From Dehalococcoidia bacterium (GTDB taxonomy: Bacteria > Chloroflexota > Dehalococcoidia > SHYB01), in contig OZ244810.1 in NCBI GenBank assembly GCA_965220155.1, forward strand, positions 626,728 through 690,727: 64,000 nucleotides of DNA. Reading direction: 5' to 3'. The notes under the pieces were generated by a model. It saw only the letters and a list, made by a program, of their open reading frames with translations. It was not told the origin of the DNA and made no database searches. The position numbers and the translations under genes are program-made. Below, piece after piece: positions 1-64,000 of the stretch. Each line of letters opens with the position of its first letter. The stretch's first letter is position 1.

Positions 1-1094
1 CCTTCCCGGTCCAGCACCGTCCCGATATCGTGAGGATGGATGTCCTCGATCACGAACGATAAGATACTCGCTTTCTCCTCGGCAGTCCCGATGAGCCGGA
101 CGCCTTCAATGCCGCCTACCTGATCAGTCGCATACTCCAGAAGGCCGTTCTCGTAGGCGGCTATGCCTTCCCACCCGATCCCCGAAAGATAGTCCACCGC
201 CGCCCCTAGTCCCACTACTCCGGCGATGTTGGGCGTCCCAGCCTCGAATTTATAAGGCAACTCGTTGTACAACGTCTTTTCGAAGCTCACCGAGCTGATC
301 ATGTCCCCGCCGCCCTGGTAGGGAGGCATCTTGTCCAGCAGCCTCTCCTTGCCGTAAAGCACCCCGATGCCGGTCGGCCCGAACAACTTGTGACCTGAGA
401 AGGTGTAGAAGTCGCAGTCCAACTCCTGGACATCGACCGGGAGATGACAAGCGGCTTGGGCCCCGTCCAACAGCACTGGGACGTCGCGTTGGTGGGCAAA
501 CTCGATGATGCGGCGGACCGGGTTGATCGTGCCAAGGGCGTTGGACATGTGCACGATGGAGACCAACCGTGTCCGAGGGCCGAGCATTGCCTCAAACTGG
601 CCCATATCAAGCTCGCCGGTATCGGTGACGGGCACGACTCGAAGCTGGGCCCCTGTCTGCTGGCACAGGATCTGCCACGGCACAATATTGGAGTGGTGCT
701 CCATCGCTGAGACGATGATCTCGTCCCCTTCCTTCGCGTTCGTCCGCCCATAACTGTTGGCCACGAGATTGATGCCCTCAGTCGTCCCGCGGACGAACAC
801 AATCTCACAGGTCGAGGCGGCGTTTAAGAACTGCTGGAGCTTTTTGCGAGTTCCCTCATAGGCCTCCGTCGCGACCTCGCTGAGGTAATGGACTCCCCTG
901 TGGACGTTCGAATTCTCCGTCGAGTAGTACCGTTCCAACCGGTCGATGACCGCTTGGGGCTTCTGTGCCGTCGCCGCGTTGTCCAGATAAACGAGCGGCT
1001 TTCCTCGCACCGCGAGGTCGAGGGCCGGGAAGTCGGCCCGGACCGACTGGGGATCGAACGGGAGTGCCGCGGTAGCTTGCCTGTGCAGCGTCAT
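1..1094 (-). CDS. sufS: Cysteine desulfurase SufS (N-terminal about 364 aa; 3' end beyond the window start)
   Basis: Reverse translation from ATG at 1094 gives [27 protein letters not shown]...[23 protein letters not shown]...HRGVHYLS, a class-V aminotransferase / SufS signature. Its ATG overlaps the sufD stop (ATGA). Confidence 0.85.
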
Positions 1095-2472
1095 CCGGCT
1101 CTCCCCGCTGCCACCGTTTCCGGCCGCTTCCCATCCGCCACGCCGGCGTCGAGTCTGGCGAGCTTTCGGGCAAGGGACCTGCCGGCCCGAGCCTGGAGCG
1201 ACCTCAGCCCAATCCGGTCGATAACCTCCCTGGCGAATGCATGGGCCAGGATGTCGCGCGCCTGGAGCTGATCCAGACCTCGGGCCCTCAGGTAGAAGAG
1301 GGCCTGATCGTCGAGTTTCCCGGCGGTGGCGCCGTGAGTGCAACGCACGTCATCGGCAAAGATCTCAAGATGCGGCTTGGTGTCGACCTCCGCCCCCGCA
1401 GAAAGGACCAGGTTCCGGTTGGCCTGATGGGCGTCGGTCTTCTGGGCGTTGGGCCGAACGAGGACCCGGCCGCTGAACACTGCGTGCGACTGTCCCGCCA
1501 CCAGCCCCTTGTAAAGCTGACGGCTCGACGTATGCGGACTCTGATGGTCAACGAAAGTGGCGTTGTCCACATGCTCTTGCCCGGACGTAACGTAGAGACC
1601 ATCGAGGTCTGCCTCCGCTCCCGGGGCTTCAAGCCTGACGTTCAAGTTGTGACGCAACAGCCGGCCTCCTAGAGAAAGAGAGACCGCCTTGAAACGGCTG
1701 TCGCGCCCCTGGCGCACCTCGGTCCTTCCGACGTGCGACGCGCCGTCCCCTTCCTGGGCAACCCTGTAGTACTTCAGAATCGACCCTTCTCCCAGCACCA
1801 CCTCCGTGACGGCGTTGGTGAAGCTGGGGCCTGGTGCCAGCCTGTGGTAGCTCTCGATAACAGTCGCTTCGGCGCCATCCTCGATAACGATCAGGGCTCT
1901 CGGATGCGTCACCGGGTCTGTTACCGTTCCCGTACTCAGGTGCAATACCTGCAAGGGGGGCTCCGGGGCCATTCCAGCCGGGACAAGCACAAGGGCGCCA
2001 TGATGAATGAAAGCCGTGCTGAGAGCAGTAAACCCATCCCCGTTGAGTTCAGCCAGCGATCCGAGATTCCTCGAAACGCCGTCGGGGTCGCGCTGAAGAG
2101 CTTCCACCAAGTCCGAAACAATGGCGCGAGTTGGGACAGGGTTGGCCGACGACAGGTCTAGAGAGTAGGCCCCGTCGACGAATACAAGCAGGGCCCCGGA
2201 GCCATTCAAGGCGAGGCCCTTGAGCATCGATGCCGAGGGGGTCTCGTTGGCCTCGAAAGGGTAGCGGAACCCGCCTCGGGCAATGCCGGCCACGCTGGTA
2301 TATTTCCACGCCTCGTTCCCGCGGCGTGCGGCGGGAAACCCGACCTCTTGAAACCGGGCGATGGCTTGCTCACGAAGCCGCCGCAGCCAGGGGACGTCCC
2401 CGCGACCCACTTCCTGGTCAAATCGCTGGAAATCGGCCACATAGGGCCCAAGGTCGATGGTGTTCGAGGCCA
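1091..2472 (-). CDS. sufD: Fe-S cluster assembly protein SufD
   Basis: The track ORF 1091..2590 contains [23 protein letters not shown]...[30 protein letters not shown], typical of SufD. Start taken at the internal ATG (MASNT); the upstream part is a TTG-initiated extension. Confidence 0.8.
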
Positions 2473-2489
2473 TGGCAGCGATCAAACCC

Positions 2490-3278
2490 CTAAGGGGCAC
2501 TCCCCGCCCCGACCTCAGTCTGGGCCTTGATCCACTCGTACCCCCTGGCTTCGAGCTCCAGGGCCAGCTTCCGGCCCCCCGACCGTTCAATACGGCCCTC
2601 GATCAACACATGCACGTAGTCGGGCTGGATGTAATTGAGCAGCCGCTGGTAGTGGGTCACGATGAGGGTCGCGTTGTCGTCCCGGCGCAGCGCCTCGACC
2701 CCAGAGGCCACGGTCTTGAGCGCATCGATGTCGAGCCCCGAGTCCGTCTCATCCAGAATGCCGAGCGACGGCTCGATCAGGGCCATCTGGAGAACTTCGT
2801 TCCGTTTCTTCTCCCCGCCGGAGAACCCCTCGTTTACTGACCGGCTAGTCAGCCCAGTCTTCATATTCATGAGTTTCATCTTTTCGCGCAGCACCTTATC
2901 AAAGTCCCTGAAGCTCAGCTCCTCCTGCCCCCGGTGTGTCCTTATGGCGTTTAGACTGGCCCGCAGGAAGTGGGAGTTCCGCACCCCTGGCAGCTCGATG
3001 GGGTACTGGAACGCCAGGAACACGCCCTCTCGCGCCCGTGCATCAGGAGGCAAGGCCAAGAGGTTGGCCCCTTTGTATTGGACCTCGCCACCGGTGACAA
3101 GGTAGGAGGGGTGGCCCGCCAGGACCATCGCAAGGGTACTCTTTCCGGACCCGTTGGGGCCCATGAGGGCATGGATCTGCCCCTCGTGGACCGTCAGGTC
3201 GACACCTTGGAGGATTTCCTTGCCGTCTACTGAGGCTCGCAGGCCGGAGATTGCCAGCAGCGGGGGTTTCTTCCCCAT
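2490..3278 (-). CDS. sufC: Fe-S cluster assembly ATPase SufC
   Basis: MGKKPPLLAISGLRASVDGKEILQGVDLTVHEGQIHALMGPNGSGKSTL... with Walker A and ABC signature. Start set at the internal M of track ORF 2490..3347. Confidence 0.85.
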   Translation of the reverse strand: MGKKPPLLAISGLRASVDGKEILQGVDLTVHEGQIHALMGPNGSGKSTLAMVLAGHPSYLVTGGEVQYKGANLLALPPDARAREGVFLAFQYPIELPGVRNSHFLRASLNAIRTHRGQEELSFRDFDKVLREKMKLMNMKTGLTSRSVNEGFSGGEKKRNEVLQMALIEPSLGILDETDSGLDIDALKTVASGVEALRRDDNATLIVTHYQRLLNYIQPDYVHVLIEGRIERSGGRKLALELEARGYEWIKAQTEVGAGSAP

Positions 3279-3283
3279 CTCGA

Positions 3284-4732
3284 TTAACCGACGCTCCCTT
3301 CGAGGCTGACCTGGAGCAGCTTTGACGCCTCCACTGCGAACTCCCATGGCAGCTCTTTGAAGACCTCTTTACAGAAGCCGTTGACGATCATCTGGTGCGC
3401 TTCTTCGGGCGAAATTCCCCGCTGCATGCAGTAGAAGAGCTGGTCGTCGCTTACCTTGGATGTTGACGCCTCGTGCTCGACGCTGCTGTCCGCGTTCTTG
3501 ACTTCGATATAGGGCACGGTATGCGCGCCGCTGGTGTCCGTCAGGAGAAGCGAGTCGCACTGGGTGTAGTTCCTGGCGCCAGCAGCGGTGGGCTGGACCT
3601 TCACCAGTCCCCTATAGGTATTGCTGCCATGGCCGGAGGAGATGCCCTTGGAGATGATGGTGCTCTTGCTATTCTTGCCTAGGTGCACCATCTTGGTCCC
3701 CGTGTCAGCTTGCTGCCGGTTGTTGACGACAGCCACTGAGTAGAACGCGCCGACCGAATCGTCCCCTTGGAGAATGACGCTAGGGTATTTCCACGTAATA
3801 GACGACCCCGTCTCTACCTGCGTCCACGAGATCTTCGACCGAGGCCCTGCGCACTTGCCCCTCTTTGTCACGAAGTTGAACACGCCTCCCCGGCCATCTT
3901 TGTCCCCCGGGTACCAGTTCTGGAGCGTCGAATACTTGATCTCCGCACCTTCGAGGGCCACCAATTCGACGACCGCCGCGTGGAGTTGATGACTTTTCCG
4001 TACTGGTGCAGTGCAGCCCTCGAGGTAACTCACATAGGAGCCCTCATCCGCCACAATGAGCGTGCGCTCGAACTGCCCGGACCCCTCGCTGTTGATTCGG
4101 AAGTAGGTCATCAGCTCGACTGGGCAACGGACCCCCTTTGGGATGTAAGCAAAGGACCCATCGCTGAAGACCGCGGAGTTCAGGGTTGCGTAGAAGTTGT
4201 CGGTGTACGGTACAACCGAGCCCAGGTACCTCCGCACAAGGTCCGGGTGCTTCTGGACCGCCTCGGTCAAGGAGCAGAAGATGACTCCTTCTTTTTGCAG
4301 GTTCTCCTGGTAGGTGGTGCCGACGGAGACACTGTCGAAAACAGCGTCGACTGCGACTCCAGCCAGCCGCTTCTGCTCTTCGAGAGGGACCCCCAGCTTT
4401 TCGAACGCAGCCAGAATCTCGGGGTCAACCTCTTCCAGGCTCTTCGGGGCTTCCCCCTTGATAGGCGAGGCGTAGTAGATGATGTCCTGGAAATCGATGG
4501 GTGGAAAGGTGACGTTCTGCCATGAAGGCTGCTCGCCCTGGACCTTGAGCCAATGGCGAAAGGCCTTGAGCCGCCACTCCAGCATGAAATCCGGTTCGCT
4601 CTTCTTGGACCAGATAAGCCGGACTGTGTCCTCGTTCAACCCTTTTGGGACCGCGTCCGAGTCGATCTCTGTAACCCAGCCGTGTTTGTATTCGGAGCTG
4701 GGGAGGGCAGGGGAAGTAGTCATCTTGGCCAT
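3284..4732 (-). CDS. sufB: Fe-S cluster assembly protein SufB
   Basis: 482-aa [44 protein letters not shown]..., the SufB family. Confidence 0.9.
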
Positions 4733-4770
4733 TTGTCTACAAAATCGATCGACTTAGTCGGTCTTTCCTC

Positions 4771-4800
4771 AGTATATGAATCCGCCACGGACCCTGTCAA
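4771..4800 (-). promoter_or_regulatory. Candidate sigma70-type promoter for the suf operon (-35 TTGACA, 18-nt spacer, -10 TATACT on the minus strand)
   Basis: Reverse complement of 4771..4800 reads TTGACAGGGTCCGTGGCGGATTCATATACT. The leader contains a GTCGATCGAT palindrome. A GGGGGCGCTGCAGCGCCCCC hairpin lies upstream. Confidence 0.3.
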
Positions 4801-4898
4801 ACAGGTTCGCGGCGACAGCCGGCCCCCGCTCGAACGCTGGTGGCGCCAAGCGGGGGCGCTGCAGCGCCCCCGGCAAGGCAACGTCTTTGCAGAGTCAG

Positions 4899-5282
4899 CT
4901 ACCAGTGCCACACAGAGTCATGGCTGTCCCAGAGGCCAGCCATGCCCTTGTTATCCACGACTTGAACGCCCTCGATGAGACCGCCCTTATCGATGCCCCG
5001 GGCTGCGAGGTCGTCCGAAACCGCGTAGACCTGGACCCCCTTGCCCATCAGCTCCTCCAGGTCTTTGTCGATGGTGGGAGGGACTCTCAGCGGGACCCCT
5101 CCTATGACAAGGCCACTGGCGTCCTGCCCTGGCAGGGCATAGTTCACCGCGTTTCCGCGAAGCAAGACCGACACGTCTGCCCCGGCATTCTTCACCGCTG
5201 CCGTGATCCACAATACGGTGTCATCCTGCTCTTCGATCGTCCCATGGTAGGCCCGCTCCACGATTGTGAGGATTTTGCCCAT
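4899..5282 (-). CDS. DsrE/DsrF/DsrH (TusBCD)-family sulfur relay protein, 127 aa
   Basis: MGKILTIVERAYHGTIEEQDDTVLWITAAVKNAGADVSVLLRGNAVNYAL...VYAVSDDLAARGI, a DsrE-like fold pattern. Start at the internal ATG of track ORF 4899..5381. Confidence 0.65.
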   Translation of the reverse strand: MGKILTIVERAYHGTIEEQDDTVLWITAAVKNAGADVSVLLRGNAVNYALPGQDASGLVIGGVPLRVPPTIDKDLEELMGKGVQVYAVSDDLAARGIDKGGLIEGVQVVDNKGMAGLWDSHDSVWHW

Positions 5283-5290
5283 GCTCGCTC

Positions 5291-5689
5291 CTACCGCGTC
5301 CCAATGATGAGCGTGTTGGCGCTCTCTTGCGACCACTTGAAGAGGTCCGCTGGTCCGCCCCTCCTGGGGCCGTCGATCCATGACCCGGAACCTCGTTCAT
5401 CGACACACAACCCGCAGTTGATCCAGTCGAGCTTGCCGTCGGCCATCTTAAACAGGCCGTCGATGAACTTGGACGTCGTGGGGTGGTCCTGCTGGTCGAC
5501 GTCTGTCCCTTTCACTGGGTTCGGGTGCGGCGCCTGCTCTTTCATGGTCATGTTCACCGCCCCCTCATACGCGAAGACGTTGACATTGTGCCCCTTCCGG
5601 AGGGCAGCATCGACGATCCTCATAACCGTCGTCGTCGTCTCCGACTCGTATGGAGGGTCCATAACCGCCATGGTAATGGTCTTGGTCAT
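5291..5689 (-). CDS. DsrE/TusD-like sulfur relay protein, 132 aa
   Basis: MTKTITMAVMDPPYESETTTTVMRIVDAALRKGHNVNVFAYEGAVN...INCGLCVDERG with a conserved Cys region like DsrE/TusD. Start at the internal ATG of ORF 5291..6082. Confidence 0.7.
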   Translation of the reverse strand: MTKTITMAVMDPPYESETTTTVMRIVDAALRKGHNVNVFAYEGAVNMTMKEQAPHPNPVKGTDVDQQDHPTTSKFIDGLFKMADGKLDWINCGLCVDERGSGSWIDGPRRGGPADLFKWSQESANTLIIGTR

Positions 5690-5724
5690 CGCTGGTCGCT
5701 CCTTAGCTCTACTTTGGGCCCGGA

Positions 5725-6054
5725 TCAATGCCAGACGGGCTTGATGTCGTCCTCGGCTAGCATATCTACCAGGTGATCGACGTTGCTGACCTTGACCCCG
5801 GAAAGCAGTGAGCCCAGCGCGATGGCCCGCTCCTTGAGGCAGAAATCGTCGGCCAGCACGTTCACCTTCCCACCAGTCAGGAGCCCTTGTACAGGGCTTT
5901 CCGTCCCCTGTCGGGCCATTAGCACCCCGTTTTGCAACAGGAAGAGGTTGACGTCGTTCCCTGCAGCCGCAAGGTCGCCTGCCAGGCCACACAGATAAGA
6001 AACATCCCCATATTCGAAGGGGTCTCGGGACTCGATCAACAGATACTTCGCCAT
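5725..6054 (-). CDS. DsrH/TusB-like sulfur relay protein, 109 aa
   Basis: MAKYLLIESRDPFEYGD...NLFLLQNGVLMARQG...KVNVLADDFCLKERAI matches the DsrH/TusB pattern (LLQDGV...VYVL.EDL.ARG). Start at the internal ATG of ORF 5725..6108. Confidence 0.6.
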   Translation of the reverse strand: MAKYLLIESRDPFEYGDVSYLCGLAGDLAAAGNDVNLFLLQNGVLMARQGTESPVQGLLTGGKVNVLADDFCLKERAIALGSLLSGVKVSNVDHLVDMLAEDDIKPVWH

Positions 6055-6212
6055 GGCACCTCCATTCCCATCGCGAGGCCACCGCTTCGGCCTACGGGTG
6101 CGCACCAAACACGAGCCTCGCCTAACCTCTCGCAGCAGCAGTTAACAGGGTACCACGAGGATGCTGAAGAATCAGCGTCAAGAAGATCGGACTAGGGCGG
6201 TCCCCCATTTCG

Positions 6213-6251
6213 TTAACACTCCATTAACACCGCGTTAAGCGTCCCTTAAAG
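6213..6251 (+). promoter_or_regulatory. Pho box: four direct repeats TTAACA / TTAACA / TTAAGC / TTAAAG at exact 11-bp phasing, immediately upstream of the pstS-like gene
   Basis: Sequence cgTTAACActccaTTAACAccgcgTTAAGCgtcccTTAAAGg, repeats starting near 6213, 6224, 6235 and 6246. PhoB/PhoP-type sites are direct repeats with 11-bp periodicity. A further TTAACA lies about 50 bp upstream. Confidence 0.5.
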
Positions 6252-6275
6252 GCCGTGATTCAGAGTGGGGGCAGC

Positions 6276-6860
6276 ATGACGCCAAGGGCCAACCTCGCCA
6301 GACCACGGGCACCCGCGCGTCGCATTCCTTGGATGCCTTGGCTGGCCGTGACCGTCACCGCCGCTGTCGCAGCAGGTACTCGCACTCCCGAAGGCACCGG
6401 GGGCGGCTTCAAGCGCTTCTGCTCGGGGGGGACGAACCTTTCCAGCGCCTCCCCCCGCTCCATCAAAGAGTACGAGAAGCGAGAATGCCGGCAGGCCGGG
6501 CTTGAGCACACGGAGTTTGGGGTCGCTATTGATGGGGTCTCGATTCTGGTTGACCCCAAGACCCGATTCGTGGACTTTCCGGCCACCGATGAATTGATGC
6601 GCATCCGGGCGCCGGGCTCCAAGGCTGCTTCCCCGTCGGAGGAGACCATCATTAGCGGGACCTACAGTCCGCCTTCCAGACCACTATACGTTTGTGCAAG
6701 CAACAGATCGTTGCGGGAAACGCCGGCCATTCTGGAGTTTGTCAGGTTGTACCTGGAAGGAGCAGGAGTCCTCTCGACCCGAGTCGGCTGTGCGGCCCCT
6801 TCAGACTCGTCCTACGTGAGCCGGCTGGAGCGGCTCGACGAGATAGCGGGCATGCCGTGA
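6276..6860 (+). CDS. pstS: PstS-family phosphate-binding protein homolog, abnormally short (194 aa; likely degenerate or pseudogene)
   Basis: Contains [38 protein letters not shown]...[13 protein letters not shown] and the C-terminal [14 protein letters not shown] motif of PstS (TIGR02136-like). It lacks the signal peptide / first strand and about 125 aa of the central domain relative to typical 300-340-aa PstS. Confidence 0.55.
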
Positions 6861-7807
6861 CGCTTGCGGAGCGGCCTTCGGACGAGAGCGGCCCGGGAGG
6901 GATCCCTCGGCGCCGCACCGGTCCCAGGGCGGAGGAATGGCTGGTCTCGAAGGGGCTCCTGATCGTCGCCATGGTCTCCGTGTTGACCACGGTTGGGATC
7001 GTGGTCTCTCTGTTGACCGAGGCCGTCTCCTTTTTCCGGGAGATTCCACTGTCGGAGTTCTTCGGGGATACGAGGTGGGCGCCCACCTTCGAGCCTCAGC
7101 ACTTCGGCATCTGGCCCCTGGTATCGGGGACGCTTCTCATCACAGCCATCGCCGCGGCCGTAGCGATCCCAGTGGGACTCGGTGCCGCGATTTTCTTGAG
7201 CGAATACGCTCCGGACAAGCTGCGCAGGACCCTGAAACCGATCCTCGAGGTCCTAGCGGGCGTGCCGACGGTCGTCTACGGCTTCTTTGCGCTGACGTTC
7301 GTTACGCCCACGATCATCCGTAACCTGCCGGGACCCTTCGCCGATGCCGATATCTTCAACGCTCTCAGCGCTGGGGTCGTGGTGGGCATCATGATCATTC
7401 CAATGATCGCTTCGCTCAGCGAAGACGCGATGACCGCGGTGCCGAAGTCGTTGCGAGAAGGGGCCTATGCCCTGGGCGCAACCCGGTTCGAGGTAGCTAG
7501 CAAGGTGGTGGTACCAGCCGCTTTCTCTGGGATAGTGGCCTCGTTCATCCTGGCAATATCCAGGGCCATCGGTGAAACCATGATCGTCACTCTTGCGGCG
7601 GGCGCGACTCCAAAGCTGACGGCGAATCCACTTGAGAGTATCCAGACGATGACTGCCTACATCGTCCAGATCAGCCTCGGCGAAACGCCTTTCGGCTCGA
7701 TCGAGTACAAGACCATTTTCGCCGTGGGCCTCGTCCTGTTCATCATCACGCTGGGGATGAACATCCTGGGGCATTGGATCGTCAGGCGCATTCGGGAGGC
7801 CTACTGA
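6857..7807 (+). CDS. pstC: Phosphate ABC transporter permease PstC
   Basis: TM-rich ORF with ...[37 protein letters not shown]...[15 protein letters not shown] start overlaps the pstS stop (GTGA). Start uncertain within track ORF 6692..7807. Confidence 0.75.
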
Positions 7808-8718
7808 TGCTGCGGTCATCAGTCGAGGGGGCTGCAGGATCGCGCCCCTTTGGCAGGTGGCGGGAGATCAGGTCTCGGCTCTATCCCGTTGTATTCGCTC
7901 TGGCAACCCTCGTGGGGATCGTGGTCTTGCTGACGTTGCTGGTCCAGATATCCATCTCAGGGATCCCCCAGCTCGACTGGGGTTTCATCACCAGCTTCCC
8001 CTCCAGGTTTGCCGAGCGCGCGGGGCTCCTCAGCGCATTAATGGGCACGATCTGGGTCATGGGCTTTACGGCGCTCTTTTCATTCCCGATGGGGATCGGC
8101 ACTGCTATCTATCTCGAGGAGTACGCGCCGAAGAACTGGGTAACCGGTATCATCCAGACTAATATCTCCAACTTGGCCGGCGTGCCATCCATCGTCTATG
8201 GTCTGCTAGGCCTCACAGTCTTCGTCCGCTGGTTCGCCCTCGACCGAAGCGTCCTGGCAGGCGCGTTGACCATGACGCTGCTCATCCTTCCAATTACGAT
8301 CATTGCATCTCGAGAGGCCATCAGGGCCGTCCCCGGTTCTCTGAGGGAGGCGTCGTTTGCCCTGGGCGCCACGAGGACGCAAACGGTGAGGAGAGTCATC
8401 CTCCCGTCCGCGCTGCCGGGCATCTTGACCGGGACCATCTTGTCGATGTCTCGGGCTATCGGCGAGACCGCGCCTCTCATCATGATGGGAGCGCTGACCT
8501 ATATCGCCTTCGTTCCGGGGAGTAACGGAATCCAGAACGCCCCGTTGGACCCTTTCACAGTACTACCGATCCAGATCTTCAATTGGGCCTCCAGGCCCCA
8601 GCGAGAGTTCCAGGACCTCGCCGCCACGGGGATCGTTGTGCTGCTTATCGTATTGCTGCTCATGAACGCAACGGCCGTCCTCCTGCGCGACCGATTCCAG
8701 AAGAAGTCACAGGGATAA
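7807..8718 (+). CDS. pstA: Phosphate ABC transporter permease PstA
   Basis: ATG overlaps the pstC stop (TGATG). ...[31 protein letters not shown]...[13 protein letters not shown]. Confidence 0.85.
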
Positions 8719-8750
8719 CCCCGAGATTACGACCCGCAAAGGAAGCTATA

Positions 8751-9638
8751 ATGTGCCCCATCGAAACCAAGACGCAGGCACCCGATATCTCCGTTTCTCT
8801 TGAGCCTCAGAGCGATCTCCTGGCCCAGCCCAGCCCGATCGTACCTGATGGGCCCGATGGGCTCGGTGGTGAAACCGGGGCCCTTCAAACCCAGGGATTG
8901 GGCCTGTTCTACTCCAGTCACCACGCTCTCGCGGACATCACGATGAAGGTCCCTGTCCGGAAGATCACCGCGATCATCGGCCCGTCTGGGTGCGGAAAAA
9001 GCTCCTTGCTTCGCTGCTTCAACAGGATGAACGAACTGATACCCAACGTTCGCCTGGAAGGAAAAGTCCTCTTCCACGGCCAGGACCTCTACAGCCCCGA
9101 CGTCGATTCGACCGACGTGCGGCTTCGGGTGGGAATGGTGTTCCAAAAGCCGAATCCCTTCCCTAAGTCCGTTTACGAGAATGTCGCCTTCGGAGCGAGG
9201 ATCAACGGCTTCCGCGGGTCGATGGATGAGCTGGTGGAGCGCTCGCTAGTACAGGCCGCGTTGTGGGACGAAGTGAAGGACCGGCTGAAGAAGAGCGCTT
9301 ATGAGCTGTCGGGCGGCCAGCAGCAGCGCCTGTGCATCGCCCGTGCGTTAGCAGTGGCGCCAGAGGTTATCCTGATGGATGAGCCGGCGTCAGCCCTCGA
9401 TCCACTGGCCACCCTGAAGATCGAAGACCTCATGTACGAGCTGGTCCAAAACTACACTATCGTGATCGTGACCCACAACATGCAGCAGGCGGCCCGTGTT
9501 TCCCACTTCACGGCCTTCGTGACCACCGATGGCGGAGGTGCTCCTGGCAGGCTGATAGAATTCGACTCCAAGGATGTCATCTTTACAAATCCCAAGGACC
9601 AGAGGACTCAGGACTACGTGACCGGCAGGTTCGGATAA
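8751..9638 (+). CDS. pstB: Phosphate ABC transporter ATP-binding protein PstB
   Basis: ...[43 protein letters not shown]...[17 protein letters not shown]... Confidence 0.9.
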
Positions 9639-9641
9639 ACC

Positions 9642-10310
9642 ATGACGACCAGGAGAGGTTTCGAGGCCGAGCTTCGCGAGCTTCAGGACAGCGTCCTGGA
9701 GCTGGGGAGCATGGTCGAAAAAGCAGTGAACAGGGCCATCGACGCACTCAAGCGCAGGGACGTCACTCAGTCCCAGCGAGTAATCGACGAAGACATCCAG
9801 ATTAACCACAAGCGCTTCGAGATCGAAGAGACTTGTCTGCGGCTTCTGGCGACGCAGCAGCCCATGGCCAGCGACCTGAGGACCATTGTATCGGTCCTAC
9901 ACATTACTGTGGACCTGGAGCGAATGGGCGACTACGCGGAAGGCATCGGTAAGGTAGGTGTGCTGATCGGCGATGAGCCGCTGATCAAGCCGCTGGTAGA
10001 CATTCCACGTATGGCGGAGCTTGCGCTCAGCATGCTGCGGCGCAGCCTCGACTCCTTCATCAATAAGGATATCGAGGCCGCAAAGCAGGTCTGCCGGGAT
10101 GATGACCTGGTAGACGCCCTCCACGAGCAAGTGTACCGGGAGCTCCTCACCTACATGCTTCAGGACCCCAGGAGCATCAACCAGGCTACATATTTGACCT
10201 GGGTTGGGCACAACCTGGAGAGGATCGCGGACCGGTCCACAAACATCTGCGAGCGAGTGGTCTTCACCGCGACGGGCAAGATGGAAGAAATCGGCGCGTC
10301 CAAGTACTAG
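9642..10310 (+). CDS. phoU: Phosphate signalling complex protein PhoU
   Basis: 222 aa, MTTRRGFEAELRELQDSVLELGSMVEKAVNRAIDALKRRDV...DLERMGDYAEGI, the PhoU duplicated 3-helix motif. Confidence 0.9.
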   Translation: MTTRRGFEAELRELQDSVLELGSMVEKAVNRAIDALKRRDVTQSQRVIDEDIQINHKRFEIEETCLRLLATQQPMASDLRTIVSVLHITVDLERMGDYAEGIGKVGVLIGDEPLIKPLVDIPRMAELALSMLRRSLDSFINKDIEAAKQVCRDDDLVDALHEQVYRELLTYMLQDPRSINQATYLTWVGHNLERIADRSTNICERVVFTATGKMEEIGASKY

Positions 10311-10334
10311 GCCCGTGTCACCGAAGAGCTTCTC

Positions 10335-10604
10335 CTAGCCCCCCGTCGCGACACTGAGGCAAGTGACCGTCCGGGCAACGCCCGGCACCGAGTGGACCAC
10401 TTCGCTGACGACCTTGTGGATGTCATTGGGGCCTTCCCCATCCACGATGGCGATGAGGTCGTAAGGGCCCGTGATGAGATAAGCCTCTCTGACGACCTGC
10501 TTGGTCCGCAGCGCTTGGACGACCCCGCGGGAGGCCCCGACGGTCGCCTCGATCAATATGTACGCCCGAGTAGCCAAGTGACCTCCACGCGCCTCCGAGG
10601 ACAA
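10335..10604 (-). CDS. Stand-alone Lrp/AsnC-type ligand-binding (RAM) domain protein
   Basis: 89-aa ORF ...ATRAYILIEATVGASRGVVQALRT...AYLITGPYDLIAIVDGEGPNDIHKVV, typical AsnC C-terminal domain pattern. Start may be a few codons downstream. Confidence 0.5.
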   Translation of the reverse strand: MSSEARGGHLATRAYILIEATVGASRGVVQALRTKQVVREAYLITGPYDLIAIVDGEGPNDIHKVVSEVVHSVPGVARTVTCLSVATGG

Positions 10605-10891
10605 TTATAGTACCTACGGGCCGCCTCTCCGCTCTGGGTTGACTCATCAGGCAGCGGATATTCGTTGCTGGCCCTTCCCCTCGAACCGCAGATTCGACGC
10701 ATAGCGGCCAATAACACGGACCCCTTGGTCAAGACCTCTGTCCCATGGTCGCTCCCGCGGCAGCAGCCTGGGCCACCCCCAAAACCGCCGGCAACTCACC
10801 CCTCTCCCTTATGTAGTGAACGAGTACAGTCCGTTGCCCGTCGAGAAATCGCCACGGTATACTTACTCAGAAGCGCATCTGTCGGACGATC

Positions 10892-12634
10892 GTGGCGGTG
10901 GCATCCATCTCTTCAGAAGAGCTTGCCGGTCTTCGGCACCGTATTCGGCACTCAGCGGCTCACATCATGGCCGACGCCGTCCTGGCCGACTTCCCGGAGG
11001 CCAAGCTTACCCTTGGCCCACCCACCGAGGATGGCTTCTACTACGACATCGATCTCCCGCGCCCCGTGACGCCGGAAGACCTCGAGCGAGTCGAGGGCAA
11101 GATGCGGGAGATCATCGGCTCGAACGACGCCTTTGTCTGCTCTGCCATCGACCGGCAGCGAGCACTCCAACTCTTTGCCGACAACCCTTACAAGCTGGAG
11201 ATCATCGGGCAGATCCCCGAAGACGAGGAGATCACAACCTACAGCCACGGCGGATTCAGCGATCTGTGTGAAGGCCCTCACGTCGAACAGACTGGGGACG
11301 TCATCGCCGTGAAATTGCTCAACGTCGCCGGCGCCTACTGGCGAGGCGACGAGCGCAACCCCATGCTTCAGCGCATCTATGGCACCGCCTTCGAGTCCCA
11401 AGAAGCCCTGGACGAGCACCTGGCGATGCTTGAGGAGGCCGCCCGCCGCGACCATCGGAAGCTGGGGAGGGAGCTGGGTCTGTTCATGTTCGACCCTGTG
11501 GCGCCGGCGAGCCCGTTTTTCTACCCCAAGGGCGCCACGGTGTACAACCTGTTAATCGACTACGTACGCGAACTGTACGGGCGCTACGGATACGACGAGG
11601 TCGTGACACCCCAGATCTACTTGTCCGAACTGTGGCACCGCTCCGGCCACTACGAGAACTACAAGGAGAACATGTTCTTCGTGGACATCGAAGGGCGGGA
11701 GTTCGGCGTCAAACCGATGAACTGTCCCGGGCATCTGCTCATGTACGCCTCCACTCTGCACTCCTACCGCGATCTGCCGATAAGGTACGCCGACTTCGCC
11801 CGCCTCCATCGCCACGAGCGCTCAGGGGTCACCCATGGGCTCACCCGGGTGAGAAGCTTCGCGCAGGATGACGCGCACATCTTTTGCCGGCCCGACCAGG
11901 TGCCCGGCGAGATCGCGGCCTTCATCGAGATGCTCACAGAGTCCTACCGGGTCTTCGGCTTCGACGACATCACGATCAACCTGTCCCGCCGCCCCGAGAA
12001 ACGGGTCGGCGACGACTCCCTTTGGGACCGTGCGGAGTCCATGCTCGAGCGCGCCCTGCGCGACCGGGGTGTGTCGTACCACGACCGGCCGGGCGAAGGG
12101 GCTTTCTATGGACCCAAGATCGACTTCTTTGCGAACGACGCCCTCAAGAGGCAGTGGCAGCTCGGGACCGCACAGCTCGACTTCAACCTTCCCGAGCGTT
12201 TTGACATTGAATACGTAACCGAGGAGGGCAGGGCGGAGCGCCCGGTAATGTTCCACCGGGCGATGCTAGGCTCGATCGAACGATTCCTCGGGATACTCAT
12301 CGAACATACCGGCGGCGCGTTTCCCCTGTGGCTTGCGCCCGTGCAGGCCACTGTCATTCCCATCGCCGACCGCCATCTGGACTATGCCCTGAAGGTGCAA
12401 GCCAGGCTTGCCGCCTCGGGACTTCGGGTCGACGTCGATGACCGGGGCGAGCGGATGAACGCGAAGATCAGGGCCGCTCAGATGCAGAAGGTCCCCTACA
12501 TGCTGGTAGTCGGAGACCGCGAGGCGGCGGACCAAACGGTGGCGGTTCGGCTGCGGTCGGGCGAGAACCCGGGCGCTCAGCCGCTGGAAACGGTGGCAGA
12601 AGAGCTGGCCCGAGCCGCGTCCCAGCGGCTCTGA
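10892..12634 (+). CDS. thrS: Threonyl-tRNA synthetase (no N-terminal TGS domain in this reading frame)
   Basis: 580 aa; ...RHRIRHSAAHIMADAVLADFPEAKLTLGPPTEDGFYYDIDL...class II motifs...PYMLVVGDREAADQTVAVRLRSGE. GTG start. An in-frame stop lies immediately upstream and no TGS-like peptide is seen in the other frames. Confidence 0.9.
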   Translation: MAVASISSEELAGLRHRIRHSAAHIMADAVLADFPEAKLTLGPPTEDGFYYDIDLPRPVTPEDLERVEGKMREIIGSNDAFVCSAIDRQRALQLFADNPYKLEIIGQIPEDEEITTYSHGGFSDLCEGPHVEQTGDVIAVKLLNVAGAYWRGDERNPMLQRIYGTAFESQEALDEHLAMLEEAARRDHRKLGRELGLFMFDPVAPASPFFYPKGATVYNLLIDYVRELYGRYGYDEVVTPQIYLSELWHRSGHYENYKENMFFVDIEGREFGVKPMNCPGHLLMYASTLHSYRDLPIRYADFARLHRHERSGVTHGLTRVRSFAQDDAHIFCRPDQVPGEIAAFIEMLTESYRVFGFDDITINLSRRPEKRVGDDSLWDRAESMLERALRDRGVSYHDRPGEGAFYGPKIDFFANDALKRQWQLGTAQLDFNLPERFDIEYVTEEGRAERPVMFHRAMLGSIERFLGILIEHTGGAFPLWLAPVQATVIPIADRHLDYALKVQARLAASGLRVDVDDRGERMNAKIRAAQMQKVPYMLVVGDREAADQTVAVRLRSGENPGAQPLETVAEELARAASQRL

Positions 12635-12750
12635 GCCGACAAGCTTTCAAAACGTCTAAAGAACATCGAAATTCTTTGACTTGTTTCGAGGGGTATGCTA
12701 CGGTGGTCGGGCTCTCTCGAGCGTCGCAACGCAGCTAGGGGTGCAAGTCT

Positions 12751-13308
12751 ATAGCACGGGACTACCGGGTTAATCAGCAAATACGGGTCCGTGAAGTTCG
12801 GCTCATCGGGGCCAGCGGCGAGCAGTTGGGCATCCTGCCCATCCAGCAAGCCATGGACCTGGCCCAGGAAGCGGACCTGGACCTTGTAGAGGTCGCCCCC
12901 ACTGCTGCGCCCCCTGTGTGCAGGGTGCTTGACTACGGCAAGTTTCGTTATGAGCAGTCCAAGAAAGAGCGCGAGGGAAGAAAGAGTCAAAAGGGGCAGG
13001 AGCTCCGTGAAGTCAGGCTCCGCCCAAGGACCGACGATCACGACATCGCCGTCAAAGCGCGCCTGGTGAGGAAGTTCCTTGGAGAGGGACAGAAGGTCAA
13101 GCTCTCCGTGTTCTTCAGGGGCCGTGAGATAACTCATCCAGAGCAGGGAGTGGCGTTGCTGAGGCGCGTGGCAGAGCCCCTCCAAGAAGAAGCGAAGCTC
13201 GAGAAAGCGCCAAGTATGGAAGGCCGCTCGATGACCATGATCCTGGCACCACTGCCAGGGAGAAAGGCCACACCGGCGGCGGCGGAGCAGGCGAGTGCCA
13301 AAGCTTAA
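12751..13308 (+). CDS. infC: Translation initiation factor IF-3 with non-AUG start
   Basis: Frame reads (ATA)ARDYRVNQQIRVREVRLIGASGEQLGILPIQQAMDLAQEADLDLVEVAPTAAPPVCRVLDYGKFRYEQ..., the IF3 N and C domains. In-frame stop at about 12736, so the start must be a non-canonical codon (ATA at about 12751 or ATA at 12781), as in infC of other bacteria (AUU). Confidence 0.8.
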   Translation: MARDYRVNQQIRVREVRLIGASGEQLGILPIQQAMDLAQEADLDLVEVAPTAAPPVCRVLDYGKFRYEQSKKEREGRKSQKGQELREVRLRPRTDDHDIAVKARLVRKFLGEGQKVKLSVFFRGREITHPEQGVALLRRVAEPLQEEAKLEKAPSMEGRSMTMILAPLPGRKATPAAAEQASAKA

Positions 13309-13492
13309 GACCCATAAAGGGGCCAAGTCGCGTTTCCATCGGACTGGCACCGGCAAGCTGATGCGCACCAAGGGCGGGAAAAGCCACCTGCGCAGGAAGA
13401 AAACCCGGGCAGTCCGAAGGCTCTACGACAACAAGCTCCCATTACATAAGGCCGACGAGAAGAGAATCGAGCGGCTCCTGCCTGGGATCTAG
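13295..13492 (+). CDS. rpmI: 50S ribosomal protein L35
   Basis: GTG start; MPKLKTHKGAKSRFHRTGTGKLMRTKGGKSHLRRKK...; overlaps the infC end. Confidence 0.85.
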   Translation: MPKLKTHKGAKSRFHRTGTGKLMRTKGGKSHLRRKKTRAVRRLYDNKLPLHKADEKRIERLLPGI

Positions 13493-13522
13493 GCTGGGGT
13501 AAGCAACTACAGGGATAGGGAA

Positions 13523-13882
13523 GTGCCAAGAGTAAAAAGGGGCGTGACGGCTCACGCGCGGCACAAGAAAGTGCTCAAGCTGACCAAAGGGCAGCGAGGG
13601 ACGAAAAGCACCACCTACCGGCGCGCCCACGAGGCGATGATGAGGTCGCTCAGCTACGCGTTCCGGCATCGTCGTCAGCGGAAGCGGGACATGAGGCGCC
13701 TCTGGATTGCCCGTATGAACGCGGCTGCCAGGGCGCAAGGGCTCACGTACAGCCAGCTCGTGGCAGGCCTAAAGAGAGCGGGCGTCGAGGTCGACAGGAA
13801 GATGCTGGCAGACCTGGCGGTCAGGGACGCCGGGGCCTTTGCCGAGATCGCTAGCACCGCCAAGGCCGCAGCAGCGCCGTAG
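13523..13882 (+). CDS. rplT: 50S ribosomal protein L20
   Basis: [70 protein letters not shown]... Confidence 0.9.
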
Positions 13883-13907
13883 CCGAGGCGAATCACCGCC
13901 ATCACAA

Positions 13908-13935
13908 GGGCGCCGAGACGGCGCCCTTTTTCTTG
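13908..13935 (+). terminator. Rho-independent terminator of rplT (GGGCGCC-GAGAC-GGCGCCC then TTTTTCTT)
   Basis: Perfect 7-bp GC stem followed by a T-tract. The T-tract is the IS target site. Confidence 0.7.
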
Positions 13936-13953
13936 CAGGGCCTTTCGATTATT
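13936..13953. repeat. IS left terminal inverted repeat (18 bp)
   Basis: GCAGGGCCTTTCGATTAT; perfect match to the reverse complement of 15098..15115. Confidence 0.85.
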
Positions 13954-13977
13954 TAAAAGAAGTATTAGACTTCGTGC

Positions 13978-15095
13978 ATGATTGCGAAAGGATTGGGAAA
14001 GAGCCTGCTCAAAGCGTTGGGAAAGGTGCCTGATCCCCGGTCTGGTCATGGTCGTCGTCACCCGCTGAGCGCAATCTTGGCGCTATCGGTGTGCGCGATG
14101 ACCAGCGGCGCCCGTAGTCTCTATGCCATCGCCCAATGGGGAAGGATGCAGGACCCGGATACGCTCAAGGCATTGGGGTTCAGTAGGGACAGGACCCCTG
14201 CCGTGTCCACGTTGCACAAGGTGTTTCGCAGTATGGACGTGGATGCCTTCGAGGTGGTGTTGGGTGCATGGGTCGAATCGCAGTTGGGCACAGGGGAGGA
14301 GGCCCTAGCGATAGATGGCAAGGCGCTGAGAGGGATCCACGGGGACGACGAGGTGCCTGGAGTCCGCCTGGTGGCTGCCTACACCCATCGCCAGGGTCTG
14401 GTGGTGGGCCAAAAAGGGGGGTGCGGGCTGAGCGGCATGAGTCCGAGTTGAGCATTGCGGGTGCGCTGTTGGGGACGGTCCCGCTGACGAACAGGGTGGT
14501 CACCGCAGACGCCCTGTACTGCCAGAAGCGGTGGTGCGAGCAGGTGGTTTCTGAAGGTGGAGACTACCTGCTGATCGTCAAGGGCAACCAGAAGGGCCTC
14601 TACGAGGATATCGAGCTGTGTTTCGAGGAGCCGGTGGCGGGGGAGACCTACGCCTATGCCGAGACGGAGGACCGGCATGGAGACCGAAAGGACCGTCGCA
14701 GGCTGTGGTCGACCGACACGCTGAGGACCTATCTGGACTGGCCCGGACACCAGCAGGTGATGAAGGTAGAGCGTCGGTGCCGGGTGAACGGCAAGACCAC
14801 TCGGCAGGTCCGATACGCGATCACCAGCCTGGGGGATCGGACCCCTGATAGCCTGCTCCAACTGATTCGAGGCCATTGGGGAATCGAAAACGGTCTCCAC
14901 TATGTGCGGGACGTCACGCTGGGAGAAGATGGCTCCCAGATACGGACCGGCTCAGCGCCACAGGTGATGGCCGCTGTGAGAAACCTGGTGCTCACGATCC
15001 TCAGATTGTCCGGTGCGGTCAACATCGCAGCAGCGATCAGGAACATCGGATGGCAGCCTAATGGCCCCCTCAGACTGCTCGGACTGCTCACATGA
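13978..15095 (+). pseudogene. ISAs1-family transposase, split by a frameshift in an A5G6 homopolymer run (about 14411..14425)
   Basis: ORF1 13978..14451 (MIAKGLGKSLLKALGKVPDPRSGHGRRHPLSAILALSVCAMTSGARS..., the ISAs1 N-terminal region) and ORF2 in another frame to 15095 (...VTADALYCQKRW...GDYLLIVKGNQ...HWGIENGLHYVRDVTLGEDGSQIRTG...). The junction GQKGG / VRAERHESELSIAG lies at ggccaaaaaggggggtg. This is either a sequencing error, true inactivation, or a programmed frameshift. Confidence 0.6.
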
Positions 15096-15097
15096 GG

Positions 15098-15115
15098 ATA
15101 ATCGAAAGGCCCTGC
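15098..15115. repeat. IS right terminal inverted repeat (18 bp); 8-bp target-site duplication TTTTTCTT immediately outside both ends (13928..13935 and 15116..15123)
   Basis: ATAATCGAAAGGCCCTGC followed by TTTTTCTT. Confidence 0.85.
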
Positions 15116-15186
15116 TTTTTCTTGTCCACCGCGTTGACATCGCTCACGGACCTTCTATACGCTATCCGGAAGAGGTCCTTGACGAG

Positions 15187-15951
15187 ATGACAGGCGCTAA
15201 AGACCGTAAGGGTCCTGCCCGCGAGGGAGAGATCTCCCCGGTCGCCCAGAACTATCTCCTGGCGCTCTACATGATGCAGGATGAGAGCGACGGTCCCGTC
15301 ACGATGACCCGTCTCGCCGAGGAGTTGGCCACTTCTCCCGCTACCGAGCATCTGGGGACGTCTTTGGCCTCGATCGCGGGAATGGTCCGGCGCATGAAGA
15401 GGGCCGGCCTCATCGACATCAAGCCAAACAAAGAGATCGTCTTTACCAAGGCTGGGGAGTCCGAGGCCCAAAACGTCATGCGCAGGCATCAGCTTGCGGA
15501 ACGGCTCCTGGTCGACATCCTGGGCCTCGATCTGCCAAAGGTCCACGCCGAGGCGCACCGGCTTGAGCATGCTATTTCCCCCGAGGTCGAGACGAGGATG
15601 ATGAAGCGGCTTGGCAACCCGCAACGCTGCCCATTCGGCCATGCTATTCCGGGCAGCGGTTACCGGCCTCCCCAGTCCGCTGTCCCCCTGAGTAGGGTTA
15701 GGGCCGGGCAGGAATTAGTGGTCGAAAGAATTCCGGAGAATGATCCGAGGCTGGTCGAGTACCTGGCCGAGAACGGCTTGCTCCCTGGGGCGGTGATTAC
15801 CGTGAAGGACGTTGCCACCTATCGGGGTACGGTGACCATGAATATCGAAGGCAACGAAGTGGTCGTCGGGCTGTTGGTGGCGCCTCGGATCATCGTCCGC
15901 CCCAAGGACAGCGCGGCCGCCTCGCCGGTCTCCGCAAAGCCCGAGGCCTGA
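15187..15951 (+). CDS. DtxR/MntR-family metal-dependent transcriptional regulator with C-terminal FeoA/SH3-like domain
   Basis: ...ISPVAQNYLLALYMMQDESDGPVTMTRLAEELATSP...MVRRMKRAGLIDIKPNKEIVFTKAGESEAQNVMRRHQLAERLLVDILGLDLPKVHAEAHRLEHAISPEVE.... Start at ATG 15187, since the longer track ORF runs into the IS end. Candidate promoter TTGACA-16-TATACG at about 15127..15158, right after the IS. Confidence 0.8.
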   Translation: MTGAKDRKGPAREGEISPVAQNYLLALYMMQDESDGPVTMTRLAEELATSPATEHLGTSLASIAGMVRRMKRAGLIDIKPNKEIVFTKAGESEAQNVMRRHQLAERLLVDILGLDLPKVHAEAHRLEHAISPEVETRMMKRLGNPQRCPFGHAIPGSGYRPPQSAVPLSRVRAGQELVVERIPENDPRLVEYLAENGLLPGAVITVKDVATYRGTVTMNIEGNEVVVGLLVAPRIIVRPKDSAAASPVSAKPEA

Positions 15952-16424
15952 GGCCGCAGCGGGCCCATCACGGCCTTGCCGGCTCGCGGTCTGGATGTTT
16001 CCCCCAACGATGGGGTGTAGGAGCCCGACTTGAGGTCATCCTTGGGCCTCAATAGTCATCGTGAGCCGTCGTCGCCATCGCCAGCCTCGCTTCCAACGAC
16101 CATCAGCCAGAAGTTAGCCGACAGCATCGCCTCCTGGACCGAACTCGTGGCGCTATTCGAGATGGTCCCCTCAATTCGCGTCGACGCCGGTCCCTCTCCC
16201 TGAAGGCTCCTGGATATCGGATGTCATGAGGGCGCATCGCCGTCCGTCACTCGGTCCTCTTTCTGTTGATATGGCACACCTAACGCATAGCAGGCTGGGA
16301 AAGGCCCCTTCCCCGGGTGCTACAATCGCGGAAAGCTGGCCAGGAGAGGCCGAAGAGCTCGCTGTGAGGTGATCTCGCGGTCCTGTGGCCTACAGGGCTC
16401 CAGGAAGACGCTAGGAGACTTGAC

Positions 16425-17891
16425 TTGGGCAGACACGCCACGGCTTCTGAAATCAGGTCGCGCTTGGGTCATCCCATCATCGATGTCGACGGGCACACCA
16501 TCGAGCTGGCGCCGGTCGTCCTCGACTACATCGCCCGCTTTGGCGGCAGCGACATGGCCACCCGGTACGCCAAACGCCCGGAGATGAACAAATGGTACCG
16601 GATGACCGAGGGGGAGCGCCTCGAGACCCGGACGTCCGCGCGGCCGTGGTGGGGCCAACCTGCGACGAACACCGTTGACCGTGCGACGGCGGTCTTGCCG
16701 GGTCTCCTCTACGAGCGCCTGGAAGAGCTTGGCATCGATTTTGCCATCATGTACCCCAGCGACGGCTTGACGATCGTCTCGTTGCCGGGGATCCAGGATG
16801 AGGAAACGCGGCGGGTGTGCTCGCGCGCCTTCAATACATACCAGATGGACATGTGTGGGGAGTTTGCGGACCGGCTCACGCCGGCGGCAGTGATTCCAAT
16901 GGAGACGCCCCAAGAGGCGGTGGATGAGCTGGAGTACGCCGTAAAGGTGCTGGGTTACCGGGTAATAGCGACCGGGTCGGGGGTCCTCCGGCCCCGTGAC
17001 GCCGCGCTTGCCGGACAATTCGATTTCGAACGCGACGCCGCCTGGAGCGACACCTTCGGGCTGGACAGTCAGTTCGATTACGACCCAGTTTGGGCCAAGT
17101 GCCTGGAGCTGGGGGTTGCTCTGACCTCTCACGGCGGGACGATGGGCACCGGCAGCCGCATGTCTCCCACGAGCTACTCTTACAATCATATCGGTCAATT
17201 CGCCTCGGCGGGCGAGGCCATTACCAAGTCCCTGTTCATGAGCGGCGTCGCGCACCGGTTCCCCGCGCTCAACTTTGCGTTTCTGGAGGGCGGCGTTGCA
17301 TGGGCCTGCCGGGTTTACGCAGACATGCTCGGGCACTGGGAAAAGCGTAACGGAAAGGCGATTCTGGACCTGGACCCCGGAAACCTGGATGTCGATCTCT
17401 TTATGGACTTGGTCCATCGATATGGGGGGCAAGGTGTCCGAGGACACGCCGAGTCCGTGCGTCGACGCATGACCCGCAGGTTGGCCCATCCGGACGTCTT
17501 GGACGACTGGGCTGCTTGCGGAATCCAGAAGGCGGAAGACATCCGAGACGTGTTTGCCTCGCAGTTCTATTACGGATGCGAGGCGGACGACCCGCTCATC
17601 GGCTGGGCCTTCGACACAGCTGCCAACCCCCTCGGGGCCAGGTTCCGCGCGATGTTCGGCTCCGACATCGGCCATTGGGACGTGCCTGACATGCGGGAGG
17701 TCGTGCCGGAAGCCTACGAGCTCGTCGAGGCCGGAAGGTTGACCGATGAGGACTTCCACGACTTCGCATTTGGAAATGCCGTGCGACTCCATGGGCAGAT
17801 GAACAGGGATTTCTTCAAGGGGACCGCCGTCGAGCAGGAGGCCGGTAGCGTGCTGGAGAGGGAAAGGTCCCAAGTGGAAGCCTCGGCCTGA
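16425..17891 (+). CDS. Amidohydrolase-2 family (PF04909-type) metal-dependent hydrolase/decarboxylase
   Basis: ...HPIIDVDGHTIELAPVVLDYIARFGG...AIMYPSDGL...HIGHWDVPDM...; TTG start presumed. An extended -10 (TGcTACAAT) lies about 110 bp upstream. Confidence 0.75.
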   Translation: MGRHATASEIRSRLGHPIIDVDGHTIELAPVVLDYIARFGGSDMATRYAKRPEMNKWYRMTEGERLETRTSARPWWGQPATNTVDRATAVLPGLLYERLEELGIDFAIMYPSDGLTIVSLPGIQDEETRRVCSRAFNTYQMDMCGEFADRLTPAAVIPMETPQEAVDELEYAVKVLGYRVIATGSGVLRPRDAALAGQFDFERDAAWSDTFGLDSQFDYDPVWAKCLELGVALTSHGGTMGTGSRMSPTSYSYNHIGQFASAGEAITKSLFMSGVAHRFPALNFAFLEGGVAWACRVYADMLGHWEKRNGKAILDLDPGNLDVDLFMDLVHRYGGQGVRGHAESVRRRMTRRLAHPDVLDDWAACGIQKAEDIRDVFASQFYYGCEADDPLIGWAFDTAANPLGARFRAMFGSDIGHWDVPDMREVVPEAYELVEAGRLTDEDFHDFAFGNAVRLHGQMNRDFFKGTAVEQEAGSVLERERSQVEASA

Positions 17892-17988
17892 CACGGTCCA
17901 CGCGCATCGGTACGAGCGGTTACCTGCTACGTGCCGTGGGCAAGCGGCTCACGGCTCAGAGGCCAACCGGCTCCAACTCCGTGGGCGA

Positions 17989-18951
17989 TCAGTGTTCGCC
18001 CTGAGTAACGTCCGTGCCATACCCCATGGAACCCATAATCCGGCCATCTTCGGCCATGGGGTGCATCGCGGCCGTTCTGGCCTGAAGCTCTGTGCCGCCA
18101 GGACCGAAGAGGGGATTGCGGCCCCTGCTCCGAAGGGTCAGGACCAAATCGGCAAAGATATACCAGTCCTTCACTATCCTGTTTAGCACGGTGATGCCCA
18201 GCACGTCCACCGCGTCGAACATCGCCTCCAGGGTTTTACTGACCTCGGCCTTCCCAACCGCTGCCACCATTGGACCGCCACCCCCAAAGTAGTTGCGGCC
18301 CACCCATAGGCAGTTGTCATCCAGGGGTCTGAGGACCTCGCTTACATTTGCTTCCTGAACGGCCTCCAGGAAGGAGTCGTGAATCTGGGTGTTCCGCTGC
18401 TCCTTGACAGGAAGATGATGCGTCAGCTGGCGGATGGGAGCAGTCCCCTGGAGGATGTCTTGCTGCCTATAGCGACTCAGGGGCATCTCGCCGATGATCC
18501 CATCAGGAGCAGCGGGAAAGAACGCGATCGAGTTCCCCGTGGTCTCCTCTCCTAACCGTCTGCCGCCGGCAGTCCGCTGGACCTGCCGTGTGGTCGCGGT
18601 GCTCTCGTAGAACACGTACCAGTCTGTCGTGATCTGCTGGAGATGCAGGGAGCGGACGATCTCGTGCACAAACTCGCGGGAATGCACGTAGTAATCGCGC
18701 ACTCCGTCGTGGGTAGTGGTCACGCTGAAGGAAGGGCTCTCTTCCAGGGTACTGCCCAGCGCATAGCGGGGCTCTTTTGCGATTGTGCCCATGAGGACCT
18801 CAATGTCGTTGGTCTCCTCCGCGGCCACGTGCTTCTCCACGATAGCCAGGTTCCTCATGGGCAGCTCGACAGCGCCGCTCGGCCGGTTGTCCCCGACGAA
18901 CGCCGTATAGTGGCACCGGTCCAGAGGCCACCCGATTCTCTTGGTCGCCAT
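17989..18951 (-). CDS. Hypothetical protein with two NTF2/SnoaL-like domains
   Basis: 320 aa, MATKRIGWPLDRCHYTAFVGDNRPSGAVELPMRNLAIVEKHVAAEETNDIEVLMGTIAKEPRYAL... and a second similar half ...ANVSEVLRPLDDNCLWVGRNYFGGGGPMVAAVGKAEVSKTLEAMFDAVDVLGITV.... Weak fold-level recognition only. Confidence 0.5.
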   Translation of the reverse strand: MATKRIGWPLDRCHYTAFVGDNRPSGAVELPMRNLAIVEKHVAAEETNDIEVLMGTIAKEPRYALGSTLEESPSFSVTTTHDGVRDYYVHSREFVHEIVRSLHLQQITTDWYVFYESTATTRQVQRTAGGRRLGEETTGNSIAFFPAAPDGIIGEMPLSRYRQQDILQGTAPIRQLTHHLPVKEQRNTQIHDSFLEAVQEANVSEVLRPLDDNCLWVGRNYFGGGGPMVAAVGKAEVSKTLEAMFDAVDVLGITVLNRIVKDWYIFADLVLTLRSRGRNPLFGPGGTELQARTAAMHPMAEDGRIMGSMGYGTDVTQGEH

Positions 18952-19183
18952 GCCGCACCTCTCTCAGAGCCACCCTTACGAGGCTAAGCTCGGCCCGAGA
19001 ATACACGGTCGGTTGGCCCAGAGGAAGAGGCGCGGCGGCCAGTGAAATCCCCGGACACGGGCCCCGAGCGGCCACCCGGTGCGCCCCCCGCGGGGGTCCA
19101 GTGGGTCGATCCAGCGCCACCACCCAAAAGCCGAGGGCGGCCTGGTGGCCGCCCTCGAGGTCCGAGTTTTCCTTGGGGAGAGG

Positions 19184-20317
19184 TTAGCTTAGCCCATACA
19201 GACGGGCTGGGTTGTCCCACATCAGCTTATGCTTGCTGGCCTCCGAGACACCTTCCAGACCGAAGATGTCCTGGATTGCGTGGACGTATCCCCGGCCCTC
19301 GGGGTGGCCGAAGTCCGTGGCAGTGGCGACATTATCATCACCTAGATAGTCGATCACCCACTTGATGCCCGGATCGTCGGGGTCTGCCGAGATGTAGCAC
19401 TGCCGGCGGAAGTATTCGTCCGGACTCAGGGGCGTGCCCGTGAACCTCAGGTCCCTGAAGCCTCCCTGGACTCCCGCCTGCATCCGGTCCAGCCAGAACG
19501 GCACCCACCCCGCGCCGCACTCCAAGTGCACTACTCGAAGCTTCGGATGGCGCTCGAGGATGCCGCCTGCGATAAGCGCGACACTCGCGAACATGTTCCC
19601 TATCGAGAAAGCTGAGATTCCGGAGGCGGCCATCAGGCCAGGGAATACCTGGCTCACCATGGTGTCGGCGGCGTTTCCCGCTGACACATGGACCCCCAGC
19701 GCGGCATCGAGGTCCTCCAGCTCGCTCCAAAGCGGCTCCAGCTCCGGGTCGTAGATGTGCACGCCATCCACTGGGACTGAATTAACGTGGACCGCCTTGA
19801 ACCCCAGGTCTTTGACGCATCTTCGGGCCTCCCGCACCGCTTCCTCGGGATCCCGGAGATCCACTGATCCGGCACCGATGAGGCGCTTATCTTCGGAGCC
19901 GTTAACGAAGTCGTGCAGCCAGTTGTTGTACGCCCTGCGGTATGCCGCCGCCTGCGCGGGCCTCAGCCCTGGAGCAGAGGTGATATAGATGCCGACTGTC
20001 GGATACAGGACCATGTAGTCCATCCCGGCCCGGTCCATCACAGTCGAATAGCACTCGGAGGAGAAGTTCTTGTCGATGAACTCGCCGTAGACATCTTCCA
20101 GTCCGGGGACTGCAGTTGAGCTCCCGTCCCGGCTGTACGGCATCCCGATGTTGTCCCCAATGTGGATGACATGGTCGAAAGCCAGCGGGTCGCACCGGTA
20201 GCCCGTCCATGAGTAGGGCATCTCGTCGCGGAACTCAGGGTCGAGGTAATTGACCCATATGTCCTCGGGCTCGAGGATGTGGGAGTCAGCGTCAATGTAC
20301 TTGTAGGTCTTGTCCAT
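19184..20317 (-). CDS. Amidohydrolase-2 family protein (ACMSD/LigW-like)
   Basis: MDKTYKYIDADSHILEPEDIWVNYLDPEFRDEMPY...HLECGAGWVPFWLDRM...ATDFGHPEG... Confidence 0.85.
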   Translation of the reverse strand: MDKTYKYIDADSHILEPEDIWVNYLDPEFRDEMPYSWTGYRCDPLAFDHVIHIGDNIGMPYSRDGSSTAVPGLEDVYGEFIDKNFSSECYSTVMDRAGMDYMVLYPTVGIYITSAPGLRPAQAAAYRRAYNNWLHDFVNGSEDKRLIGAGSVDLRDPEEAVREARRCVKDLGFKAVHVNSVPVDGVHIYDPELEPLWSELEDLDAALGVHVSAGNAADTMVSQVFPGLMAASGISAFSIGNMFASVALIAGGILERHPKLRVVHLECGAGWVPFWLDRMQAGVQGGFRDLRFTGTPLSPDEYFRRQCYISADPDDPGIKWVIDYLGDDNVATATDFGHPEGRGYVHAIQDIFGLEGVSEASKHKLMWDNPARLYGLS

Positions 20318-20520
20318 GGCACCGCATCCTTTCGGAGAGGCAGTCTCCAGGCAGCTTTTCGGTCCTGACCGCCTTTCGGTCTTGACGGCATTGTAGTCCG
20401 CGGCCCTACTCCCAGCAAGCCAAGGCCAAAAGTTGCGGTGCAGCCTTCAGGAGTGGACTAGAAGTCGTTCAGGAAATGAAAAGGTCCTGGTGCGCTGACA
20501 GGGTCTTTCCGTTGTCATTG

Positions 20521-20700
20521 CTATGAAAATGGGCACCGCCGCACCGTTGTTTCGTAGAGGCGGGTTTCAAACCCGCCTCCGGCCCTGTCCTGGGAAGCCG
20601 CCCTGTTTTCATCCCCTTACGTGGCCTTCACAAGGCCATAGTGATTCTGAGGAGCGTCTTGCATTGTCATTCTGAGGAGCGAAGCGACGAAGAATCTAAA
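20521..20700. repeat. Copy A of a novel repeat of about 170 bp (core about 125 bp at more than 96% identity to 59639..59766 in inverted orientation), containing the perfect 23-nt palindrome GAGGCGGGTTTCAAACCCGCCTC (20557..20579) and a TGGCCTTCACAAGGCCA hairpin
   Basis: ctatgaaaatgggcaccgccgcaccgttgtttcgtagaggcgggtttcaaacccgcctccggccctgtcctgggaagccgccctgttttcatccccttacgtggccttcacaaggccatagtgattctgagg... matches the reverse complement of the 59.7-kb copy with 3-4 mismatches. The flank gattcYgagg...gaRgaatctaa is also shared. Confidence 0.8.
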
Positions 20701-20931
20701 GAGCCTCCTCAACATCTCCGTACCATTCCAGCGACAGGTCTTTCCATTTGGGGTCCATCGACTCGATCAGTGCCACCTTCTTGCTCCGTCGCCAACCCTT
20801 GACCTGCTTCTCCCGCTCGATGGCGGCCACAGCGTCCGATGTCTCCTCACGGTGAACCAGCCAGGTGAGGTTGTACCCACCCTGTTGGTCATGATGTGGA
20901 CGTAGTAGTGGCTATCCGGTCTTGTGGTCAT
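20696..20931 (-). pseudogene. Decayed GIY-YIG nuclease-family gene (internal deletion of about 30 aa plus frameshift)
   Basis: Frame 1 gives MTTRPDSHYYVHIMTNRVGTT..., which is the GIY-YIG N-terminus (YYVYIL...G.LY). A shifted frame gives LVHREETSDAVAAIEREKQVKGWRRSKKVALIESMDPKWKDLSLEWYGDVEEAL*, the conserved C-terminus of small GIY-YIG proteins. The YIGxT...R..EH middle is missing. Confidence 0.5.
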
Positions 20932-21298
20932 GGGCTTTAGATTCCTCGCTGCCTGCATCAGGCAGGCAATCTGGGCGCGGCGCTGGCCGGATCATCGATA
21001 GAACCCCCGATACATACCCCTATCAGCCCGTCAAGGGAGGGGAGGCCGCCGCTAACCCGGCTCCGACCTCGGAAGGCCGGACCCCGCACCCGCTCGGCGC
21101 GGCTGCGGACTCTCAGTGCCGATAAAGAAGAAACCCCGGGTGCGCTGACCCTTTTCTTGACCCAAGTTTAGCCGAGTGCTACTATGCCCCGGCTCTCTTG
21201 TCCACGCATCCCGCCCTCCGGGGCGAATGCCGCGAGCGTCGGCGCCGGCGCTCAACGGACAGGTTACCGCCCCTGTTCATTTCCCTGGGATCAGCCCT

Positions 21299-22246
21299 AT
21301 GCCTCATGCGATAACCTGTGAGGGCCTCACTCGGCGCTTCAAGCGCGTCGTCGCTCTGGATGGGCTCGACCTCCAGGTCGATGAGGGAGCGATCTTCGGA
21401 TTCCTCGGGCCCAATGGCGCTGGAAAGACGACAACGCTGCGTCTGTTGGCCGGCCTCACCAATCCCACTGAGGGACGGGTCTGGATATCGGGCCAGCCGG
21501 TTTCCGCAGGCTCACTCGACCTCCGGTCGTCCATCGGCTACCTTCCGGAAGCGCCGGCGTTCTACGGATGGATGACGGGGCGCGAGTTCCTCAGGTACAC
21601 CGCGGAGCTCTATGGCATGCCGGTCCGTGAGGCGCGTGAACGCGGGGACTCCCTACTGCTCCAAGTTGGCCTCGGCGAGGCGGCCGATCGCCGGATTAGG
21701 GGCTATTCCCGGGGCATGCAGCAGCGGCTGGGTATAGCCCAGGCCATGATGAACCGTCCCCGGGTCTTGCTTTTGGACGAGCCAGCCTCGGCGTTGGACC
21801 CAGTAGGCCGCCGGGACATGCTCGAATTGATAGCGGCTCTAAAGGGTCAGACAACCGTGTTCCTTTCGACGCACATCCTGGGCGACGTCGAGCGAGTCTG
21901 TGACCGGGTGGCCATCATCGACAAAGGCCGTATGGTTGCCCAGGGAAACATCGAAGAACTCAGGGCCCAGCGCCAAGCAAACCGCTTCGTGATCGAGGCT
22001 GAGGAGGACCTTACGCCTGTGGCCGAGGCCCTCGGCGCTGTACCGTGGATCGCTTCCGCAGGCATCGCGCACCGGCAGGGACACCAGGTCCTGGAGGTGG
22101 ATGCGAGAGACCTCGACGAAGCAAAGCGGGCCCTCCCAAGGCTCCTGCTGGAACACGGCGTCACCTTGCTGGGGTATCGGCTGGCGTCGGTGAGCCTGGA
22201 GGACATCTTCGTCGAGCTAGTCGGCGGGGAAGCGATTCAGCCGTGA
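21299..22246 (+). CDS. ABC transporter ATP-binding protein (ABC-2/CcmA-like)
   Basis: MPHAITCEGLTRRFKRVVALDGLDLQVDEGAIFGFLGPNGAGKTTTLRLLAGL...[33 protein letters not shown]... Confidence 0.85.
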   Translation: MPHAITCEGLTRRFKRVVALDGLDLQVDEGAIFGFLGPNGAGKTTTLRLLAGLTNPTEGRVWISGQPVSAGSLDLRSSIGYLPEAPAFYGWMTGREFLRYTAELYGMPVREARERGDSLLLQVGLGEAADRRIRGYSRGMQQRLGIAQAMMNRPRVLLLDEPASALDPVGRRDMLELIAALKGQTTVFLSTHILGDVERVCDRVAIIDKGRMVAQGNIEELRAQRQANRFVIEAEEDLTPVAEALGAVPWIASAGIAHRQGHQVLEVDARDLDEAKRALPRLLLEHGVTLLGYRLASVSLEDIFVELVGGEAIQP

Positions 22247-22977
22247 CCGGCTTTTTTCCTTTGCTGCGAAAGGAGTTGCTCGAGCAGCGACGCACCTGGA
22301 AGTTCCGGACCATGCTCATCGTTTTCGTGCTCATCTCGGTCCTGGTGCCGGTCATCACCCGCATCGTTCTGGCGGCGCTCGGAGATGAGGCCGGGAGGGC
22401 GGAGGCAGAGGGCATGCTCAGGGCCGTCTCCGGAACGTTGTCCGGCGTGGGGATGTTCCTTACGATCATCTTGGGGATGGGCGCAATCGCGAGTGAGCGG
22501 GATAGCGGCACCGCCGCGATGACCTTGAGCAAGCCGGTGACCCGCAGCGCCTTCGTCTCGTCCAAGTCCTTAAGCCTCTCGTTGATCGGGTTCGCCGCTC
22601 TGGCGTCGGCTTCGATCGTCGCTTACCTTCTCGTCCTTGGCTTGTTCGATGCCGTCCCCGTGGGCCGCTACGCCGTCGGCGTGATCGTCGTAGGCGCCTA
22701 TCTCACCTTTGTCGGCATGCTCACTCTGATGTTTAGCGCAGCATTTTCGAACCAACTCGCGGCAGGCGCTACGGCGTTTGCTTCTGTGATCATCATGGGG
22801 GCGCTTAGCAGCATCCCCCACACCGGGCGCTACTTCCCGACATCCGTGCCGGACTACGCCGACAGCATTCACAGCGGGCTGACGAGTGACCGGTGGCCCG
22901 CTCTCGCCATCGCTTGCGGCTGCATCGTGGTGTTTGGCGTCTTATCCTGGCTCATCTTCCGCCGCAAAGAGCTCTAG
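22243..22977 (+). CDS. ABC-2 family transporter permease
   Basis: GTG start overlapping the ATPase stop (GTGA). VTGFFPLLRKELLEQRRTWKFRTMLIVFVLISVLVPV... with 6 predicted TM segments. Confidence 0.75.
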   Translation: MTGFFPLLRKELLEQRRTWKFRTMLIVFVLISVLVPVITRIVLAALGDEAGRAEAEGMLRAVSGTLSGVGMFLTIILGMGAIASERDSGTAAMTLSKPVTRSAFVSSKSLSLSLIGFAALASASIVAYLLVLGLFDAVPVGRYAVGVIVVGAYLTFVGMLTLMFSAAFSNQLAAGATAFASVIIMGALSSIPHTGRYFPTSVPDYADSIHSGLTSDRWPALAIACGCIVVFGVLSWLIFRRKEL

Positions 22978-23064
22978 CCTCGTCCCTGATACGGGGATGG
23001 GAATGCTCATGGCTGCCCGTATGGCGTGGCGGCTCCTCATCCCGCCCTTACCATGTGTCAGGCA

Positions 23065-23096
23065 GGGGCAGGTCTGAGACGGTTGAGACCCGCCCC
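23065..23096. terminator. Possible bidirectional hairpin terminator between convergent genes (GGGGCAGGTCT-loop-AGACCCGCCCC)
   Basis: 11-bp stem with 1 mismatch, between the ABC-2 permease (+, ends 22977) and the crotonase (-, ends 23137). No obvious T-tract. Confidence 0.3.
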
Positions 23097-23136
23097 TACC
23101 CTACAACAGTTCCCGGGGAAGCCGTGGACTGGGCGG

Positions 23137-24033
23137 TTAGGCCGTAACCTTCTCGGCGATCTTCGGCGGGGTCGCCGTCCGCCAATCAGGAACGCCGAAC
23201 TCCGGAGTCCCGGCAGCGCGCTCTCCCTTCGTGACTTCGGCCCAATGCGCGTGGTTGAGCTGATGGATCGTGAAAGAGGCCCCCAGAGCGTTGAAGAAAC
23301 CCTGGTTGTCGACGGTCTGGTTCACGGACTCTTTGATCAGCAGCGACGTTACACTGGGACGCTCCGCGATCCGGCCGGCGAAGGCGAGGGTATCCTGCTC
23401 AAGGGTATCTTGGGGGAAGATCTTGCTTACCATCCCGAGACGGTACGCCTCCTCGGCGTCGATCGAGTCGCCTGTGAGCAAGAGCTCCTTGGCTTTGCGG
23501 GCCCCGAACTCCCACGGGTGGGCGAAGTACTCAAGTCCGCACATCCCGAGCCGTGTGCCAACGACGTCTGCAAAGAGCGCGTTGTCTCCAGCGACGATCA
23601 GATCGCAGCACCACGCCAGCATGAGCCCCGCCGCGTAGCAGGCGCCCTGAACCTGGGCCACGGTGATCTTGCGCAGGTCACGCCACCGCCGGGTGTTGGC
23701 ATAGAAGAAATGCCACTCTTGCAGCATGCGCTGCTCGGCGCCCATCTTGGTCCCGCCATAGCCCTTGAAGCTGTCATGCTGGTTGGGGCCTGGGTTGCGC
23801 TCCTCCATGGACCCCTTCGTCCCCAGGTCGTGGCCCGATGAGAATAGAGGACCCACCCCGCCGAGGATCACGACCCGGACGTCATCGTCGGCTTCGGCAT
23901 GCAGAAATGCCTCGTTCAGGTCGACCAAAAGCCCCCGGCTCTGGGCATTCCTTGTCTCGGGGCGGTTCAACATGATCCGAGCGACCTTACCGTCGTTCAG
24001 GGGCTCGTACGTCACATATTTCCATTCCGGCAT
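23137..24033 (-). CDS. Enoyl-CoA hydratase/isomerase (crotonase) family protein
   Basis: MPEWKYVTYEPLNDGKVARIMLNRPETRNAQSRGLLVDLNEAFLHAEADDDVRVVILGGVGPLFSSGHDLG... Confidence 0.85.
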   Translation of the reverse strand: MPEWKYVTYEPLNDGKVARIMLNRPETRNAQSRGLLVDLNEAFLHAEADDDVRVVILGGVGPLFSSGHDLGTKGSMEERNPGPNQHDSFKGYGGTKMGAEQRMLQEWHFFYANTRRWRDLRKITVAQVQGACYAAGLMLAWCCDLIVAGDNALFADVVGTRLGMCGLEYFAHPWEFGARKAKELLLTGDSIDAEEAYRLGMVSKIFPQDTLEQDTLAFAGRIAERPSVTSLLIKESVNQTVDNQGFFNALGASFTIHQLNHAHWAEVTKGERAAGTPEFGVPDWRTATPPKIAEKVTA

Positions 24034-24114
24034 CGGCTCACCTTCTTTTCCTGGCTACACGCCATACATTGGGTACCCGGAGCGGGCCGCGGCAAGTATA
24101 CCAACTGTATCGGT

Positions 24115-25041
24115 CTAGGTGCCGTGGAAGACAGGAGCGACTGCGCGCGCCAGCTTTTCGTTCTGGGCCAGGGTCTGCTCGGGCGGGCAGCACGGCCGAA
24201 GGACGAACTTCGTCGCCCCTTGGGCCACGTATTCGTTGATCAGCCCAACGATATCTTCCGACGAGCCCAGGCCGCAGTAGGCGGGCGGCGGCAGGTCCTG
24301 CCGGACCCGGAACATGTAGGGTTTGGCCAACTCGGCAGCCTCATCCTGGGAGTCCGCGAAACAGTAGCTGACGATGATACCGTAATGGTCCTCGGGGACC
24401 TGGCGCCCCGCTTCCGCCGCGTATTGCTTGGCCCACTGGATCCCCTGTCCCACCTCCGGCGGCGAGAGGAACGACGTCAACCACCCGTCGCCCATGCGGC
24501 CAACGCGGCGGCAGGCGGCTTCCGTCCGTCCACCGATCCATACCGGAACAGGCTGCTGGTGAGGCTTTGGCGTAACCGTCACCTCGGTGGTGCGGTAGAA
24601 CCGCCCCTCGAACGTCACGCTCTCTTCTTCCCAAAGGCGCCTCATCAGGGTGATGAACTCATCGGTGCGGGGCCCTCGCTGCCTCATCTCAACGCCGCAA
24701 GCCTCGTACTCGTTGGGGGAATCGGTGCCCAGGCCAACGGCAGGCAGCATGCGCCCACCTGACAGGAAATCGACTGTGGCGATCTCTTTCGCCAGGACGG
24801 CTGGATTCCGAAGGGGGAGCGACAAGACGCTGTTCCCAAATTTCATCTTCTTCGTCCGCGCGGCGACGGCGGACATGAAGGTCATGGACTCCATGCTTAT
24901 GGCGGACGAGACGATCCTGTCAGCCAGCCAGATGGAATCGAGCCCAAGGTCTTCGGAGGCATCGATGTATTCCCATAGATAGGCCGGGTCCATGGTGGGG
25001 AAGGGCCAGCCACTGAGCCCGGCCCCGATGCGCACTTTCAT
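24115..25041 (-). CDS. LLM-class (luciferase-like) flavin/F420-dependent oxidoreductase
   Basis: MKVRIGAGLSGWPFPTMDPAYLWEYIDASEDLGLDSIWLADRIVSSAISMESMTFMSAVAARTKKMKFGNSVLSLPLRNPAVLAKEIATVDFLSGGRMLPAVGLG.... Start at the internal ATG of ORF 24115..25218. Confidence 0.8.
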   Translation of the reverse strand: MKVRIGAGLSGWPFPTMDPAYLWEYIDASEDLGLDSIWLADRIVSSAISMESMTFMSAVAARTKKMKFGNSVLSLPLRNPAVLAKEIATVDFLSGGRMLPAVGLGTDSPNEYEACGVEMRQRGPRTDEFITLMRRLWEEESVTFEGRFYRTTEVTVTPKPHQQPVPVWIGGRTEAACRRVGRMGDGWLTSFLSPPEVGQGIQWAKQYAAEAGRQVPEDHYGIIVSYCFADSQDEAAELAKPYMFRVRQDLPPPAYCGLGSSEDIVGLINEYVAQGATKFVLRPCCPPEQTLAQNEKLARAVAPVFHGT

Positions 25042-25318
25042 GCTCCCCTCCTCTGTCCCGAATCTGCCGGCATTATAGACGAAGACCCGCTGCCGACCGG
25101 GCTCGCCATGAAGCACACGACAGGGGTTGCCTGGACCCAGACCAGGATCGAGGCCAGAAGGCCCTCGGGAAGACCCCATGAAACGGTTCCCGCGGTCCGA
25201 GTGCGAACAATCCTCCACTTATTAGGGGCCGGCCTGGAGCGCAGAGAGCGGCTTTGTACCGCGCCAGAGCCCGGACTACCGGGAGAGCAGCATCCACCGC
25301 GCGCGCCACCCCGAGCTG

Positions 25319-26227
25319 TCAGCCCGTGCCAACCCAGACTGAGACCTCAACGGTAGAAGGGGGCCGGCCCCCTCCAGAGACCGTCCCTTTCACCTTCCAG
25401 CTGACAGAGGAATACTGCGTCGAAAGAGTCGGGCAGCAGGGGTTGGGGACCGGCAACTCAAACGGGAACTCCTGGGACACCCCAGCATCGAACAGCACGC
25501 GCCTGGAGAGTGCTGCTTCTGAGACCGTCTCGACGGCGGGTTCCATTCCAGCCAGCTCTTCACGGACCAGGCCCACAGCCACGCTGGAAGGGCCGAAATC
25601 CCGGGCAGGCTTGATACGGAGGGTCCCCCTTAGCACATCAGCCGGACTCGCCGCACCGGCCCGGAGGAACAAGCTCATGGCGCAGTCGGGAAAGTTCTCG
25701 ACGCTATGGGCGCTGGACGCACCACCGTACCTTCTGGCCGGCCGATGCGTCACGACGTTCAAACCCCGCTCAAGCTTGAGGGCCCGCCGGCCGAGCACGT
25801 TGAGAGTGGCGGTCAGTTTCCAGTCGATCCTGACCACTTTGCCCGGCGCTGAAGGGGGTCCCCGGGACGGTATCTCGACCGCGACGTCCTCAATGTAGAG
25901 CCCTTCTCTAACCCCCCGCGCATCCCGAAGAAAGCGGTGCTCCGCGTGGAACGGGACGGCTGTCACCGGCTGTTTTCGCTTTCTCGAGGTCTTGTGGATC
26001 ATCTGCGCCTGTTGCACGCTCGGGTCATAGCTGCCCACGTAGGCGTCGGTCTCCAGCACCTCCCAATAGCTCTCCTGACACCAGACCTCGATGCAGCCAT
26101 CCCGTACATGGATATCCTTCAGCGGCCTGATGGAGACCCTGGTCTTGAACGTCTCGCCAACTTCCACTTGCCTGCCATTGAGGTCGACCTCGATGATCGC
26201 CGGGGCGCGGGACAGTCGTGAAAACAT
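25319..26227 (-). CDS. Hypothetical 302-aa protein (no confident family; possible arrestin/Spo0M-like beta-sandwich)
   Basis: MFSRLSRAPAIIEVDLNGRQVEVGETFKTRVSIRPLKDIHVRDGCIEVWCQESYWEVL...RRYGG.... The ORF sits inside the catabolic cluster with the same orientation as neighbours. Confidence 0.5.
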   Translation of the reverse strand: MFSRLSRAPAIIEVDLNGRQVEVGETFKTRVSIRPLKDIHVRDGCIEVWCQESYWEVLETDAYVGSYDPSVQQAQMIHKTSRKRKQPVTAVPFHAEHRFLRDARGVREGLYIEDVAVEIPSRGPPSAPGKVVRIDWKLTATLNVLGRRALKLERGLNVVTHRPARRYGGASSAHSVENFPDCAMSLFLRAGAASPADVLRGTLRIKPARDFGPSSVAVGLVREELAGMEPAVETVSEAALSRRVLFDAGVSQEFPFELPVPNPCCPTLSTQYSSVSWKVKGTVSGGGRPPSTVEVSVWVGTG

Positions 26228-26245
26228 CGTGCTCGGTCAGCCTCG

Positions 26246-26285
26246 GTTAGTCCGTGCAAACGTTAGCAGTTCGTGCAAACGTTAG
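26246..26285. repeat. Tandem direct repeats (CGTGCAAACGTTAG twice, 19-bp period; GTTAG three times) 20-60 bp upstream of the 25319..26227 gene start
   Basis: gttagtcCGTGCAAACGTTAGcagttCGTGCAAACGTTAGtgag. Confidence 0.45.
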
Positions 26286-26385
26286 TGAGCGCGGCGTCTC
26301 CGAACTGAGTCCCGGCGCGAGGAGGACCGGCCTCGTCGGCATCGGCGATGTCCCTCGTTTGGCCGGATCTCCCCTGGGTTTTCCA

Positions 26386-27717
26386 TCAGGCGATATGCGG
26401 AGCAAAGTCCATCCCCACATGGCCCTCGGACTCCAGCGCCGCGTAGCCCTCCGCGTCGACACCCAGGAGCCCCTGATAGACGTACTCGTTGTGTTCTCCC
26501 AGAGCGACAGGCGGCAGGCGGAATTCCACCGGCGTCTCGGAGAGTTGCCACACGGGGCCCGGGTACCAGTGCGTCCCGGAGTCCGCCTGGGTCATGAGCC
26601 GGAAGAACCCTCTTGCCCACAGGTGCGGGTCCCCCCACAGGTCGCCATCGTTCATGACCGCGCCGGCGGGCACCCCCACCGCCTGTAGGAGGTGCATGAT
26701 TTCTTCCGGCGCGTGCCGGCGCGTCCATTCGGTAATCTTGGGATCGATCTCGTCCTGACGCTTCCATCTCCCGATAGCTATGTCCAACGCAGGGTCCCTG
26801 GACCACTCTGGGGCACCCATCGCTTGCCGCAGCGCCCCCCACTGGCCATCCGTGGCGACGCTGATCGCCACCCACCGGTCGTCGCCCAGGCATGGATAGG
26901 CGCCGTGAGGAGCCATCGAGGGGTGCCGGTTGCCGATGGGCCCACGGACACGTCCATTCATGGTGAAGTCCATGACGGCCGAGGCGATCTGGGGTATCAA
27001 GTTTTCGACCTGGGACATGTCCACCCATTGCCCCCTGCCGGTGCGATCTCGATTGTGTATGGCGGCCACGCAGGCAAACACCATGGCCGCCCCGGCGGCG
27101 GCATCCGAATGCGTCGTCGAAGGAGCGTCGGCAAGATCGCGGTCCGGATAGGAGCGAAGCCAGCCGAATCCGCTAATATCCTCGAACTGACTTCCGAATC
27201 CGCGCTGCTCGGTATAAGGCCCGGACCCTCCCATCCCAGCCGAGCTGACCATGACCAGGTCGGGCTTGACTTTGACCAGATCTTCATACCCCACGCCGAG
27301 TTTGTGCATGATCCCAGGAGTCCCATTTTCGATGACCGCGTCCGAAGCCGAGACCAGCCGCTTGAAGAGCTCGACCCCATCCGGCAGGGTGAGGTCGACG
27401 GTCATCCCAAGCTTGTTGCGGGCATGGGAGTTGAACAAGCCGTTGCGGTTCCAAGGCCGATCGCCCGGCTCTTTATCGACGTAGCTGCCGCCCGTCGTCC
27501 CCATTCCCCGGATGACTTCCCGGCTGGGGCGCGGGATATAGCCCCGCGTGTTCCACTGCCAGTGCTGGGTCGATTCAATGAGGATGACTTCGGCGCCCAG
27601 GTCCGCCAGCATCATGGCAGCATAGGGTCCAGCCCAGGTGTAGGTGTTGCCCAGCACGCGGAGCCCATCGAGAGGAAGGCCGCGGGTGTCGCGGGGTCTT
27701 TCTGTAGGCCGGTTCAA
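26386..27717 (-). CDS. CaiB/BaiF family III CoA-transferase
   Basis: ...LPLDGLRVLGNTYTWAGPYAAMMLADLGAEVILIESTQHWQWNTRGYIP.... TTG start overlapping the stop of the upstream paralog (TTGA). The long N-terminal extension in the track ORF is discounted. Confidence 0.75.
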   Translation of the reverse strand: MNRPTERPRDTRGLPLDGLRVLGNTYTWAGPYAAMMLADLGAEVILIESTQHWQWNTRGYIPRPSREVIRGMGTTGGSYVDKEPGDRPWNRNGLFNSHARNKLGMTVDLTLPDGVELFKRLVSASDAVIENGTPGIMHKLGVGYEDLVKVKPDLVMVSSAGMGGSGPYTEQRGFGSQFEDISGFGWLRSYPDRDLADAPSTTHSDAAAGAAMVFACVAAIHNRDRTGRGQWVDMSQVENLIPQIASAVMDFTMNGRVRGPIGNRHPSMAPHGAYPCLGDDRWVAISVATDGQWGALRQAMGAPEWSRDPALDIAIGRWKRQDEIDPKITEWTRRHAPEEIMHLLQAVGVPAGAVMNDGDLWGDPHLWARGFFRLMTQADSGTHWYPGPVWQLSETPVEFRLPPVALGEHNEYVYQGLLGVDAEGYAALESEGHVGMDFAPHIA

Positions 27718-28928
27718 ACGATCCCCGCCTGGCGAAGCGCAACAACCTCTGCGGCGGAGAACCCCAAACGGCCCCGAAGGACCTGGGAGGTGTGCTGCCC
27801 CAACATCGGCGCGGGCCGCCAGTCCCCGGAGGGAGTCTCCATCATCTTGAACGGGGGCCCCGGATACTTCACTGGTCCGGTGGCGGAATGGCAAACTTCC
27901 TGAAAGTAACCCCGGGAGACGAAATGCGGGTCCTCCGTTACGTCCTGAATAGTGAAGAGGGCACCCGAAAGTATCCGCGCTCCGCGGGCTGCCTCTAGAA
28001 ACTCACGCCGCGTCTTGTCCACGACCCAGGAGTAGAAGTGGACCATGAAGTCCTCTCGCGCTTCCGAATCGAACTGGCCCTGCCGACTGTTGAATCTGGG
28101 CTCTTCGGCCAGCTCCGGCATGCCGATCATCGCCGCCGAGTTGGGGAAGTACTGAAGGCCTCCCCAGAGATGCACGAACCCATCCGCGCAGGGGAACAGC
28201 CCGCAGGGATAGCCGGTGCTACGGGACGCCGGCTCGGTCTTCGCCATCGACTCACCGTTGTACTGATAGCTCGTCAGGCCGGTCAGCCGGCGGTCCACGT
28301 CCGCGGCCTGCGTCTCATGGATCGAGCAGTCGACGTGCTGGCCAATGCCGTGGCGGCGGCTGCCATGGAACGCCATCATGGTGACGGCAGCCGCGGAGTA
28401 CCCGGCTTGGAACTGGGTCGTCTCTCCCGGGAGGCGGAGGGGATAGTCACCCAGGTTGCCGGTACAGTGCATCGGCCCTCCCATGGCATTCAGGACCATG
28501 TCGGAGGCCAGGAAATCGCGGTATGGGCCGGTCTGACCAAAGTTGGAGATCGAGGTCATGATGAGGGAGGGGTTGATGTTTCTCAGGGTGCCATAGTCCA
28601 GCCCCAGCCGCTCCATGACGCCCGGGCGGAAGCTTTCCACGAGGATATCGGCGTCCGCCACCAGCTCTTTGAGGAGTCGCTTCCCAGGGGCGGTCTTGAG
28701 GTCGAGAACGATGCCGCGCTTGTTGGTGTTCAGATGCAGGAAGAGACCGCTCGTGTCCAGCGCCGGTCTGTCGTGCCGAAACGGCGCCATGTTGCGCGCA
28801 GGATCACCCCAGGGAGGCTCCACCTTCACGACGTCGGCGCCGTAATCAGCCAGGAACTTGGTGCAGGCAGGCCCGGCAACGCGGTGCGTGAGGTCCAGCA
28901 CCGACACGTCTGAAAGGGCCTGGTCCAT
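27714..28928 (-). CDS. CaiB/BaiF family III CoA-transferase (paralog)
   Basis: MDQALSDVSVLDLTHRVAGPACTKFLADYGADVVKVEPPWGDPARNMAPF... Confidence 0.85.
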   Translation of the reverse strand: MDQALSDVSVLDLTHRVAGPACTKFLADYGADVVKVEPPWGDPARNMAPFRHDRPALDTSGLFLHLNTNKRGIVLDLKTAPGKRLLKELVADADILVESFRPGVMERLGLDYGTLRNINPSLIMTSISNFGQTGPYRDFLASDMVLNAMGGPMHCTGNLGDYPLRLPGETTQFQAGYSAAAVTMMAFHGSRRHGIGQHVDCSIHETQAADVDRRLTGLTSYQYNGESMAKTEPASRSTGYPCGLFPCADGFVHLWGGLQYFPNSAAMIGMPELAEEPRFNSRQGQFDSEAREDFMVHFYSWVVDKTRREFLEAARGARILSGALFTIQDVTEDPHFVSRGYFQEVCHSATGPVKYPGPPFKMMETPSGDWRPAPMLGQHTSQVLRGRLGFSAAEVVALRQAGIV

Positions 28929-28935
28929 CAGGGGG

Positions 28936-29739
28936 TCAGTCGGACCGCGGAGCGGGGGCCCACCGGGGTTTCCGCTTTTCGGCGAAGGCCCTGCCGCCCT
29001 CCTGGGCATCCGGATGACCCCCATGGGCGTTCAGGATCTCCCACCCATGCTCCACGGCATCGTGGAGGCCGTAGTTGAGTCCCTCCCAGATCGCCTTTTT
29101 CGATGCCATGAGCGTGGCCGGGGAGCTCTCCATGATGGCCCTGGCCGTATCCCTGGCCCGCTCCATGAGGCGCTCTTTGGGGACCACGTCGCCGACCATG
29201 CCGACCTCGTACGCCCGTTGGGCGCTGATCCGCTCGGCGCCGCCCAGCATGACCATCCGCATAATGGTTTCCAGCGGCATCCGGCGGGCAAGGGCGATGG
29301 GCTCGGTGACCGATGGGCGGCCGACCCGGACGTGGGTGTCGAAGAAGGTGGCGTGCTCGGCGGCGATGACCAGGTCGCTGTCCGCTATAAAGTGAAGTCC
29401 GCCTCCCGTGACCATCCCGTTGACTGCAGTGATGACCGGCTTCCAGCAGCTGTTTTGGAGCGCCGTAAACAGCAACTCAAAGTGAGTGTCAGTCTTGTTT
29501 TGCGCGGGATGTCCCTCGCCGTCCGCCGAGGCGGCCATATCAAAGCCTGTGCAGAAGGACCGGTCCCCCGCCGCCGTGACGACGGCGACCACGATCTCCT
29601 GATCCTGCTTGATGTCCCCCCAGACATCCGCCAACTCCTGGTTCATGCGGTAGTTGATGGCATTCAGGCGGTCGGGCCGATTGAGGGTAATGGTAGCGAT
29701 GCCCTCGCTCTTGTCGTACAGCAAGGTCTCAAGATGCAT
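28936..29739 (-). CDS. Enoyl-CoA hydratase/isomerase (crotonase) family protein
   Basis: MHLETLLYDKSEGIATITLNRPDRLNAINYRMNQELADVWGDIKQDQEIVVAVVTAAGDRSFCTGFDM... Confidence 0.85.
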   Translation of the reverse strand: MHLETLLYDKSEGIATITLNRPDRLNAINYRMNQELADVWGDIKQDQEIVVAVVTAAGDRSFCTGFDMAASADGEGHPAQNKTDTHFELLFTALQNSCWKPVITAVNGMVTGGGLHFIADSDLVIAAEHATFFDTHVRVGRPSVTEPIALARRMPLETIMRMVMLGGAERISAQRAYEVGMVGDVVPKERLMERARDTARAIMESSPATLMASKKAIWEGLNYGLHDAVEHGWEILNAHGGHPDAQEGGRAFAEKRKPRWAPAPRSD

Positions 29740-29806
29740 ACAGCGGACTCCTTCGCCGGAAGAGGTCGGTATCAGGCTGGGACGTCAGAGAACAGCGGGC
29801 ATTATG

Positions 29807-30925
29807 TCACAAGCCCGCGTCAAGCCTGTAAAGGCGCGCGGCGTTGTCCCGGACGATCTGTCGCTTCTCCTCCGGGGGAATGTCCTTGAACTCATATGCC
29901 ACCGCCCGCTGTGAGTCCGGCCAATTGGAGTTCGTGTGCGGGTAATCCGTAGACCACATGATGCGATCGACGCCTATTCGATGCCGGTTGTCCAAGCCGT
30001 GGGCGTCGTTTATGAACGTGGCCCAGACATGCTCTCGGAAGGACTCACCCGGCATTCGCTTTAGCTGGATGCCGGCCCGGAAACGTCTCCGAAGGAAGTT
30101 GTCATCCAGTACCTGCAGGTAGTGCGGTATCCACCCGATCCCGGTCTCGACCGCAACGATGCGTAGACCGGAGTGCCGCTCGAACAGACCGTCGTAGAGC
30201 ATCTCGGCGATGGGACGGAACACGCCGGTGCCCATATCTATGAGGCCCGATGAAGTGAGGTACGCCAGGTCGCTGCCCCACTTTTGCGGCCCCTCTCCGA
30301 AGAAGCCGAAATGGATGTGCACCGGGTATTCCCAGTCTTCGACTTCAGACCAAAAGCGGTCGTCTTCTGGGGAGGGTTCCGGGTTCCCGCTGGGGTATGT
30401 GCTGATGACGAACCCCCTGGCGCCTCGTTCCGCGACCCGGCGCCACTCGAGGAGGGTATCTTCGATCCCGGTGACCGGAGAGATCGGCATCCCGATGAGC
30501 CGATCCGGGGCCACAGAGCAGAACTCGTGGATCCAATCGTTGTAGGCCCGAACGCAGGCGAGCTGAAGGTCCCGGTCGCCGCCGTACCCGTGCGCTCCGC
30601 CCAGGGCGACTCCGGGGTAGATGACCTGGGCCTGGATCATGTCCAGCTCCATGTCCTCCAGCCGAGCGTGAGGGTCGTAGCTGGCAGGCCGGACCTCGGA
30701 CCATCTAGCGCCTTCGCGGTTATAGGCGGTCACGTCGACCCCGGCAAGGGCCGTCTGGACAGGCGTAATCCGCTTCCCGCCATCGTAGGACCAGGCGATC
30801 CTGCCGCCATCCAGCTCCACCAACTTGGGGGCGCGCTCCTTGAGAGCCGAGGGAACTCTGGACTGCCACACGTCGGCGGGCTCGTTTACGTGGCTGTCGG
30901 CATCAATCATCCGGTATTCCACCAT
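29807..30925 (-). CDS. Amidohydrolase-2 family protein
   Basis: MVEYRMIDADSHVNEPADVWQSRVPSALKERAPKLVELDGG...HIHFGFFGEG...STDYPHTNSNWPDS.... Start at the internal ATG of ORF 29807..31066. Confidence 0.8.
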   Translation of the reverse strand: MVEYRMIDADSHVNEPADVWQSRVPSALKERAPKLVELDGGRIAWSYDGGKRITPVQTALAGVDVTAYNREGARWSEVRPASYDPHARLEDMELDMIQAQVIYPGVALGGAHGYGGDRDLQLACVRAYNDWIHEFCSVAPDRLIGMPISPVTGIEDTLLEWRRVAERGARGFVISTYPSGNPEPSPEDDRFWSEVEDWEYPVHIHFGFFGEGPQKWGSDLAYLTSSGLIDMGTGVFRPIAEMLYDGLFERHSGLRIVAVETGIGWIPHYLQVLDDNFLRRRFRAGIQLKRMPGESFREHVWATFINDAHGLDNRHRIGVDRIMWSTDYPHTNSNWPDSQRAVAYEFKDIPPEEKRQIVRDNAARLYRLDAGL

Positions 30926-31046
30926 GCTCCATCTCCCCCTTCGGATGAGTGCCGTATTATACCCAACCCTTGGACCGGCACCGGTAGAGCACCCCTGGAG
31001 CCCTTGTGCGGTATCATCCGCCCAGTCTCGAGAGAGGTGCTCCAAG

Positions 31047-31919
31047 ATGAAATTCGGGTTCAGCATTTTCCCAACCCAGGGCGGCCCTCAGGGCCTGGCG
31101 GCCATCGCCAGGAAAGCCGACGAGCTCGGCTACGAGTCGATCTTCTCCGCCGACCATCTCGTTTATCCGACAGAGATGCCCCGCACCTACCCCTATTCAG
31201 CAGACGGCACCTCGCCGATCAGCCCTGATGCCCCGAGGTATGACGCCTGGGTGCTATTGGCCTACCTGGCGGCGGTTACGACCCGAATCAATCTGGGGAC
31301 CAATGTCTTCATCCTGCCTCTTCGCGACCCCATCGTCACCGCGCGGGCCGTCACAACGCTGGATAACGTCTCCAACGGTCGGTTGCTGATGGGGGTCGGC
31401 GTCGGTTGGCTGGAAGAGGAGTTCCAGATTGTTGGCCGAGACTTCGCTACTCGCGGCCCCGTCGCCGACGAGATGATCGATCTCCTCAGGGCGCTGTGGA
31501 CCCAGCGATCTGTCGATTTCAACGGCAAGTATCTGACGTACAGCGGATTCATGTTCGAGCCCAAGCCGGTGAGTAAACCGCACCCTCCCATCCTCATCGG
31601 GGGCACCACGGGACCGGCACTCCGGCGGGCGGCCCGCCTCGGCGACGGCTGGGCCAGCACGGGGGACGACCTGGAGACGTTAAAGCGGCGGATCGCCAGG
31701 CTCCACTCCATGCGCAAGGAACACGGAAGGGATACCCTCCCGTTCAGCGTCACCGCCAGCGCTCCCGAAGCGAACGCGGATACGGTGCGGCGCTATCAGG
31801 AGGCGGGCGTAGACCGGATGCTCATTACTCCGTCAACGGCTGGCCGACAGGCAACGGCCAAAGAAGTCATCGAAGGGCTGGAGCGCTTCGCGGAAGAGGT
31901 GATGGCCAAGGCCGCGTAG
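31047..31919 (+). CDS. LLM-class flavin/F420-dependent oxidoreductase
   Basis: MKFGFSIFPTQGGPQGLAAIARKADELGYESIFSADHLVYP...NLGTNVFILPLRDPIVTARAVTTLDNVSNGRLLMGVGVGWLEEEF... Confidence 0.8.
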   Translation: MKFGFSIFPTQGGPQGLAAIARKADELGYESIFSADHLVYPTEMPRTYPYSADGTSPISPDAPRYDAWVLLAYLAAVTTRINLGTNVFILPLRDPIVTARAVTTLDNVSNGRLLMGVGVGWLEEEFQIVGRDFATRGPVADEMIDLLRALWTQRSVDFNGKYLTYSGFMFEPKPVSKPHPPILIGGTTGPALRRAARLGDGWASTGDDLETLKRRIARLHSMRKEHGRDTLPFSVTASAPEANADTVRRYQEAGVDRMLITPSTAGRQATAKEVIEGLERFAEEVMAKAA

Positions 31920-32060
31920 AGGATGGTTACCTCGTGGGTTGGTCGGCCAGAATACGATACCGTTGCGAACCATGGGGGAAGGGTTGTGCCGTGGGGGCCC
32001 CGGGCCCGCAACAGATGTGGTATAAGATAGGGGACTCACGATTGGAGGCCCGTACCGGCA

Positions 32061-32390
32061 ATGGTCGAGTTCCGGAAAGTAGCCAGGGTGGGGGATGTCC
32101 CGTCCGGCCGAGGCAAGTGCGTAATGGGCCCATTTGAGAAACCAATGGCCCTATTCAACATTGGCGGGGACTTCTACGCCACCAACTACGTTTGCCCCCA
32201 CATGGGAGGACCCATTGGCGAGGGGGTGCTAAGCGGCACCGTCGTCGCGTGTCCATGGCACGGGTGGACCTTCGACGTGACGACTGGAAAGGCGGACCAC
32301 GAGGGAGGGCACGCAATCTCCGCGTATGAGACGAAGATCGAAAACGGCTTCGTCTACGTCGGATGGCTCAGGAAGGGGTCCGAAGGCTGA
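32061..32390 (+). CDS. Rieske [2Fe-2S] domain protein (small, NirD/ferredoxin-like)
   Basis: ...YVCPHMGGPIGEGVLSGTVVACPWHGWTFD... has the CxH...CxxH Rieske ligands. GGAGG RBS 12 nt upstream. Confidence 0.8.
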   Translation: MVEFRKVARVGDVPSGRGKCVMGPFEKPMALFNIGGDFYATNYVCPHMGGPIGEGVLSGTVVACPWHGWTFDVTTGKADHEGGHAISAYETKIENGFVYVGWLRKGSEG

Positions 32391-32806
32391 TGCCGGCCGC
32401 TTCGTTGACCAAGACCTTCGAGTTCTCCGCATCCCACCGGTACTATCGGGATGATTGGTCCTTGGAACGCAACCTGCAGACATTTGGCAAGTGCGTCAAC
32501 GACAATGGCCACGGCCACAATTACCTGCTGGAGGTCACCGTGCGGGGGCCTATCGATCCGGTGACCGGCATGGTCATGAACCTGGTGGATATCAAGGCGT
32601 CGGTCGAGGATGTCCTCGAGCAGTTCGACCACCGTCACTTGAACAAAGACCTGAGCTATTTCGACGAGCGGATCCCCACGACCGAGAACCTGGTAGTAAC
32701 CCTCTGGGACCTCATAGATCCTCGATTACCGGATGCCGCTCGCCTCTGCGCTCTGCGGCTCCATGAGGATGAGGACCTGTTTGTCGACTATCACGGGGGC
32801 GCCTGA
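32390..32806 (+). CDS. 6-pyruvoyl-tetrahydropterin synthase / QueD family protein (copy 1)
   Basis: MPAASLTKTFEFSASHRYYRDDWSLERNLQTFGKCVNDNGHGHNYLLEVTVRG...HRHLNKDL has the PTPS C..HGH motif. TGATG overlap with the Rieske gene. Confidence 0.8.
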   Translation: MPAASLTKTFEFSASHRYYRDDWSLERNLQTFGKCVNDNGHGHNYLLEVTVRGPIDPVTGMVMNLVDIKASVEDVLEQFDHRHLNKDLSYFDERIPTTENLVVTLWDLIDPRLPDAARLCALRLHEDEDLFVDYHGGA

Positions 32807-33237
32807 TGGACCCCGGCAACGTGTACCTGTCCCGGCGCTACCGCTTCTCCGCATCTCACCGCCTCTATGCCCAGGGGTTGTCAGACGCGGAGAACCGGCG
32901 GGTCTTCGGGAAGTGCGCGAACGACAACGGCCACGGCCACAACTACAAGCTGATCGTCACCGTCGGCGGCGAGATGGACCCTGAGACGGGCATGTGCTTC
33001 GACCTGGGCCTTCTCGACAGCATCGTCGACGAGCAACTGGTCCAACGGTATGACCACAAGCACCTGAACCTCGACGTCGAAGACTACGTCGACCGCGTGC
33101 CGACGGGAGAGAACATCGTCCGTCGGTCGTGGGAGATCCTCTCGGACGCCATCCCAGGCGGCAAGCTCCGCCGGCTGAGACTGATCGAGACCCGAGACAA
33201 TGCCTTCGAGTACTGCGGCGAACTTCCCGCGGCATGA
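32806..33237 (+). CDS. 6-pyruvoyl-tetrahydropterin synthase / QueD family protein (copy 2)
   Basis: MDPGNVYLSRRYRFSASHRLYAQGLSDAENRRVFGKCANDNGHGHNYKLIVTVGG...HKHLNLDV. TGATG overlap with copy 1. Confidence 0.8.
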   Translation: MDPGNVYLSRRYRFSASHRLYAQGLSDAENRRVFGKCANDNGHGHNYKLIVTVGGEMDPETGMCFDLGLLDSIVDEQLVQRYDHKHLNLDVEDYVDRVPTGENIVRRSWEILSDAIPGGKLRRLRLIETRDNAFEYCGELPAA

Positions 33238-33953
33238 CCACGCTGAAGGATAAGGCTTGCCTCATCACCGGCGCCTCGAGCGGCATTGGGGCCGCAGTCG
33301 CCCGCCGGTTTGCCAAAGAGGGCGCCCGGCTGTGCCTCGTGGCGAGGTCGACCGACCGCCTGAGGGCGCTGGCCCAGGAGCTGTCGTCCCCCGAGGGGAC
33401 CCCTCTGGTGGTGGAGGCTGACGTGGGCCACGAGCAGCAGGTAAAGAATGCCGTATCCCAAGCGATGGCATCCCAGGGCGGCATCGATGTCCTGGTGAAT
33501 TGCGCGGGGACGGTCTACTTCACCCCCATCGACGAAACCGACGAGAGTCAGTGGAACGACGTTATCGACTCCAACCTGAAGGGGACCTTCCTCTTCTGCA
33601 AGCACGTGGTGCCCGGGATGCTCGAGCGAGGGTGCGGCGATATCGTGAATATCGGCAGCATCGCATCCCACCAGGGCTTCGAGAACTCGACGGCGTACTG
33701 CGCGGCGAAGCATGGCGTGCTCGGGTTCTCGCGGGCGCTGGCCCTTGAAGTGCGCAAGCGCGGGCTCCGGGTGACCACCGTATCTCCGGGCTCGGTGAAT
33801 ACGCCGCTCTGGGACCCCATGGAGTGGACCCCGGACCGCTCCAAGATGCTCCATGCCGACGAGGTCGCCGAGGCGGTCCACGCCGCGTTGACCGTTTCGT
33901 CAACAGCGGCCGTCGATGAGTTGATCGTAATGCCCCAGGAAGGGGTGCTGTGA
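33234..33953 (+). CDS. Short-chain dehydrogenase/reductase (SDR); candidate sepiapterin/pteridine reductase by context
   Basis: MTTLKDKACLITGASSGIGAAVARRFAKEGARL...NCAG...Y..K. ATGA overlap with PTPS copy 2. Confidence 0.8.
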   Translation: MTTLKDKACLITGASSGIGAAVARRFAKEGARLCLVARSTDRLRALAQELSSPEGTPLVVEADVGHEQQVKNAVSQAMASQGGIDVLVNCAGTVYFTPIDETDESQWNDVIDSNLKGTFLFCKHVVPGMLERGCGDIVNIGSIASHQGFENSTAYCAAKHGVLGFSRALALEVRKRGLRVTTVSPGSVNTPLWDPMEWTPDRSKMLHADEVAEAVHAALTVSSTAAVDELIVMPQEGVL

Positions 33954-34061
33954 CCCCAGGATAGGGCACGCGGCCCGTGGGATGGAGGCGCCCTACCGAC
34001 ATCTCGCCTACCGTGACGGCAACTTCCCGGACCGAACTACCCTGGGCCGATTACCGCGGCC

Positions 34062-35141
34062 CTAATCGAATCGGAAGGTCTTTACGGCCAGCGCCGCCGT
34101 CAGCACGACCCAGCCCGCCAGCAGGCCAAGCTCAGTCGGGAAGTCCGTCAGCGACTTTGCGTCCAGGGCAATCCCCCGCATGGCCTCCAACATCGGCGCC
34201 AGGGGCAGGTAGCTCACCACGAGCTCAAGGGCTCGGGGAAGGCTGTCGGTGGGAAAGAACACCCCTGAGAGGAACATCATCGGCATGGCCACCGCGTTCC
34301 CAAGGCCGCTGGCGGCGCCGACGCTCTTGGCAATAGACCCGACTATGAAGCCAATACTCAGAAATACCAGATTGCCCAGCACGACGACCACGGCGAGGAA
34401 GAAGATGTTGCCCAGCACGTTGCCGTCCAGAATGAAGACGCCCGCTCCCAGGATCACCGCGGTCTGCAACAGGGCCAGCACCAGATGGGCCACCACCATG
34501 CCGCCGAAGAAGTTCCTCACTTTGAGCGGAGTCGCCAGCACGCGCTTCAGGATCTTCTGTTCCCGGTATGCGGTCAGGACGGAGGCAAGTCCGATGATCG
34601 AGTACATCATGACTCCCATCCCGACCAGGCCGGGCAGGAGAAAATCGAAATAGTCCAGGCGCTCCGCGCGGATGCCTTCGGCGCTCAGGTTGAGCAGCGG
34701 GGCGGCGTCGCTAAGGCCGAAGCTCACGTCGTCGAGGAAGCTGGAGATGACGCCGATGACGATAGCGGAGGTGATGCTCCCTTCGTCGTAGACAAACCGG
34801 ACGCCGGAAGGCCTTCCAGCTTGAACGGCTTCCCCCAGGCCCTCGGGGATGACAAGGAGGAACCGGAACGCTCCATCCTCGAGCTCCACCCTGGCCGCCG
34901 CCTCGTCGTTCCAGTACTCCAACTCGAATGTCTCCAGCCCCTCCAGGTTTCGCAGGAGCTCCACCGACACATCGTCTCGGGCCTGGTCCACAACCGCCAC
35001 AGTTGTCGTCGGCGTTCCATCCAGATCGAATAGCGCGAACACGGCGACGAAGATCAACGGAAACGCCAGCGCCCAAAAGAGGGACTGGCGGTTTCGAAGG
35101 ATCATCTTCAGGTTGGCGACGACCAGGGCCCAAAGGACCAT
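34062..35141 (-). CDS. ABC-2 family transporter permease (with large extracytoplasmic loop)
   Basis: MVLWALVVANLKMILRNRQSLFWALAFPLIFVAVFALF... with multiple TM segments at the C-terminus. Confidence 0.75.
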   Translation of the reverse strand: MVLWALVVANLKMILRNRQSLFWALAFPLIFVAVFALFDLDGTPTTTVAVVDQARDDVSVELLRNLEGLETFELEYWNDEAAARVELEDGAFRFLLVIPEGLGEAVQAGRPSGVRFVYDEGSITSAIVIGVISSFLDDVSFGLSDAAPLLNLSAEGIRAERLDYFDFLLPGLVGMGVMMYSIIGLASVLTAYREQKILKRVLATPLKVRNFFGGMVVAHLVLALLQTAVILGAGVFILDGNVLGNIFFLAVVVVLGNLVFLSIGFIVGSIAKSVGAASGLGNAVAMPMMFLSGVFFPTDSLPRALELVVSYLPLAPMLEAMRGIALDAKSLTDFPTELGLLAGWVVLTAALAVKTFRFD

Positions 35142-36085
35142 CAGTCCCTGTCCTCGTCATCCTCGGTCAGACCCCGACCGGTCAGCGCGAGGAACACCTC
35201 CTCCAGGTCGGCGGTCCTGACCTCGAGGTGCGACAGGCCGGCTTGGGCCCGGCCCGCCCAGTCGAGCAGCGCTGGGACCGTGCGGGCTGACTCCCGGGAC
35301 CGAAGGCTGATGGTCCAGTCCTTCCCGGCCTCGATGCCGACGACGGCCTCGAGGGTCTCCAGAGCAGAGGCCGCGTTCAGGCCGTCTCCCAGACTGACCC
35401 TGATCTCGTAGGGCGCCGGCAGGGACTGGATGAGGTTCGAGGGGGTGTCCAGGGCCACGACTTTGCCCCGGTCCATGATGGCGACGCGGTCGCAGAGGGC
35501 CTCCGCCTCCTCCATGTAGTGAGTCGTCAGCACGACGGTACGGCCGCCTTCCCGGACATCGCTGATGAAGCCCCACAGGTTTCGGCGCGCTTGCGGGTCG
35601 AGTCCCGTTGTGGGTTCGTCGAGGAACACGACCTCGGGATCGTTCACCAGCGTGGCTGCGATGGCGAACCGCTGCTTCTGGCCGCCGGACAGCTTCCTTA
35701 TCGTCGCGCCGGCTTTGTCTTCGAGGCTGACCCTGCTGAGAAGCGCCGCGGCCGGAACCCGGCGACTGTAGAACGCCCCCAGAAGCTCAAGGATTTCGGT
35801 GACGGTCAGGTAATCGAAATAGGCAGAGGCCTGGAGCTGGACGCCGATGCGGTCCTTGACCGCCGAGGCTTCTCGCTCCACATCGAGGCCCAGCACGTGC
35901 AGCGAGCCTGCGTCCGGTCTTTGGAGCCCCTCAACGCATTCCAGGAGGGTGGTCTTGCCCGCGCCGTTGGGCCCCAGGATGCCGAAGACTTCGCCTTTAC
36001 GGACTGAGAGCGAGACCCCATCGACTGCCGTCAGCTGACCAAAGCGCTTGACCAGCCCTTCGACGACGATCACCTTCTCATCCAC
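35141..36085 (-). CDS. ABC transporter ATP-binding protein
   Basis: VDEKVIVVEGLVKRFGQLTAVDGVSLSVRKGEVFGILGPNGAGKTTLLECVEGL...LSGGQKQRFAIAATLVNDPEVVFLDEPTTGLDP.... GTG start with an AGGAGA RBS is preferred over the upstream ATG 36217. Confidence 0.8.
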   Translation of the reverse strand: MDEKVIVVEGLVKRFGQLTAVDGVSLSVRKGEVFGILGPNGAGKTTLLECVEGLQRPDAGSLHVLGLDVEREASAVKDRIGVQLQASAYFDYLTVTEILELLGAFYSRRVPAAALLSRVSLEDKAGATIRKLSGGQKQRFAIAATLVNDPEVVFLDEPTTGLDPQARRNLWGFISDVREGGRTVVLTTHYMEEAEALCDRVAIMDRGKVVALDTPSNLIQSLPAPYEIRVSLGDGLNAASALETLEAVVGIEAGKDWTISLRSRESARTVPALLDWAGRAQAGLSHLEVRTADLEEVFLALTGRGLTEDDEDRD

Positions 36086-36313
36086 TGGGGGCAATCTCCT
36101 GAGGAAGACGATGTCTGAGGCTTGCGACACTGGGCCGCGAATCAATGGTACACGAGGCGGGACTATGCCAGACTCGATGACTGGGAACGGAGCGGGATGC
36201 GTCTCCCGTCCCTTCATTCGGAAGGCCCGAATGTCGCTGCCACTCGGGGGTACAGCTCAGGCTGCCTCAATGGACGGGTTGTTCCGAAGGCAACGGAACA
36301 AGCCGCCCGAGCG

Positions 36314-37111
36314 TCATGCGAACAGGGCGCGGCTCATGCCCCCGCTGACGCTGAAGATTTCGCCGGTGATGGATACGCCCTTGGGCGAAGCCAGGAACGC
36401 AACCACAAACGCCACTTCGCTGGCATCGACGATACGCCGGATGGCGTTGTCGCGGCCCACGTCGGCCACGACCTCGTCGTAGGTCCGACCTTCGCTGCGC
36501 GCACGCTCTTCAAATCTATCTCGGAGCATCTCGATCATGGTGGCGCCAGGATGGACGGCATTGGCGGTTATTCCGTACTGGCCGAGCTCGTCGGACATTG
36601 TCTTGGTCAGATGGGCCACGGCGACGTTTCGGGCGCCGGTACTGTAGGTCCCCGAGCGGCGGGCCGACATACCGCCGATGTTGACGATCCGCCCCCAGCC
36701 TTTTTGCTTCATATACGGCACGCACGATCGGGAGAACCGTAGGTAGCCCATGAACTTCGTGTTGAGATCGTCCAACACGTCATCGTCCGTTACCGTCTCG
36801 ATGGGCCCTCGCGCCAGGCCGCCCGGGACGCCCGCGTTGTTGACCAGAATATCGATGCCCCCGAGGCCATCGGCCGCCGCCTTGACCGTAGCCTCGACCT
36901 GCTCCAGCTTTGAAACGTCGCAGACGATGGGTAGGAGCTTTCGGCCAGTCTCAGCCGAAACCTCCGCGGCCGCTGTCTCGAGCTGCTCCTTGGTCCGGGA
37001 GCAGATGGCGACGTCGACGCCCTCTTGCGCCAACACTCGCGCTACCGCCTTGCCGATCCCGCGGCCGCCTCCGGTCACCATCGCTTTCTTCCCACGCAGC
37101 TCAAGGTCCAC
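36314..37111 (-). CDS. SDR family oxidoreductase (FabG-like)
   Basis: MDLELRGKKAMVTGGGRGIGKAVARVLAQEGVDVAICSR...NNAG... Confidence 0.85.
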   Translation of the reverse strand: MDLELRGKKAMVTGGGRGIGKAVARVLAQEGVDVAICSRTKEQLETAAAEVSAETGRKLLPIVCDVSKLEQVEATVKAAADGLGGIDILVNNAGVPGGLARGPIETVTDDDVLDDLNTKFMGYLRFSRSCVPYMKQKGWGRIVNIGGMSARRSGTYSTGARNVAVAHLTKTMSDELGQYGITANAVHPGATMIEMLRDRFEERARSEGRTYDEVVADVGRDNAIRRIVDASEVAFVVAFLASPKGVSITGEIFSVSGGMSRALFA

Positions 37112-37182
37112 AGCTCATCCCCCTATGTCAAAGTCTCACGGTTTCCAAGCCGTCTATCCTCCGCGCTTGTTCACAATCCTGG

Positions 37183-37983
37183 CTATGCGTAGACAGCGCG
37201 CGTCGTCCCGCCTCCCGCCGCGATGACCTCCCCAGTCACCGCCCCCGACTTGGGCGAAGCGAGGAACAGGGCCAGGTTGGCGATCTCCTCCACGCTGGCA
37301 AGCCGCCGGATGGAATTGCTCTGGGCCACGGCCCTCTCCGCCTCGTCCAGGGAGACGCCTTGCCGCTGGGCCCGGGTGTTGACCAGATTGTCGACGTACC
37401 CGGTGTCACGAGTCGGGCCGGGGTGGATCACGTTGACCGTGATGCCGGAAGGCCCCAACTCGTCCGCCAGGGTCTTGCTCAAGTGCACTATGGCGATGTT
37501 TCGGACGCCGCCGCTGTAGCTCCCCGAGCTCCGGGCGGAGAGACCTCCGATGTTGACGATCCGCCCCCAACCCTGTTTCTCCATGATTGGCGCCGCAGCC
37601 CGTGCGCATCGAAGATAGCCCATGAACTTCGTGTTGAGGTCCTCCATCATCCCCTCATCGGTGACGGTAGGCAGGGGACCGAGCGCCAAGCCTCCGGCGT
37701 GGCCAGCGTTGTTCACCAGGATGTCGAGGCGCCCAAGAGTCGAAACAACCTGGTCCACCATTGAGTCGACCTGCTCCGGCACAGAGACATCACTCTCGAT
37801 CGGCAGCACCTTTCTCCCTGTCGTCTCCGACAGCTCTTTGGCCGCCATCTCGAGGTCGCTCTTGTTCCTGGCGCAGACCGCCACGTCAGCGCCTTCCCGG
37901 GCCAACCCCAGGGCAATAGCTTTGCCGATGCCCTTGCTGCCGCCGGTGACCAATGCAGCCTTGCCAGCCAGTTCCAGGTCCAT
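37183..37983 (-). CDS. SDR family oxidoreductase (tandem paralog of 36314..37111)
   Basis: MDLELAGKAALVTGGSKGIGKAIALGLAREGADVAVCARNKSDLEMAAKELSETTGRKVLPIESDVS... is about 55% identical to its neighbour. Confidence 0.85.
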   Translation of the reverse strand: MDLELAGKAALVTGGSKGIGKAIALGLAREGADVAVCARNKSDLEMAAKELSETTGRKVLPIESDVSVPEQVDSMVDQVVSTLGRLDILVNNAGHAGGLALGPLPTVTDEGMMEDLNTKFMGYLRCARAAAPIMEKQGWGRIVNIGGLSARSSGSYSGGVRNIAIVHLSKTLADELGPSGITVNVIHPGPTRDTGYVDNLVNTRAQRQGVSLDEAERAVAQSNSIRRLASVEEIANLALFLASPKSGAVTGEVIAAGGGTTRAVYA

Positions 37984-38128
37984 GGACCCTACCTCCGCGG
38001 GAATGCAGGAGGCATCGTAGCATCGGAGCCGGAGCTGCCGCCACTCGATTCAGGGACCCACCAAACGGATGGTCCGCCAACTCGCCCCGGAGGTCCAACC
38101 AGCCCATGCTAGAATGGCGAGGTGCCCC

Positions 38129-38203
38129 GCGGGGGTAGCTCAGTGGTAGAGTACCTGCCTTCCAAGCAGGCTGTCGCGGGTTCGATCCCCGTCCCCCGCT
38201 CCA
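38129..38203 (+). tRNA. tRNA-Gly (anticodon UCC), CCA encoded
   Basis: GCGGGGGTAGCTCAGTGGTAGAGTACCTGCCTTCCAAGCAGGCTGTCGCGGGTTCGATCCCCGTCCCCCGCTCCA. 7-bp acceptor stem, anticodon loop CUUCCAA, T-loop GGTTCGATCC. Confidence 0.85.
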
Positions 38204-38547
38204 CTCTCCAACAGGTTCAAAGAAGTGCGGCTGCCGCTCATTCGTTCGATAGTGCTAACGCCTTTGCTCACGTCTTCGCGGCTGGTTGGCTTCTCCTGGG
38301 ACGGCTCAGGAGGCTGCCAGGACGGCTAGCCCCTGGGACCAGCCGCGCTCCGAAGCGAGGCCCCGAGATGCGCCCCGACCATAGCCCGGCTTCGTCCTGC
38401 TCTGCCGCTCAATACGGTTGCCGCGACGCTGGGATGCTTCGGCGCCCGTTCATGAACTCGCATCGTGTAAGAGGCGCTTTCAAGTATCATTTGCACGCTG
38501 ACTTCCCCGGGCACTGCCCAGGAACTGCTCTGCGCTTGGAGACAACC

Positions 38548-39573
38548 GTGGCCGGCATCCCCGTCGTCATTGCCTCGCCCCTGGGCGATGAGGTTATCCC
38601 GAAGCTCCAGGCTGTTTCGCCCCGGCTCGAAATTCGCAAGGCCGAGGAGCTCGTCCGGAACGAGATCAGGCTGGCCCGAGGCTCCCCGGGCAGCCCCGAA
38701 CACGCTCGGGCTATCGGAGCCCTCGACGCAGTCCTCCATGATGCAGAGGTCATGCTCTCCGGCTTCCGTCTTCCCGAGAACGTCCCGGCCCGAACGCCAA
38801 AGCTCAGGTGGGTGCAGGCCATGGCCGCGGGCGTCGAGCGGTTCCTGACCTCCGGCATCATAGAGGCCGGCGTCACGCTGACCAACGCCAAGGGCATAGC
38901 CGCGACCCCTATTGCCGAATGGGTCCTCGGCGCCATGCTCATGTTCTCGAAGCGCATGCCCGCTCACTTCGTCCGCAAGGCCCAGCATGACTACCAGCGG
39001 GCCGACGTCCTGCCGTTCAGCCTCGAGGGCAAAACGGTCGGCGTCCTTGGACTCGGCGCCATTGGGGGCGAGATCGCTCGGCTGTCGAAAGCCGTCGGCA
39101 TGACCGTGCTCGCAACGAGAAAGAATCCCTCGGGAGACCTTCCGCCCTGCGTTGACGCCTTGTTCGGGCCAGAGGGCACTCGAGACCTGCTCACCGAAAG
39201 CAACTTCGTCGCCGTCGCTCTCCCCCTTACCGGCGAGACCAGGGCTTTCATCGGCGAGGCCGAGCTCGAGGCCATGCGCCCAGCTTCCTACCTCATGAAT
39301 GTCGGACGCGGGCCCATCATCGACGAGGCTGCGTTGGTCCGCGCTCTTCAGGATGGCAAGATCGCTGGCGCCGCCCTCGATGTCTTCGAAAAGGAACCCT
39401 TGCCGCCTGACAGCCCATTGTGGGACCTCGAAAATGTCATCTACTCCCCGCATATCTCCGGGGAAGTCGACGACTATGACGACCGTGTGGTCAGCCTGTT
39501 CTCCCGGAACCTCGCCCGGTACGTCAACGGTGAGACCCTACTCAATGTCGTCGACCGGGACAAGGGTTACTGA
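38548..39573 (+). CDS. D-isomer-specific 2-hydroxyacid dehydrogenase family protein (NAD-binding)
   Basis: ...GKTVGVLGLGAIGGEIARLSKAVGMTVLATRK...NVGRGPIIDEAALVRALQDGKIAGAALDVFEKEPLP.... GTG start with a GGAGA RBS. The 5' part of track ORF 38122..39573 overlaps the tRNA and is an artefact. Confidence 0.75.
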   Translation: MAGIPVVIASPLGDEVIPKLQAVSPRLEIRKAEELVRNEIRLARGSPGSPEHARAIGALDAVLHDAEVMLSGFRLPENVPARTPKLRWVQAMAAGVERFLTSGIIEAGVTLTNAKGIAATPIAEWVLGAMLMFSKRMPAHFVRKAQHDYQRADVLPFSLEGKTVGVLGLGAIGGEIARLSKAVGMTVLATRKNPSGDLPPCVDALFGPEGTRDLLTESNFVAVALPLTGETRAFIGEAELEAMRPASYLMNVGRGPIIDEAALVRALQDGKIAGAALDVFEKEPLPPDSPLWDLENVIYSPHISGEVDDYDDRVVSLFSRNLARYVNGETLLNVVDRDKGY

Positions 39574-39639
39574 CCCGCGATAGGCCCTGCGGCGGTGAGG
39601 GCCAGCCCATTGGCCTCCTGGATGCGCTTTCGCACCGCG

Positions 39640-39700
39640 AGGGCTTTCAAGCCTGAACCTCAAGCTGTGACGCAACAGCCGGCCTTCTAGAGTTACCGCG
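39640..39700 (-). pseudogene. Relic fragment of a sufD-like gene (about 60 bp, about 88% identical to sufD nt 1626..1676)
   Basis: ttcaagcctgaacctcaagctgtgacgcaacagccggccttctagag matches ttcaagcctgacgttcaagttgtgacgcaacagccggcctcctagag in sufD. The minus-strand translation AVTLEGRLLRHSLRFRLES matches the SufD segment [21 protein letters not shown]. Confidence 0.45.
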
Positions 39701-39764
39701 GGCCCACCTCGTGCGCCCGAGCCACTACAATTGGCAGGCACCCCGATAGCCTAGGAGCAATGCC

Positions 39765-39950
39765 ATGCCCGTTGTCCGCCTCTCGATGTGGTCAGGCCGG
39801 ACCGTCGATCAGAAGAAGGAGCTGGCCCGCGCGATTACCGATGCAGTCGTCAGCATCGGCAAGACCACTCCCGACGCTACGATCGTGATCTTCGAGGAGA
39901 TTGAGAAGGAGGACTGGGCCCAAGCGGGAAGGCTCGCCTCCGAGGACTAA
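39765..39950 (+). CDS. 4-oxalocrotonate tautomerase family protein (61 aa)
   Basis: MPVVRLSMWSGRTVDQKKELARAITDAVVSIGKTTPDATIVIFEEIEKEDW... with N-terminal Pro after Met and size typical of 4-OT. Confidence 0.75.
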   Translation: MPVVRLSMWSGRTVDQKKELARAITDAVVSIGKTTPDATIVIFEEIEKEDWAQAGRLASED

Positions 39951-40008
39951 CCGGCCGTGCCACAGCCCACCTACACAGCCGTTTGTCCTTTCTGAACGGA
40001 GGTCTGCC

Positions 40009-41754
40009 ATGCCCGGCAGCCAGCGCGCCCGCTTCGAGCGCAACATCGAAATACCCATGCGCGACGGCACGGTCCTTCGGGCCGATAGGTACTCGCCGGA
40101 CGACGATGACCCGCACCCGGTGCTCCTCAACCGCACCCCTTACAACAAGCAGGGGGTTACGAGTTTCTTCGACGCCATCCGCGCCGCTGGGCAGGGCTAC
40201 AGTGTTATCGCCCAGGACTGCCGCGGCAGGTACAACTCAGATGGCGTCTTCTATCCCTTTCTGAACGAGACCGAGGATGGCTACGACACCATAGAATGGC
40301 TGGCCTCCCAGCCATGGTGCACCGGCAAGATCGGTATGTTCGGCCCGTCCTACATGGGGGTCACCCAGTGGCTGGCAGCCCTGGGCCGGCCACCTCATCT
40401 GACCACCATCGTTCCGTCCATCACCGGGTCCGATTATCACAACGGCTGGACCTACCAGTCCGGCGCTTTCCTGCTCGGGTTCTCCATGAGCTGGACCATA
40501 TCGGCCTTCGCCATAACCAACCTGGCGAAGATCAGGCCTCCTGCCGAGGAATGGACCGCCCTACGCGACTCTCTCATCGACGCCCTGGACGCGCCGGGCC
40601 CCTCGTATTCCCACTTCCCTCTGATGGAGTACCCCAGGCTCAAGCATCCCGGCCTTGCGCCGTACTTCTACGATTGGCTGGACCATCCTTCCGAGGACGA
40701 GTACTGGAAGCGCTGGAAGGTGTCAGATTTTCATGAGCAACTCACCATCCCTGTCTTCAACATCGGCGGCTGGTACGACATCTTCCTCAACGGGACGCTG
40801 GCCAACTACCAGGGGATGAAGCATAGGGCTGCCTCGGAAGAGGCCAGGAGTGCCGCGCGGCTCGTGGTCGGGCCCTGGTTCCATGGGGCCCCGCTCCTGG
40901 GCCAGGTCTCCGGCGAGCTCAACTTCGGGCTGGCTGCGTCCAGCCTTGCGTACGGACTGGAAGACCAGGTGCTCCGCTGGTTCGATTACTGGCTCAAGGG
41001 CGAAGAGAACGGCTGCCTCGACTCCCCGCCCGTCACTGTGTTCACCATGGGAGAAAACCGCTGGCGGAGTTTTGACCAGTGGCCTCCTGAAGGGGCACGT
41101 GAGGCCACCTGGTTCCTGCACAGCGGTGGCTTGGCGAACACCCTAGATGGGAACGGCCAACTCGACACCCGCAGGCCCGCCGATGAGCCCCGGGACCACT
41201 TCCTGTACGACCCTCGAGACCCGGTCCCCACCAGGGGGGGCGGTCTCTGCTGCGGTCCTACGATGTCTCCCGGAGGCGCCCACGACCAGCGCCCCATAGA
41301 GTCCCGGCCGGACGTCCTGGTCTACAGCTCCGAACCGCTCGAGGAGGATCTGGAGGTGTCGGGACCGGTCCGCGTCCACCTCTGGGCCTCTTCCTCCGCT
41401 CCGGACACGGATTTCACGGCGAAGCTGGTGGATGTCCACCCCAACGGGTATGCTCAGAACCTCATCGACAATCTGGTCCGCGCCCGCTACCGGAACTCGC
41501 TCGAGAAGCCGGAGCCCATCGAGCCCAATCGGGCTTACGAGTACACCATCGACCTTTTCGGGACCAGCAACGTCTTCAAGGCAGGGCACCGGGTACGCAT
41601 CGAGGTCTCCAGCAGCAACTTCCCCCGCTTCGACCGGAACACCAACACCGGGGGTGTCATCGCCGCGGACACGGAAATGCGTCCTGCGCTCCAGACCGTG
41701 CTCCACGACCAGGCCCATCCATCGGCGTTGGTGCTGTCCATCAGGCCGCGGTAA
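40009..41754 (+). CDS. CocE/NonD family alpha/beta hydrolase (X-Pro dipeptidyl-peptidase S15-like)
   Basis: MPGSQRARFERNIEIPMRDGTVLRADRYSPDDDDPHPVLLNRTPYNK...GYSVIAQDCRGRYNSDG...GMFGPSYMG... Confidence 0.85.
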   Translation: MPGSQRARFERNIEIPMRDGTVLRADRYSPDDDDPHPVLLNRTPYNKQGVTSFFDAIRAAGQGYSVIAQDCRGRYNSDGVFYPFLNETEDGYDTIEWLASQPWCTGKIGMFGPSYMGVTQWLAALGRPPHLTTIVPSITGSDYHNGWTYQSGAFLLGFSMSWTISAFAITNLAKIRPPAEEWTALRDSLIDALDAPGPSYSHFPLMEYPRLKHPGLAPYFYDWLDHPSEDEYWKRWKVSDFHEQLTIPVFNIGGWYDIFLNGTLANYQGMKHRAASEEARSAARLVVGPWFHGAPLLGQVSGELNFGLAASSLAYGLEDQVLRWFDYWLKGEENGCLDSPPVTVFTMGENRWRSFDQWPPEGAREATWFLHSGGLANTLDGNGQLDTRRPADEPRDHFLYDPRDPVPTRGGGLCCGPTMSPGGAHDQRPIESRPDVLVYSSEPLEEDLEVSGPVRVHLWASSSAPDTDFTAKLVDVHPNGYAQNLIDNLVRARYRNSLEKPEPIEPNRAYEYTIDLFGTSNVFKAGHRVRIEVSSSNFPRFDRNTNTGGVIAADTEMRPALQTVLHDQAHPSALVLSIRPR

Positions 41755-41757
41755 CGG

Positions 41758-41787
41758 TTTGACCGTCCTGACCGGTCATACCTATAA
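41758..41787 (+). promoter_or_regulatory. Sigma70-type promoter of rpmH (-35 TTGACC, 18-nt spacer, -10 TATAAT)
   Basis: tTTGACCgtcctgaccggtcatacc-TATAAT-atggaggtcttccaGGGGAGaatggGTG. Confidence 0.5.
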
Positions 41788-41813
41788 TATGGAGGTCTTC
41801 CAGGGGAGAATGG

Positions 41814-41951
41814 GTGCCAAAACGGACCTACCAGCCGAAAGTCCGGCGCCGGGCGCGCCGCCATGGTTTCCGTCACAGGATGACGGACAGAGGCGGGCAG
41901 GATGTGCTCAGGCGCCGCCGTCTCAAGGGCCGTCAACGGCTCACGGTGTAG
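41814..41951 (+). CDS. rpmH: 50S ribosomal protein L34
   Basis: GTG start; [45 protein letters not shown] (45 aa). Not in the ORF track because it is under 60 aa. Confidence 0.85.
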
Positions 41952-41971
41952 CGTCGGGCCCCCCGGAGGCA

Positions 41972-42340
41972 ATGCAGCGGCAGAGGCGTCTGCGCAAGAA
42001 ATCGGAATTCCTTGAAGTCCAGCGCAGGGGCAGATGGTGGGCGAACGATCTGCTTGTGCTCCGGGTCCTCCCGAACCGGTCCGATACGAGTAGATTCGGC
42101 TTCCTGGTCAGCGGCCGCGTTGGGAATGCGGTTGTCAGGAACCGTGTCAAGAGACGGCTGAAAGAGATAACCAGACGCGAACCCGTGCGCAACGGGTGGG
42201 ACGTAGTACTGATCGCCAGGGCAGGCTCGGCCAAGGCCACCTTCGGCGCTCTGCAGTCTGCCGTCCGTGACCTCCACCGCAGGGGACGGTTGTTGTCCCC
42301 CGGGGGTGACGAGGGCACGGGACCAGAGGTCCGAAATTGA
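41972..42340 (+). CDS. rnpA: Ribonuclease P protein component
   Basis: [66 protein letters not shown].... GGAGG RBS 3 nt upstream. Contained in track ORF 41432..42340. Confidence 0.85.
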
Positions 42341-42546
42341 AAGCATTGGCGGTCGCCGGAATCCGGGTCTATCGGGTGGCGCTTTCTCCCCTCCTCATGT
42401 CCTCCTGCCGCTATTACCCAACCTGCTCACACTACGGCGAGGAAGCGATCCAGAAGCATGGCCTCTTCCATGGTGGATGGCTGGCCGTCAGAAGAGTAGC
42501 CCGGTGCACTCCCTTCGGCGGCAGCGGCTACGACCCGGTGCCATGA
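42337..42546 (+). CDS. yidD: Membrane protein insertion efficiency factor YidD
   Basis: [72 protein letters not shown] start overlapping the rnpA stop (TTGA). Confidence 0.8.
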
Positions 42547-43733
42547 CCGTCCTACCGCATGATGGAGAGCAGGACTCATCGTTGGACCGGAACGGGCGCG
42601 CGGGTCGCAAAATGCTTAGCGAAAGAAAGCGCGCCCTCGTGTCGGTCCTCATCTTGGGGGTTGCCCTCCTGCTCTCCGCGTGCGCCGGGCGAATTGCTGA
42701 AGAGAAAGGCTGGTCGGCGCCGGTGGTCGAGGATGGCATCCTCTTTGTCGGCGCCCGGTCGGGCCAGTACCTCGCCTTCGATGTCCACACCCTCGCCCTG
42801 GGAGACAGGATCAAGCTAGATGATGAGCAGACTGTCGCCCGGTGGCGCTTTCCCCGGGAACGGGACGAAACGCTGCGGGCTCCTTACGGACAGGCGCTCC
42901 TCAAGGGCGGCAACGCCTACCTCGTGGTGAACCGGGAAGAGGGCCGGAGGCAGGAGTCGGCGGAGCTGTTCGCTGTGGACGCCCGTGACGGACGCCAGGC
43001 TTGGGCAGACCCCGCCAGGATCAATGCCCATGTCTTTGGCAGCCCTGTGCTCCACGGCGCCCGGGTGTACCTGGCCGATGAGGAAGGATACCTCCACTCG
43101 TTCGAGCTCGAAGACGGCCGCCGCGCCCGGGCTCCCTTCAGGGTGTCCTCCGAGCGTTTCTGGTCTTCTCCAATCGTGGCGGACGGCGCCCTCTACATCG
43201 GTTCCATGGACAAGAGACTCTATGCCGTTGACCCCGACACCCTCAGAGAGACCTGGCACTTCGAGGCCGGCGGCGCATTCGCCTCGACTCCGCTGTTCCG
43301 CGACGGCGTCATCTACATTGGGGCTTTCGACCGGAAGTTTTACGCCATCGATACCGTTACCCGCCAGAAGAAATGGGAGTTTGAAGGCAATGGCTGGTTC
43401 TGGAACGATGCCGTCGCGACCCGGGACGGCAGTTTGGTCCTGGTCGGCTCCCTCGGCGGCTTCTTTTACGCGCTGAATACTGCCGACGGGGAGCTGGAAT
43501 GGGAAGTGGAGACCGAGTCCCCGGTCCGCGCCGCGCCGGTCATCGTTGGGGACCGTGTGTACGTCACCTCGGAGAACGGCAGTATCCTGGTCCTGGACAT
43601 GGAAACCGGACAGGAGCGCCGTAAGCTGGTCCTCGACGAAAAGGCCCTGGCGACGCCGGCCTGGGCCAACGACACCCTGTATGTTCATGACCTTGACCAG
43701 CGTCTCCAGGTGCGGGAGGCCCTCCGGCGATGA
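42543..43733 (+). CDS. PQQ-like beta-propeller repeat lipoprotein (BamB-like fold)
   Basis: Lipoprotein signal [24 protein letters not shown], then repeated ...LYAVD..TG...W.F motifs ([27 protein letters not shown]..., [20 protein letters not shown]...). ATG 42543 overlaps the yidD stop (ATGA). Alternative start ATG 42612 would directly precede the signal peptide. Confidence 0.7.
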
Positions 43734-43794
43734 CCGCACTTCAAAAACGCCCCGATAGTTGGGGTCAGCCCGTAATGAGAGGACGGAGGGTCTG

Positions 43795-44916
43795 TTGGAG
43801 GTCATAAGCTTCCTCTGGACCGAAGTCGTCACCCGGCCCATGACCAACGGCCTGGTGCTCTTTTATTCCGTCCTCGCCGGGAACTTCGGCCTCGCCATCA
43901 TTGCCTTCACGGTCGTGATCCGGATCTTCATGTATCCGCTCACGATGAAACAGCTCAAGGCCACGAGGTCCATGCAGCAGCTCCAGCCGCGCATGAAGGA
44001 CCTCCAAGAGCGCTACAAGAACGACAAGCAGCGGCTCCAGCGCGAGCAGATGAAGATGTTCAAGGAGGCCGGAGTCAACCCAATAGGTTGTCTGGGGCCG
44101 ATCCTCATCCAGTTCCCTATCTGGATCGGCCTTTTCTACGCTATTCGTGATACGGTCGCCGACACCCCGGAGCGCCTCGTCGGCCTCTCGAACTCCCTCT
44201 ATTCTTGGCTGCCGATGGTGGATGAGGCTGTGCCGCTCAATGGCACTTTCCTGTGGATGGACCTGGGACTGCCCGACCCCAGTCCTATCATCATGCCTCT
44301 ATTGGTAGGCGGCAGCATGTGGGTCGTCCAGAAGATGGCCGCTACTCCGAGCCTGGACCCCAGGCAGCAGTCCACCACCAGCATGATGAACTGGATGATG
44401 CCGGTGATGTTCGGGTTCTGGACGCTCGCTTTCCCCTCGGGGCTAGCGGTGTACTGGGTAGCCTCGAACCTCATCAGCATCGCTCTCCAGTACCGGGTGA
44501 CTGGCTGGGGCGGTCTACGGAAAGAGGCCCCGGCACCAGTGCCGGCGGCTGTCGGCGAGACAACGATCGAGGGGCAGAAGGTCCCGGCGGCACGGCACCA
44601 GTCTTCCGACAGCTCAGTCCGCAGCGCCCCAACGGGGCCTGCCAGCGGCGGACTCGGCGGCATATTGAAACGCATTTTCCTGGGCACGCCGCCCACCCCT
44701 GACGCGAGCTCAAGCGCCAACGCGGAGGGGGCCCAACCCCAGCTCGAAGCCGGTGAGGAGCCGGCCTCCGATGGGGACGGGGCAGCGCCTGCCCCAGAGA
44801 GGGAACGTGATGCCACCAGTCGAAAAGACCGGCAGGACAGTAGAAGAAGCTATCGACAAAGCTCTGGAGGAGCTCGGGGTCGATCTGGAAGACATCGAAG
44901 TCGCCGTCGTCGATAA
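43795..44916 (+). CDS. yidC: Membrane protein insertase YidC (short Gram-positive-type) with a long low-complexity basic C-terminal tail
   Basis: ...MTNGLVLFYSVLAGNFGLAIIAFTVVIRIFMYPLTMKQLKATRSMQQLQPRMKDLQERYKNDKQRLQREQMKMFKEAGVNP.... TTG start after a GGAGGG RBS. The tail (...SRRSYRQSSGGARGRSGRHRSRRRR) overlaps jag by about 107 nt, so the 3' end is uncertain. Confidence 0.75.
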   Translation: MEVISFLWTEVVTRPMTNGLVLFYSVLAGNFGLAIIAFTVVIRIFMYPLTMKQLKATRSMQQLQPRMKDLQERYKNDKQRLQREQMKMFKEAGVNPIGCLGPILIQFPIWIGLFYAIRDTVADTPERLVGLSNSLYSWLPMVDEAVPLNGTFLWMDLGLPDPSPIIMPLLVGGSMWVVQKMAATPSLDPRQQSTTSMMNWMMPVMFGFWTLAFPSGLAVYWVASNLISIALQYRVTGWGGLRKEAPAPVPAAVGETTIEGQKVPAARHQSSDSSVRSAPTGPASGGLGGILKRIFLGTPPTPDASSSANAEGAQPQLEAGEEPASDGDGAAPAPERERDATSRKDRQDSRRSYRQSSGGARGRSGRHRSRRRR

Positions 44917-45649
44917 GGGCCGCCGGGGCATACTTGGCCGCGGGGCTGAAGCGGCCCGCGTGATCGTGTCCCTGAAGGACGAGACCGAGTATCTCGACGA
45001 CGACGACGACAATCCCGACGACGACGAGCTCGAGGACGACGACGAAGGAGAGGAAGCCGTTGATGACGACCTCTTCGACATGGCCAAAGAGACCATTGAG
45101 GAGCTCTTGAGCGCCATGATGGTCGACGCCTCGATAGCCCTACCGCAACGCTCCAGCCGTCGTCCCGCCGGTAGGAGCAGAGGAGGTCCAAGCGCCGATG
45201 AGGGGTCGGGAGGCCTGTCCTTCAACATCGATGGCGAGGATGCCGGGCTGCTGATCGGCCGCCGGGGAGAGACCCTGAGCGCGATGCAGTTTGTCGTCAA
45301 CTTCATCCTCAGCCGAAAGGCCCAGACCAGAGTCAACGTCGCCATTGACGTGGAGGGCTACCGGGAAAGGCGCTACGACACGCTGCGCTCCATGGCTAAC
45401 CGCATGGCCGAACGGGCCACCTCCTCCGGGCGCCGCATCAGCCTCGAGCCCATGCCGGCCCGGGAGCGCCGGATCATCCACCTAGCCCTGTCGAACAACT
45501 CACGGGTCAGTACCGAGAGCTTCGGCGAGGGACAGGAGCGGCGGGTCACCATCATTCCAAGAAGAGGTGGAGGAGGCCAGCCCGGCGGAAATCGCCGGCC
45601 GCCGGGCGACCGCTATCCCCCCAGGCCGCCCCGAGATCCGGGCCTCTGA
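44810..45649 (+). CDS. khpB: Jag/KhpB RNA-binding protein (Jag_N, KH, R3H)
   Basis: MPPVEKTGRTVEEAIDKALEELGVDLEDIEVAVVDKGRRGILGRGAEAARVIV... acidic linker ...ISLEPMPARERRIIHLALS (R3H). Confidence 0.8.
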   Translation: MPPVEKTGRTVEEAIDKALEELGVDLEDIEVAVVDKGRRGILGRGAEAARVIVSLKDETEYLDDDDDNPDDDELEDDDEGEEAVDDDLFDMAKETIEELLSAMMVDASIALPQRSSRRPAGRSRGGPSADEGSGGLSFNIDGEDAGLLIGRRGETLSAMQFVVNFILSRKAQTRVNVAIDVEGYRERRYDTLRSMANRMAERATSSGRRISLEPMPARERRIIHLALSNNSRVSTESFGEGQERRVTIIPRRGGGGQPGGNRRPPGDRYPPRPPRDPGL

Positions 45650-45681
45650 AGAAGCCGCCCCGAGGCGGCGCGGGCAGCGGG

Positions 45682-46539
45682 TCAGCCTCCCTCGATCTCG
45701 AGGCTGATATCCAGCGCCTTCATGGAATGGGTCAGAGACCCGGACGAGATTTGGTCCACGCCGGTCTCAGCCACCGTCCGGACTGTGTCGAGGTTGATTC
45801 CTCCCGAGGCCTCGGTCCGGCACCCCGCTGCCGACGCCAATGCCGCTGCGGTGCGCATCTCTTTGAGCCCCATGTTGTCCAGGAGCAGCGTCCGGGCGCC
45901 TGCGCTTATAGCCTCGCGAGCCTCTTCCACCGAGGCGACCTCGATCTCGACCGGGATGCCGGGCGGGGCGCCCGCTAGGGCCCGGCGAAGGGTCTCGGCC
46001 AGTGTCATTCCCTGCGCTCGCAGCGCGGCGATGTGATTGTCCTTGATCAGCACACCGTCCGACAGGTCCATCCTGTGGTTGCGGCCGCCACCCATCCTAA
46101 CCGCATACTTCTCCAGGCTGCGAAGGCCCGGCGTCGTTTTCCGTGTGTCCAATATCTCGGCTCGGGTCCCGCTAACGGCGTCGACGTAACGGGCTGTGAT
46201 GCTCGCGATACCGCTCAGCCGCTGAAGGAAGTTAAGGGCGACGCGTTCGCCCGCCAGCAGCGACCTCATCGGCCCTTCGACCTTCGCAGCGACGTCCCCG
46301 GGCCGCACCCGAGCGCCCTCGGTGGCCACGGGCTCCCACCGGACCGCCAGATCCACCTGCCTGAACACCTCGCCGGCCACCGGCAGCCCCGCGACGACGC
46401 CTTGTTCCTTCACGAGGATGACTCCGGACCCGCGCATCGTCTCCCCGATCAGGGCTGCTGAAGTGACGTCGTTGTCCGCGGAGTCCTCGCTGAGCGCCGT
46501 CCGGACGATCTGCTCGACACCATTCAGGAGGCTGACCAT
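45682..46539 (-). CDS. nadC: Nicotinate-nucleotide pyrophosphorylase (quinolinate phosphoribosyltransferase)
   Basis: ...LAGERVALNFLQRLSGIASITARYVDAV...LDTRKTTPGLRSLEKYAVRMGGGRNHRMDLSDGVLIKDNHIA... Confidence 0.9.
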   Translation of the reverse strand: MVSLLNGVEQIVRTALSEDSADNDVTSAALIGETMRGSGVILVKEQGVVAGLPVAGEVFRQVDLAVRWEPVATEGARVRPGDVAAKVEGPMRSLLAGERVALNFLQRLSGIASITARYVDAVSGTRAEILDTRKTTPGLRSLEKYAVRMGGGRNHRMDLSDGVLIKDNHIAALRAQGMTLAETLRRALAGAPPGIPVEIEVASVEEAREAISAGARTLLLDNMGLKEMRTAAALASAAGCRTEASGGINLDTVRTVAETGVDQISSGSLTHSMKALDISLEIEGG

Positions 46540-46557
46540 GAGCGTCCCCTTTGCGGA

Positions 46558-48150
46558 TCAGCCATCTGCGGGCCCTGAGTCTCGTGCCCCGCGGTTTGCC
46601 GTTCCGCCACCCTCGATAACCACATGGCGCAACCATGACTCCGACGTCTCGGGATAGTCGGTCCGGAAATGCGCTCCACGGCTTTCCGTACGGTAGAGTG
46701 CCGCTTCGGCCATCAACCGCCCGGTGATCACTGCGTTGCGCAGGTCATATGATGGGCGATCCGAGGGGAGCGGTAGCGTTAGCTCCCAGGCAGCAAGCGT
46801 CCGGGCCGCGCGCTCCAGCCCCTCACCCGACCGCTCGATGCCAACGTTGTCCCACATCAACTCTTGCACGGCGGCCGGGCTGGGGGATGGGTAATCGAAC
46901 GGGTCCTCGTCGCGCGACGGAAGCGTTCTCATCTCTTCGGTCCTACCGTTGGTCTCGGTCTCGCGCGCCGACATCGGCGTTATCGTACGGTCTACCATGC
47001 GCTTGCTGAACACTACCGTCTCCAGGAGGGAGTTGCTAGCGAGGCGGTTGGCCCCATGGGCTCCCGTGCACGCGGTCTCCCCCGCTGCCAGCAGCCCCTT
47101 AACGCCAGTCTCGCCGAAGCTGTTCACCTTGATCCCGCCCATCATGTAGTGGGCGGCCGGCGCCACCGGGATAAGCTCACCCGTGATGTCGAGACCACGG
47201 TCCATGCAGAACTGGAAGATCTGCGGGAAGCGGGTAGATACTCGCTGAGGAGGAAGGTGGCGAACGTCCAGGAATACGCAGTCTCCACCGGCTTTCCTCA
47301 TCTCCGTCACGATGGCCCGGGCGACAATATCCCTCGGGGCAAGGTCACCAAGGTCCGAATACTCCGCCATGAAGGCCTTGCCGTCCTCGCGGCGGAGAAT
47401 GCCGCCCTCCCCTCTCACAGCCTCGGAGATCAAGAACACCGGGGCGCCCGGAAGGCGCAGCGCCGTGGGGTGGAACTGGAAGAACTCCATATCCATGACC
47501 TGTGCACCAGCCTTGTAGCCCAGAGACACCCCATCCCCGGTGACGACCTCCGAATTGGTGGTGAGCCGATATAGACGCCCCGCCCCTCCAGTGGCCAGGA
47601 CGACGTCCCGGCAGTAGACCTCCTCTACGGACACGTTCCGGATGTCGAACACCGACACCCCTTGAACGGCTCGGTCTGCTACGTCAATGCCACTGAGGAG
47701 GCTGTAGTCTCGAAGCTCGATGGACGGTGTGTGGGCCCGCTCGGCCAGCGCCTGCTCGATGTGCTTGCCAGTCGCATCGCCACCGGCGTGCAAGACCCTC
47801 TCGAGGCTATGGGCGCCTTCTCGGGCGAGGGCGATCTCTCCATCCAGGGTGTCGAATGGGACCCCGAATCGGATCAGGTCGGCGATCCGCTCGGGCCCCT
47901 CTTCCGTGAGAATCCGGGTGTGCCGCCGGTCGTTGAGCCCGGCCCCGGCCCCCTCCGTGTCGCTTTGGTGGAGGGCAGGGCTGTCATCCGGTCCTATGGC
48001 AGCAGCGATGCCCCCCTGGGCGTACCGGGTGTTGCATTCGTCGATGCTCCCCTTGGTGACGAGGAGAACACTGCCATGTTCCTTCGCAAGCAGGGCAGTA
48101 TAGAGCCCCGCAATGCCCGAGCCTACGATGACGTAGTCGTAATAGCCCAC
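46558..48150 (-). CDS. nadB: L-aspartate oxidase
   Basis: MGYYDYVIVGSGIAGLYTALLAKEHGSVLLVTKG...YAQGGIAAAIGPDDSP... with the FAD-binding Rossmann and succinate dehydrogenase / fumarate reductase flavoprotein fold. Confidence 0.9.
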   Translation of the reverse strand: MGYYDYVIVGSGIAGLYTALLAKEHGSVLLVTKGSIDECNTRYAQGGIAAAIGPDDSPALHQSDTEGAGAGLNDRRHTRILTEEGPERIADLIRFGVPFDTLDGEIALAREGAHSLERVLHAGGDATGKHIEQALAERAHTPSIELRDYSLLSGIDVADRAVQGVSVFDIRNVSVEEVYCRDVVLATGGAGRLYRLTTNSEVVTGDGVSLGYKAGAQVMDMEFFQFHPTALRLPGAPVFLISEAVRGEGGILRREDGKAFMAEYSDLGDLAPRDIVARAIVTEMRKAGGDCVFLDVRHLPPQRVSTRFPQIFQFCMDRGLDITGELIPVAPAAHYMMGGIKVNSFGETGVKGLLAAGETACTGAHGANRLASNSLLETVVFSKRMVDRTITPMSARETETNGRTEEMRTLPSRDEDPFDYPSPSPAAVQELMWDNVGIERSGEGLERAARTLAAWELTLPLPSDRPSYDLRNAVITGRLMAEAALYRTESRGAHFRTDYPETSESWLRHVVIEGGGTANRGARDSGPADG

Positions 48151-48200
48151 GGCAGTTTAAGGAAAGTCCTTCGGCATGACGCCTTGGCCGGCCGGGCCGG

Positions 48201-49400
48201 CTACCTGATGGCCAGCATCCGCTCCAGGGCGGCCCTCGCCCAGTGGGCCACCTTGTCGTCCACCTTGACCTGATTGATGACCTGGCCCTCGACTAGCCCC
48301 TCCAGGACCCAGGCCAGGTATGCCGGATGGATCCGGTACATCGTCGAGCAAGGACAGATCACGGGGTCGAGGCAGAATATCGTCTTGTCCGGCTGCTCCT
48401 TGGCAAGCCGGTTGACGAGGTTTATCTCGGTGCCCACCGCCCAAACACTTCCGGCGGGGGACCCGGTCACGGTCTTGATAATGAATTCCGTCGACCCGTC
48501 GGAATCGGCGGCGGCGACGACCTCACGCTCGCACTCGGGGTGGACTACGACGTTGACGTCTGGGAAGCGCTGCCGCGCCTCTTCGATTTGCTCTACCGTG
48601 AAGCGCTTGTGGACCGAGCAATGCCCTTTCCAGAGAATGAATGTGGCCTGCTCGAGCTGCTCCTCGGTGTTGCCTCCCAGGGGTTGGAACGGGTCCCACA
48701 CGACGGTGTCCGATTCTGAGAACCCCACCTTGAGCGCTGTGTTGCGGCCCAGATGCTGGTCCGGGAAGAAGAGCACCTTCTGCCGCTGCTGCAAGGCCCA
48801 TTCGACGGCCGCCCTCGCATTGGACGACGTGCACACCAGCCCACCGTTGATCCCGCAGAACGCCTTCAGGGCCGCCGCCGAGTTCATGTAGGTGACAGGC
48901 AAGACGCCGTTCCGCACGCCGTCCAGCGACTGAAGGTCCTCCCAGCACGTCAGGACATCTTCGGTTGGGGCCATGTCAGCCATAGAGCAGCCGGCTGAAA
49001 GATTCGGGATGATCGTGGCCTGGTGCGGCTGGCTCAGGATATCCGCGCTCTCGGCCATGAAGTGCACACCGCAAAACACGATGTAGTCGGCCTCCGGCCG
49101 GCCGGCCGCGAACTGGGCGAGCTTGAAGGAGTCGCCGCGGAGGTCTGCATATTGGATAATCTCGTCTCGCTGGTAATGGTGTCCCAGAATGACGAGCCGC
49201 TCACGCAACGCCGCCTTGGCTGCCGAGATGCGCTCGTGCATCTCGCCCTCCGGAAGACCCAAGTAGTGTCTGGGGAGCTGGCTCCCTCCCGGCCGCAGTG
49301 ACATCTCCGTCCGGAACAGGAGATCGGCCAGCGACCGGTCCGCGTCACATGCCTTTTCAGGGGTGACTCTGTCCGCGACCGTTAGGTTGAAACTCATCAT
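48201..49400 (-). CDS. nadA: Quinolinate synthase NadA
   Basis: ...LVILGHHYQRDEIIQYADLRGDSFKLAQFAA...IVFCGVHFMAESADIL...CSM...HPEC...CPCSTMYRI.... Start at the ATG (MMSFNL...) because the longer track ORF would overlap miaB. Confidence 0.85.
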   Translation of the reverse strand: MMSFNLTVADRVTPEKACDADRSLADLLFRTEMSLRPGGSQLPRHYLGLPEGEMHERISAAKAALRERLVILGHHYQRDEIIQYADLRGDSFKLAQFAAGRPEADYIVFCGVHFMAESADILSQPHQATIIPNLSAGCSMADMAPTEDVLTCWEDLQSLDGVRNGVLPVTYMNSAAALKAFCGINGGLVCTSSNARAAVEWALQQRQKVLFFPDQHLGRNTALKVGFSESDTVVWDPFQPLGGNTEEQLEQATFILWKGHCSVHKRFTVEQIEEARQRFPDVNVVVHPECEREVVAAADSDGSTEFIIKTVTGSPAGSVWAVGTEINLVNRLAKEQPDKTIFCLDPVICPCSTMYRIHPAYLAWVLEGLVEGQVINQVKVDDKVAHWARAALERMLAIR

Positions 49401-49411
49401 TGACCCCGCAT

Positions 49412-50716
49412 CTATCGGTCCAGGGGCAACACTGCCCGGGCCCCCTGGGTGACTCTTCCCTGCAGCGACCACGGAGAAGCAGACCCGATCTCCACATCCA
49501 CGAGCTCTCCGTAGTGCCGTTCGCCCCCTTGCACATGCACCAGCCTGTTGGAGCGTGTCCGGCCTTGCCAGCGGCCGTCTTTCTCCCGTTCGATCAGCAC
49601 TTCTTCGGTGCTCCCGACGAGGGCCCGGTTGTTCTCCAGCGATATCTCCCGCTCCACGGCCTCGAGGATGTCTCGCCTGCGCCGTTTTTCCTCATCAGGG
49701 ACATCGTCCTGCATCTTGCGATATGACACCGTCCCCGGCCTGGGCGAGTACATGGCGATGTGGACCTTGTCGAACCGGGCCCTCTCCACCAGGTCAACGG
49801 TCTCGTCGAACTGCGAGGCCGTCTCGCCCGGGAACCCCACAATGATGTCCGTGGTCAACCCGGCCCCGGGCATGGCTTCCCGGATACGCCCCGCGAGGTC
49901 GAGGTAGTCCTCCCTCGTATAGCCCCGCCTCATGTTCGCCAGCACCTCGTTGTTACCGGCTTGAACAGGGAGATTGATGTACTCGCAGACCTTCTCTTCC
50001 GCCGCTACAGTCTGGATGATTTTCTCGCTCATGTCGTTGGGGTGGGATGTCAGGAACCGGACCCGCTTTATCTCCTCCACACCGCCGATGGCATGGAGAA
50101 GGTCTGCCAGGTCCGGCTGGCCTGGAAGGTCGTGACCGTAGGAGTCGACGTTCTGGCCCAGCAGCGTGACCTCTTTGACCCCCCTGTGGGCAAGCATCAC
50201 GGCCTCTTGCACCAGATCGTCGATGGGCCTGCTCTGCTCCCGGCCGCGTCGATAGGGGATAATGCAGAATGTGCAGAACTTGTCGCAGCCGTGAATGATG
50301 GGGATGAAGGTGGCGACGGACGGCCTGCTCGGCACCAGGGGCAGCGAGTTGTCGATACAGGTGCCTTCCTGTGCCTCGACCAGGCGAAGAAGGTCGCCGA
50401 ACTCCTGGGGCCTCATAAAACAGTCGACATAGGGGAAGCGCCGCCGCAGGTCATCCGTCTTGGGCCCCACCATGCAGCCCATGAGGGCGATGGTCTTTTC
50501 TGGGTGCTCTCGCTTCAACCCTCTCAACGAGCCCAGGCGCCCAGACACTTTGTCCTCGGCGCCCTGCCTGACCACGCAGCTATTCAGGACGATGACATCC
50601 GCGTCTTCCAGGACAGACGCCTCGTCACACCCGAGCCGGTCTAGGGCGTTGCCCAGCCGCTCCGAGTCGGCGACGTTCATCTGGCATCCCACTGTCCAGA
50701 TGTGATAGGTCGTCAT
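49412..50716 (-). CDS. miaB: tRNA-i6A37 methylthiotransferase MiaB (radical SAM)
   Basis: MTTYHIWTVGCQMNVADSERLGNALDRLG... (UPF0004 Cys triad) ...HGCDKFCTFCIIPYRRG (radical SAM CxxxCxxC) ... TRAM domain. Confidence 0.85.
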   Translation of the reverse strand: MTTYHIWTVGCQMNVADSERLGNALDRLGCDEASVLEDADVIVLNSCVVRQGAEDKVSGRLGSLRGLKREHPEKTIALMGCMVGPKTDDLRRRFPYVDCFMRPQEFGDLLRLVEAQEGTCIDNSLPLVPSRPSVATFIPIIHGCDKFCTFCIIPYRRGREQSRPIDDLVQEAVMLAHRGVKEVTLLGQNVDSYGHDLPGQPDLADLLHAIGGVEEIKRVRFLTSHPNDMSEKIIQTVAAEEKVCEYINLPVQAGNNEVLANMRRGYTREDYLDLAGRIREAMPGAGLTTDIIVGFPGETASQFDETVDLVERARFDKVHIAMYSPRPGTVSYRKMQDDVPDEEKRRRRDILEAVEREISLENNRALVGSTEEVLIEREKDGRWQGRTRSNRLVHVQGGERHYGELVDVEIGSASPWSLQGRVTQGARAVLPLDR

Positions 50717-50751
50717 TTTGTGAAACTTTTCACCAAGTTTACCCCTGGCCG

Positions 50752-50798
50752 AGATACAAAAACCCCTCCTGAGGTGGGCTGTCCTCTGAGGAGAGTGT
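50752..50798 (-). terminator. Rho-independent terminator after tRNA-Ser (minus strand): CCTCCTCAGAGG-loop-CTCAGGAGG then GGTTTTTGT
   Basis: Reverse complement of 50752..50798. Confidence 0.4.
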
Positions 50799-50800
50799 TC

Positions 50801-50895
50801 TGGCGGAGGGAATGGGATTTGAACCCATGGTAGGGCGATTAACCCTACAACCGCTTAGCAGGCGGCCGCACTAGACCAGGCTATGCGATCCCTCC
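50801..50895 (-). tRNA. tRNA-Ser (anticodon GCU), class II with long variable arm, CCA encoded
   Basis: Minus strand GGAGGGATCGCATAGCCTGGTCTAGTGCGGCCGCCTGCTAAGCGGTTGTAGGGTTAATCGCCCTACCATGGGTTCAAATCCCATTCCCTCCGCCA, anticodon loop CUGCUAA. Confidence 0.85.
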
Positions 50896-51009
50896 GTCGA
50901 CGGAAATATAGCACAGCCTATATGGGGTAGCAAGGAGAAAACCGCTCGCTGGTCAGGCCCCAGGTCTACGAGGGCACTCGCCCCGGGCGGGGGAGCTTCG
51001 TCTGGAAGT

Positions 51010-51387
51010 TTACCGGGTGGCCCTGGGGTCGATGAGCTTCTCCCGGTCGTACGCCAGGCGCTCCATGTGCTCCAAGAAACGCTCTATAAAAGGGGTGTTC
51101 TCCATCCGCCGCAGCGCCACCGGTGTGGGCTTCACCTGTCCCCACAGCGGGCGCAGGTCAGGCCTCGCGGGGAGAAAACTGCCCATCAGGCGTTCGATCT
51201 GGAACTCGACCACTTCGCCCGTCTGAGGATCGGCTTTCACCCTCACCCCATCGGGCAGCTCCACCCATACTGTGCCACCGCCGCGCCACGGGGCGCGGAT
51301 GGTCAGGCGGTCTGCGGGCTTCTCGTAGAAGAAGCTGAGCGTCCACGTGTGGAGCCGTCCAAACGTGAGTGCGTGGCATTCGAGCAA
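51010..51387 (-). CDS. Hypothetical protein (125 aa)
   Basis: MLECHALTFGRLHTWTLSFFYEKPADRLTIRAPWRGGGTVWVELPDGVRVKADPQTGEVVEFQIERL.... No family recognised; divergent from tenA. Confidence 0.4.
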   Translation of the reverse strand: MLECHALTFGRLHTWTLSFFYEKPADRLTIRAPWRGGGTVWVELPDGVRVKADPQTGEVVEFQIERLMGSFLPARPDLRPLWGQVKPTPVALRRMENTPFIERFLEHMERLAYDREKLIDPRATR

Positions 51388-51444
51388 GGGCCTGGACTCC
51401 GTGGGTGGGTCAGGACCGTGAACATCGGGTTCTCGGCTCCGGAT

Positions 51445-51552
51445 ATTCTACCCTACGATCGGCTGCGCCCTCTTATGGTCAGATCATGGGCGCACCCGCT
51501 TCGGTCCGGTCCCAGGTATTCCTACCCCACGATCGGCGGCGCCCTCTTATGG
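51445..51552. repeat. Two direct repeats of about 35 bp (ATTCTACCCTACGATCGGCTGCGCCCTCTTATGG / ATTCCTACCCCACGATCGGCGGCGCCCTCTTATGG), about 73 bp apart, in the divergent intergenic region between the hypothetical gene and tenA
   Basis: 51445..51478 and 51518..51552 are about 88% identical. Confidence 0.45.
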
Positions 51553-51660
51553 GGGATGTCCCGAGAATAACGGTACCACTACGGCACCTCATCGCTTGCG
51601 TGGCGAAGAACCGCCTCGTACCATCCGCCAATCCAGCCTGACCGCTACGGACAAGGTTCT

Positions 51661-52311
51661 ATGTCGCTGACGCAACAGCTTAGGGACGAAAACGCGACCT
51701 TGTGGGAGCAGATGGTCACACACCCCTTCGTTCTCGAGATGGGCGCAGGGACGCTGCCCCTCGAGAAATTCCAACGCTATCTTCTGCAGGACTACGTCTT
51801 CCTTCGGGATTTCTCGACCCTGCTGGCCCTGGCAATCGCCAAGGCCCCTGGATTCGACTCCGCGCGGCGTTTCTCCAGCTTCCTCACTGATGTCCTGCAA
51901 GGCGAGGAGGGCCTGTTCCGGCAAGCGTTTCAGGACTGGGGGCTTCCAGAGGGTGCCTACACGCCGCCAACACCTGGTCCAGCAGCATCAGCTTTCGGCG
52001 AGCTCATCAGGGAAGTAGCCTACAGCGGGAGCTTCCAGGAGGTCCTGACCGTTCTCGTCGTAACCGAGTGGACCTACCTCGACTGGGCCACGAGGTTGGT
52101 GGATGCCGGCCGGCTTCCCCAGATGCCGGTTGCCAGGGCCTGGACCGAGATCCACTCAAACCCGGAATTCACCGAGTTCGTCACCTGGCTCTTGGCGCTG
52201 CTTGATGAGCAGCAACTCTCAACCCAGCAGCGCGACAGGGTCCGCGACCTGTTCCGCCAGACGCTCGAGCATGAACTAGCCTTCTGGGAGGCCCCCTACG
52301 AGGGCGCATGA
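51661..52311 (+). CDS. tenA: TenA/thiaminase-II family (aminopyrimidine aminohydrolase) protein
   Basis: MSLTQQLRDENATLWEQMVTHPFVLEMGAGTLPLEKFQRYLLQDYVFLRDFSTLLALAIAKAP... Confidence 0.8.
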   Translation: MSLTQQLRDENATLWEQMVTHPFVLEMGAGTLPLEKFQRYLLQDYVFLRDFSTLLALAIAKAPGFDSARRFSSFLTDVLQGEEGLFRQAFQDWGLPEGAYTPPTPGPAASAFGELIREVAYSGSFQEVLTVLVVTEWTYLDWATRLVDAGRLPQMPVARAWTEIHSNPEFTEFVTWLLALLDEQQLSTQQRDRVRDLFRQTLEHELAFWEAPYEGA

Positions 52312-52372
52312 TCGACCAGCCGGGTTTCGCGAGAGCGAGGCTGCTCAGGGTGAGCGATCGAACCTGGCTTGC

Positions 52373-52636
52373 CTACGGATTCATCCCCATGTCCTTCATG
52401 GCCTTGCGGATGGCCATGTCGGCTTGGGCGCGCATCTGGGGGGCGTTCGGCATGTCGTCGAGGGGGGAATCCGGATGGTCGATGTTCCGCACGAACATCG
52501 TCGGGACCTGAATGAAGGCCTGCTTCACCTGGTTGCTGCCGCATGAGGCGCAGATGACCGCCGAATCGTCGCTCATGCTCCGGCGGACCTCGAAGATATC
52601 CTCGCACGAGAAGCAGAACATATCGTAGCTTGGCAT
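52373..52636 (-). CDS. FmdB-family zinc-ribbon protein
   Basis: MPSYDMFCFSCEDIFEVRRSMSDDSAVICASCGSNQVKQ... with the CxxC...CxxC ribbon. Start at the internal ATG of ORF 52373..52666. Confidence 0.6.
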   Translation of the reverse strand: MPSYDMFCFSCEDIFEVRRSMSDDSAVICASCGSNQVKQAFIQVPTMFVRNIDHPDSPLDDMPNAPQMRAQADMAIRKAMKDMGMNP

Positions 52637-52760
52637 CGGTCTCTCGCCCCCATCCGGCCCTACCACACTGGGTCCGGTATCCGCATCAGGGTGTGGTGGA
52701 TATTATAAGCCAGCGGCCTCAGGCGCTCCAATCGACGCGACTTCCCATGACAGCCAGGCC

Positions 52761-53741
52761 TCAGATGCTGAGGACGATCTTCCCGAAGTTCGCATTGCTC
52801 TCCATGTACCGGTGCGCCTCGACGACTTCTTCCAGGGGGAACACGCGGTCCACGACCGGCTTCATCCTCCCCGATGCGATCAGCGGCAGCACATGGCGCT
52901 TGAACTGGTTGGTGACTTCGATCTTCTCCGCCAGGGGCCTCGGCCGGAGGACGGTCCCGTGGACCCGGAGCCGTTTGGGCATGAGCGCGGCGACATTCGT
53001 TTCGAGCTTTCCACCCCCCATCGTCCCGACAAGCACCATGCGACCCTTCACAGCCAGGGATGCGATGTTGCGGTCCCAGTATGGTGCGCCGACGACGTCG
53101 AGGATCACATCGACGCCTCGGCCGCCGGTCCGCTCGCGGACCACTTCAGCGAAGTCCTGCTCCTTGTAGTTGATCCCGGCGTCGAGCCCCAGCTCGTAGG
53201 CGCGCCGGAGCTTCTCCTCCGAACCAGCAGTCCCCATTGTCTTTGCGCCCGCCGCCTTGGCAAGCTGCAAGGCCGCCACACCAACTCCGCTCCCCACCGC
53301 GTGGACCAGCGCCCATTCGCCCATGCCGAGGCCGCAGTGGTTGAAGAGTGCGTCGTACGCGGTGAAGAAGACTTCCGGGATGGAAGCCGCTTCCAAGAAG
53401 TCCATCCCCGAGGGGATGGGAATGGCCATTGCGGCGTTGATAACGGTCCGCTGGGCGTAACCGCCGCCTCCCAGTAAGGCCATAACACGGTCCCCGTTCT
53501 TGACGTCGTGGACCCTCGCCCCGGTGTCGAGGACGGCCCCCGCCATCTCAAGCCCCGGCACGTCCCCCCGTATCCCCGGCGGCGCGGGGTAGCCCCCCTG
53601 CCGCTGGCTGAGGTCGGCCCTGTTCAGGGCGGTCGCCTTTACGTCGACCAGAATGTCGTCGGGCCCTGGCACCGGGTCTTCGATTTCCTGGACCCGGAAG
53701 ACTTCGGGGCCACCGGGCGCGGTGATCACGGCTGCCCGCAT
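52761..53741 (-). CDS. NADPH:quinone oxidoreductase / zinc-type alcohol dehydrogenase (MDR) family
   Basis: MRAAVITAPGGPEVFRVQEIEDPVPGPDDILVDVKATALNRADLSQRQGGYP...LVHAVGSGVGVAALQLAKAAGAKT... Confidence 0.85.
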   Translation of the reverse strand: MRAAVITAPGGPEVFRVQEIEDPVPGPDDILVDVKATALNRADLSQRQGGYPAPPGIRGDVPGLEMAGAVLDTGARVHDVKNGDRVMALLGGGGYAQRTVINAAMAIPIPSGMDFLEAASIPEVFFTAYDALFNHCGLGMGEWALVHAVGSGVGVAALQLAKAAGAKTMGTAGSEEKLRRAYELGLDAGINYKEQDFAEVVRERTGGRGVDVILDVVGAPYWDRNIASLAVKGRMVLVGTMGGGKLETNVAALMPKRLRVHGTVLRPRPLAEKIEVTNQFKRHVLPLIASGRMKPVVDRVFPLEEVVEAHRYMESNANFGKIVLSI

Positions 53742-53751
53742 GCGCTTTCCT

Positions 53752-54627
53752 CTACGGGGTCTGCGCGCCGGTGGCGGCCAGCGTCACGCGGTATACCGCG
53801 GTCCGTGCGGTCATGTACAGCGTGCGTTTGTTGGGGCCGCCAAAGGCGCAGTTGGAAGGTGACTGCTCGCACAGGACCTTGCCGAGCAGGGTCCCGTTGG
53901 GGCTGAATACTTGAACGCCGTCCCCTGCGGAGGTATAGAGCCGCCCCTCGGTGTCAACTCGAAACCCATCGGGGATCCCGGGCTCGATGGTGCAGAGAAC
54001 TTGCGAGTTCGTGAGGGCGTTAGTGGCTGTCACTTCCAACGCACGGATGTGGGCCAGCTCTTGGTCCGAATCGGCGACATAAAGGACCGATTCGTCTGGC
54101 GAGAATGCAAGACCGTTGGGCCGAGAAAAGTCGTCCGTCACCGGGACGAGCTCGCCGCTCGGGTCGAGCCTGAACACGTAGCTCGCAGGCTGCTCTTGCT
54201 GGTCGGGCCTGATGGCGTAGGGAGGATCGGTGAACCATATCGTGCCGTCCGACTTCACGACGATGTCGTTGGGAGAGTTCAGCCGCTTTCCTCCGTAGCT
54301 TTCGGCCAGGGTGGTGAGTGAGCCATCGGGCTCTTGCCGGTACACTGTCCGGCCGCCATGGCCCGCGACAACGAGCCTGCCCTGCCGGTCCAGCGTCATC
54401 CCATTGGCGAACCTGCTCGGATCGCGGATGACGGTAAGCCCGTCCGCTTCGGACCAACGCATGGTCCGGTTCCCGCGCACGTCGCTGAAGAAGAGGCAGT
54501 CCTCGGAGGGGGACCAGACTGGCCCTTCGGTGAACTCCAGCCCCTCGCAGACTTTATCGACCTGCGAATCCGCTGTCAGGATGCCCCTGAACTCGTCCGA
54601 CCGAATATCGAAGTCTTGGGCTCGCAT
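53752..54627 (-). CDS. SMP-30/gluconolactonase/LRE family protein
   Basis: ...CEGLEFTEGPVWSPSEDCLFFSDVRGNRTMRW...NSPNDIVVKSDGTIWFTDP...PNGLAFSPDESVLYVADS.... Confidence 0.8.
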   Translation of the reverse strand: MRAQDFDIRSDEFRGILTADSQVDKVCEGLEFTEGPVWSPSEDCLFFSDVRGNRTMRWSEADGLTVIRDPSRFANGMTLDRQGRLVVAGHGGRTVYRQEPDGSLTTLAESYGGKRLNSPNDIVVKSDGTIWFTDPPYAIRPDQQEQPASYVFRLDPSGELVPVTDDFSRPNGLAFSPDESVLYVADSDQELAHIRALEVTATNALTNSQVLCTIEPGIPDGFRVDTEGRLYTSAGDGVQVFSPNGTLLGKVLCEQSPSNCAFGGPNKRTLYMTARTAVYRVTLAATGAQTP

Positions 54628-54936
54628 AGGACCTCCGGGGCGGCACGCTAGCATGGCGTCTTGGCCGAAGTCAACGAAACGGGCTCGGCGCTACCCACGG
54701 GAGCCGAGGCCCTCCGGGTGGTCTTGCAGGCGTACGCAGGAAATCTAACCTTCAGCCCCTCTCCGGGTCCGGAGAGGGGCGCCCTGGCTTTTGTCCGTCT
54801 GCCGGAAACCTCCCCGCGTCCGCGGGGTTATCGCACGTCTCCGTCGATCAGGAAGCCCTCTCCGCGGGGAGGGCCGGGTGAGGTCCCTGGCGCAGCCCCG
54901 CGCGAAGCCCCGAAGTTGACAACACAGAAAAGCGTC

Positions 54937-54978
54937 TGCTACATTTCGGGCGTAGCACTTGGCGCAGCCAAGTGCTAC
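54937..54978 (+). promoter_or_regulatory. Candidate operator: TGCTAC / GTAGCA half-sites forming nested palindromes (TGCTAC-N9-GTAGCACTTGG-CGCAG-CCAAGTGCTAC) 28 bp upstream of the second fmdB-like gene
   Basis: tgctacatttcgggcGTAGCACTTGGcgcagCCAAGTGCTACtttgatgacc. The surrounding 54.75-54.90-kb region is also rich in GC hairpins (e.g. CCCCTCTCCGG-GTC-CGGAGAGGGG). Confidence 0.3.
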
Positions 54979-55005
54979 TTTGATGACCTGACGAGGGCCG
55001 TCGCG

Positions 55006-55305
55006 ATGCCATTCTACGATTTCAAGTGCCCCAATGACCACAAATTCGAGCTGAAGCAGAGCTTTCTCGACGAGCCTGTCGCGACCTGCCCCACTTGCGA
55101 CGCCCAGGCCCGGCGCCTGATCAGCCTCGTCCCCGTCCATTACAAGGGCAGCGGTTTCTACGTGAACGACTACGGTCCCAAGAAGACCGAGCCCTCCAGC
55201 TCCCCGAGCTCCAACGGGGAAAGCAAGAGCGACTCCACCTCGAGCGACTCTCCCAAGAGCAGCGCCGAGTCCAGTGAGGAACCGGCCGCAACCGGGGCCT
55301 CGTAG
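55006..55305 (+). CDS. FmdB-family zinc-ribbon protein with Ser-rich acidic tail
   Basis: MPFYDFKCPNDHKFELKQSFLDEPVATCPTCDAQARRLISLVPVHYKGSGFYVNDYG... has CxxxH...CPxC. Internal start of track ORF 54661..55305. Confidence 0.65.
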   Translation: MPFYDFKCPNDHKFELKQSFLDEPVATCPTCDAQARRLISLVPVHYKGSGFYVNDYGPKKTEPSSSPSSNGESKSDSTSSDSPKSSAESSEEPAATGAS

Positions 55306-55782
55306 GTGCGCGCCCTCCTCCAGCGCGTCAGCCGCGCTTCCGTAAGCGTCGGGGGAGAGGAGGTAGGGGCGATCGGTCACGGCCTCACCGTCTTCGTGGG
55401 TATCGCTATGGGGGACACTGAAGAGGACGGGGACTACCTGGCTGGCAAGCTGGCGGGCCTCCGGGTCTTCCCTGACTCAGAGGGTCGGTTCAACGTCTCG
55501 GCCCTCGATATCGGGGCCGAGATGTTGCTCATAAGCCAGTTCACCCTGCACGCCGACACGCGCAAAGGGCGCCGGCCCAGCTTCGTAGGGGCGGCCCCTC
55601 CCGAGGTCGCCCAATCCCTTTTCGAGGCCTTCGCCAGCCGCATGCGCTCTACGGGGCTGACAGTCCACACTGGACGATTCCAGGAGCACATGATGGTCGA
55701 CCTGACCAACGATGGGCCGGTCACCCTCATGATCGACAGCGCCGACCGCGGTCGCTCCCGGTCCGGCAGCCTGAAGCGGTAA
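55306..55782 (+). CDS. dtd: D-aminoacyl-tRNA deacylase
   Basis: MRALLQRVSRASVSVGGEEVGAIGHGLTVFVGIAMGDTEEDGDYLAGKLAGLRVFPDSEGRFNVSALDIGAEMLLISQFTL.... GTG start immediately after the fmdB stop. Confidence 0.85.
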   Translation: MRALLQRVSRASVSVGGEEVGAIGHGLTVFVGIAMGDTEEDGDYLAGKLAGLRVFPDSEGRFNVSALDIGAEMLLISQFTLHADTRKGRRPSFVGAAPPEVAQSLFEAFASRMRSTGLTVHTGRFQEHMMVDLTNDGPVTLMIDSADRGRSRSGSLKR

Positions 55783-55892
55783 CCCGCGAGCTGCCAAGGT
55801 ATTCAGGGTTTGTCCGAAAGCCCCATCCGTTTACGGAGAGTGGAATAAGGTCTCCGTTGACCTCACTCCACCGACCTTGCTATGCTGCCTCA

Positions 55893-56163
55893 ATGTAAAA
55901 GGCGAAGACGGAGACGAGTAGCGGCCCCCAAGGGCGCTCAGCGAGCCCGGTACGGTGAAAGCGGGTACGCTCTAGGACGCGAAAATCCCTCCCGAGCCGC
56001 TGCCCGAACACGACGTCAGTAGGCGCAGCCGGAAGCCCCCGTTACCGGGCAAGGGCATGAGCGCGTGCCCGGCAGAGACGCCCCGGACCTGATTCGGGGA
56101 ACAAGGGTGGTACCGCGGGTTGATGCAGCCCGTCCCTTGATAGGGGCGGGCTTTCCTGATTTT
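55893..56163 (+). promoter_or_regulatory. T-box riboswitch leader (Ile-specific by context) upstream of ileS, with promoter TTGACC-18-TATGCT at 55857..55886
   Basis: Canonical T-box sequence AACAAGGGTGGTACCGCGG at 56100..56118. Terminator hairpin AGCCCGTCCC-TTGATA-GGGGCGGGCT then TTCCTGATTTT at 56126..56163. Candidate specifier AUC in gcgaaaAUCcc near 55985. Confidence 0.7.
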
Positions 56164-56176
56164 GAGAGGTGCAGCG

Positions 56177-59100
56177 TTGCCGGAGCAGACGAAGGAATCG
56201 GAGAGCAGGGCCCCACTGTTCGCGGCTGTTTCGAGTCATGCGCGGTTCCCGGAGATGGAAGAGCGCGTTCTGGAATTCTGGAAGCGCGAGAACATCTTCG
56301 ACAAGAGCGTGCAGCAGAGGGCAGGCGGGCCCCGGTACACGGTCTACGAAGGTCCTCCCACCGCCAACGGGAGCCCCGGAATCCACCACGTCCTTTCGCG
56401 GGTCTTCAAAGACATCTTCCCTCGCTACAAGACGATGAAGGGCTACCATTCGCCCCGGAAGGGCGGTTGGGACACTCATGGCCTTCCCATCGAGCTGGAG
56501 GTGGAAAAGCAGCTCGGCATCCGCTCCAAGGCCGAGATCGAAGAGCACGGCCTGGACCGGTTCAACGACCTGTGCCGGTCCAGCGTGTTCCGCTATGTAA
56601 AGGAGTGGGAGGAGCTCACCGACCGTGTCGGGTTCTGGACCGACATGGAGAACGCTTACGTCACCTATGAGAACGGCTACGTGGAGACAGGCTGGTGGAT
56701 CATCAAGACCCTGTGGGAAGCCGGCCTCGTCTACAGGGGGCGCCGGGTTGCCCCTCATTGCCCCAGGTGCGGCACCACCCTGAGCAGTCACGAAGTCGCG
56801 TTGGGCTATCGTGAGAATACCCGCGACCCCTCCGTTTATGTCAAATTCGAGGTGGCCGCGGAAGAGGTCCCCGAAGCCATCCAAGCCCACATCAACGACC
56901 GGACCTATCTCCTGGCCTGGACCACGACCCCATGGACTCTGCCTGGGAACACGGGTCTGGCCGTTTCCCCCGACGATATCTACGTCGTCCTCGGAGTCTC
57001 GGACTCGGGCGAGCGACTCATCCTGGCTGAGGCTCTGGTAAAGCAGGCGGTCCCCGGTGAACATCAGGTGCTGGCGAGGTTCCCGGGCTCGGACCTCGTC
57101 GGACTCCGCTACAGGCCGCTCTATGACCCACTCGAGTACGGGGCCGAACTCCTGCGATTCGTGGAGACGGGCTCCAACGAGCTCGCTCCCGTTTCGTACA
57201 GACCCCAACCGCTGACCTATCCGGTCATCTCCGCCGACTTCGTCTCGATGGACGACGGCACGGGCATCGTCCATAGCGCCCCTTCCTTTGGGGAGGATGA
57301 CTACAACGCCGGCTCCTCCAACGGCCTGTACTTCGTCCAGCCCGTCGATCTCACCGGCACATTCGTAGGGACCTACCCGTGGGCGGGCCAGTTCGTCAAG
57401 GACGCGGACGCCGGAATACTGCGCGAGCTCAAAGAAAGGGGCCTGCTTTATCGGCGCGAGACCATCGAGCATACCTACCCCTTCTGCTGGCGGTGCGACA
57501 GCCCGCTGCTCTACTACGCCAAGACGTCCTGGTACCTGCGCACGAGCCTGATAAAGGACCGTCTTCTCTCGGCAAACGAGGAGATCACCTGGTACCCGGA
57601 TCACATCAAGAACGGCAGGTTCGGGGAATGGCTCAGAGGCAACGTCGACTGGGCGATCTCCAGGGAGCGCTATTGGGGGACCCCGTGGCCGGTATGGGAA
57701 TGCTCAGCCTGCAGCGCCGTGGAGGCCATCGGCAGCCGCGACGAGCTTCGGGGCAAGCCCGGGATCGAGGGTTTCCACGACGGCATCGACCTGCACCGTC
57801 CCCAAATAGATGCCGTGACCTACCGTTGCGCAGCCTGCCACGGCGTCATGCGCCGGCTGCCCGATGTCATCGACTGCTGGTTCGATTCGGGCGCCATGCC
57901 TTTGGCCCAGTGGCACTATCCTTTCGAGAACGCGGCCCTCATCGACGGCGGCGAGTGGTACCCGGCCGACTTCATCTGCGAAGCCGTCGATCAGACCCGA
58001 GGTTGGTTCTACAGCCTCCACGCTATCGCCGCCCTTGTCGAAACGGCGACGCATGGCCGGATCTCCGCTCCCAGCTATCGGCACGTCGTCTCGCTTGGCC
58101 TCATCCTGGATGCCAAGGGCGAAAAGATGAGCAAGTCTCGCGGCAATGTCGTGGACCCGTTTGAGGTGGTGAACACCCACGGCGCGGATGCGGTCCGCTG
58201 GTACCTGTATTCGGCTGCTCCCGCCGGGAACAACCGGAGGTTCTCCGCAGACCTCGTCGCCGAGGGGGTGCGCAAGTTCCTCCTTACACTGTGGAACACC
58301 TACTCCTTTTTTGTGACCTACGCCAATATCGATGGGTACAACCCGGCCAAGGCTTCGCTGATCGAGCCCACCGAGGAGCTCGATCGGTGGATCCTGTCGC
58401 GGCTCAACGCACTCGGCGGGGAGGTCACCGGCCTCCTTGACGGCTACGACGCGACGGCCGCCTCCCGCCGTATCCAGGCCTTCGTCGATGACCTCTCCAA
58501 CTGGTATGTCCGAAGAAGCCGCCGACGGTTCTGGAAAAGCGAAAGCGACACGGACAAAGCCTCCGCCTACGCGACCCTGTACCAGTGTTTGGTGACGCTT
58601 ACCAAGCTGCTTGCTCCTTTCACCCCTTTTATTGCCGAAGAGATGTATAGAAACCTGGTCTGCTCCATCTCGCCGGATGCCCCGGACAGCGTTCACCTGG
58701 CTGACTACCCTGAGCCGGACCCCGCGAAGACTGACGAAGAGCTTTCCCGGGCAACAGACCTGGTCATCAAGGCCGTTAGCCTCGGGAGGGCAGCGCGCAA
58801 CAAGTCAAAAATCAGGGTGCGCCAGCCTCTGGAAGCCCTGAAGGTCGCCACACGTTCGAGTTCGGAGCGCGAAGCCCTGTCACGCCAGGCAAGTCACATC
58901 CGCGAGGAGCTCAACGTCAAAGAGGTCTCCTTCGTTGAGGATGAGTCGGAGCTCGTCGATATTCAGGTCCAGGCCAGGCTGGACGTTATTGGGCCCAAGT
59001 ACGGCCGGGAGATAGGCGGGGTAGTGGCCGCAGTCAAACAGGCGGACGCGGCAACGGTTGCGCCGAAGATCCGCGGGGGGACCCCGGTCGAGGTCGAGGG

Positions 59101-59479
59101 GTTCACCTTGCAGCCCCACGAGCTTCAGGTGCAGGGCATCGATAAGCCGGGCTACGCGGTCTCAGCCGATGGGCCCCTTACCGTCGCGGTAACTACCGAG
59201 ATAACGCCCGCCCTTGCGTTAGAGGGTAAGGCCCGGGAGCTCGTCCACCGGGTCCAGAACATGAGGAAGTCGGCGGGCTTCGATATTTCGGACCGCATCC
59301 AGCTCTTCTACCAAGCGGGTGACGAGATCGGTGATGTCTTCTCGAAGCACGGCTCCTACATCGAGCAGGAGACGCTAGCCGAGAGTATCGTGGCGGGACC
59401 CCCAGAGGAAGGCGCCTTCACGGAGAGCCAGAAGATCGATGGGGCGCAAGTCGAGCTAGCGGTGATGCGGGCCGGCTGA
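56177..59479 (+). CDS. ileS: Isoleucyl-tRNA synthetase (type 2-like N-terminus)
   Basis: ...FPEMEERVLEFWKRENIFDKSVQQRAGGPRYTVYEGPPTANGSPGIHHVLSRVFKDIF...KMSKSRGNVVDP.... TTG 56177 with a GAGAGG RBS is preferred because 56162 lies inside the T-box terminator. ATG 56255 is an alternative. Confidence 0.9.
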   Translation: MPEQTKESESRAPLFAAVSSHARFPEMEERVLEFWKRENIFDKSVQQRAGGPRYTVYEGPPTANGSPGIHHVLSRVFKDIFPRYKTMKGYHSPRKGGWDTHGLPIELEVEKQLGIRSKAEIEEHGLDRFNDLCRSSVFRYVKEWEELTDRVGFWTDMENAYVTYENGYVETGWWIIKTLWEAGLVYRGRRVAPHCPRCGTTLSSHEVALGYRENTRDPSVYVKFEVAAEEVPEAIQAHINDRTYLLAWTTTPWTLPGNTGLAVSPDDIYVVLGVSDSGERLILAEALVKQAVPGEHQVLARFPGSDLVGLRYRPLYDPLEYGAELLRFVETGSNELAPVSYRPQPLTYPVISADFVSMDDGTGIVHSAPSFGEDDYNAGSSNGLYFVQPVDLTGTFVGTYPWAGQFVKDADAGILRELKERGLLYRRETIEHTYPFCWRCDSPLLYYAKTSWYLRTSLIKDRLLSANEEITWYPDHIKNGRFGEWLRGNVDWAISRERYWGTPWPVWECSACSAVEAIGSRDELRGKPGIEGFHDGIDLHRPQIDAVTYRCAACHGVMRRLPDVIDCWFDSGAMPLAQWHYPFENAALIDGGEWYPADFICEAVDQTRGWFYSLHAIAALVETATHGRISAPSYRHVVSLGLILDAKGEKMSKSRGNVVDPFEVVNTHGADAVRWYLYSAAPAGNNRRFSADLVAEGVRKFLLTLWNTYSFFVTYANIDGYNPAKASLIEPTEELDRWILSRLNALGGEVTGLLDGYDATAASRRIQAFVDDLSNWYVRRSRRRFWKSESDTDKASAYATLYQCLVTLTKLLAPFTPFIAEEMYRNLVCSISPDAPDSVHLADYPEPDPAKTDEELSRATDLVIKAVSLGRAARNKSKIRVRQPLEALKVATRSSSEREALSRQASHIREELNVKEVSFVEDESELVDIQVQARLDVIGPKYGREIGGVVAAVKQADAATVAPKIRGGTPVEVEGFTLQPHELQVQGIDKPGYAVSADGPLTVAVTTEITPALALEGKARELVHRVQNMRKSAGFDISDRIQLFYQAGDEIGDVFSKHGSYIEQETLAESIVAGPPEEGAFTESQKIDGAQVELAVMRAG

Positions 59480-59615
59480 GTGCTTTCGTTGGCCAGCTTT
59501 ACTGCCAGGTCCCGCATTATGCCTCTGGACGGTCGGGCTGGTGCGTGTTCACACTAGCTGTGAGGCAAAGGCTTGCCAAAGGCGTGGCGGGGCTAAGGTG
59601 CCTGGCGGGCAGCGT

Positions 59616-59766
59616 CTTAGATTCCTCGGCTGCGCCTCGGAATCACTATGGCCTTGTGAAGGCCACGTAAGGGGATGAAAACAAGGCGGCGTCCCAGGAC
59701 AGGGCCGGAGGCGGGTTTGAAACCCGCCTCTACGAAACAACGGTGCGGCGGTGCCCATTTTCATAG
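59616..59766. repeat. Copy B of the novel repeat of about 170 bp (inverted relative to copy A at 20521..20700), with the palindrome GAGGCGGGTTTGAAACCCGCCTC at 59708..59730; lies between the convergent 3' ends of ileS and rho
   Basis: Reverse complement of 59639..59766 is ctatgaaaatgggcaccgccgcaccgttgtttcgtagaggcgggtttcaaacccgcctccggccctgtcctgggacgccgccttgttttcatccccttacgtggccttcacaaggccatagtgattc, which matches copy A with 3-4 mismatches. Confidence 0.8.
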
Positions 59767-59959
59767 TAATCGCTCATGCCGGTTGTCTCCGGCGCACCAA
59801 GGTATGAAAATCGGGGGCGCCGGTTGGGTGATGAGTTCGGTAGTCATTGGCGCTCCGAGCCCGTGCGGGAATTTGCCTGGGTGGCCAACAGGCCCTATTT
59901 TCGTACCAATGACATGGGGGAGCGCTTTTCGTGTAGCGCGAGCATAGGGTAAACAGGCC

Positions 59960-61360
59960 CTAGACCGTTGCGCCTTTCCCCTGGTTGAGGGACGCCAGGA
60001 ATTGGGCGTTGCTGGTGGTCTTTTTCATGCGGTCGAGGACCTTCTCGACTGCCTCTGTAGGGTTGTTCGGGTCGTTGTTGATCATCGAAACGATGCGGCG
60101 CAGGAGCCAGACCTGTTTGAGCGTGTCCTCTTCCAGCAGGAGCTCCTCCCTTCGGGTCCCGCTGCGAAGCATATCAATCGCCGGGTAGATACGCCGGTCG
60201 GCCAGCCGGCGCTCCAGGTGAAGCTCCATATTGCCGGTCCCCTTGAACTCCTCGTAGATGACCTCGTCCATGCGGCTCCCGGTGTCCACCAGGCATGTCG
60301 CGATCACCGTGAGGCTGCCGCCCTGCTCCATCTTCCGGGCAGCGCCGAAAAAGCGCTTGGGTGGATACAGGGCGACGGGGTCAATGCCTCCTGAGAGCGT
60401 CCGGCCACTCGTGGGGACCGCGAGGTTGTAGGCGCGAGTCAGCCTGGTGAGGCTGTCAAGCAGGATCACTACATCGCGCCCGCATTCGGCCAATCTCTTC
60501 GCCCGTTCGAGGCCGAGCTCGGCGACCCTGGTATGGTCTTCAACTGGCTCGTCAAAGGTAGAGCTGAAGACCTCTCCCTCTACGGACCGCTCCATGTCGG
60601 TGACCTCTTCGGGCCGCTCCCCGACGAGGGCGACCATGAGGTCCATCTCCGGCGCGTTCTTTGCAATGCCTTCGGCGATGCTCTTCAGCAGCATTGTCTT
60701 GCCCGCTTTAGGCGGCGAGACGATGAGACCGCGCTGGCCGCGTCCGATGGGGGCAAGGAGATCGATCAGCCGGTTGGAGAGGTTCTGAGGGGTGGTTTCG
60801 AGCGTGATTCGGGAGTTCGGGAAAAGCGGGGTAAGCTTTTCGAAGATGGGCCGTTGCCTGGCCTCCTCCGGTTCGAGTCCATTCACCGTCTCGACCCGCA
60901 ACAGGCCGAGGTATTTCTCGCCGTCCTTCGGGGAACGGACCTGCCCCATAACCTGGTCCCCGGTACGCAGGGCGAACCGCCTTATCTGCGACGGTGAGAC
61001 ATACACGTCCCCCGCACCCGGCCTCAGCCCCTCGTGACGAAGAAAGCCGTAGCCGTCGTCAATGATCTCCAGCACGCCTGTCGCAATCTCGGCTGTGGCA
61101 TCGAAGACCTTGCGGGCAAGGTCCTCCTTCTTCAGCGTAGAGATGCCCGAGAGGCCCGCCTCCTTTGCGATGTCCAAGAGCTCTTCCTTGCTCTTGGAGC
61201 CGAGCTCGGCCAGGCTCACACCTGCGTCGGCCTGAGGCTCCGCAAACCTGTTGCCTCGCCTGCGCCTAGAGCGGAGGTTGCGTCTTCCCATGTGGTTGCC
61301 GCCGGAGCTGTTACCGGAGAGCGAGCGCTCTTGGTGACCATCCTGGGTTGTGATTTCCAT
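59960..61360 (-). CDS. rho: Transcription termination factor Rho (with Arg/Gly-rich N-terminal extension)
   Basis: ...[47 protein letters not shown]...[49 protein letters not shown]... Confidence 0.9.
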
Positions 61361-61769
61361 TTTCGATGCCTTTCAGGTCCGTTCGCCCAGTCGCGTAGTG
61401 TCCGATATCGAGGCCTTATGCCCACCCAAGCCACTCACGTCACGATGGCGCCACATACCGGACTCTACTGGAGTCAGGCGGTGACCAAGATCGGTGATTC
61501 GGGAAAGGGGCCGATGGCCGTGTTGGAGGTGATCCTTCTGTCTGTGATGGGCCCCCGGCGCCTACGCGCCGCCCACCTGGACCAGTGTGGAAAGGCCTGG
61601 GAGCTTATGCCGAGCGTGTCCTCAGAGAATCGCTGGCGCACCTGGGCGGGATGTTTGGAGCTCGCAATCGAGTGCCGTACATGAAGACTCGTGAGCGCAA
61701 GGAACAGCGCTCATCGGAGGGAGGGTGCCTTCTTGCAGTATAGCACAACGTCTAATTGAAACACAGTGG

Positions 61770-63404
61770 CTATTCTCTAAACGGCAAGGGGTGCTGTCCA
61801 CCTACCGGCACGATACCCTTCGCGGCGTTCACGAATGCGCGGAACAAGGGGTGAGGACGGTGGGGCCGCGAGTTGAACTCGGCGTGGAACTGCGTGCCGA
61901 CCATGAACGGATGGTCCTCAATCTCGGTGATCTCCACGAGCCTGCCGTCCGGCGATACCCCACTCGCAACCAGGCCCGCATCCTGGAACTGCTGGCGGTA
62001 CTCGTTGTTGAACTCGAAACGGTGACGGTGGCGTTCTCTCACCATCGGGACCTGGTAGGCCTCCTTGGCGATCGTAGCAGTAACCAGCTCACAGGGGTAT
62101 TCACCGAGCCGCATCGTTCCCCCCATGCCGGATACATCCCGCTGGTCCGGCATGATGTCGATGACGGGATAGGGGGTCTCCAACTCAAACTCGGTGGAGT
62201 TGGGCTCATTAGTGCCGAACAGCTGCCTCGCGAACTCGATAACCATGATCTGCATGCCCAGACACAGCCCCAAGTAGGGGATGCGGTGCGCCCTCGCGAA
62301 ACGGGCAGCTTTGATCATCCCTTCGATCCCCCGGGAGCCAAACCCTCCGGGCACGATGATTCCGCTCACTGTCTGCAGCACCCCTTCCGCCCCGTCCTCC
62401 TCCAGGTCTTCGGAGTAGATCCAGCTGATCTCCACCTCGCGGCCATGGTAGATAGCCGCGTGGCGAAGGGCCTCTCTCACTGAGATATATGCGTCCTCAA
62501 GCTGGACGTACTTGCCAACGATCGCGATGGGCAACGGCTCCTTGGCTCTTTCCATCACCGCGAGCATCGCCTGCCAGTCGGCCAAGTCGCTGGGCCGACC
62601 CTTCAACCCCAGCTCGCCGATGATGATCTCTCCCAGCCGGGCCTCTTCCAGGATCACGGGCACGGAGTAAATGTTGGGCACGGTGGCCAGGGGGATCACC
62701 GCATCCGGCGGTACATCGCAGAAGAGGGCAATCTTCTCTCTAATCTCATCGGACACGGGGTAGTCGCTTCGGCTCAGGATCACGTCCGGCTGGATGCCGA
62801 TGCTCCGCAGCTCTTTGACGCTGTGCTGTGTGGGCTTGGTCTTCAGCTCCCGAGTGGCATTGATAAAGGGCAGGTAGGTGACATGTATGTAGAGGACGTT
62901 GTCACGGCCGACCTCATTCCGCATCTGCCTGATCGCCTCGAGGAACGGCAGCCCCTCGATGTCGCCAACGGTGCCTCCCACCTCCACCACGATCACCTCG
63001 GCCCCACTTTCCTCCGCGAGGGCGTGCATGTTCTCCTTGATCGCGTTGGTCACATGAGGAACTACCTGGATGGTGCCCCCGAGAAAATCACCCCGGCGCT
63101 CCTTGCCGATGACCGAGCTATAGATCACCCCCGAGGTCAGGTTCGAGCTCCTGGTCAGCTCGAGATCGATGAATCGCTCGTAGTGCCCGAGGTCGAGATC
63201 GGTCTCGCACCCATCGACAGTAACGAACACCTCTCCATGCTGGTAGGGCGACATCGTCCCAGGATCGACATTGAGGTACGGGTCCAGCTTTTGGACTGAG
63301 ACCGATATGCCGCGGGACTTGAGCAACCGGCCGATGGAGGCGACGGCGATCCCTTTTCCTACGGAGCTAACGACGCCGCCCGTTGCAAAGATGAATTTCG
63401 CCAC
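61770..63404 (-). CDS. pyrG: CTP synthase
   Basis: MAKFIFATGGVVSSVGKGIAVASIGRLLKSRGISVSVQKLDPYLNVDPGTMSPYQHGEVFVT...GLCLGMQIMVIEFAR... Confidence 0.9.
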   Translation of the reverse strand: MAKFIFATGGVVSSVGKGIAVASIGRLLKSRGISVSVQKLDPYLNVDPGTMSPYQHGEVFVTVDGCETDLDLGHYERFIDLELTRSSNLTSGVIYSSVIGKERRGDFLGGTIQVVPHVTNAIKENMHALAEESGAEVIVVEVGGTVGDIEGLPFLEAIRQMRNEVGRDNVLYIHVTYLPFINATRELKTKPTQHSVKELRSIGIQPDVILSRSDYPVSDEIREKIALFCDVPPDAVIPLATVPNIYSVPVILEEARLGEIIIGELGLKGRPSDLADWQAMLAVMERAKEPLPIAIVGKYVQLEDAYISVREALRHAAIYHGREVEISWIYSEDLEEDGAEGVLQTVSGIIVPGGFGSRGIEGMIKAARFARAHRIPYLGLCLGMQIMVIEFARQLFGTNEPNSTEFELETPYPVIDIMPDQRDVSGMGGTMRLGEYPCELVTATIAKEAYQVPMVRERHRHRFEFNNEYRQQFQDAGLVASGVSPDGRLVEITEIEDHPFMVGTQFHAEFNSRPHRPHPLFRAFVNAAKGIVPVGGQHPLPFRE

Positions 63405-63578
63405 AAGCTAACCTGGGCCCGAGCGAGGGGCCTGTTGGGGCCGGAGATGTCCGTGGGGGAAACCTGAGCGGTCTTTGGGGGAAGGGGTCGGCGAGATAGC
63501 GGCTTTGCGCCACATTGAAGAGGGCGTAGTGCCGACCTTCAACGGCCACCTCATGTCGAACCCAGTTCAACGGCGGCA

Positions 63579-63845
63579 TTATATGGGCACGTCTCCGCGA
63601 GTGTCAAACAGATTTGGCGGCGGGTAAGGAGAGGGGCTGGGGGAGCGGTTTTCCACGAACGCCGAGCCCTCACGAGGGGGTCTTCCGCTGTTGAATGGCT
63701 TAGCCCGCCCAACGTACAATGGGACTGTGTCCGGCTCCCTGTTCACCCCTTCGACAACTCGGACTTTGTACATGGCCCCTCCGGCTTCGGAATCGTCACG
63801 CATGCAGGTCAACTGCGGTCTCATTGGAGTTGGGACCGTTGGCAC
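63579..63845 (-). CDS. Questionable Pro-rich ORF upstream of pyrG (possibly non-coding)
   Basis: Track ORF only: ...AMYKVRVVEGVNREPDTVPLYVGRAKPFNSGRPPREGS.... No recognised family, and it overlaps a more plausible plus-strand frame at its 5' end. Confidence 0.2.
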   Translation of the reverse strand: MPTVPTPMRPQLTCMRDDSEAGGAMYKVRVVEGVNREPDTVPLYVGRAKPFNSGRPPREGSAFVENRSPSPSPYPPPNLFDTRGDVPI

Positions 63846-64000
63846 GGCGACTCTGGATTTCTTCGCCGAAGGACCCCTCTCCCTTGGTCTGGCCGGCTCT
63901 GAGATAGGGCGCAGGACCTCGGTCCCAGTGCACGTCTGGAGCGCCTCCCGAAGGTCCCGGACGAAGCAGAAGGCCGCGTCCGAGGATCTGATTCACGCCG
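63786..64000 (+). CDS. Possible 5' end of an NAD(P)-binding Rossmann-fold protein (homoserine-dehydrogenase-like N-terminus), running off the window
   Basis: ATG 63786, MQVNCGLIGVGTVGTATLDFFAEGPLSLGLAG... with a GxGxxG motif. Open to the window end, which is why it is absent from the ORF track. Confidence 0.3.

Follow-up and report, generated by a model that had tools for sequence, protein, structure and literature searches.

A probable tetrahydrobiopterin-type pterin operon with paired PTPS-II genes in a Dehalococcoidia bacterium

Four translationally coupled genes of a Dehalococcoidia bacterium, which encode a Rieske protein, two members of the 6-pyruvoyl-tetrahydropterin synthase (PTPS) family (PTPS-A and PTPS-B), and an SDR, probably direct the synthesis of a tetrahydrobiopterin (BH4)-type unconjugated pterin by means of a heteromeric PTPS-II and a Chlorobium-type SDR, and this synthesis probably does not need the Rieske protein. 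Judged from the sequence, the locus most likely represents the BH4-type pathway already known from bacteria, in a lineage-specific version (i.e., a fairly ordinary cofactor route). A hydroxylated pterin or a deazapurine, as had been suggested in a first-pass annotation of this DNA, is unsupported as the product.

The genes lie on the forward strand of the window (i.e., the whole 64,000-nucleotide stretch of DNA that was analyzed). The Rieske gene (32061 to 32390; 109 aa; Pfam PF00355, E = 7.8e-15) is followed by the PTPS-A gene (32390 to 32806; 138 aa; PF01242, E = 1.4e-31), the PTPS-B gene (32806 to 33237; 143 aa; PF01242, E = 7.4e-29), and the SDR gene (33234 to 33953; 239 aa; PF00106, E = 5.5e-58). 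ORF calls and the sequence itself agree with the first-pass annotation on the positions, strand, and overlaps of these ORFs, and the Pfam matches confirm the four gene identities that it had assigned. By sequence inspection, the Rieske/PTPS-A and PTPS-A/PTPS-B junctions both read TGATG (TGA at 32388 to 32390 overlapping ATG at 32390 to 32392, and TGA at 32804 to 32806 overlapping ATG at 32806 to 32808), and the PTPS-B/SDR junction reads ATGA (ATG at 33234 to 33236 overlapping TGA at 33235 to 33237). The predicted co-transcription of the four genes as a pterin-pathway operon is supported. A Shine-Dalgarno-like GGAGG (32044 to 32048, forward strand; sequence inspection) is located 12 nt 5' of the Rieske ATG and, together with the conservation of the N terminus across homologs, supports the start of the 109-aa protein. 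Inspection also revealed a weak candidate extended -10 element, TGgTATAAg (32019 to 32027, forward strand), 33 nt 5' of the same start codon; a consensus promoter scan requiring both hexamers returned no promoter at this position. The promoter and terminator scan of the locus was uninformative, and a search for a riboswitch or other RNA element upstream of the operon found none.

PTPS-A and PTPS-B share 44% identity (58/132), which is higher than the figure of about 35% given previously. A cysteine followed by HGH is present in both copies, as had been noted, and its exact form is C-x5-HGH rather than C..HGH (CVNDNGHGH in PTPS-A and CANDNGHGH in PTPS-B). This form is the signature of PTPS-II (PMC5041015). 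Residues H16, C35, H41, H43, D80, H81, and E126 of PTPS-A align with H23, C42, H48, H50, D88, H89, and E133 of rat PTPS, in that order, and both modules of the window carry H-C-H-H-D-H-E at these zinc and catalytic columns. In the rat numbering, we take His23, His48, and His50 to be the zinc ligands, Asp88-His89 to be catalytic, and Glu133 to anchor the pterin. Cys42 is a catalytic residue of rat PTPS (PMC2229834). Among PDB entries, PTPS-A matched rat PTPS (1b66) at E = 2e-34 versus about 1e-10 for QueD, and PTPS-B matched human PTPS (3i2b) at E = 5.2e-38 versus about 5e-5 for QueD; for the two proteins together, E values of QueD structures ranged from 8e-11 to 1e-4. Classification by active-site residues, which had been proposed as a check, thus places both copies in PTPS-II, the biopterin-pathway 6-pyruvoyl-tetrahydropterin synthase subfamily of COG0720, on the basis of the C-x5-HGH motif and the zinc and catalytic residues, and the corresponding activity is predicted for them.

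The same data bear on whether the two genes are QueD paralogs (i.e., 6-carboxy-tetrahydropterin synthases) serving queuosine or 7-deazaguanine synthesis. Homologs are annotated as "6-carboxytetrahydropterin synthase" at their source (NCBI), and the NCBIfam QueD model matched the two proteins, although below threshold (66 and 55 bits versus a cutoff of 89). Against this, the C-x3-HGH motif of QueD is replaced by the C-x5-HGH spacing, both modules having Asn where QueD has its Cys, and the QueD matches in the PDB are 20 to 30 orders of magnitude weaker than the PTPS matches. Moreover, neither queC, queE, nor queF adjoins the pair in the loci with Pfam annotation of called genes, and none is a recurrent neighbor across 80 genome loci. 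We consequently rejected the QueD or 7-deazapurine reading as extremely improbable on the grounds of motif, PDB similarity, and gene context; the earlier remark that the pathway is not canonical queuosine synthesis holds. Source annotations of homologs read either "6-carboxytetrahydropterin synthase" or, in combined form, [quoted passage not shown] Since the signature motif places these genes in PTPS-II, this annotation should be corrected.

A PTPS profile recovered 80 genome loci from about nine phyla, and in every one of them PTPS-II occurs as two modules, in tandem or fused, in the order A then B. The duplication had been taken as a sign of a modified pterin or a 7-deazapurine-like product; because two modules are the standard bacterial PTPS-II architecture, it gives no indication of novel chemistry. 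In Chloroflexales/Herpetosiphon and in Nitrospirota, a single fused protein contains both modules. First modules and second modules separate into two pure clades, each of 82 sequences, with PTPS-A in the former and PTPS-B in the latter, and we conclude from this topology that they derive from one ancient duplication. Among the 82 loci, His89 of module A is present throughout and Asp88 is present except for one D-to-E case, while Cys42 of this module is lost in 7; module B always keeps Cys42, and its His89 is lost in 26. Six of the seven Cys42 losses in A are paired with a loss of His89 in B. This complementary decay points to a predicted obligate A/B heteromer, and the pattern agrees with the catalytic triad that has been reported to span subunits in PTPS (Burgisser 1995). 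If so, the enzyme would be an obligate A3B3 assembly that needs mixed active sites only. The gene fusions in two lineages and the complementary residue losses also agree with a physical association of A and B in a predicted single enzyme.

The SDR is of the classical type and most likely belongs to the Chlorobium-type sepiapterin reductase (cSR) subfamily, although its substrate specificity is not readable from 31% identity. A profile built from 16 cluster-linked SDRs ranked the Chlorobium tepidum enzyme (2bd0) second of 572 PDB matches (206 bits), slightly below clavaldehyde dehydrogenase. Over its full length, the window SDR aligns with cSR at 31% identity (115 bits versus 58 bits for a neighboring SDR of the window). 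NCBIfam PRK07454 is its top match, and all 16 cluster SDRs matched this family with the best E value of any family. The window SDR carries TGASSGIG (i.e., the NADP-binding TGxxxGIG), and the alignment of cluster SDRs shows no variation at its catalytic S142, Y155, and K159. F96 and W193 align with Phe-99 and Trp-196 of cSR, which are indispensable for sepiapterin binding (PMC7520308). Across the cluster SDRs, the Trp-196 equivalent is nearly invariant, while the Phe-99 equivalent varies. An SDR of this subfamily lies downstream of the PTPS pair in many phyla. The PTPS-II signature and the cSR-like SDR bear out the view that PTPS plus a sepiapterin-reductase-like SDR constitutes the core of the pathway.

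In 55 of 56 Acidobacteriota loci and in all 7 Chloroflexales loci, the gene directly downstream of the PTPS pair encodes GTP cyclohydrolase I. As had been stated, no gene for it was found in the window, either by tblastn with the enzyme from related loci (no match at E < 0.01) or by Pfam scans of 40 other ORFs; it was also absent from all the Dehalococcoidia loci examined, and the supply of substrate is therefore an assumption of our model. In this model, a GTP cyclohydrolase I whose gene lies in another part of the genome would yield 7,8-dihydroneopterin triphosphate, which PTPS-A and PTPS-B, as a heteromeric, probably A3B3, zinc-dependent PTPS-II-type synthase, would convert to 6-pyruvoyl-tetrahydropterin. 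The SDR, acting as a Chlorobium-type sepiapterin reductase, would then reduce the two side-chain carbonyls with NADPH, giving a stereoisomer of tetrahydrobiopterin, possibly the L-threo form. Pfam scans of the window for pterin-dependent enzymes detected no aromatic amino acid hydroxylase, NOS, or carbinolamine dehydratase. In some Acidobacteriota, a GT4 gene 5' of PTPS matches BH4 glucosyltransferase weakly (E = 2e-7; rank about 23).

The neighboring GTP cyclohydrolase I gene of other phyla would be as much at home in the folate pathway as in the biopterin pathway. It would suit a PTPS pair that bypasses dihydroneopterin aldolase in the manner of PTPS-III; such a pair would cleave the side chain to give 6-hydroxymethyl-dihydropterin for folate, and the SDR would be unrelated. 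A further feature in favor of such a bypass is that both modules of this window, and of this window only, read D-x-x-HGH, with Asp where PTPS-III has its glutamate; most relatives have Pro there. The PTPS-III signature itself is E-x-x-HGH, however, and both modules keep the catalytic Cys of PTPS-II. In addition, the cSR-like SDR is co-conserved with the pair across phyla, and folB, folK, and folP are absent beside it in the annotated loci. We therefore consider the folate bypass very unlikely. A shifted product spectrum is a possible, though unlikely, consequence of the parallel Pro-to-Asp change in both modules of this species. Bacterial synthesis of BH4-type pterins is documented mainly in cyanobacteria and green sulfur bacteria. 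Our data suggest that the same pathway, with a PTPS of two modules, also has a wide distribution among Dehalococcoidia, Chloroflexales, Acidobacteriota, Nitrospirota, and other phyla.

The Rieske protein is, by its sequence features, a small soluble [2Fe-2S] ferredoxin-type electron carrier. It consists of a single Rieske domain with the ligand motifs C45-P-H47 and C64-P-W-H67; among 22 aligned sequences, C45, H47, and H67 show no variation and C64 shows almost none. In the PDB, it is most similar to the ferredoxins that belong to ring-hydroxylating oxygenase systems (e.g., CarAc, 1vck; E = 1.3e-13), and its NCBIfam equivalog matches are all far under the cutoffs. We know of no function for the conserved subfamily to which it belongs (CPHMGGPL...CPWHGWTFD...GWLK). 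Pfam and PDB comparisons detected no oxygenase or mononuclear-iron catalytic domain in its 109 aa, so the protein could not hydroxylate a substrate on its own, and neither a terminal oxygenase nor a ferredoxin reductase was found in the window or in the conserved flanks of related loci.

The Rieske-PTPS-A-PTPS-B-SDR block is present again in about a dozen distinct contigs of Dehalococcoidia type, in which the flanking genes vary on both sides while the four genes stay joined; with such differing flanks, the arrangement is far beyond chance. Among its carriers are the complete chromosomes OZ241751.1 and ERZ28763718 ctg19525. Of 13 distinct loci of Dehalococcoidia type, about 12 have the Rieske gene 5' of PTPS-A (Rieske identity, 45 to 100%). 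One relative (L012/L173) retains PTPS-PTPS-SDR and has lost the Rieske gene, a loss that happened once in Dehalococcoidia. Outside this class, the linkage disappears (in a tblastn-based census of neighbors, 0 of 70 PTPS-II loci of other phyla carry a Rieske gene), and of 80 metagenome loci of the Rieske family, 2 adjoin PTPS and 78 lie elsewhere. The neighbors of the family are mixed (7 loci have a TPR protein, 6 a LipA-like protein, and 6 a DsbD-like protein, and DUF309, EVE, and, twice, QueC also occur), and no partner besides PTPS recurs among those of the 80 metagenome loci. A search for Rieske-PTPS fusions among PTPS homologs of 207 to 242 aa yielded fused A~B PTPS or fragments in every case, with no Rieske domain. 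The product (144 aa) of a gene coupled to a Rieske homolog in Polyangia was rejected as a hidden PTPS or T-fold protein; it had no Pfam match, and its hhalign probability against PTPS was 0.05. Our literature search for a connection of PTPS or BH4 with Rieske proteins, Dehalococcoidia, or Acidobacteria returned nothing relevant.

These observations bear on whether the Rieske protein is a true component of the pathway, moving electrons to or from the pterin, or to an oxygenase, in the service of a modified (e.g., hydroxylated) pterin or a pterin-linked redox cycle. The overlap of its stop codon with the PTPS-A start codon and the retention of the gene in about 12 of the 13 loci, despite changing flanks, count against a mere passenger, and its cluster ligands are intact. 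Nevertheless, a ferredoxin-type protein of this size without a catalytic domain, the missing oxygenase and reductase partners, the lack of linkage in other phyla, the scattered positions of the family in metagenomes, and the survival of PTPS-PTPS-SDR without the Rieske gene all speak against such a role. The claim that a Rieske partner implies a hydroxylated pterin is accordingly unsupported, given the missing catalytic domain and a linkage to PTPS that is confined to Dehalococcoidia and was lost once there. We regard a dedicated redox function of the protein in the pterin system of Dehalococcoidia (e.g., electron exchange with the tetrahydropterin) as unlikely. Were this its function, a BH4-type cofactor would be linked to an iron-sulfur electron chain or an oxygenase; such pterin-ferredoxin coupling is, to our knowledge, undescribed in bacteria. 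In the BH4-type pathway that we favor, the Rieske protein would not be required for the pterin chemistry and would most likely be a co-expressed electron-carrier accessory or a Dehalococcoidia-specific syntenic passenger.

The CarAc, BphF, and TodB ferredoxins and NirD-like small Rieske proteins, which are the best PDB and NCBIfam similarities of the window protein, share with it a single domain of about 100 to 110 aa and the CxH...CxxH pattern; CarAc, BphF, and TodB are oxygenase-system ferredoxins, whereas here no oxygenase or reductase partner is nearby. C. tepidum sepiapterin reductase, the product of which is L-threo-tetrahydrobiopterin, shares with the window SDR the subfamily, the Ser-Tyr-Lys residues, and the Phe-99/Trp-196 equivalents, but the two are only 31% identical, and the stereochemistry of the window enzyme is not predictable from sequence. 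Mammalian PTPS (rat 1b66 and human 3i2b) aligns end to end (E = 1e-34 to 1e-38) and has the same residues for zinc binding, for the triad, and for pterin anchoring. It assembles as a homohexamer from the product of one gene, whereas two 44%-identical paralogs in an order fixed across phyla imply a heterohexamer here. Another parallel is the bacterial PTPS-II of cyanobacteria and green sulfur bacteria, which has the same C-x5-HGH motif, zinc histidines, and catalytic residues and is linked to BH4-type pterin synthesis, as proposed here. A dual-domain PTPS has been reported to be responsible for bacterial BH4 synthesis (Kong et al. 2006, FEBS Lett 580:4900), and PTPS-II of Synechococcus sp. PCC 7942 displayed canonical PTPS activity in vitro (PMC5041015). 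The Synechococcus enzyme likewise has two modules per functional unit, in one polypeptide rather than in separate, translationally coupled genes; we draw the equivalence through the fused forms of Chloroflexales and Nitrospirota. The host differs as well, the operon described here belonging to a non-phototrophic, Dehalococcoidia-class member of the Chloroflexota.

As judged from its sequence, the operon most likely makes a tetrahydrobiopterin (BH4)-type pterin by way of a heteromeric PTPS-II and a Chlorobium-type sepiapterin reductase. Its four plus-strand genes encode a Rieske protein (positions 32061 to 32390; 109 aa; Pfam Rieske, E = 7.8e-15), PTPS-A (32390 to 32806; 138 aa; Pfam PTPS, E = 1.4e-31), PTPS-B (32806 to 33237; 143 aa; Pfam PTPS, E = 7.4e-29), and an SDR (33234 to 33953; 239 aa; Pfam adh_short, E = 5.5e-58), with TGATG, TGATG, and ATGA as the successive junctions. 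The ORFs of the first-pass annotation, including their positions and overlaps, are real, and Pfam confirmed their families. Since the Rieske start lies 141 nt beyond the end of a luciferase-like monooxygenase gene and the gene following the SDR, for an ABC-2 permease, has the reverse orientation, the transcription unit spans 32061 to 33953. Rfam detected no RNA element near the operon. As first claimed, no GTP cyclohydrolase I (GCH-I) gene was found in the window (tblastn and Pfam scans of 40 further ORFs); GCH-I is presumably encoded elsewhere. In a near-identical strain (L001, 1 to 9159; 97 to 100% protein identity for the four genes), synteny downstream of the operon is retained, and different DNA has taken the place of the sequence preceding the Rieske gene; it carries a type I restriction-modification system, HicAB toxin-antitoxin genes, and a DDE transposase.

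Elsewhere in the window, a T-box leader (55896 to 56140, plus strand; 99.9 bits, exceeding the gathering score) immediately precedes an isoleucyl-tRNA synthetase gene (56162 to 59479), and tRNA genes occur at 38129 to 38200 (plus strand) and 50804 to 50895 (minus strand). The former overlaps the over-extended N terminus of a mechanical ORF (38122 to 39573), so the 2-hydroxyacid dehydrogenase starts later than this ORF implies. A dense run of paralogous catabolic families (16425 to 31919 and 36314 to 37983) comprises three Amidohydro_2 proteins, two luciferase-like monooxygenases, two enoyl-CoA hydratases, a family III CoA-transferase, a SnoaL-like protein, and two further SDRs. A fragment of a DDE transposase is located at 14268 to 15095.

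Rat and human 6-pyruvoyl-tetrahydropterin synthases aligned end to end with both PTPS proteins of the window (E = 2e-34 to 5e-38), while QueD (6-carboxy-tetrahydropterin synthase) structures reached only 8e-11 to 1e-4, and scores against the NCBIfam QueD model were below its cut-off. The diagnostic motifs are C-x5-HGH for PTPS-II, C-x3-HGH for QueD, and E-x-x-HGH for PTPS-III (Zallot et al., PMC5041015). PTPS-A carries CVNDNGHGH and PTPS-B carries CANDNGHGH; thus, both are PTPS-II by this motif. The copies share 44% identity, more than the roughly 35% initially estimated, and the C..HGH motif reported for both is present, its exact form being C-x5-HGH. Both retain His23, His48, His50, Cys42, Asp88, His89, and Glu133 (rat numbering), so that the classification by active-site residues proposed in the first-pass annotation yields PTPS-II for each. 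The residues other than Cys42 have roles as described for the rat structure. Cys42 is the catalytic base (PMC2229834). NCBI names PTPS-II-type homologues (e.g., P0084, P0100, and P0103) "6-carboxytetrahydropterin synthase," probably a systematic misannotation, given their signature motif. Both window modules also have Asp (PTPS-A D38, 32501 to 32503; PTPS-B D40, 32923 to 32925) where nearly all relatives have Pro (Asp in 1 of 82 in each module clade), at the position of the PTPS-III motif glutamate; this parallel Pro-to-Asp change could reflect gene conversion or active-site co-adaptation.

A profile of PTPS-A-like proteins retrieved 80 loci from species-representative genomes of Dehalococcoidia, Chloroflexales/Herpetosiphon, Nitrospirota, Acidobacteriota (56 loci), Calditrichota, Thermodesulfobacteriota, Planctomycetia, Dadabacteria, and a deltaproteobacterium. 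All 80 contain a tandem pair of PTPS modules. The modules form one reading frame in all seven Chloroflexales/Herpetosiphon loci (L013 to L017, L021, and L024) and all four Nitrospirota loci (L023, L025, L026, and L043), in proteins of about 278 aa; Pfam detects two PTPS stretches in the 278-aa protein of L025. Metagenomic PTPS homologues also include many fused proteins. In a neighbor-joining tree of 164 modules with rat and human PTPS, first and second modules formed two pure clades of 82 each, which, together with the tandem order, indicates a single ancient duplication, the order A then B being fixed.

Neither module shows any variation at the zinc histidines or Glu133. His89 is present in every module A, and Asp88 in all but one, which has Glu instead; loss of Cys42 from module A is seen in 7 of 82 loci. 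Module B has Cys42 throughout, and its His89 is lost in 26 and its Asp88 in 12 of 82 loci. In six of the seven loci where A lacks Cys42, B lacks His89, and some lineages show this complementary loss. Both modules are complete in the window and in nine of the 10 scored Dehalococcoidia-type loci; the tenth has Glu for Asp88 in module A. Burgisser et al. (1995) refer to an "intersubunit catalytic triad" in PTPS. Since complementary residue decay and repeated gene fusion are what an obligate heteromer predicts, we infer, rather than demonstrate, an A/B heteromer whose working sites would combine Cys from B with Asp-His from A.

A tblastn census of neighbors places the PTPS pair within a GTP-to-pterin pathway across phyla. 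The gene order is GT2 (49) or GT4 (3), A, B, GCH-I (55), and SDR (21) in Acidobacteriota (n = 56); fused A~B, GCH-I (7), and SDR (6) in Chloroflexales/Herpetosiphon (n = 7); fused A~B and GCH-I (3) in Nitrospirota (n = 4); A, B, and SDR in Thermodesulfobacteriota (n = 2); and Rieske (8), A, B, and SDR (10) in the Dehalococcoidia type (n = 10), where GCH-I was found in none of the 10 loci. Pfam confirmed the GCH-I and GT2 identities. With a PTPS-II motif and no que genes in any annotated locus, the 7-deazapurine-like product suggested earlier is not borne out. The compact acidobacterial cluster (L028 to L091; e.g., GT2 at L061, 4609 to 5703, and GCH-I at L071, 6840 to 7445) is conserved in 55 of 56 sampled genomes, and suggests widespread synthesis of a possibly glycosylated pterin in soil Acidobacteria; we found no literature on this GT2/GT4-PTPS-GCH-I cluster. 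Its GT4 variant weakly resembles BH4 glucosyltransferase (E = 2e-7).

Sixteen cluster-linked SDRs from several phyla aligned without large gaps and share Ser-Tyr-Lys, a DTP(L/I)W motif, and an (L/M)PxxGxL tail. NCBIfam PRK07454 matched all 16 with a better E-value than any other family, and it is the top match of the window SDR. Against PDB, their profile ranked Chlorobium tepidum sepiapterin reductase (cSR; 2bd0) second of 572 matches (206 bits), after clavaldehyde dehydrogenase (219 bits). The window SDR aligned with cSR over its full length (115 bits), and a neighboring SDR only partially (58 bits). Its F96 and W193 align with F99 and W196 of cSR, which are "indispensable for substrate binding" (PMC7520308). 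The evidence supports the predicted sepiapterin reductase role well, though not decisively. Because some cluster SDRs lack the Phe, the stereochemistry is not predictable.

The Rieske protein has a ferredoxin-type domain with intact ligands and most resembles ferredoxin components of ring-hydroxylating oxygenase systems (every NCBIfam score is far below cut-off). Lacking a catalytic domain, it could not hydroxylate a pterin alone. The gene precedes PTPS-A in the window and on other Dehalococcoidia-type contigs (L010, L011, L018, L019, L020/L172, L022, L092, L118, L174 to L176, and L177/L178), with 45 to 100% identity and differing flanks. In L012/L173, which share the upstream AsnC-ACAD-HIT synteny of L010, CHASE3 and MCP genes take its place and PTPS-PTPS-SDR is retained. 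The census found it in no PTPS-II cluster outside Dehalococcoidia-type loci; homologues sharing 56 to 67% identity with it occur away from PTPS in Polyangia, Acidobacteriia, and another genome. Among 80 metagenome loci of the family, just 2 are PTPS linked, the neighbors are heterogeneous, and in a tree of the family linked members intermix with unlinked ones. Hence, the Rieske gene is an addition specific to this lineage and is not needed for the pathway to be retained. Two homologues (P0012 and P0057) have TRPWHGW for CPWHGW and so lack one cluster-ligand cysteine, through true loss or sequence error. Distant homologues adjoin a QueC gene (L115, 5522 to 6352) or a Vut_1/YhhQ-type queuosine-precursor transporter and methyltransferases (L004/L005; L004, 4451 to 5155), an occasional link of the family to another GTP-derived pathway.

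The first-pass annotation took the duplicated PTPS and the Rieske partner as signs of a modified pterin; with two-module PTPS-II in 80 of 80 loci and a Rieske protein without a catalytic domain, this reading is unsupported, and the operon gives no evidence of a new pterin or deazapurine. PTPS duplication is the rule in bacterial PTPS-II, not an oddity. In vitro, the PTPS-II of Synechococcus PCC 7942 acts as a canonical PTPS (PMC5041015), and the "single or dual domain" bacterial PTPS that Kong et al. (2006) describe as responsible for BH4 synthesis resemble these loci in their two-module architecture. Compared with the known pathway, what is new here is the encoding of the PTPS modules by separate genes, the Dehalococcoidia-class host, and the attached Rieske gene.
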